A stretch of 31,931 bases of DNA from an uncultured Verrucomicrobiae bacterium (GCA_963815455.1 CAWFGO010000007.1:1-31931), one strand, 5' to 3'; positions 1 to 31,931 are shown, counted from the first letter of the stretch. Numbers and translations: made by a program. Notes: a model not told the origin generated them from the sequence alone.

Positions 1-96
1 TCCAAGCGCTGTTTTTTGCGGATCTTGCCACCGGCCAAAATAGTAGTCCCGTGGCCGATCGTTTCAACAGTGGATGCTCCGGCGCTTGATTTCATC

Positions 97-240
97 TTGA
101 CCCTGCGGCGCAGCCTCGTCAGAATATAGTCTGCGCCAGAGTGCCAGGCTCTCTCTTTCCAATATAGCCTAGCCAACAGCACCGGGCACTCTGGCTGGGA
201 AACTGCGGTCGGGCAGGTCCGCAACAGAAAGGATCCAATG
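97..240 (+). promoter_or_regulatory. sigma70-like promoter plus structured 5' leader of the first dockerin-tailed gene
   Basis: TTGACC(97-102)-17 bp-CAGAAT(120-125). Perfect 11-bp inverted repeat GCCAGAGTGCC(135-145)/GGCACTCTGGC(185-195) enclosing AGGCT/AGCCT stem. GAAAGGAT SD-like box at ~227-234. The same layout recurs at 4575-4708. Confidence 0.55.
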
Positions 241-280
241 TGATGCGGAAATTCGCATACTCGCTGTAGGAGTCGAGCGC

Positions 281-3200
281 ATGAAAGCCCTTGCGATTCC
301 GGAGCCCGAGCGCGCGTGTTTAGTTTCGAGCGCGGATCACCATTCTGCCGCCCACTGCTTCTCTCAGACTCCCTCGCTCCGCGGCGCCACGCGACCCCTG
401 ACTGGTTGCCGGAGCGGCTCGGTGACCAGTAAACCCCTGGCAGTTCCGAGGCCCTTTGCACTTGTGTTGGTTGCCATATTAATAACCCTGGCCCCGTCCG
501 CGCAGGCCACATCCCATGAATGGCACGGCGGCAATTTTTCCGAATCTGGGATCCCCAATCCCCTGCCTTCGTCGGATTCGGCGAACTTGTTCAGTCCCAT
601 CAATAACACTCCTAATTTTGATGTGGACTTTGACAATATGGGCACGGTCACCTACCGCGACAGCGGGCTCGTTTTCGCCGATGGGGTGGTCGTGACCAAC
701 GACGGAGAATGGACCTCCTTGGACGATCATGATTTGCTCAGATTCAACGTGCCGACCGAACCGATTTTCATCAACCACGGCACCTTTCGTAAGAGCGGCG
801 GAACCGGCTCGACCACGATCTATCTGAAGTTGACCAACAGCGGCGAAATCCGGGCCGATTCCGGCGTGATTTCACTGAACAACCTATTCAAGGTCTTCGG
901 TGCCGGCACCCAGTTCACCGGGGCCGGGCAAATCAAGATCAATAACGGCGGGACCTTCGATGGCGAATTCACATCATCAAATCTCGAACTCAGGAGTGGT
1001 ACCTACACCGGGAACGGTGCGAAGCTCACCGGGGGAGGCCTCCTCTGGGCTGGCGGCGGTTTTGCAGGGGATTGGACCAATCAAGGCGTCATCGCTGCCC
1101 AGGACGGCGGCGGCGGGCTGGGTTGGGGAGCGGGCGTGCCGGGCGGCGTGACATTCACTAACGACAATTCCATCGTGTGCAATGGCCCATTAACCGGCGG
1201 ATTTATGGTAGTGGGCGGCGATTCTCAGATTACCAACGACAGCGCGTTCGCGCTTCAAATGTCCAGTGGGGCAGTGTTTGGCTGGAACCACCAGGGTTCC
1301 CTCCCAACCTTCACCAACAACCTGCTTCTCCAGAAAACATACCCGAATGTGACCTCCGAAGTCTTCTTTGGCGACATCAATTTCGTAAATACTGGGACCG
1401 GCAGAATCCAGGTCGCCGAGAGTCCCGTTGACCAGCCGAATACGCTAGTTTTCAATGGCCCGGCCACCTTCCAAGACGGGACAACCTTTGAGACCGATGG
1501 CTTCTCATCGTCTGCGGTAGTAAACCACGACGCGACCTTTCAAGGACGATATTTACTCACAGGCCTGTCCGGTAGCGTTCCTCTTGTCCTCGAAAACGGC
1601 ATTTTCCAAGGCGTAGATGCCCACATGACCGGGACCGAAGCAACAGGATGGGAGGGCGGGACCCTTCAGGGCGACTGGACTAACGAGGCCCGACTGTACG
1701 TCAGCGGGATCTCGGTGTCGCACGCGATCGACGGCCATTTCACCAACAGTGGTTTCATGGCCTGGTACGGGGCGGACTTGTCCCTGATTGCGGGCACTGT
1801 GTTCGACAACCGGGGCATTTTCACCATGCCGGCCGATCTGAACATGAACGCGGATGGTACCGCAACGTTCCACAACTTCGACAACGTTTACAAGCAGGGC
1901 GACCAGACAACGAACATTCGTGCCGATGCCATCAACGACTCCGGCGCTGAGATTTTCATCGATGCCGGGACGCTGAAGTTCTTTCAGACTTTGACCCAGC
2001 GGGGCACCATCTCCCTTCACAATGCCGTGCTGGAGGTGCCCAACCAGACGGAGAACCGCGGCATTATCGACGGCACCGGCACGCTTGTTGTCACCGGTCA
2101 AGGTAACATTATCAATCACGGCTTTGTCGCGCCCGGGCTCTTGCCCGGCGGGCTGTCGATCCAAGGCAATCTCGGCACGCTGATGATCGACGGCGCTTAC
2201 ACGCATGCCAGTGACGCCGTTTTGGAGGTCGACTTGCAGGATGTCGCCAACGTCGATCACCTGACGATCGACGGCGATGTCAGCCTGCTAGGTGGAGAAC
2301 TGGCGTTGTCCTGCTACAACTGCAATTTCCAAGTCGGCCAGACTCTAGACATTCTGGAGGCAACCGGGCAACTCACCGGCGCCTTCGACGCGGTCACCCT
2401 GAACGGCTTCAGTCAAGGCTGGCAGTTCGACGTCAGCTACGACTACGCAGCGGGGATCGTCCGGCTGACGGTGCTGAGCGTCCCTGAAAATCCTCCTTAT
2501 GTTGAAATCACTGAAAGAGTGCTGGCACGTTTCTCCCAAGGGTTTGATGCGCCTGTGGAGATGCTTACTTGGAACGGGCACACCGCCATCGACACGGGCG
2601 GCAATCCTACCATCCCTATCACCGATCTCGGTGCGCCGGTTCACGTGCGCAAAAGAACGATACTGTTGGACGACGTGCTGATCGCACCAAAACTTACGTT
2701 TAGCGGCGGTCGTGTTGGTTACTCGATCGTGAGTTCGAAGGACCTTGAGAGCAACAGTAAGGGGGGTCCTCCCGCGTCTCCGGTCGCGGCCGTTGTCGGT
2801 TCCAACCTGACCGACGTTTCTTTGCGGCCGCCGAATAACTACAATGACCTGGACGTATCAGTTTTTGGTTTTAGCCCGTCTCCACTGGCGTCCCCTGGCC
2901 TGATTCCATCCACCCCTGGTGGCGTCGGGAATGGCAACGGCACTGTTATCGTCTGGCCCTACGGCCTCGGTCCCAATCCACCCACTGCAATCGGCGTCGC
3001 CACCGATACTTCCTATTTCAATGCCGCGCAATTGGGCGACTCTGTGCCGCCGCGACCGAGCCCGACACCTTCTGGAGTCGGAACGACTTTTACGAGTTTT
3101 GGAACGGTCGCTGCCGCTCAGAATTACGCCGGCTTTATTGCCAATGGTCAGGCCTTTAGCGGGGTCTATACGAAAAAGTTATCAGACGGAATCGTGCGAA

Positions 3201-4366
3201 CTGTGGCCGAAGGGCTGGGCTTGGGAAACGCGTATGGCAACATGAACGAGGTCTTCTTTCACGGAGATACCGGCGTGATTTTCCGCTCCGATACCGGCAT
3301 CTATCGCGGAAACACAGAGGGCGCGACCGCGGCAGTCCCGATTATCCTGAACGGTCAGGAATTCGCGCCGGGAAGAATTTATCGGTCCGGAACTTTGACC
3401 GACGTAGATGGCGATTTCGCCGCCGTGGCCGGAAGTGCGGACAACTTCCTTAGCACTCTCTTCATTCTGAATCTGACGACCAACACTCTGCAGGATATTC
3501 TGCAACAGGGCGCACCCATTCCGGGAAGCGGGACGGGTGAAACCTTCGGTTTTCTGCAACGGGCTGGGATCTCACCGACAATGGTCGTGTTCGAAGGTTT
3601 CAACCAGAGTTTTCAGTACGCGGGGCTGTTTGCATGGGTGAACGGCACCGTGTTGCCCATCATTCGGCCGGGACAAACTCTCGATGGAAAGACGGTTCAG
3701 ACGCTCGGCTTCCAGTCGGCCGCGGTGGATGCCAGCGTAATGGCTTTTACCGCTTACTTTACGGACGGAACTGCCGCGACTTATGTGGCGCGGATTGGTG
3801 TTACGCAGTTCGTCGGCGCCGTCTCTCGAAAAACGCACGGCGCGACCGGTACATTCGACATCAACCTTCCGCTGACCGGCTCGCCCGGAGTAGAATGCCG
3901 GACAGGCGGCGCCGGCGGCAACCACACCATCGTCGTCGGTTTGTCACACACTGTTATCAGCGGCGATGCCAGCGTGACCGCGGGCGTCGGAAGCGTAATG
4001 GGAAGCCCAAGTTTTTCGGGGAATACCATGACGGTTGAACTTACCGGCGTGACCGACGGGCAAACCATTACCCTGACATTGTCGAATGTTACCGATAGTT
4101 CCGCCCAGGTTCTGCCGGATATTGCACTGACGTTTCAGCTTCTACTGGGCGACACCAGCGGGAATGGTTTGGTGAACTCTTCGGATGTCGCGCAGACCAA
4201 GGCGCAATCCGGGGTAGTCGTGACCGGCGCCAATGCTCGCGAGGATGTAAACACAAGCGGCACCATCAGCAGTTCCGATATCGCACTGGTCAAATCGCGT
4301 TCCGGTTCCGGCATCATGACGTCCACGAAAAACCGGTCAAAAAAAGCGGCCTCGCTTCGCAGGTAG
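281..4366 (+). CDS. large secreted protein: autotransporter-passenger-like beta-helix N-terminus, central beta-rich module, C-terminal 'VSRKTHG' Ig-like domain + dockerin type I-like pair
   Basis: Intact 1361-aa ORF. Signal-like segment 'FALVLVAILITLAPSAQA' (true start may be downstream of 281). G/N/T-rich repeats ('FINHGTFRKSGGTGSTTI'). Dockerin-like EF-hand loops 'GDTSGNGLVNSSDV' and 'EDVNTSGTISSSDI'. Confidence 0.8.
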   Translation: MKALAIPEPERACLVSSADHHSAAHCFSQTPSLRGATRPLTGCRSGSVTSKPLAVPRPFALVLVAILITLAPSAQATSHEWHGGNFSESGIPNPLPSSDSANLFSPINNTPNFDVDFDNMGTVTYRDSGLVFADGVVVTNDGEWTSLDDHDLLRFNVPTEPIFINHGTFRKSGGTGSTTIYLKLTNSGEIRADSGVISLNNLFKVFGAGTQFTGAGQIKINNGGTFDGEFTSSNLELRSGTYTGNGAKLTGGGLLWAGGGFAGDWTNQGVIAAQDGGGGLGWGAGVPGGVTFTNDNSIVCNGPLTGGFMVVGGDSQITNDSAFALQMSSGAVFGWNHQGSLPTFTNNLLLQKTYPNVTSEVFFGDINFVNTGTGRIQVAESPVDQPNTLVFNGPATFQDGTTFETDGFSSSAVVNHDATFQGRYLLTGLSGSVPLVLENGIFQGVDAHMTGTEATGWEGGTLQGDWTNEARLYVSGISVSHAIDGHFTNSGFMAWYGADLSLIAGTVFDNRGIFTMPADLNMNADGTATFHNFDNVYKQGDQTTNIRADAINDSGAEIFIDAGTLKFFQTLTQRGTISLHNAVLEVPNQTENRGIIDGTGTLVVTGQGNIINHGFVAPGLLPGGLSIQGNLGTLMIDGAYTHASDAVLEVDLQDVANVDHLTIDGDVSLLGGELALSCYNCNFQVGQTLDILEATGQLTGAFDAVTLNGFSQGWQFDVSYDYAAGIVRLTVLSVPENPPYVEITERVLARFSQGFDAPVEMLTWNGHTAIDTGGNPTIPITDLGAPVHVRKRTILLDDVLIAPKLTFSGGRVGYSIVSSKDLESNSKGGPPASPVAAVVGSNLTDVSLRPPNNYNDLDVSVFGFSPSPLASPGLIPSTPGGVGNGNGTVIVWPYGLGPNPPTAIGVATDTSYFNAAQLGDSVPPRPSPTPSGVGTTFTSFGTVAAAQNYAGFIANGQAFSGVYTKKLSDGIVRTVAEGLGLGNAYGNMNEVFFHGDTGVIFRSDTGIYRGNTEGATAAVPIILNGQEFAPGRIYRSGTLTDVDGDFAAVAGSADNFLSTLFILNLTTNTLQDILQQGAPIPGSGTGETFGFLQRAGISPTMVVFEGFNQSFQYAGLFAWVNGTVLPIIRPGQTLDGKTVQTLGFQSAAVDASVMAFTAYFTDGTAATYVARIGVTQFVGAVSRKTHGATGTFDINLPLTGSPGVECRTGGAGGNHTIVVGLSHTVISGDASVTAGVGSVMGSPSFSGNTMTVELTGVTDGQTITLTLSNVTDSSAQVLPDIALTFQLLLGDTSGNGLVNSSDVAQTKAQSGVVVTGANAREDVNTSGTISSSDIALVKSRSGSGIMTSTKNRSKKAASLRR

Positions 4367-4574
4367 CTCGCAATCGCAAACGGGGAGTCTGGTCCCAATC
4401 CAACGGGTAGCCGCTGTAGAGACCATGCCGTCGTCTGGACAGTTTCATGTCGCATATGCAACACAGAACTGTCCAAGCCATCCGCTCCGAATCGGGCTCG
4501 TGCTCTAATCGTGATCGAACCGGCATCTGGTCTGGGACAATGCTGAATCGCGTCTTGATTTCTCCGGAAGTTTC

Positions 4575-4708
4575 TTGACCCGGCCTCGGCGTCCTGACCA
4601 GAATCGACCGTGCGTCAGGGCGTTGAGGCCCTCTGTCTGTTTAACGCAGGACCTGACTCTCTGGCCGGAACCGCGGTCGCAAGGCGTCCGCCAACGAAAG
4701 GATAATCC
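4575..4708 (+). promoter_or_regulatory. second copy of promoter + structured leader
   Basis: TTGACC(4575-4580)-18 bp-CAGAAT(4599-4604). Stems GTCAGG(4614-4619)/CCTGAC(4652-4657) and GCGTTGA/TTAACGC. CTCTGGC..GGAA..GCGGTCG..GTCCGC..GAAAGGAT shared with 188-234. Confidence 0.5.
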
Positions 4709-6722
4709 ATGAACACGATATCGATTGAACCCTTAGCTCGTTACTCCGCATTCACCTCCGCGATCAATAAAAGATCGCTTGTTTTTTTCCTTGCTGCGCT
4801 TGGGTCGATGAGCGTCACGTCACCCGGTCCCGCCCAGGACGTTCACGAGGACAACTTTGAGATTATTCGTCGAATACTCCAGCGGCCCGTCCCCCCCGCC
4901 GATCCCGTCGACATACCAGATAACCTCTTCACCTATAATGATCATGCGGCGATCGATACAGGCGGTAATCCAACGGTCCCGCTGGAGGATCTGCAACCGG
5001 TCTGGAACGTTTCGGTAGCAAGCGACATCGCCCGCTTTGTTGGAATCGGCATCGACATTGTCGTTCACAACGGACGCCGCGCCTATCCCATCGGCCGATC
5101 AGATGAGATCTCGGATTATTTTTTCAACGGTGGGCCAGCGCCGGACGCTACCGCCCCGGTTGTCGGCGCCAATTTGTCCGATCCGAATCTGAGACCGCCA
5201 ACTCCGCCATCGAGCCCGTTTTGGGCCGATGGGCTGCCATCACTTTTTCCGCCTGTGCAGGATTTCGGCCCTGCCGGTGCCGCCGAAAGCGGGGCGAATG
5301 CGGTCATCTGGCCGTATGGAGAGGACTCCAATCCTCCCACTGCCATTGGTCTTATCACTGAGACCTCGTACTCCAACGTGGCCCACCTGGGCGATTCGGT
5401 GCCGCCGCGCCCGAGTCCGACGCCTTCCGGAGTCGGCACCACTTATACTAGCTTTGGCGCAGTCGCCATAGCTCGGGATTATGCCGCCTTCATCGCCAAT
5501 GGCCAGGCTTTCACCGGCGTTTACACCAGGAAGTTTTCCGACGGAGTAATCCGGGCCGCCGTGGAAGGGCTCGGCTTTGGGCATCCCTACGGCAACATGA
5601 ACGAGGTCTTCTTTCACGGAAATACCGGCGTGATTTTTCGCTCCGACAACGGCATCTACCGCGGTCACTCCGAGGGCACGACGAAACCGGTCCCTATTAT
5701 TTTTGAATGGCCAGCAGTTCGCACCCGGCAGGATTTATCGCTCCGGCACGTTGACTGATGTGGACGGCGATCTGGCCGCGGTGGCCGGAAGCGCCGACAA
5801 TTTTCTGAGCACGATCTTCATTCTCGATCTGACGACCGACACACTCCAGGCGATCGTCCAGCAAGGCGCGCCTATCCCTGGAAGCATGACTGGCGATACG
5901 TTCGGTTTTCTCCAGCGAGCCGCAATCTCGGAGGCGATGGTGGTCTTCGAAGGATTCAATCAGAGTTTTCAGTACGTCGGTCTTTTTGCCTGGGTGGCTG
6001 GCCAGGTTTACCCGCTTGTCCTCAAGGGACAAATGTTCGACGGAAAAGTGATCCAAAACATTGGCTATCAACCCGGCGCGGTGGATGCCAACGCGATGGG
6101 TTTTACCGCCTACTTCACGGATGGCAGTGCTGCCGCTTACCTGGCCAGGGTCGGGCCTACGCAGCTTACCGCCGCTGTGTCGCGAAAAACACACGGCTCG
6201 GCTGGAACTTTCGACATCAATCTTCCCATTACCGGCACGCCCGGGGTGGAATGCCGCAGCGGCGGCGCCGGCGGCAATCACACGATTGTTTTTGGATTTT
6301 CTCACAGTGTGGTGAGCGGCGACGCCAGTGTGACCGACGGCACCGGTAGCGTGATGGGAAGCCCCACGTTTTCGGGAACTACCATGACCGTGGAACTTTC
6401 CGGCGTCGCTGACGCGCAACCCATTACCCTGACGTTGCAAAACGTAACCGACAATGCTGCCAATGTTCTGCCCGACCTAACATTGACCTTCCACGTCCTT
6501 CTGGGCGACACGAATGGAAACAATTCGGTGAACGCCTCCGATATCGCGCAGACCAAGGCGCAATCCGGCATGGCCGTGACCAGCGCCAATGCTCGCCAGG
6601 ATGTAAACGAAAACGGGACCGTCAGCAGTTCCGATATCTCGCTCATCAAATCGCGTACCGGCGCGTCCGCCACCGCAGGTTCGAAAAGCCGATCGAAAAG
6701 ATCAGCGCCTTTACGCCGGTGA
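4709..6722 (+). CDS. secreted dockerin-tailed protein, shorter paralog of 281..4366 (one +1 frameshift at ~5700-5704)
   Basis: ORFs 4709..5758 and 5703..6722 align end to end with the C-terminal ~600 aa of the first gene ('HxAIDTGGNPT', 'LGDSVPPRPSPTPSGVGTT', 'VSRKTHG'). A T5 run at 5700-5704 breaks 'PIILNGQ'; removing one T restores it. Confidence 0.8.
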
Positions 6723-6804
6723 GGAGCCCTGGCGTTGACGGGTAAAAATCGGTCGCTTTCACCTTGCGCATCACGCCGAAGGGCGATTAGTGTCGCTGCG
6801 CGTT

Positions 6805-7047
6805 ATGCGATTTCGATTGGAAAGTGCGCCGCGATTCTGGGCGGCGCGGCCCTGATTTCATTTGTTCCTGCGAACAACATCACCTGGGCGAAATGCCCGA
6901 GGTGCAAAAGGAGCATGTCGATCCTGCGACGGGCATGAAGAAAGCGCGGAGGCGGTCACCGAAACATCGACATCGCCTGCGCCTGCGGCCCAACCGGCGT
7001 CGCCGACACCAACGCCGGCTGAATTTTTCCCCGCGAAGTCTCGTTAG
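6805..7047 (+). CDS. small putative lipoprotein with Pro/Ala/Thr-rich tail (frameshifted)
   Basis: Pieces in three frames join into a hydrophobic stretch 'AAILGGAALISF', then 'SCEQHHLGEMPEVQKEH' (lipobox-like Cys), then 'TSPAPAAQPASPTPTPAEFFPAKSR*'. Ends 15 bp before the POT start. Confidence 0.45.
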
Positions 7048-7062
7048 TCAAAGAAAGTCGTA

Positions 7063-8596
7063 ATGGCCAAACACAAATACGCGACATCGCCGCCCAACAT
7101 CGCGACGATGCCGCCGGGCGTCCCGTTCATCATCGGCAACGAAGCGGCCGAGCGCTTCATTCTGGGATGCACTCGATCCGGATCATTTCATAACGCAATA
7201 TCTCGTCACGAAAATGGAGCGCCCGATCACATGAGTGACGCGGAGGCGCGCGGCAATTTTCATAACTTCGTAACGGCTGTCTACGCGCTGCCAATCCTCG
7301 GCGCGATTCTCGCGGAAACTTTCTGGGCAAGTATCAACGATTTTCTGGCTTTCGATTGTTTACTGCCTTGGCCATTTCGCTTTGGCCTTAAATGATACAC
7401 GGCTTGGATTGTTGATTGGCCTTGGCCTGATCTCGCTGGGTTCTGGCGGCATCAAGCCGTGCGTCTCTGCGAACGTGGGCGATCAGTTCGGTGAATCCAA
7501 TAAGCATCTGCTCTCGAAAGTTTTCGGCTGGTTTTATTTCTCGATCAACGCCGGCTCGTTTCTTTCCACAATTCTTTGCCCACTCCTGTTGAATGATCCG
7601 CGATGGGGACCGCGCTACGCGTTTGGTTTGCCCGGTATCGCCATGGTGATTGCGACAATCTTCTTTTGGCTCGGTCGCAAGAAATTCGTGCATATCCCTC
7701 CAGGCGGCACCCGTTTTGTCCGGCAGTTCTTCGTCGAAGGTCTTGGCGTGCTTGGGCTCATTTTCGTTGTTCCGTTTCTATTGATGATCGGTCGCGGGCT
7801 CGCGCTGCCCCGGCTGGACGGGACCGGTACGATGCCGCTCGATCGGGAATCATTTCGTAAGTGACAAGCATGAGTACGGCATTGGCGTTCTTGGCCGATT
7901 GTTGATCATTTACGTTTTCGTGGCGGTGTTCTGGTCGCTTTGGGACCAGAGCAGCGGTGGAGCCTGGACGTTGCAGTGTCGAAAAATGGATCTGCATTTT
8001 TTTGGGATGAACCTCCTGCCCGAGCAAGTGCAGACAGCGAATCCAATCATGATTCTGCTGTTTATCCCTCTCGTGACTTATGTGATTTATCCGGCGATTA
8101 GCAGCTTCTTCCCGCTCACTCCGTTGCGCAAAATCGGTATTGGTCTGTTTCTCACCGGAGGCAGCTTCCTTGTTATCGCCTATATCCAGCAACTGATCGA
8201 TGCGGGCGGGAAACCTACGGTGTGGTGGCAATTCCTTGCCTACGTCATTCTGACCATGGGTGAAGCAATGGTCTCAATTACCGGCCTCGAGTTTTCCTAC
8301 ACCCAAGCGCCGAACAAAATGAAGAGCGCAGTCATGGCTCTTTGGTTGTTCGCGGTAGCGTCGGGGAACAAGATCACGGCATCGGTTAACTTTTTTATCC
8401 TGAATCCCGACGGCACCACGAAGATGAGTGATTACCAGTAGACCATCTCTTCTTCGCCGCCCTGATGTTCGTCACCGCGTGCGTCTTTGTCCTCGTTGCA
8501 TGCTTCTACAAGGGACGCACTTATCTGCAATCACAGGAGCTGACGCCCGACGAAAAGGCTACCGAGCCGGTTCTTTCCGGCGGTGCACCAACCTAA
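7063..8596 (+). CDS. POT/PTR family proton-dependent oligopeptide transporter (several frameshifts)
   Basis: ExxER motif 'GNEAAERF', PTR motifs 'GSGGIKPCVSANVGDQF' and 'FYFSINAGS', 'FWSLWDQ', 'GLEFSYTQAP'. Last TM and tail 'FFAALMFVTACVFVLVACFYKGRTY...GGAPT*' end at TAA 8594-8596. Confidence 0.88.
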
Positions 8597-8605
8597 TATT
8601 AAGAA

Positions 8606-10333
8606 ATGAAGAGGAGTATCGCAGTCGTGGTGTCTCTGTCGTTGTCGATCTTCGCGCAGGCGAACCCGAAGGATGACGAATTTGAAAAGATCGCCAAGGA
8701 TTACGTCGAAGGTTTTCTGGCGTCGCATCCCGAATACGCCACGGAACTGGGCGACCATCGTTTTGACGGTCTCCTGACCGATTATTCCCCGCAAACGCGC
8801 GATCGGTTGCTGGTCGGCGCGAAACAATTTCGCGAGGCGCTCAAGAAATTTGACGATCCTTCGCAGCTGACCGGCGCAAATCAGGTGGACGTGCAAATTC
8901 TGCGCGACAACATCGACAGCGAAATCTTCGCGTTGGAAGAGCTGAGAGAACCGATCTGGAACCCGCTCGTCTACAACCAGAGTCTGGCCAACAGCCTCTA
9001 TCTTATTATCGCCCGCGATTACGATGCGCCCGAAAAGCGGATCCCGAATCTGCGCAAACGAATGGAAGCGATTCCGCACGTAATCGAGCAAGCCAAGGAA
9101 AATCTGCAGCATCCGCCGCGCATTCATACCGAGACGGCCATCGAACAAGCCCAGGGCGCGATCAATCTCGTCCGTGTCGGTCTCGATCCGCTGCTCGTCC
9201 GCGCGCCGGAACTGAAAAAGGAACTCGAGCCGTTGCAGGAAACAACCGCGGCCGCGCTGGAAGATTACAAGAAATGGCTGGAGACCGATCTTCTGCCGCG
9301 CTCCGACGGCGATTTCCGGCTGGGAGAGGAGAAGTATCGAAAAAAGCTGCGGTTTACTCTCGCGTCCGACTTGTCGATGGAAGAAATCATGAAACGGGCG
9401 CGGGCGGATTTGGAGCAAACTCAAACCGCCATCTACGAGACCGCCCTGCCGCTGTACAAAAAATATTTCCCGAAGGCCAGCAAAGCGGCGTTAAAAGACA
9501 AAAAGAAAGTCACGACCGCGGTGCTCGACAAGCTGGCCGAGAAACATCCGGACGACAACACGATCGTCGGTTACGCCCAGAAGATTGTGCGCGAAGCGAC
9601 CGGTTTCGTGAAATCGCACAACTTCGTCACCGTGCCGGAGACGCCGCTGGACGTGATCGTTATGCCCGAGTTCAAGCGTGGCGTTGCGGTTGCCTACTGC
9701 GATTCATCCGGTCCGCTTGAGAAAAACGGGAAGACGTTTTTCGCAGTGTCCCCCCCGCCGAAGGATTGGCCCAAAGAACGGCGGGAATCATCCTACCGCG
9801 AATACAACAACTTCATGGTGCGGGACCTGACCGTGCATGAAGCAATGCCGGGTCATTATCTGCAACTCGCGCACGCAAACGAGTTTCGCGCGCCAACATT
9901 GGTGCGAGCGATTTTCCAGAGCGGAACTTTCGTCGAAGGCTGGGCCGTGTATTGCGAGCAGTTGATGGCGGAACAGGGGTACGGCGGTCCGGAAGTCAAG
10001 ATGCAGCAGTTGAAGATGCGATTACGCGTAATCTGCAACGCGATTCTCGATCAAAGCATTCACGCCGGAAAAATGACTGAGAAAGAGGCGATGGATCTGA
10101 TGATGAAGGAAGGCTACCAGCAGGAAGGCGAAGCCGTAGCCAAATGGAAACGCGCCCGGCTCACCTCGGCGCAGCTCTCGACCTATTTCGTCGGCGTAAG
10201 CGAGATGCTCGAGCTCCGGGCTCTCGCCATGAAAAAAGCGCAGGAGAACTTCAAAGTGAAGGATTATCACGACAGCGTCCTCAGTTTCGGTAGCCCGCCG
10301 CCCAAGTACATCCGCGGGTTGCTCGGGCTGTGA
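8606..10333 (+). CDS. DUF885 family exported protein (putative metallopeptidase-like)
   Basis: Intact 575 aa; signal peptide 'MKRSIAVVVSLSLSIFAQA'; family motifs 'PEYATELGDHRFD', 'HEAMPGHYLQ', 'FVEGWAVYCE', 'QLSTYFVG', 'YHDSVLSFGSPP'. Confidence 0.88.
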   Translation: MKRSIAVVVSLSLSIFAQANPKDDEFEKIAKDYVEGFLASHPEYATELGDHRFDGLLTDYSPQTRDRLLVGAKQFREALKKFDDPSQLTGANQVDVQILRDNIDSEIFALEELREPIWNPLVYNQSLANSLYLIIARDYDAPEKRIPNLRKRMEAIPHVIEQAKENLQHPPRIHTETAIEQAQGAINLVRVGLDPLLVRAPELKKELEPLQETTAAALEDYKKWLETDLLPRSDGDFRLGEEKYRKKLRFTLASDLSMEEIMKRARADLEQTQTAIYETALPLYKKYFPKASKAALKDKKKVTTAVLDKLAEKHPDDNTIVGYAQKIVREATGFVKSHNFVTVPETPLDVIVMPEFKRGVAVAYCDSSGPLEKNGKTFFAVSPPPKDWPKERRESSYREYNNFMVRDLTVHEAMPGHYLQLAHANEFRAPTLVRAIFQSGTFVEGWAVYCEQLMAEQGYGGPEVKMQQLKMRLRVICNAILDQSIHAGKMTEKEAMDLMMKEGYQQEGEAVAKWKRARLTSAQLSTYFVGVSEMLELRALAMKKAQENFKVKDYHDSVLSFGSPPPKYIRGLLGL

Positions 10334-10350
10334 ATTCGCTGCGGCGAAAT

Positions 10351-10426
10351 TGGTGGAGGTAAGGGGATTCGAACCCCTGACCTTCTCATTGCGAACGAGA
10401 CGCTCTACCAACTGAGCTATACCCCC
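10351..10426 (-). tRNA. tRNA-Ala (anticodon CGC)
   Basis: Reverse complement GGGGGTATAGCTCAGTTGGTAGAGCGTCTCGTTCGCAATGAGAAGGTCAGGGGTTCGAATCCCCTTACCTCCACCA: 76 nt cloverleaf, G3:U70 alanine identity pair, TTCGAAT T-loop, encoded CCA. Confidence 0.97.
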
Positions 10427-10441
10427 TCCGGAAGAGGCGAA

Positions 10442-10470
10442 ATTATCACGAGAGTTGGATTTTGCATCAA
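10442..10470 (-). promoter_or_regulatory. sigma70-like promoter of tRNA-Ala
   Basis: Minus strand TTGATG(10470-10465)-17 bp-GATAAT(10447-10442), 15 nt upstream of the mature tRNA 5' end. Confidence 0.55.
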
Positions 10471-10588
10471 GGGAAAAGCGATTGCCTTCGGCGGCCGGAC
10501 TCGCTAGACCCTATTGAAGGGAAACACGCTTGGCCTCGTCTATGCATTTGGGGTCGGTGTCGATCCCAAAACTAACAAACCAAAAATT

Positions 10589-11071
10589 ATGAAACATCAA
10601 TCACAACTCATCGCGGTGGCCTGCGTTGCGGCTCTAGCGTTCGCGCCACTCAGTTTATCGGCTGCGGGCAAGAAAAAATCGGACGCTGCCTCTTCAGCCG
10701 CGCCTGCCGCGTCGGCCTCGCCGGCAGCGGCGGCGACTAAAGCGCCAAGACCCATTCCTTTCCACGGGATGGTCTCGGCCGTCGATCAGAGCGGGAAGAC
10801 GTTTACTATCACGGGGAAAAAGGCCACGCGCGTCTTCAAAGTCACAGACAAGACCGCGATCACCAAAGGCGCGGCGGCGGCGACGATAAACGATATTGTC
10901 CAAAACGAAGAGGTGAGCGGTGCTTATTGGAAGGCCGCTGACAACAGTCTCGAGGCCAAGACGGTAAAGATCGGCGCGATGACAAGCGGCGAGAAAAAGG
11001 TGAAGAAAGTGAAGAAGGAAAAAGCTGAGGCTTCACCGGCCGCTGCTCCTGAAGCCTCGCCTAAGCCTTAA
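10589..11071 (+). CDS. small exported Lys/Ala-rich protein with OB-fold-like (DUF5666-like) core
   Basis: ATG 10589 gives signal peptide 'MKHQSQLIAVACVAALAFAPLSLSA'. Core 'FHGMVSAVDQSGKTFTITGK..RVFKVTDKTAITK' is flanked by low-complexity A/P/S/K linkers. Confidence 0.7.
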   Translation: MKHQSQLIAVACVAALAFAPLSLSAAGKKKSDAASSAAPAASASPAAAATKAPRPIPFHGMVSAVDQSGKTFTITGKKATRVFKVTDKTAITKGAAAATINDIVQNEEVSGAYWKAADNSLEAKTVKIGAMTSGEKKVKKVKKEKAEASPAAAPEASPKP

Positions 11072-11096
11072 GTCCGTCCGCAAGTCGGCATTTTAT

Positions 11097-11198
11097 TGTA
11101 GCGGCGGTCTCCGACCGTCCGTCGAATTCTCTTAGCAAATAATGCGACGGCCGTCCGCCGTAGCGAGTTGACGGCGCGATAAACAGACCGCTTCTACA
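11097..11198. repeat. REP-like palindromic intergenic element (GTAGCGGCGGTCT...AGACCGC..CTAC type)
   Basis: Imperfect terminal inverted repeat TGTAGCGGCGGTCT / AGACCGCTTCTACA between convergent genes. Related half copy at 22933-22957. Confidence 0.6.
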
Positions 11199-11234
11199 GT
11201 TTACTCGGACCCGAATCGACGCTGCCCGCAGCGC

Positions 11235-11996
11235 TTAGGCTCGACGTAAACCTTTCCGGGCAGAATCGAGCATCCAGCGGGCGGCTTTTTGCCGCAATTG
11301 GGCCGTGCTGTGCAACTGCAACTTTTCCTTCATCCGCACTTGATGGGTATCGATTGTTTTGACGCTCACGGATAATTCCCTGGCCAATTGCGAAACGCCA
11401 AATCCGCGGCCAATCAGAGCAAAGATCTCCAGTTCCCGGTCGCTCAGAATATGCAATTCGGAATCACCGCCGCGAATTTTGCTCGTTGCGAAATTCTGCA
11501 ATAGCCACGGCAAGACGGTGGCGCCCACACAAGAATGGCCGGCCGAAATTTCATCGAGGGCTCTCACAACTTCCGCGATGCCGTCGCCTGTCGTTAAGTA
11601 CCCACGAGCCCCGGCCCGGACAGCGCGCTGGATCGACAATGGATCCTCACCTGCGGACAGGATGAGGGTTGCGGCCGTTGCGTCGAGTTTGCGGAAGTCT
11701 TTGGTCAACTGAATACCGCCGCCACGGCGCAGGATCAGGCCCAGCACGACAAGTTTTGGTTGATGCTGGGCGAAAAGCTCGCGCGCTGTTGGGGCGTCAT
11801 CTGTGTCAGCGCAGGTCGCAAATCGTTCGCTCGTATCGATAAGGCGACGTAACCCGAACCGAATTAGCTCTTCGCCGTGGACGATGAGCACTTTGATCTT
11901 TGTCGGGGACGCTGTCAGGTCCGCTTGTCGGGAATTTCTCACATTGTTGCCGAGGGACGGTGGCCCCGGATGTCTCTCTTTGCGCGCCGATATCAT
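11235..11996 (-). CDS. NarL/FixJ (LuxR-HTH) family response regulator with degenerate receiver domain
   Basis: C-terminal HTH 'LSDRELEIFALIGRGFGVSQLARELSVSVKTIDTHQVRMKEKL'; receiver fold from 'IKVLIVHGEELIRFGL'. Start chosen at ATG 11996 because the longest ORF (12161) overlaps the divergent RHS gene. Confidence 0.85.
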   Translation of the reverse strand: MISARKERHPGPPSLGNNVRNSRQADLTASPTKIKVLIVHGEELIRFGLRRLIDTSERFATCADTDDAPTARELFAQHQPKLVVLGLILRRGGGIQLTKDFRKLDATAATLILSAGEDPLSIQRAVRAGARGYLTTGDGIAEVVRALDEISAGHSCVGATVLPWLLQNFATSKIRGGDSELHILSDRELEIFALIGRGFGVSQLARELSVSVKTIDTHQVRMKEKLQLHSTAQLRQKAARWMLDSARKGLRRA

Positions 11997-12132
11997 GTCT
12001 TCACTACTACTATCCGGGATTTGTAGGGAAGTGATCTCAAAAAAAGCAGCATAAAATTCAGGGGTCCTCCCCGACAGACAACTTTTGCCAGTCTGCCTAT
12101 CCTCGGCCTTCATGAACCGAAAGGAGTAATAG

Positions 12133-15100
12133 ATGAAAAGATTATTAATATTCCTAGCCACCGCAGCGCTCGCAACAGGCCTTTATCTCCTCGACCATTC
12201 GCGCCTCCGGGCCGACGAGGGCGATCCAGATGATCCGGACAACGTCGAATTGGCGGATCCGCCGACTTCACCCGACGCTCAGAAGGAGTTCGACGGAATC
12301 GCGATTATCAACTACGAGCCTGGCAACGAGGACGGTGCGGCGGTCACTTCGGAGGCGACAGATGGCAAGACCGACAAGCTGCCGGGTCTTCAACCGGATC
12401 AACAGGTTGAGGTCACGATGAGTCTAGGTGCCAACCGAGCCGGCCGGACGTTTCACGTCTCGGCCCTTGAGGGCGGCCAAGTCTTCGATGCGGATGACGG
12501 CCTTGTTGCTGACGAGAACGGAAACATCGCCTTCACATTCCAGGCGGGCCATGAGCCCGGCTTGTATCAGGTTGCCCTCCATGACGGCACTCACGAGATC
12601 GGCATCCAATTTTGGGTCATCAACAACGAAAATCCGGAAGAGAATCAGATTGTCGATGTTCCCGGTGATGGCTCTGGGGGCACGGTCACCGGCGGACCGA
12701 TTGAAACACCTTTTAGAAACGACAATCCAACCGGGCCCTGCGGTCGCTTCGGCCCCATCGTTGCCACAGGTTGTTCGTATGACCCTTACACGACGAATGC
12801 GACCCGCTCAATCACTGATCTAGTCGTTCCCGGTGCGGTCGGAATGTATCCCCTCACATTTACGCGCATTCTAAACAGCCGCTATGTCGCCGGACTCACT
12901 GGCGAGTTGGGATCAGGCGGAAACTGGCGGCACTCGTATCAGTGGAGTATCGACAGCAGTGAAACGCTTGATTCCTACGGATTTCCAACCAGCTACTGGG
13001 TCAATTATCCCGATGGGCGCCGTGTTCAGTTTGGACCAGCCCCTTCGCCAAGTCCGAGTCCAGTCGATCCCTACTTCCGCGGGCCGCGTGGCGTAAGTGA
13101 TCGATTCCAGCAGCTAAAAAGTGGCGCAGGTTTCAGTATAACCGATTGTTTCCTGAAACTACCCGACGGCGGGAAAATCCACTTCACTGCCACTTGGAAC
13201 GGCGCTCACTTCGATTATCAACTCAGCGAGATCATCGATCCCTACGGTCAAAAGCAAATAATCTCGTACCCGGCGGATCGCAGCATGACCATAGAGGAAC
13301 CCGCCCATCGGCAACTCAAAATCTTCTACACCCGTGGCCCTATAGCACTTACAAACGAAGTCGTCATTTCTCGGGTAGAATGGTGGTCGGCTTCGCCCGA
13401 AAACGGGGGCGTTCGAGTCCAAACGGTTTACTATGGCTATTCGTTATATTCCATTTTCGGAAACGCTCATGCCGAATTGACCAGTGTGACTTATCCGGAC
13501 ACCACCGTTGGGAGTTACACATATCAAAACAGTAATCTGTCGAGTGAATCGACCCGGCCCCTTATTCGCACGTGTGTCGATCCAATGTTTGCCGGACCGA
13601 TGTGGAAAATCGCCTACGCATTTGCCACCAGCTCCCCGGCTCTTTCGCCGTTTATGGTCAGTTGCGGAGCGAAAACTACTTCGACGGCACCAATGTTGGC
13701 CCAGCGGTATCCAGCCTTGCGGTTACAGGCGCCGATACCCGCGTGGAAACCCGGGGGGATGGGCCGAGCCGTACGTTCACCTATTGGGGAAGTCCATCAT
13801 CGTATCCGCCGTACGCGCTCAAGCTCGCGTCCGATTTCAAAGGAGTGAGCCCAACCTACAACCCATTCTACTATGATCCGCGTGGATTCCTTTCGAGCGC
13901 CACAGATCGCAACGGTAACACCACGGCATACGACAACAACCCGTGGACCGGAAATGTGACAAAAGTCACATATGCAGATGACTCGACTAGTGAGACGATT
14001 TACTCTGACGATCATCGGTGCTCAGACGGGAACAACAACGATTCAGATAATCCGTATTACCCTTGCTCTTACGCCAGCAAGAAGAAGAAATATTCGAGCA
14101 AGTATGTCCGCGATTCGTCAAAGCGTGTCCTAACGATTTACTACCCGGATGCTTCGTCGAGCGAAAAGGAACAATTTACCTATGACGACACGGTCGGCCA
14201 CGGGCAGATCAAGACGCATCGACTGAAAACCGGTGGCGTGGAGAGCTTCGTTTATTTCCAAGATGGCCGCGGCCTTCTCAAGGAATATTACGATGCCGAT
14301 CACCGCCTCAGCACGAGCGAACCGGATGATCCGGAAGTCAGCCCCACGCCCAGCTTTACCGAGCCGAGCCTGGTTTATACCTACTATGGCGCCGCAGATG
14401 GATACCAAATGGACCGGGTGAAGTCGATTACCGACGCTGCGGGGGCGGAACACACCACCACGTTCACCTATGACCAACGCGGGCAGATCCTCACAATACA
14501 AAAGCCCGGTGCGGCTGCCGTCGTGAACACTTACAATCCGGACGGAACACTGGCGAGTACCAAGGACGAGCTAGGCAACACCATTACCTACGCCTACGAC
14601 GACTACAAACGGTTGGTTGCGACGACGCTGCCTCCGCCGCAGTCCGGAGCGAGTCCGACCACGACAGTTGTTTCCTATGCCTGGCCAGGCGGCACTATAT
14701 TTTCTAGTTACACGCATACCGATGCGAACCCGACGCAGGTTGTCTCCGCGGCGGGCAAGACAGTCCGCACGACATACGATGAAAATTTCTTACCGCTGAG
14801 CGTAACGACCGGCTACGGCTCGAGCGCGGCAGCCACGACCTCATTTACTTACGACGACAACGGCAATCGCAAGACTGCGACCGATCCAAATGGCAGTAAG
14901 ATGCTTTATTATTACGACGAGCGGAATCACCTCAGCGATATGGACGATCCGCTCCTGAACGACCCAAACACGCCCCACAAGAACAGCCAGGGGCACACCG
15001 TAAGCTGGACGTACGACGGCAGTGATAATGTTTTGAGCGTTGAGCGCGCAAATGGCCAGTTTATCAGCAACGATTACGACTCGCGCGGACGGTTCCATCT

Positions 15101-17556
15101 CACAACCGTGCACCAAGATCCTGATCCGGATGCGACGACAACTTACGGTTATTACGACGACAGCGGTCTGTTGAAGACTATGGAAGATCCGCGTCACAAA
15201 GTTTACACATATTCCTACGACCTGATGGGCCGAAAAAAACAGCTCACTTATCCTGGAACAGGCCAGGGCGGGGGCAAGTTCGAAAAATGGGAATACGACA
15301 CTGTGGGCAGACTGTCGAAGTTTACAAACCGCCACGGCGACACTCAGAATTTCAATTTGCCCGACAGTTACGACAGCCGGAATCGACTGCTCCACTTCTC
15401 CTGGACAGTGAATTATCCCACGGAGCAAACGCCTGACGTGCATTTTGTTTACGACGGCGCTTCGCGCCTACTCAGCATCAACAACGGCAATGCGCTCGTT
15501 GAGCGAGAATATTTCGACAACAATACGCTGATGAGAGAGAAGACCACCGTTCCGGGACAGCCTGCGCGCACCGTCGACTACACATACAATGTCGATCTGA
15601 CCCCGGCGGCGATCACGTATCCCGATCAAACCTCGGTCGGCTTCCATTACACGGGGCGAAACCAGATTGAAAGCATCCTCAATTCGCAGGGCAATCCGAT
15701 TGCCAGTTACGCCTACGATCTCGATGAGAATCTCACGGGTCGATCGCTTGAAAATGGAACAGCCAGCTCGTTCGTCTATGACGAATTGAGCCGCGTCACG
15801 CATATTGAACACGCGTTCACCGATGCCACGAATCCGGTTCGCAAAATCGATTACGGCTACGACAAAGTGAACAACCGCGCGTGGACCAAACGCGACAATG
15901 GCAGCGGAAACGTGGCTGGCGACCAGTTCCGTTACGATTTGGCCGACCAAGTCATCGATACAAAACTCAACATCGCCAGTCCCGATGCCACGCCGTCGTG
16001 GAGCCCTACTCCCAGGATCGCCTACGATGCCAATGGAAACCGCCTAACTTTCAAACCCTTCGGGGTGATTGAGCAATACACTGGCAACAACGACCTGAAT
16101 CAGTACCACGAAACGCCACAAGAGCGATCAGAATTTTACCCCCGATTCGCAAGCCCTCCACGATGACAACGGCAATATGACGCGCGGATTGGACACGACC
16201 AACACTCCAACCGATGGATCGCAATACACTTACGACGCGCAGACCCGCTTGGTCAGCGCGACACGAAACGGAGTCGCTGAAGCTTTCAAATATGATGGCC
16301 TCGGCCGGCAGGTCAGCCGGCAGATCGGCACGGCGCCACCGACCTACAATGTCTATGACGGCTGGAACCTGATCGCCGAGTACGCCCCGGGCGCATCGAC
16401 ACCGACTGCAACCTACATTTACGGGCCAACTGGGCTAACCAAAGCGATCATGCCAGCCGAGCCCGTTCCCAACCGGTACTACTATCAGGATGCCAGCGGA
16501 AGCACGTCGCACGTGGCCGATAGCGGAGGCCAGCTCAAAGAATGGTACCGCTACGACCTGCAAGGCACGCCGGCCTATTACGATTCGAATAATCAGCAAA
16601 AGAATTCCAGCGACTATGCGATTCGCCACCTCTTCACAGGGCAACAATGGTACAGCGAATTGGGGTTGTACAATCTCCGGAACCGATTCTATTCGCCCGA
16701 TATTGGTCGCTTTTTACAGCCAGATCCAATCGGTTTTCTGGGGGACTTTGGGAACCTATATCGCTATTGCGGAAATAATCCCGTCAATTTTGCCGATCCG
16801 ATCGGTCTTTTTCGCTGGGGACAGTTCGCCATAGGAGCCAGTTCACTTATTGGTGGCACTGCAATGATTGTTGGTGGAGCGGGTGCTTCGGCAACTGGAG
16901 CTGGAGCTATCGCAGGAGTTCCGCTGATGTTGTCGGGTGTGGTGGCGTTTGGTTACGGCATTGGCAACATTGTCGCGTCGTTTTCGGACGTGACGGGAGC
17001 AGCAGAATTTCAAGACACGCCGAGTAACCTATCAGGAGCAGTTGCTCGAGCAGCGTGGGGAGAGGGTGCCCAGCATAGTGCTGAGATCCTGGAAAACATC
17101 CTCCACCTCTCAGGCAGAGAAGGGATAGAGGCACTGCACTCAGGAATTGAGGTGGGTTTAAGCTGGTATGGGGCGATTTCTTGGTACGGCCGAACATACT
17201 CGTATGAGAAAGGCGGTGCATATTTCGAGGCGGACCCAAGTTCCCCAACAGGCTGGACCTTAGTGTATTCCGAGCAACACGTTGAGGCCGTCGAAATTGT
17301 TGGATCCGTGGGAGGAGAACCCATCGCTGCCAGTCCCAGTCTTGGTCGCGCTACCAACGCTTACATCGGGGCAAGTGCGAGTGGTTTTGCCAATTCTTTG
17401 GGTGGTATGTGGGGAATCGGGGGCAGTATGTGGAGCATGGGTGGAGCCGAAGGCTTTATGACATACTTTCCTGGGATGATCGGCGGAATAAACTTCACTC
17501 TAAACGGAGGTGGATGCGGAGGTAATTTGGCAGCAGCGATAAACCGATTCCCATGA
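12133..17556 (+). CDS. rhs: RHS/YD-repeat polymorphic toxin with N-terminal signal peptide (frameshifts at ~13635 and ~16105)
   Basis: ORFs 12133..13848, 13572..16166 and 16177..17556 join into one gene. Many YD repeats; RHS core 'GLYNLRNRFYSPDIGRFLQPDPIGF..NLYRYCGNNPVNFADPIGL'; ~248-aa variable C-terminus from 16810. Confidence 0.88.
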
Positions 17557-17692
17557 GAGCCGAGTTGAGAATTTCAACTGCGGCATGTGGCATATTTCAA
17601 GGCAAGAAGTTTCTATCGGACATGATTGGTGATATCCTCTTTCACATTAAGCTTCCCCCAATTAGGAGGAACATGTAACACGCGAAAGGATT

Positions 17693-17896
17693 ATGCTCGA
17701 CATTTCCAGCGGACGAACCGGAGCCGGCGACTTAATTGTGGCCGGAATGATGATTGCAGCGGCTGTATTTGCCTTGCTTTTTACAAGGAACCGGAGGGAT
17801 CTCATCCGCGGGCTCAGCTACAAACAATTCGTTTGGTGCTGTATCATAGGCATAGTCAGCGCTGCATTTATCATAATTGGCCACTTTCTATTTTGA
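17693..17896 (+). CDS. small two-TM protein, candidate RHS immunity protein
   Basis: AAAGGA SD before ATG; two hydrophobic helices separated by a basic loop; AT-richer DNA downstream of the RHS tip. Confidence 0.5.
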   Translation: MLDISSGRTGAGDLIVAGMMIAAAVFALLFTRNRRDLIRGLSYKQFVWCCIIGIVSAAFIIIGHFLF

Positions 17897-17991
17897 TAGC
17901 TTTATTGCCTCAGTCGAGATAACTACGAGCAGTCCGACAGCAACAGCACCATTTGTTGTTCTTGTTAGATTTGGCGGAAAGAGGCAGGTTG

Positions 17992-18332
17992 GTGAACGCG
18001 ATTACTAGCTCATTGGAGTCTGAACAGAAGGGGGACTAATTCTGCGTACATTCTGGATCATAGTAGGCATTAATGCGGGGACTTTGGCCACAGTGTTGGT
18101 GTTCGCAAGCTGGTTGGCGCTCCTTCGGCCTGACGCCGAACAAATTGAGCAAATGCGAACAAACAACTGGAAAGACGCCCTTTTTAGATTTCCAAGTCCA
18201 CAATTAATGCTGAAGACTTATCAAAAACTGTCAGAGCATTGGCGTTCTCGGAAAAACGCGAGAAAGCTCCTTTACTGGAGCTTATTGTTTACCGGGTTTG
18301 CCGTGGTTGCTTTTGCTTTGGCACGATCATGA
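17992..18332 (+). CDS. small membrane protein, second candidate immunity protein (possible frameshift in G-run ~18030-18034)
   Basis: ORF 18084..18332 stays open upstream to ~18024 ('LILRTFWIIVGINAGTLATVLVFASWLALL'). A GTG at 17992 joins it if one G is removed. C-terminal TM 'LLYWSLLFTGFAVVAFALA'. Confidence 0.45.
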
Positions 18333-18465
18333 GAACAACGCATGAGAGAACGCGAATCAGGATAATGTTCCGTCTAAGTCGCCCTAAATCGACGGACATT
18401 GACCTCGGTCCAGGAAATCTTCCGAAGCCTTCCATATCGTGGCCACCAATTTTCCAAACTAGACG

Positions 18466-19410
18466 ATGAAATTCGGCTCTTGGAAGGCGCTCCTAGTCGC
18501 GGTCGCGCTCGGGTTGTTTCTAATCTCGTCGAGCACGTCGGCACAAATCTTTGTCGCCAACACCAACTTCGGCGGGTTCGGTGCCGGAACAGTCGGTGCG
18601 TATGATATCACAACGGGAGCAACGATAAACTCATCATTCATTACCGGGCTCAATAGCCCGATAGGGATCGCCGTTGCTGGGGGATACTTGTATGTCGTTA
18701 ACAGCGACTCTGCTACGATCGGGAAGTACGATGCCGTTACCGGCGCGGTCATCGACGATGCATTTATTACGACTCCGGGTAATCCAATCTTTGTCTCTGT
18801 TTCCGGGTCTGACTTGTTCGTGACCAGCTATTTAACCGACAGAATCAGTAAATACGACGCAGTTACGGGAGCGACAATTGACGACTCTTTTGTCACGAAA
18901 TTAAATAACCCATTTGGTTTGGAGGCAGCGGGCGGATACTTGTTCGTGACCGAAAAGGGCGGGGTCATTGGAAAATTCGATGCGGTGACAGGCGCTGCAA
19001 TCAACGAAGGCTTTATTACCGGATTACATGGCCCGACCGATATTGCAGTGCTCGGGAACCGCTTATTCGTTACTAACCACGGCAACAACACGATAGGCGA
19101 ATACGACGCCAATACTGGCGCCGCCATCAATCCCGCGTTTGTAACTCTTCCTGGGCTGACTGGCGCCTATGGGATCGCCGTATTTGGGACAAACCTTTAC
19201 GTCACGAACGGCAATGCCGGTAAGATCGGGGTTTACGATGCCAACACTGGGGCAACCATCAACGCAGCCCTCATTACGGGTCTTAATGGGCCAGCAGGAA
19301 TCGCGGTAGTGCCAGAACCTTCGAGTTGGACTCTGCTTTTGCTCGGCGCCTCCGCGGCTATCCTTTTTCGGGCGGCGGAGCGGGGTCGGCTTAGGGTTAA
19401 GACCCAATAG
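18466..19410 (+). CDS. PEP-CTERM sorting-domain protein, six-bladed beta-propeller-like repeats
   Basis: Signal peptide; six ~41-43 aa repeats 'YDAxTGAxINxxFITGLNxPxGIAVxGxxLYVTN'; C-terminal 'VPEPSSWTLLLLGASAAILFRAAERGRLRVK'. Confidence 0.9.
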   Translation: MKFGSWKALLVAVALGLFLISSSTSAQIFVANTNFGGFGAGTVGAYDITTGATINSSFITGLNSPIGIAVAGGYLYVVNSDSATIGKYDAVTGAVIDDAFITTPGNPIFVSVSGSDLFVTSYLTDRISKYDAVTGATIDDSFVTKLNNPFGLEAAGGYLFVTEKGGVIGKFDAVTGAAINEGFITGLHGPTDIAVLGNRLFVTNHGNNTIGEYDANTGAAINPAFVTLPGLTGAYGIAVFGTNLYVTNGNAGKIGVYDANTGATINAALITGLNGPAGIAVVPEPSSWTLLLLGASAAILFRAAERGRLRVKTQ

Positions 19411-19473
19411 GAGCCCACAGAAAAACACAGTTAGGTAAGCCGGTTCGCGCTAACCTCGAAACTTTCGGGGCTT

Positions 19474-20251
19474 TTACAAAGAGTTTGCTTGCCGTTTGAG
19501 GAACTCCTTGGCCAGCGCGCGATAGGCCGCCGCGCCGGTCCCACCGGAGTCGTATTCCAGAACGGATTTGCCGAAGCTGGGCGCTTCGCTCAGGCGAACC
19601 GTGCGCGGGAATTACTGTTGCGTAAACGCGCGGGCCGAAATGTGCGCGCACGTCGGCCACGACTTGCCCGCTTAAGTTGGTGCGGCTGTCGAACATGGTC
19701 ATGACAATGCCGCCGATTTCGAGCCGGTCGTTCGCACCGGAGTCGCGGATCTGTTCGACCACACGGACGATTTTGACCAGGCCTTCGAGCGCGAAATACT
19801 CGCATTGAATCGGCGTCAGAAGCTCGTCGGCGGCGGCGAGCGCGTTGGTCATCAAAATGCCTAACGATGGCGGGCAATCGAGCAGAACGAAATCGAAGGT
19901 ATCGTCGGCGCGTAGCGGCTTGAGCGTTTCGGTCAGGCGGGTGAGATGATTTTCCATGCGCGCGATCTCGATCTCGGCGCCGGCAAGATCGAGATCGGCC
20001 GGGATGATGAACAGACGCTCACATCGGGTCGGCAAAATTTGGTCGGTAATCGATGCCGCTCCCAGCAACGGATCGTAAAGACTGGTCCCGTCCAATCCCT
20101 GTAAACCGAACGAGCTGGTCGCGTTGGCCTGCGGATCGAGATCGACCAGCAGAATGCGCTGGCCCAGCTCCGCCAAGGCGCAGCCGAGATTAACGGCCGT
20201 GGTCGTTTTGCCGACGCCGCCTTTTTGATTTGCGATGGCGATGATCTTCAT
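19474..20251 (-). CDS. parA: ParA/Soj family chromosome-partitioning ATPase (frameshift at ~19607)
   Basis: '[22 protein letters not shown]', 'DLDPQANAT', 'DCPPSLG', '[12 protein letters not shown]'. The canonical tail '[19 protein letters not shown]...[12 protein letters not shown]' is in another frame, ending at TAA 19476-19474. Confidence 0.93.
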
Positions 20252-20253
20252 TT

Positions 20254-20388
20254 CGGGGAGAGCACGCGCCCTGCGGAGTGCCGGCGACTCGGCGCTATCG
20301 CCAGCGCGAACTTTTTCTCGTGATCACGTGCACAAATCTTTTTGGCGGGGGCGCCAAAAAGGACACGCGAGGGCGCGTGTGCTCCCCG
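20254..20388. repeat. REP/MITE-like palindromic element
   Basis: Terminal inverted repeats CGGGGAGAGCACGCGCCCT (20254-20272) / AGGGCGCGTGTGCTCCCCG (20370-20388); internal hairpin TTTTTGGCG/CGCCAAAAA; flanked by an 18-bp direct repeat. Confidence 0.65.
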
Positions 20389-20410
20389 GAGTCAGTGATG
20401 GCGATGATTT

Positions 20411-22846
20411 TCATGAGCGCGGAACGATGAGTGTTCGCAGCTCGAAGGTGCGTCTTCCATCCGGTTCCTTCCACAACAAATGATCCGGATCGGGCAACAT
20501 TTCGGTGACTTCGATCTCGCTGGATTTGGTCAGCCAGCGATGGAAAATTTCTAGGAAGAGATAGCTCTCCAGATCGACAAACACCGGCTTGGTGTCCTTG
20601 TCGCGGCCTTCCGCGCCGCTGCGGCGAAGGGCCTGCTCGGTCGGGCGAATATAAATGTAACGCGGCAAATCGCGCTGGGCGCGTAGGCGTTCGATCGCGA
20701 GAACGAGATCGCGCGAAACGCCTGTGAAATTGCCGTGGCCGAGTTCGTCCAGCGTCATAGTCCAGGCCCGGCGTTGCACAATTACGTTTCCGCAACGCAA
20801 CCGCGGCATGTGCGGCGCCATCCCAAATTGAAACGGATGAAACCCGAGCGGAATAATCCAGTCGCGGGCAAACGAGCCAAGATATTCCTGGTTGTCGATC
20901 CTCCGCAGGCAAACGTCGCCGTTGGTTGGATCGACATAAACTTCCGCTTGCGAGGGCGGAACAGTTTTCCAGGCCGGATTCCCCCGCTGGGGCGCGACAA
21001 AAATTGTGATGACCGGAATAGCGTCGAAAAAGCGCACAGTAGTGTGCGCCGTGAAATCGGCAGCAAAAATCCCGAAGTGAAAATTCGGCCGGTTCAAGGT
21101 CGCGCGCGCGCACGCGTAATTTAGGGCCGCTTTGTCGGGGCAACTCCAATAGAACCCGTGGTGCAGAAGAGCAATAGGAGGATGCAGTTCGCGCAAGAAT
21201 CCATTGATATTCGTCGCGGGCCACGGACGTCGATTGATTCGGCTGCGAGTTGCAGATCGGCCGACGGATAAGTGTATTCGTCGAAATTAGGATATTGAAA
21301 GTTTTTCCGCATGAAGTGGCAGTCATCGGTGGTCAGTTCGTATTCCGCCAGGTTAGCATGAGCCTTCATCCGTTTGCGGAAAGTTGCTTTGACTTCCTGA
21401 AATGCGATGTGCGCGGGAGCGACCAGACCCGGGCCGGTAACGACAAATTCGCATTCTGGCAGGCTCGCAAAAAGCTGGCAACGGAGGCGGCACCATTTTG
21501 GCCTGGCGTCTTTTCCAAAACGCGGCGCAAACCAGCCGCGACCCGACTGGCAATAAACGCATAGGAGTCGCGCCAAAAATCAATCCAGAGTTCGGCCTCC
21601 ACAGCGACTTCGTCGATCATCGCCTCGTTGATAACAAATCCGCATTCGCGAAAACACTCTTCGCCAATGGGATTGCTCGCTGAATACAAGAAACGATCGC
21701 CGGACTCACGGACCGCGCCGAGTGATCCGTAGACGCGCGCGTGCCTCATCGAGAAGTTCCTGCCGCTTGTCGTGTCAATCGCGCGGGCAAATTTCTCCGG
21801 CCAAGTCAGCGATGGGTCGCAAAATCGAGAGCCAGTTTGTCGGGTATAGCCAGTCGCCATTTTCCCACATCGTCGCGCAATACGATAAAAGCATGCGGTT
21901 CCAGCGCCGGAACCTCCACTTCGCATCGAATGACACTTTTTCGACGAGAACGCGAATTTCATCGATCGGCGTGCCCAATGAATGAACCGGCGTTTTTCCA
22001 TCGCAACGTCGTAGCAATTCGAGTTGAGAAGGGTCCAGTGCAACACTTCTCGCCCGACTCGGCGAAAATGAATTGATCGCCTTCGACTCGACCATCTGGA
22101 TTCAGGCGCGGCGAGAGTTCCGGAAAAATTTCGACGGTCAGCATTCATCGCCGCTGCAACGGCATGTGCTGTCCAGCGTTCCAGAAAAACTTCTCGTGCG
22201 GCAACGCCGGACAGAACGTCAAACTCTATTCCTTGAGTCAGTTTATCGACCTTGCCCCAGCCAGACGGACCAAATTCGCAAAGGTATCATTCTTGGCCGC
22301 GAGCCGCTGGAGATATAGCAATAAACTTTGCTCAATTTTGCGGGCTGCATTATTACGCCCAGGCAGCGTCGTGAGATCATCCGGATAGCGCGAGAGCTGT
22401 TCGACTAGAAGACCGCGAACGCTTTCCGCACCAAAGACAAGATATCGCACAAGCTGTGTTCGGCTTGATGCAAGAAGCGCAGAACGGGCGATCCGAATCT
22501 CGCGCTCAAGCACAGCATTCAAGGTAGATTCTAGTGATGCGACTTTGGCTGCAGCCGCGGCGTAATTTGTGAAGAGTGATGGTTGTTTTCCAGAGACTTG
22601 CGTTGGCGGTCGTCCGAGCCGTACCGCAATACGTAAGGCATGGTACGCTTCTGCGGATAGGAGTTGCTCGCGCGAGCGAAAAAAAGTTTCGACTTGCTCG
22701 ATTGCATCGGCGCGTTCATTCGTTCGCGCGAGCAGCTCGCGGGCGACAGCAATTGTGTCAGGTGTGTCGAGTCGTTGAATGGTATCGAATGGAACACCAG
22801 CCATTCGAATCAGAAAAATTGGAGCGACCTGATAAGCGGATGGCAC
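20411..22846 (-). CDS. stand-alone lantibiotic dehydratase glutamylation-domain protein (small LanB / PEARL-like), multiple frameshifts
   Basis: Motifs across frames: 'FLIRMAGVPF', 'YLQRLAAKNDTF(SEFGP)', RRE-like 'ELLRRCDGKTP', 'YPSADLQLAA...WILxELH', 'HMPRLRCGNVIVQRRAW', 'KPVFVDLES', 'VTEMLPDPDHLLWKEPDGRRTFELR'. About 810 codons, no elimination domain. Start uncertain (GTG 22846 or up to 22927). Confidence 0.82.
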
Positions 22847-22932
22847 GCATTGAGCAAAACCAAAGGGACGAGGACTGACAAGTGAAACCGCGATCCCGGC
22901 CCCGAGGGGTGAGCCGTTGCTCCCCAAAAATG

Positions 22933-22957
22933 CGACGGTGGGAGACTGCCGCTACAA
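22933..22957. repeat. half copy of the REP-like element seen at 11097
   Basis: Reverse complement TTGTAGCGGCAGTCTCCCACCGTC matches 11096-11119 TTGTAGCGGCGGTCTCCGACCGTC with 2 mismatches; lies right after the stop of the hybrid kinase. Confidence 0.55.
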
Positions 22958-24110
22958 CTAGACGTTCAGCAGCGGAAGGCGAATCGTGAAAATTGTTCCC
23001 GCAGCGGGCGTGCTGTCGACTTTGATGGAGCCGTTGTGGTCTTCGACGACCTTTTTTGTGATATAAAGCCCAAGACCGGTTCCGCTCTTGCCCTGTTTCG
23101 TCGTAAAATACGGATCGAAAATCTTGTTCATTTGGGCCGGGTCTATTCCTGCGCCGGTGTCTTCAATGACGATGTCGACGTAGAAATCTTTCCGCACACA
23201 AGTGACCGAAACCGGTCCTTTTTTCTCGGCGGACGCTTGCAGCGCATTAATAATAACATTTTGGATCGCCCGCTTGATTTGAACCGTGTCGCCCTGAAGC
23301 GTGCAGGGATCCTTGCAGACTTCGGATCTTAATTCGATGCCGCTTTGGGCCGCGACCGGGGTAAGTCCTTTCAGAACGTCGCGGACAATTTCGGAGACGG
23401 AGATCGGCTTGCGCGGGGAGGCTTCAACACTGCCGTAGCTTTGCCACATGGTCAGCAGCTCCCGGCAAAGGCGCACATTCTCTTCGATGATGTTTAGCTC
23501 TCGAATCGAATCGGTGTTCTCGGCGGCGTCACCGTTGTCAGTTTTTTCGAGTTTCTTGGCCAGAAGCTGGACATAGCCCCAAACAATCGTTAGTGGATTG
23601 CCCAGATCGTGGACGAATTCGGCCGAAGCCTGGCCGAGAGAGGCAAGCCGCTCTTTTTGGGCAAGCTCTTTCAGCAAGGCGGTTATTGAGTTCCTTGATT
23701 TCGGCGGCGGTGTGTTCGGCGGTCCGCTGGACCCGAGTGCGCTCGACATTGCGATCAATGACGTCGCGCATTTCGCCTGCATCAAAAGGTTTGCTGATGT
23801 AATCATTAGCGCCGAGCCGAAGTGCTTCGCGGGCCGTCTCGAGGGCGCCGAAACCGGTGAGCATGATCACAGAAAAATGGGGATCGATCTCGCGAATTTT
23901 GCGCAGTCCATCGATGCCGGTCATTCCGGGCATGCGAATATCCATGACGATCGTATCCGGGTTTTTTTCCTTCAGAAGCTTGAGGCCGGCTTCGACGCAA
24001 TCGGCAGTGTGCACCTGATAGTCCGGTTTCAGCAGCATCCGCAGGCTTTCGCGCGGACCGACTTCGTCGTCGATAACAAGGATTTCGGGCGGTTCAGGCG
24101 GAGCGGTCAT
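22958..24110 (-). CDS. cytoplasmic hybrid response regulator/histidine kinase (REC-HisKA-HATPase), frameshift at ~23680
   Basis: Receiver 'ILVIDDE...IVMDIRMPGMTG...MLTG...YISKPF' with all catalytic residues. H-box 'FVHDLGNPLT', N-box 'NVIINALQA', 'EDTGAGI', 'FDPYFTTK', 'GTGLGL'. Start may be up to 24170. Confidence 0.88.
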
Positions 24111-24469
24111 GAGGGTAGCAGCGGGGGTAGAAGCTAACGGCGTGCCGCGGAACGGAGGTAGATGCGGCAAACGGCCTCAGGAGCCATAAACATGCGGCGG
24201 GAAGATGAAATGATTTCGGTTGGCGCGCAAGCTGCGATTTGTGAATAAGTCGAGATTTGTTGGTGAATAAAGGGCTGAAATATGCGGGAAACGTATAATG
24301 ACTGGATTTAATGTAGCGTCTAGAAGTCGCGCCGTGACTCGGTTAACACCAATGTCGCAGTGACATTCTTTGCTCTTGGTGCAAAATATCTTCTGTAAAG
24401 CCTGCATTTGCGTGTGGTACTTTGCGGAAAGGCGATTCTCTTTATACGAATAGGCCGACTATCTCCGAC

Positions 24470-25705
24470 ATGATTAAGCGCAATCGAGTCGTCATTACCG
24501 GTATGGGGATCCTGGCTCCGAACGGGATCGGGATCGAGGCATTTTGGGAATCGCTTCTCGCCGGCCGCAGCGGGATCGGCCCAATCACGCTTGTTCGATG
24601 CGACCAATTTCAAAAGCCGGATCGCCGGCGAAGTAAAAAATTTCGACCCGCTCGATTACATCGATCCCGAACTGAAACCGAAGCGGATGGCACGGCATAC
24701 CCAGTTGGCATACGCTGCGACAATGCTGGCGCTCGACGATGCGGGCTGGACTCGACATCTGGAATTGCCGAGCCCGACGCCGGTGATTATCGGGGTCAGC
24801 ATGAATGCGATGGACGTAATGGAGCAGCTCTTCACATCGTAAGCGGACACGGACCGGATCGGCGCCGGCAACCACTTGTCCGCAGCGTCGATTCCTCAGG
24901 GAGCCGCAAACATGATTGCCGATCGGATCGGGGCTTGCGCGCACGCGACGACGATCTCATCGGCATGTCCTTCGGGACTGGATGCGATGGCGGACGCAGC
25001 AGCAATGATTCGCTGGGCGAAGCTGAAATCGCGATTGCCGGCGGCGCTGATGCTCCTATAACTCCGTTGGTCGATGGCTAGTCTTTACGCCAGCGGACTG
25101 AGCTCACGTCGAAATGGTGAACCGGAAAAGGCAAGCAGGCCGTTCGATTTGGACCGGGATTCGGGCGTGATATCGGAAGGCGCGGGTGTTTTCGTCCTGG
25201 AGAATCTTGAACGTGCCCGGGCGAGGGGCGCACGTAGTATGTAGAAATCAGAGGATACGGAAAGCAACGAGATCTGGATCCTAACAGGCCGGCATCGGGC
25301 TTGGAGGAATCAATGAGGCAGGCGTTGGCAAATGGCTCTGCGACATCGAGGAAGTTGATTACATTTCGGCCTACGGACCGGGTCATCCGGTGCTCGATGC
25401 CGCGGAAGTGGACATGATGAAGAAGGTTTTCGCGAGCACGCTTATGCGATTCCGGTCAGTTCGATCAAAGGTGATAACGGGGAAGCCTTATCTGCTGGCG
25501 GCCCATTCCAAGTTGCAGCGTCCGCGTTGACTATCCGGGACCAGATAATCCCCCCAACCGCAAATTATGATGCGCCGATCCAAATTGCGACTTGGACTTT
25601 GTTCCGCAGCGGGCCGCGAAGAGCAAAAGTGAATTGCATCGTGATCAACGTTCGAGGTCTGGGCGGAAGCGCCAGTTCGATGTTGTCAAATCGTGTCAAG
25701 ATTGA
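24470..25705 (+). CDS. FabF-like beta-ketoacyl synthase with atypical active site (several frameshifts)
   Basis: '[17 protein letters not shown]', '[14 protein letters not shown]', Cys motif 'TISSACPSG', 'AIAGGADA', '[25 protein letters not shown]', 'IIPPTANY', '[12 protein letters not shown]'. Probable stop TGA 25703-25705 overlaps the next ATG. Confidence 0.85.
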
Positions 25706-28221
25706 TGAAAAGCCCTGTCATACCGATTCTCGTCGCGATCGTTATCCAGCTTGGCCTCGGCCTCGTTGTCTTTCAGGCCAACTCCAGGCGCAAAGGCAAA
25801 TCAGTGTTTCTTGCTTTTATCAATTGCGATCGGGGGTATGGCTGGGCAGCCTGTGCCTTATATTTCAGGCGAACACGGTCGAAATCGCTGCAATTCGCCA
25901 TACGGGAGGCATCCGTCATGGGCGCCGTGATTCTTACGCGTCTTCAATTTGCTGCGACTGTCGATAAGATCGAGAGGGAGCGATCCTGGCGTGAATATTC
26001 GCAAGTCGTGGGCTTGGTTGTTCGTGTTATCCTGGTAGTTGCATTCTGCCAAACCAGACTTCTTCCTCAAAGGAGCGCGATCTTTCCCTCGCGCGACGGA
26101 GCCAGTTGCCGATTTACGGCGAAGCTTCCGTGCTTTATGGGCGTATCTCGTTTTAGCCGGGGTAGCCTCTTGTCGTAGTTATGCGCGGGATATACGAAAG
26201 GCGACTGCGGTCAAGAGAGCAGAACTCGCCTTTATCCTAATTGGTGTCGGCGTCGTGATTAGCATAACCCTTTTGTCCGTCGCCCTTGGCTTCTTAATCG
26301 ATCGCTCGCGACTCGTCTGGTTGGCGCCGCTTCGGATGGTGCTTTTAGCATCATCATTGCTTATGGAATCGCCACGCGAAAGATCATGGATGTCGGGTAC
26401 TCTTTCGCCGGATTATTTCCTACACGCTGCTTGGCGGCATATCTTCTTGGCGCTTTATGCGTGGTCTGGTGGTTGGTGGCGACGGTGTTCAATCGTTGAT
26501 CCAAATGCCCGCTCGATTGCGCACGTAGCGGCCGCAATCGTGATTGCCATTGCCATGGCCCCGGCCCGAGGCATTTCCCAGCGATTGGCCGAGCGGCTTT
26601 TCATTAGCTCCCATCAACTGGATTTCCGCGCGACCGTGAGCAAGGCTGCCAAGATTCTGAGCTCGGTCACGACCTTACGCGATTTGCTCGATCGATTTGC
26701 CAATACTGTCGCGGAAGCCGTCGGCACTGACCGCGTCTTTATTCTACTGCCGGAAAAGCACGCATTTTCGCAGCGTATCCGACTGTGTGATCCTGGCTGC
26801 GCGTCATCGACTGGAGCTAACGCGCGACCAGGCGACGATCGACCAGCTTCACCTCGGATCGCGAGCCGATCGTGATGGACGAACTGCATCGGGTGCGTCC
26901 CACGCCGCAACTTCGCAGTGTAATGCGGCAATTGGATTCGCTCCAATCGGCGCTGGCGATGGGAATTTACGCTCGCGACCAGCTGGCCGGGGTGATGTTG
27001 CTCGGGGCGCGAAAGTCGGGACGCATTTACGGCACGGTGGAACAGAATGCGTTGCAGGTGTTGTGCGGTCAGCTCGCAGTGGCGATCGAAAACGCCGAGC
27101 TGTTCACCGAAGTGCAGAACGCCAAGATCTACAACGAAACCTTGCTGGAAAATCTGACCAGCGGTGTGATCGCTGTGGGAACCGACGAGCGAATCACCGT
27201 TTTCAATAACGAAGCCGGGCAGATCACGGGGTTGAATTCGCAGGAGATGCTCGATTGTCTCGCTGGACGAACTGCCCGGAACCGCTCCGCGAGCCTTTGC
27301 GCAAGACGTTGGCAACCGGCGAAAGCGAGGTGAACCGCGAATTGGTCCTGCGCTCCGGAGATGAAGGCGTGGTCATTCGTGCCAGCACTTCGATCTTCCA
27401 TGGAGAAGATCGACAAATCCTGGGCGCGTTGATGGTGTTGACCGATATCACCTCGATCAAGCGGCTCGAATTGCAGATCCGTCGAAGCGATCGTCTGGCA
27501 AGTCTGGGCACGCTTTCCGCTGGCATGGCGCACGAGATCAAGAACCCGCTGGTTTCGATCAAGACCTTCGCCCAATTATTGCCGGACCGTTATCAGGATT
27601 CCGATTTTCGGGAAACATTTTCGAACTTGATCGGCCATGAGATCGAGCGGATCGATACGCTGGTGAACCAATTGCTCCGCTTCGCCCGCCCAGCCAAACC
27701 GCATCTGAAGCCGATGCACGTTCATGAAGTGCTGGAAAAATCGCTTCGGCTCGTCGGTCATCGTTTGCATCAAAGACAAATTAAATTAACTCGCTCTTTT
27801 GACGCAAATGTTGACACAATACGGGCCGATCCGGACCAGCTCGAGCAAGTCTTTCTGAATTTCTTTATTAATGCCATGGACGCGATGAAAAACGGCGGCG
27901 AACTGAGCGTGCGGACAGAGATCCGCATGGAAGAGCAACGGGTCTCCGCCACGCGCCGATCCAACGGCGAGCCGCTACGAAGCGCTTCGAATCACTATTC
28001 GCGACACCGGGGAAGGAATTCGCAGCGAAGATATTCCGCACGTCTTCGATCCATTTTTTACCACAAAAGATTACGGCACCGGCCTGGGGTTATCGGTCGT
28101 GCACGGGATTATTCAGGAGCATGGCGGCCAGATCGAAGTGGAAAGTGAGCCGCAAAAGGGAACGGCGTTTCACATCCTGCTTCCGCTGGTCAGGTTTGAC
28201 CGAGAGGTGGCGGCGGCATGA
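25705..28221 (+). CDS. multi-pass membrane sensor histidine kinase (TM bundle-GAF-PAS-HisKA-HATPase), several frameshifts
   Basis: About 300 aa of hydrophobic helices; GAF end 'QLAVAIENAELF'; PAS 'LLENLTSGVIAVG..ITVFNNEAGQITG'; H-box 'GMAHEIKNPLVSIKTFAQLL'; 'DTGEGI..FDPFFTTKDYGTGLGL' in a shifted frame ending TGA 28219-28221. Confidence 0.87.
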
Positions 28222-30239
28222 CACCAGCGCCGATTTGCGTTTTATATACTCAGGACCCCGAATTAGCGCGGCGGATCAAAGCGTACCTGCGATCGACGTC
28301 GCAGGTGCGTCATGTGGTCGAGCCGGACCGGCTGGACGCGGTTCTCCAGCAATCGGTTCGGCCCTGCTCATCATAGATCTGCGGGTCAAGGAATCTCGCG
28401 ATCTGATCGAACAGATGCAAAACGAATGGCCCGAGGTCTTGATCATTGCGCTGGGCGTGCCCGGTTCCGATCCGCTCCGTGAAGCCGAGCAATTCGGAAT
28501 TTATGCAGCTGAAGAACTGGACCTCGAGCGACGCCTGTTCCAAGCGATGGCCGACCGGGCTTTCGATCATCTCCAGGCTGCTGCAGGAAAACCGCGAGCT
28601 CAGGGAAAAATCGACAATGGCTGCCGCAGCCCTGCCACGGCGAATCGAGATCTGCCAAGCAACAGTTGCCGGCGCGTTCGCTGTCGCATTGCTGCGTTTC
28701 CCCCGCGTTTTTCGCCGGTTCGAAAATGTCGATGCGCTTTTGGCAGCGTCGTTGAAAGCGTAGCCGATGCCGCCGGCGTGACGCGCGTTGGGATTTTTTC
28801 GAAGGCTCGCCAGGGCGATCGGTACCGGCTTCGGGCGGGCTTGCGCTGTTTCCCGGAAACACACGAAATGGAGTTTGGCGAGCGCGATCGCTTGCCACGC
28901 TGGTTTGAACGGCACGCCCATTTGATTTCTCGGTCGAACCTCGCCAACAGCCGGATCCAAAGGGAGCGAATGGTCATGCGGCGGGCGCTCGATTCCTTTG
29001 GCGCGGAAGTGATCGTGCCTCTTTACGCGCGCGAGCCGCATCATCGGCTGGATTTTTTTCGGGCATCACGTCACCGGCCAGAGATTCGATCATCACGATC
29101 TCGAGGGACTGATGATGCTCGCCGAGACATGTGTCCACTGTGCTTGGAAAACGCGTTCCTCTACGAGGAGGCGACATTGCAAAAAACGCTGGCCGAAACG
29201 CTGCTGAAAGCATCCCGCCCGGCATCGTCGCCACGGACGAGGAAGGAATCATTCGATGGTTCAATCCGACGGCGGAACAAATCCTCGGTATCTCCAAGGA
29301 GAACTGTCTTGAGTAAACCTGTCGAGACTGCCGGCAGCAGACTGGCTGGCTTCGTTCGCGAGACTCTTGATTCCAAAGCCGCGATTTGCCAGCAGACAAT
29401 GGATCGACAACCTGACGCGGCGACGATCTCGGTGGAAACACGTCGGCTCGTTGATCAACGATGCGTCGCTGGGCGCCGTGGCTGTGATCAGCGATCTCAC
29501 GCGCTGAAGAGGGCTTGCGCGAAAAAGAAGCGCTGGTCGAGCGGGCGGCATTTTGGACCGATCTGGCCGCTAGCATGTCGCACGAGATTCGCAATCCGCT
29601 GGTCGCCATCAAAACTTTTGCCCAATTGCTTCCCGAGCGCTTTGATGATGCCGATTTCCGAAAGGAATTTAATTAGATCGTCGTAAGAGAAATTGATCGC
29701 CTCGACAAAATCATTACCCAGATCAACAATTTTGCGCATCCGCCCGACATCATCCTGAAGCCGGTGGACGTGCGCGGCGCCTGTGAAAAAGGGGATCGAG
29801 ATCGCGCGGGAGCGGTTCGGTGTGAATGGCGGCGTTCCGGTGGAGACATCGTTGCCGAACAATCTGCCGCAAAGTGATCGGCGACGAGACGGCACTGGCC
29901 GAAGCGTTCGCCCATCTGGTGGCCAATGCGGCCGAGGCATCTCCGGTCAGACCAAGCGCGCGCATCACTCTTTCGGCTAAAGCGATTCGCGAAGGGAAGC
30001 GGGTCAACCGGCGTCGTCGTGACTGTGCGGGACAATGGAAGGGGATCGCGCCCGAGATGAAAAAAAAGGTATTCTCCCCATTTTGCACGACCAAAACGCG
30101 CGGTATGGGGCTGGGCTTGCCAATTGTTAAGCGGACGGTATTCGATCACAACGGCCGGGTCGAGATCGATTCGTCCCCGCACGGCACATTGGTGAATGTG
30201 ATTCTGCCCGCGAAATCGAACGGGCAAAATGACGGCTGA
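28218..30239 (+). CDS. soluble histidine kinase (degenerate receiver-GAF-PAS-HisKA-HATPase), several frameshifts and one in-frame TAG
   Basis: ATGA overlap with the previous gene; receiver-like start 'MTPAPICVLYTQDPELARRI..LLIIDLR'; 'LENAFLYEE'; PAS 'SIPPGIVATDEEGIIRWFNPTAEQILG'; 'MSHEIRNPLVAIKTFAQLL'; 'FSPFCTTKTRGMGLGL'. Confidence 0.85.
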
Positions 30240-30334
30240 TTCCGAAGATGCGGATCCTTCGACTTAAAGTCGATTTGCGGTTCGTTATAATCATTGCAAT
30301 CATTTGCGCTAGATTCACCGCAATTCTCAATCCC

Positions 30335-31303
30335 ATGATCGTTACCACCGCCCAACTTTACAAAGTCGCCTACGGCAAATTCGCCGTCGGCGCCTACAAC
30401 ATTAACAACATGGAGCAGTGCCTCGGGCTGTTCCGCGGCAACGTCCAAAGCAAGGCGCCCTTCATCATCCAGCTTTCCAAGGGCGCGCGGAAATATGCCG
30501 ACAAACGCATGCTCGAAGCGATCATTCGCGCGGCGGAAGGAATTTTTCCCGAAGCGATTTTTGCCGTGCATCTCGACCATGGCGACGAAGAGACCTGCTA
30601 CGATTGCATCGCCTCGGGCTTTTACAGCTCGGTCATGATCGACGCCAGCCACGAGTCATTTGAGCAAAACGTCGCCATCACCAAGCGCGTAGTCGAGAAA
30701 GCGCACGCCAAAGGGATCAGCGTCGAGGCGGAGCTGGGCATGCTGGGCGGAGTCGAGGAAGACATCAAGGTGGACGAAGGCCACGCCTGCCTGACCAATC
30801 CCGAGGAGGCAGTGGAATTTATCAAGCAGACTAAATGCGACTCCTTGGCGGCGGCGATCGGCACCAGCCATGGCGCCTACAAGTTCAAGGGCCAGCAATC
30901 GCTGCATTTCGACGTGATCGAAGGAATTCGCGACAAGGTGAAGAAAGCCGGCCTGCCGCCGACGCCCATCGTCATGCATGGCTCCTCGAGCGTACCGAAA
31001 TCCGAAGTGGAGCGAATCAACGCCGCCGGCGGCAAACTCGACCCATCCGCGCGCGGCGTAAATGAAGAGGAATATTTGCCCGCCGCGAAACTCGGCGTGA
31101 CCAAAGTGAACATCGACACCGATGGCCGCCTGGTCTGGACGCGGGTGCATCGCGAATTTTTCCGGGACCATCCCGAGGAATTCGATTTCCGGCCACCCGG
31201 AAAAATCTTCATGCAGGAATACGCCAATTTCATCGCCCACAAGAATGAGAAGCTTGGTTCGGCTGGAACACTCGACGAAGTGCGGGCGAACGTGAAACAT
31301 TAA
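30335..31303 (+). CDS. fba: class II fructose-1,6-bisphosphate aldolase
   Basis: 'AVGAYNINNME', 'VHLDHG', 'SSVMIDAS', 'VEAELG', 'IGTSHGAYKF', 'VMHGSSSVP', 'KVNIDTDGRL'; start at ATG 30335. Confidence 0.96.
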   Translation: MIVTTAQLYKVAYGKFAVGAYNINNMEQCLGLFRGNVQSKAPFIIQLSKGARKYADKRMLEAIIRAAEGIFPEAIFAVHLDHGDEETCYDCIASGFYSSVMIDASHESFEQNVAITKRVVEKAHAKGISVEAELGMLGGVEEDIKVDEGHACLTNPEEAVEFIKQTKCDSLAAAIGTSHGAYKFKGQQSLHFDVIEGIRDKVKKAGLPPTPIVMHGSSSVPKSEVERINAAGGKLDPSARGVNEEEYLPAAKLGVTKVNIDTDGRLVWTRVHREFFRDHPEEFDFRPPGKIFMQEYANFIAHKNEKLGSAGTLDEVRANVKH

Positions 31304-31305
31304 AG

Positions 31306-31393
31306 CCGTTGAAGCGTTACAACGCCTCACAAACAAACGGTAACGCGCATCCGCTTTAACGTTTTAACGGTTCAACCCTTCAACGTTCCAACC
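31306..31393. repeat. short degenerate ~8-bp repeats (TTYAACG-like), partly inverted
   Basis: TTTAACG TTTTAACG GTTCAACC CTTCAACG TTCCAACC (31355-31393), with upstream GTTGAAGCGTTA complementary to TAACGGTTCAAC. Confidence 0.5.
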
Positions 31394-31400
31394 TCCACCA

Positions 31401-31931
31401 GTGTTAACATTTACAGCTCAAGATCTTGCCGCGCAATGCGACGGCGAACTGGACGGCAATCCCGCCGAGCAAATCATCGGGGCTGCTGCGCTTGCGGAAG
31501 CTGCCCCTGGGGAAATCACCTTCTACGGCAACCCACGGTATCTTGCCGCCTTTCGCAAGACCCGTGCTTCCGCCGCTTTCGTTCCGGCCGATTTCAGCGA
31601 GAAAATCGTGGGCTCACAAATTCGCGTGGCCAATCCGACAAAGGCGTTTGAGCAAGTCGTGCTCAAATTCGCACCAGCACCGATCAAGTCCGCGCCGGGC
31701 ATTCATCCAACGGCGGTTGTCGATCCTGCCGCGGAACTTGGCCAGCGCGTTTCCATTCAGCCTTTCGCGGTGATCGAGCCCGGCGCTCAAATCGGCGACA
31801 ATACGGTCATCGGCGCAGGTACGTACATCGGGCACGAAACAGTCATTGGGGTCGATTGCATGATCTATCCGCGCGTGACGATTCGTGAGCGCACCCGAAT
31901 TGGCGCGCGCGTGATCATTCACAGCGGGGCC
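31401..31931 (+). CDS. lpxD: UDP-3-O-(3-hydroxymyristoyl)glucosamine N-acyltransferase LpxD (5' part, runs off the window)
   Basis: Not in the ORF track (no stop). GTG 31401 reads 'MLTFTAQDLAAQCDGELDG..GAAALAEAAPGEITFYGNPRYL..RVANPTKAF..GIHPTAVVDPAAELG' followed by hexapeptide repeats to 'VIIHSGA'. Confidence 0.93.
   Translation, partial: MLTFTAQDLAAQCDGELDGNPAEQIIGAAALAEAAPGEITFYGNPRYLAAFRKTRASAAFVPADFSEKIVGSQIRVANPTKAFEQVVLKFAPAPIKSAPGIHPTAVVDPAAELGQRVSIQPFAVIEPGAQIGDNTVIGAGTYIGHETVIGVDCMIYPRVTIRERTRIGARVIIHSGA

Follow-up and report, generated by a model that had tools for sequence, protein, structure and literature searches.

A PEARL-type ligase gene inherited with a ketosynthase–histidine kinase block in a family of soil Verrucomicrobia, and its possible role in small-molecule signalling

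The ligase locus and the source contig

The window (the whole stretch of DNA analysed, 31,931 nt) is the entire 31.9-kb contig G000:C7 of bin G000. On its minus strand it carries a 2436-nt gene, read from a GTG at 22846 to a TGA at 20411, that is set among parA, three histidine kinase genes, and a ketosynthase gene, as follows:

19475..20251 (approximate end), minus strand: parA, a housekeeping neighbour in the same operon as the ligase, outside the co-inherited module
20254..20388, no strand: short dispersed palindromic element of 135 nt with 19-nt terminal inverted repeats
20411..22846, minus strand: gene for a PEARL-type aminoacyl-tRNA/ATP-dependent ligase, PF04738 only, ~811 codons
20435..20446, minus strand: C-terminal FELR (ExR) motif, PEARL phosphorylation residues (equivalents of BhaB Glu813/Arg815 and TglB Glu801/Arg803)
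21180..21265, minus strand: SADLQ...ELH, with Asp and Glu as predicted Mg-ATP ligands (equivalents of BhaB Asp558/Glu575, by motif)
21925..22135 (approximate), minus strand: RRE-like segment from fold analysis, deleted in frame in some relatives
22280..22318, minus strand: YLQR..KNDT helix, likely binding the tRNA CCA end (equivalents of BhaB Tyr205/Arg208, by motif)
22876..22881, minus strand: TTGTCA motif, a putative promoter element just upstream of the ligase start
22958..24110, minus strand: Rec-HisKA-HATPase hybrid histidine kinase, a module member (1 indel)
24470..25703 (approximate end), plus strand: FabF-like ketosynthase (10 indels)
25684..28221 (approximate start), plus strand: 7TM-GAF-PAS histidine kinase ending ..RFDREVAAA (15 indels)
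28218..30239, plus strand: soluble GAF-PAS histidine kinase with an N-terminal receiver-like region, a module member (16 indels, 1 stop); its start is overlapped by the stop of the 7TM kinase

ORF calling returns the ligase as several separate ORFs, with 11 single-base indels between ~22278 and 21188, and a frameshift-aware alignment lays an intact 805-residue ortholog end to end along the gene (67% identity, 11 indels, no stop). Because the window duplicates the main-chromosome region G000:C1 398.6–424 kb at 74–90% nucleotide identity in long syntenic blocks, its contig is probably a co-binned relative (the stated contamination of the bin is 0.37%), and the bin holds an intact ligase at C1 407732–410008, a single open frame of 758 codons (P0001). 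Together, the ligase, ketosynthase, 7TM kinase, and soluble kinase carry 52 single-base indels (~6 per kb) and one stop in 8.2 kb, as against only two indels in the hybrid kinase, parA, and fba combined. Such a concentration is what joint decay of the four genes into pseudogenes, in the window contig only, would leave, and the preliminary description had itself raised decay; every indel, though, is a single base, only one stop accompanies the 52, and conserved ligase columns are altered no more often than in the intact copy (3 of 143 in the window, 3 of 160 in C1), for which reasons we read the 11 ligase frameshifts as probable errors in the sequence of a stray contig and consider decay quite improbable. 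The ligase indels also lie where the window least resembles C1 (62–69% versus 88–93% identity), a clustering expected of unpolished low-coverage long-read sequence. All comparisons of the module below rest on orthologs and none on the window's frameshifted copy.

Classification of the ligase

Judged by its domain content and residues, the ligase is of the PEARL type and not a LanB, and its amide chemistry is predicted from the PEARL literature, in which a carboxylate is phosphorylated and condensed with an aminoacyl-tRNA, with the tRNA then released. The residues contacting tRNA and those serving ATP binding and phosphorylation in BhaB and TglB (PMC11962472) have counterparts throughout the family. 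For the tRNA 3′ end, the YLQR..KNDT helix is invariant in 56 of 56 orthologs, as are the equivalents of BhaB Arg34, Tyr205, and Arg208, and an equivalent of Arg429 is present in at least 90% (all by motif). For ATP, D478, E749, and R751 occur in 71 of 71 proteins and E500 in 70 of 71, these four being paired with BhaB Asp558 (D478), Glu575 (E500), Glu813 (E749), and Arg815 (R751) by motif order and position rather than by direct alignment. A neighbourhood free of the elimination domain PF14028 serves as a PEARL criterion in PMC11212132, and here a stand-alone LanB glutamylation-type domain, the ATP residues, and the tRNA residues are found together with no PF14028 nearby. The preliminary description of an ~810-codon gene with glutamylation-domain motifs only, and of PEARL type, is thereby borne out: PF04738 is the sole domain, an RRE-like segment is present, and every catalytic residue mapped by motif is conserved, none being missing.

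The fold of the protein is that of a LanB glutamylation domain, with TbtB, MibB, NisB, MadB, and GodF as the best structural matches; no PEARL was among them, so the top matches do not discriminate PEARL from LanB. The ESM Atlas yielded Lant_dehydr_N clusters only, NCBIfam holds no model for the ligase, and a plasmid search recovered only uncharacterised Streptomyces-type proteins, 21–27% identical over the full length.

As the preliminary description had stated, no elimination partner, cyclase, or precursor was found: neither the elimination domain nor the LanC of a class I lanthipeptide or split-LanB system accompanies the ligase. PF14028 (searched with a positive control) and PF05147 each gave no match in four of five genomes that are 90–100% complete; in the fifth (G421) both matched away from the ligase locus, PF14028 in only two frames of 1114 and 1126 aa. 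LanB glutamylation domains (TbtB, GodF, NisB, MibB, and MadB) need no ATP and have an elimination-domain partner, and so a split-LanB Ser/Thr glutamyl-transferase of the TbtB/GodF type with its partner encoded elsewhere, which the structural matches would favour, is very improbable and was rejected on the invariant PEARL-only ATP residues and the lack of any PF14028 partner found.

A co-inherited ketosynthase–kinase block

Far from being an orphan in a housekeeping context, as first described, the ligase travels with a ketosynthase and three kinases in 27 of the 28 genera of the window's family (f1, soil Verrucomicrobia, relatives being labelled Chthoniobacterales or Verrucomicrobiota in the sources). 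Across 78 Verrucomicrobia loci the gene order upstream of the ligase is fixed, and counting only loci with room, the hybrid kinase is there in 69/69, the ketosynthase in 63/63, the 7TM kinase in 57/57, and the soluble kinase in 54/55; the kinases, the ketosynthase, and parA are the conserved neighbours. The ligase is present in 128, the 7TM kinase in 125, and the His-less ketosynthase in 119 of the same 150 f1 genomes. None of 221 genomes from other families of the order has the ligase, on which ground an order-wide distribution was rejected, and 298 other genomes of the phylum gave a single weak partial match. These tallies take in a few unpublished genomes (G003, G008, G015, G632, and G652).

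One genus of the family, g10, separates the block from parA. There, the ligase, the ketosynthase, and the 7TM kinase are each found in none of 18 genomes and the hybrid kinase in none of three; the block is absent between lpxD and parA, and fba is gone too, while parA persists at 73–75% identity in the three genomes checked. The ParA tree nests g10 within ligase-bearing lineages, weakly (87), and the absence is probably one event, a loss. Because g10 lacks the block yet keeps parA, we take the co-inherited unit to be the ligase, the ketosynthase, and the three kinases, with parA a mere neighbour. At three g10 loci (L132–L134) an enoyl-CoA hydratase-like gene, called by eye from the sequence, occupies the lpxD–parA site.

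The ketosynthase itself is atypical. Intact orthologs retain the catalytic Cys but have Tyr and Asn in place of the two His, a Cys-Tyr-Asn arrangement seen in 16 of 16 full-length orthologs, whereas two ordinary G000 paralogs have His at both columns. Without a Cys-His-His triad, and with a TIGR03150 score of 362 bits against a cut-off of 494, it falls outside FabF/KAS II.

Other enzymes at the ligase position

In the sister family f6 the 7TM kinase is found in 22 of 29 genomes and a PEARL in none of the same 29; a PaaK-like AMP-binding ligase is instead present in 22, 21 of them in common with the kinase. Twenty f6 loci were fetched, and the 18 long enough to show the four-gene block all have it, with a ketosynthase of Cys-Trp-x type. 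At the position where f1 has its PEARL, the PaaK-like ligase adjoins the hybrid kinase in 14 of these 18 loci, in either orientation, and no ortholog of it was found in 29 f1 genomes, three of which gave weak partial matches. Carboxylate activation at the expense of ATP is common to the two enzyme types.

A metagenome scan with f6 ketosynthases recovered 52 loci of related ketosynthases, in which we found a 7TM kinase (41 loci), a FadL-family channel (14), a nucleotidyltransferase (12), a B12 radical-SAM enzyme (9), an FAD oxidase (9), a sigma-54 regulator (7), a fatty-acid desaturase (2), and a PaaK-like ligase (1). None of the 52 showed a PEARL, an outcome built in part into the search, whose patterns leave out f1 ketosynthases; in addition, many of the contigs are short or near-duplicate. 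In a quick ketosynthase tree (no bootstrap), the PEARL, PaaK-like, nucleotidyltransferase, and desaturase types form one clade each, and the radical-SAM loci fall mostly within one FadL clade. The f1 ketosynthases are no nearer to the f6 than to the FadL type, so we claim no direct swap. Across L157–L208 the ketosynthase active site differs by lineage, with Cys-His-Asn in FadL/radical-SAM loci, Cys-Trp-x in f6 and nucleotidyltransferase loci, and Cys-Tyr-Asn in f1, and seven metagenome loci terminate in a sigma-54 response regulator, likely the output.

The nearest relatives of the ligase outside the family are 33–45% identical. At the closest one examined (L089, unpublished genome G669) three PEARLs are tightly packed with small-molecule enzymes, the genes including a GH3 amide synthetase, DUF3419, a flavin acyl-CoA-dehydrogenase-like enzyme, ApbA, a class II aldolase, and a MATE exporter; no small acidic ORF or precursor was found in this cluster. 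A search of 351 genomes around it found that genome only, so contexts outside the family rest on two loci. The three-PEARL cluster is in itself a pearlin-like arrangement that appears undescribed.

Possible function of the ligase

Because the corresponding position of the block is filled by small-molecule enzymes in other lineages, the ligase is likely to produce or modify a small chemical signal and not an antibiotic. Our leading, still tentative, reading is that it joins an amino acid to a small signalling acid, probably of the fatty-acyl kind, and that the 7TM/GAF kinases read the product or its removal. By analogy with characterised PEARLs, the ligase would activate a carboxylate by ATP-dependent phosphorylation and couple it with the amino acid carried by an aminoacyl-tRNA; the substrate, of a class suggested by the genomic company, would be a small acid connected with the ketosynthase; and an N-acyl amino acid or similar product would be what the 7TM/GAF kinases sense. 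The Cys-only ketosynthase could act as an acyl carrier, a transferase, or a sensor, and making, tailoring, or inactivating the signal would all be compatible roles for the ligase. Photopyrone signalling (PpyS/PluR) likewise links a ketosynthase to cell–cell communication, but is an analogy only: PpyS is FabH-derived, with Cys-His-Asn and a LuxR readout, and the f1 ketosynthase is FabF-like, with Cys-Tyr-Asn, and lies beside membrane and soluble histidine kinases.

This reading draws on the invariance of the PEARL-specific ATP and tRNA residues, on the co-presence of ligase, ketosynthase, and 7TM kinase in f1 and their joint absence from g10, on the PaaK-like ligase of f6 and the small-molecule enzymes of the metagenome loci, on the L089 PEARLs with their small-molecule neighbours and no precursor found, and on the RRE-like segment, which in six relatives (chosen for a gap in the profile match) is deleted in frame, with differing borders and the catalytic motifs intact. 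PEARLs acting on small molecules also have precedent in SinB1/SinB2 (sinefungin) and SnaE (threopeptin NRPS-PKS), which work without a ribosomal scaffold on a small carboxylate acceptor; unlike the f1 ligase, these sit in secondary-metabolite clusters, and the comparison is by description, not sequence. Against the small-acid reading stand the single event behind the g10 loss, a ligase with a putative promoter motif of its own that is coupled translationally to parA and not to the ketosynthase, an f1 block in which no FadL, ACP, or exporter was found, and an invariant 7TM kinase tail that it leaves unexplained. Moreover, the enzymes at the ligase position catalyse different reactions and so may be regulated targets or captured neighbours rather than pathway members.

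That tail is the basis of the best-surviving alternative, in which the PEARL would add a non-templated amino acid to the Ala-ended C-terminus of the 7TM kinase and so switch an ssrA-like degron. In f1, all 67 distinct kinase ends have Ala as the final residue (GCA 62, GCG 5), with Ala at −2 in 62 and Val at −4 in 59, all four synonymous codons being used at each of these two positions; as a control, the ligase–parA overlap varies freely in its residues, and as a baseline, of 241 long G000 frames whose stop overlaps the next start in this way, only 19 have a terminal Ala. The conserved tail of ~11 residues (in the window, ..RFDREVAAA ending at 28221) is close to the 12–14-mer that BhaB needs, none of 20 7TM kinases from PEARL-free f6 ends in Ala-Ala, and the host tmRNA tag does, Ala-Ala being the key ClpXP element of that tag (PMC7652416). 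Such a degron would nevertheless work without a PEARL, and similar ends occur where there is none: at 10 metagenome loci that share this overlap but have no PEARL, five kinases end in Ala and two in Ala-Ala, and 4 of 18 f6 hybrid kinases end in Ala-Ala. The tail length and the Glu-Val codons could be explained by translational coupling (a Shine-Dalgarno-like GAGGT), the block includes no peptidase to remove the added residue, and the small-molecule enzymes at the same position elsewhere would go unexplained. A ligase-independent degron would be the simpler reading of the tail than an acceptor, the comparative evidence points more to a small acid than to protein tailing, and we regard tailing of the kinase as unlikely.

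That the ligase is a classical pearlin enzyme whose scaffold peptide is encoded away from the locus, as the preliminary description had considered, is somewhat less likely again. Most characterised PEARLs act on scaffolds, and in one set all 70 of 70 sequences have the RRE-like segment; its loss in some genera runs the other way, but because BhaB and TglB function without their RRE, that loss only weakens a leader-peptide model and is compatible with a peptide or protein substrate. Measured against the pearlin cluster layout given in PMC9303977, the ligase has no scaffold gene, tailoring enzymes, releasing protease, or transporter beside it. No conserved small ORF was seen in the intergenic gaps (~60–400 nt) of 17 loci, nor did clustering of ORFs of at least 50 aa reveal one; in G000, a crude scan limited to ATG starts gave no convincing scaffold-like ORF among 29,009 short ORFs (the top 60 of 160 acidic ones inspected), and a motif scan was empty. 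A TglH-type enzyme (PF05114) was not found in four of the five genomes searched, and covariation of the ligase with the kinases is a further point against a remote scaffold.

About as improbable, if not slightly more so, is that a PEARL originating in a myxobacterial-type cluster was captured between parA and the kinase block, where it would serve a separate function, perhaps under kinase control but chemically unrelated to the ketosynthase. Its coupling to parA and putative promoter would fit, a TTG(T)CA-type motif being present in 61 of 72 orthologous upstream regions (a count made without a shuffle control). In a scan for the sigma-70 consensus, none of the matches fell at the start of the ligase (five sites against 2.7 expected). 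Also in keeping with capture are the sporadic occurrence of the nearest outside relatives, in 1 of 351 genomes of that phylum, and a g10 co-loss that may have been one deletion because fba is gone from the same site. Capture, however, sits poorly with several lineages each retaining one enzyme at this position, in f6 through an inversion, and with the f6 ligase and kinase co-varying as well (21 genomes in common).

Comparison with known systems and significance

The ligase resembles the scaffold PEARLs (TglB, TmoB, BhaB-C Trp/Ala, and AmmB1-4) in its ~800 aa, glutamylation domain only, RRE, YLQR helix, Asp/Glu pair, and ExR motif, and in having no elimination domain nearby. It differs from them in being near-universal and mostly single-copy in one family, within a kinase block, in having lost the RRE in some genera, and in standing without an adjacent scaffold peptide, tailoring enzyme, protease, or exporter. 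For modification of a protein C-terminus the nearest comparison is RimK, an ATP-grasp enzyme that glutamylates the C-terminus of ribosomal protein S6 with free glutamate and not aminoacyl-tRNA, a donor that sets it apart from a PEARL-type ligase; for the 7TM kinase tail the comparison is with ssrA and Ala-tail degrons.

A literature search, in which few subscription papers were covered, found neither a paper on this locus nor one describing a PEARL together with kinases. As far as we know, the uncoupling of the ligase from parA, the alternative enzymes at its position, the RRE loss, and the 7TM kinase tail are new. The PEARLs that we found in print all lie in natural-product clusters, whereas this one is a near-core gene of a soil Verrucomicrobia family, set in a signalling block, and comparison across lineages yields two testable candidate substrates: a ketosynthase-linked fatty-acyl-type acid, or the tail of the 7TM kinase. 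Were the former true, the block would be a widespread ketosynthase–kinase signalling module with lineage-specific chemistry and its PEARL one that accepts lipids; were the latter true, it would be a new tRNA-dependent protein modification, and PEARL chemistry would gain its first native protein substrate and its first regulatory role, within a ketosynthase–kinase signalling module not described before. The natural RRE-less variants also offer compact scaffolds useful for PEARL engineering.

The parA junction and other features of the window

parA lies directly downstream of the ligase in 70 of the 78 loci (seven of the other eight reach a contig edge), and an ATGA-type overlap of ligase stop and parA start is found at ~52 of 81 junctions. 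This proximity had led to ParA being put forward as a target, yet as substrate or partner it is hardly credible: its C-termini vary freely in length and sequence, g10 retains its gene in 3/3 genomes checked without the ligase (0/18), and insertions break the ligase–parA overlap in many genomes, the window included.

Insertions resembling the palindromic element part the two genes at ~20 of the 81 junctions. In the window, the ligase stop/start overlap is preserved but runs into the palindromic element, which is flanked by two 18-nt copies of the parA start (its first six codons, at 20234–20251 and 20397–20414), is 94% identical at the C1 copy, and has weaker copies elsewhere in G000. At L063, L066, and L088, insertions directly after the ligase repeat its 3′ end ahead of parA, duplications that suggest a mobile-element target site at the junction.

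Elsewhere, an 8.3-kb stretch of the window (11153–19475) has no counterpart in the C1 copy and encodes a LuxR-type regulator, a DUF6531/RHS-repeat gene, and a PEP-CTERM beta-propeller, and a tRNA-Ala lies at 10351–10426. Large ORFs at 281–6722 end in a C-terminal dockerin-like domain that recurs in many G000 genes and is possibly a lineage-specific C-terminal anchoring module.
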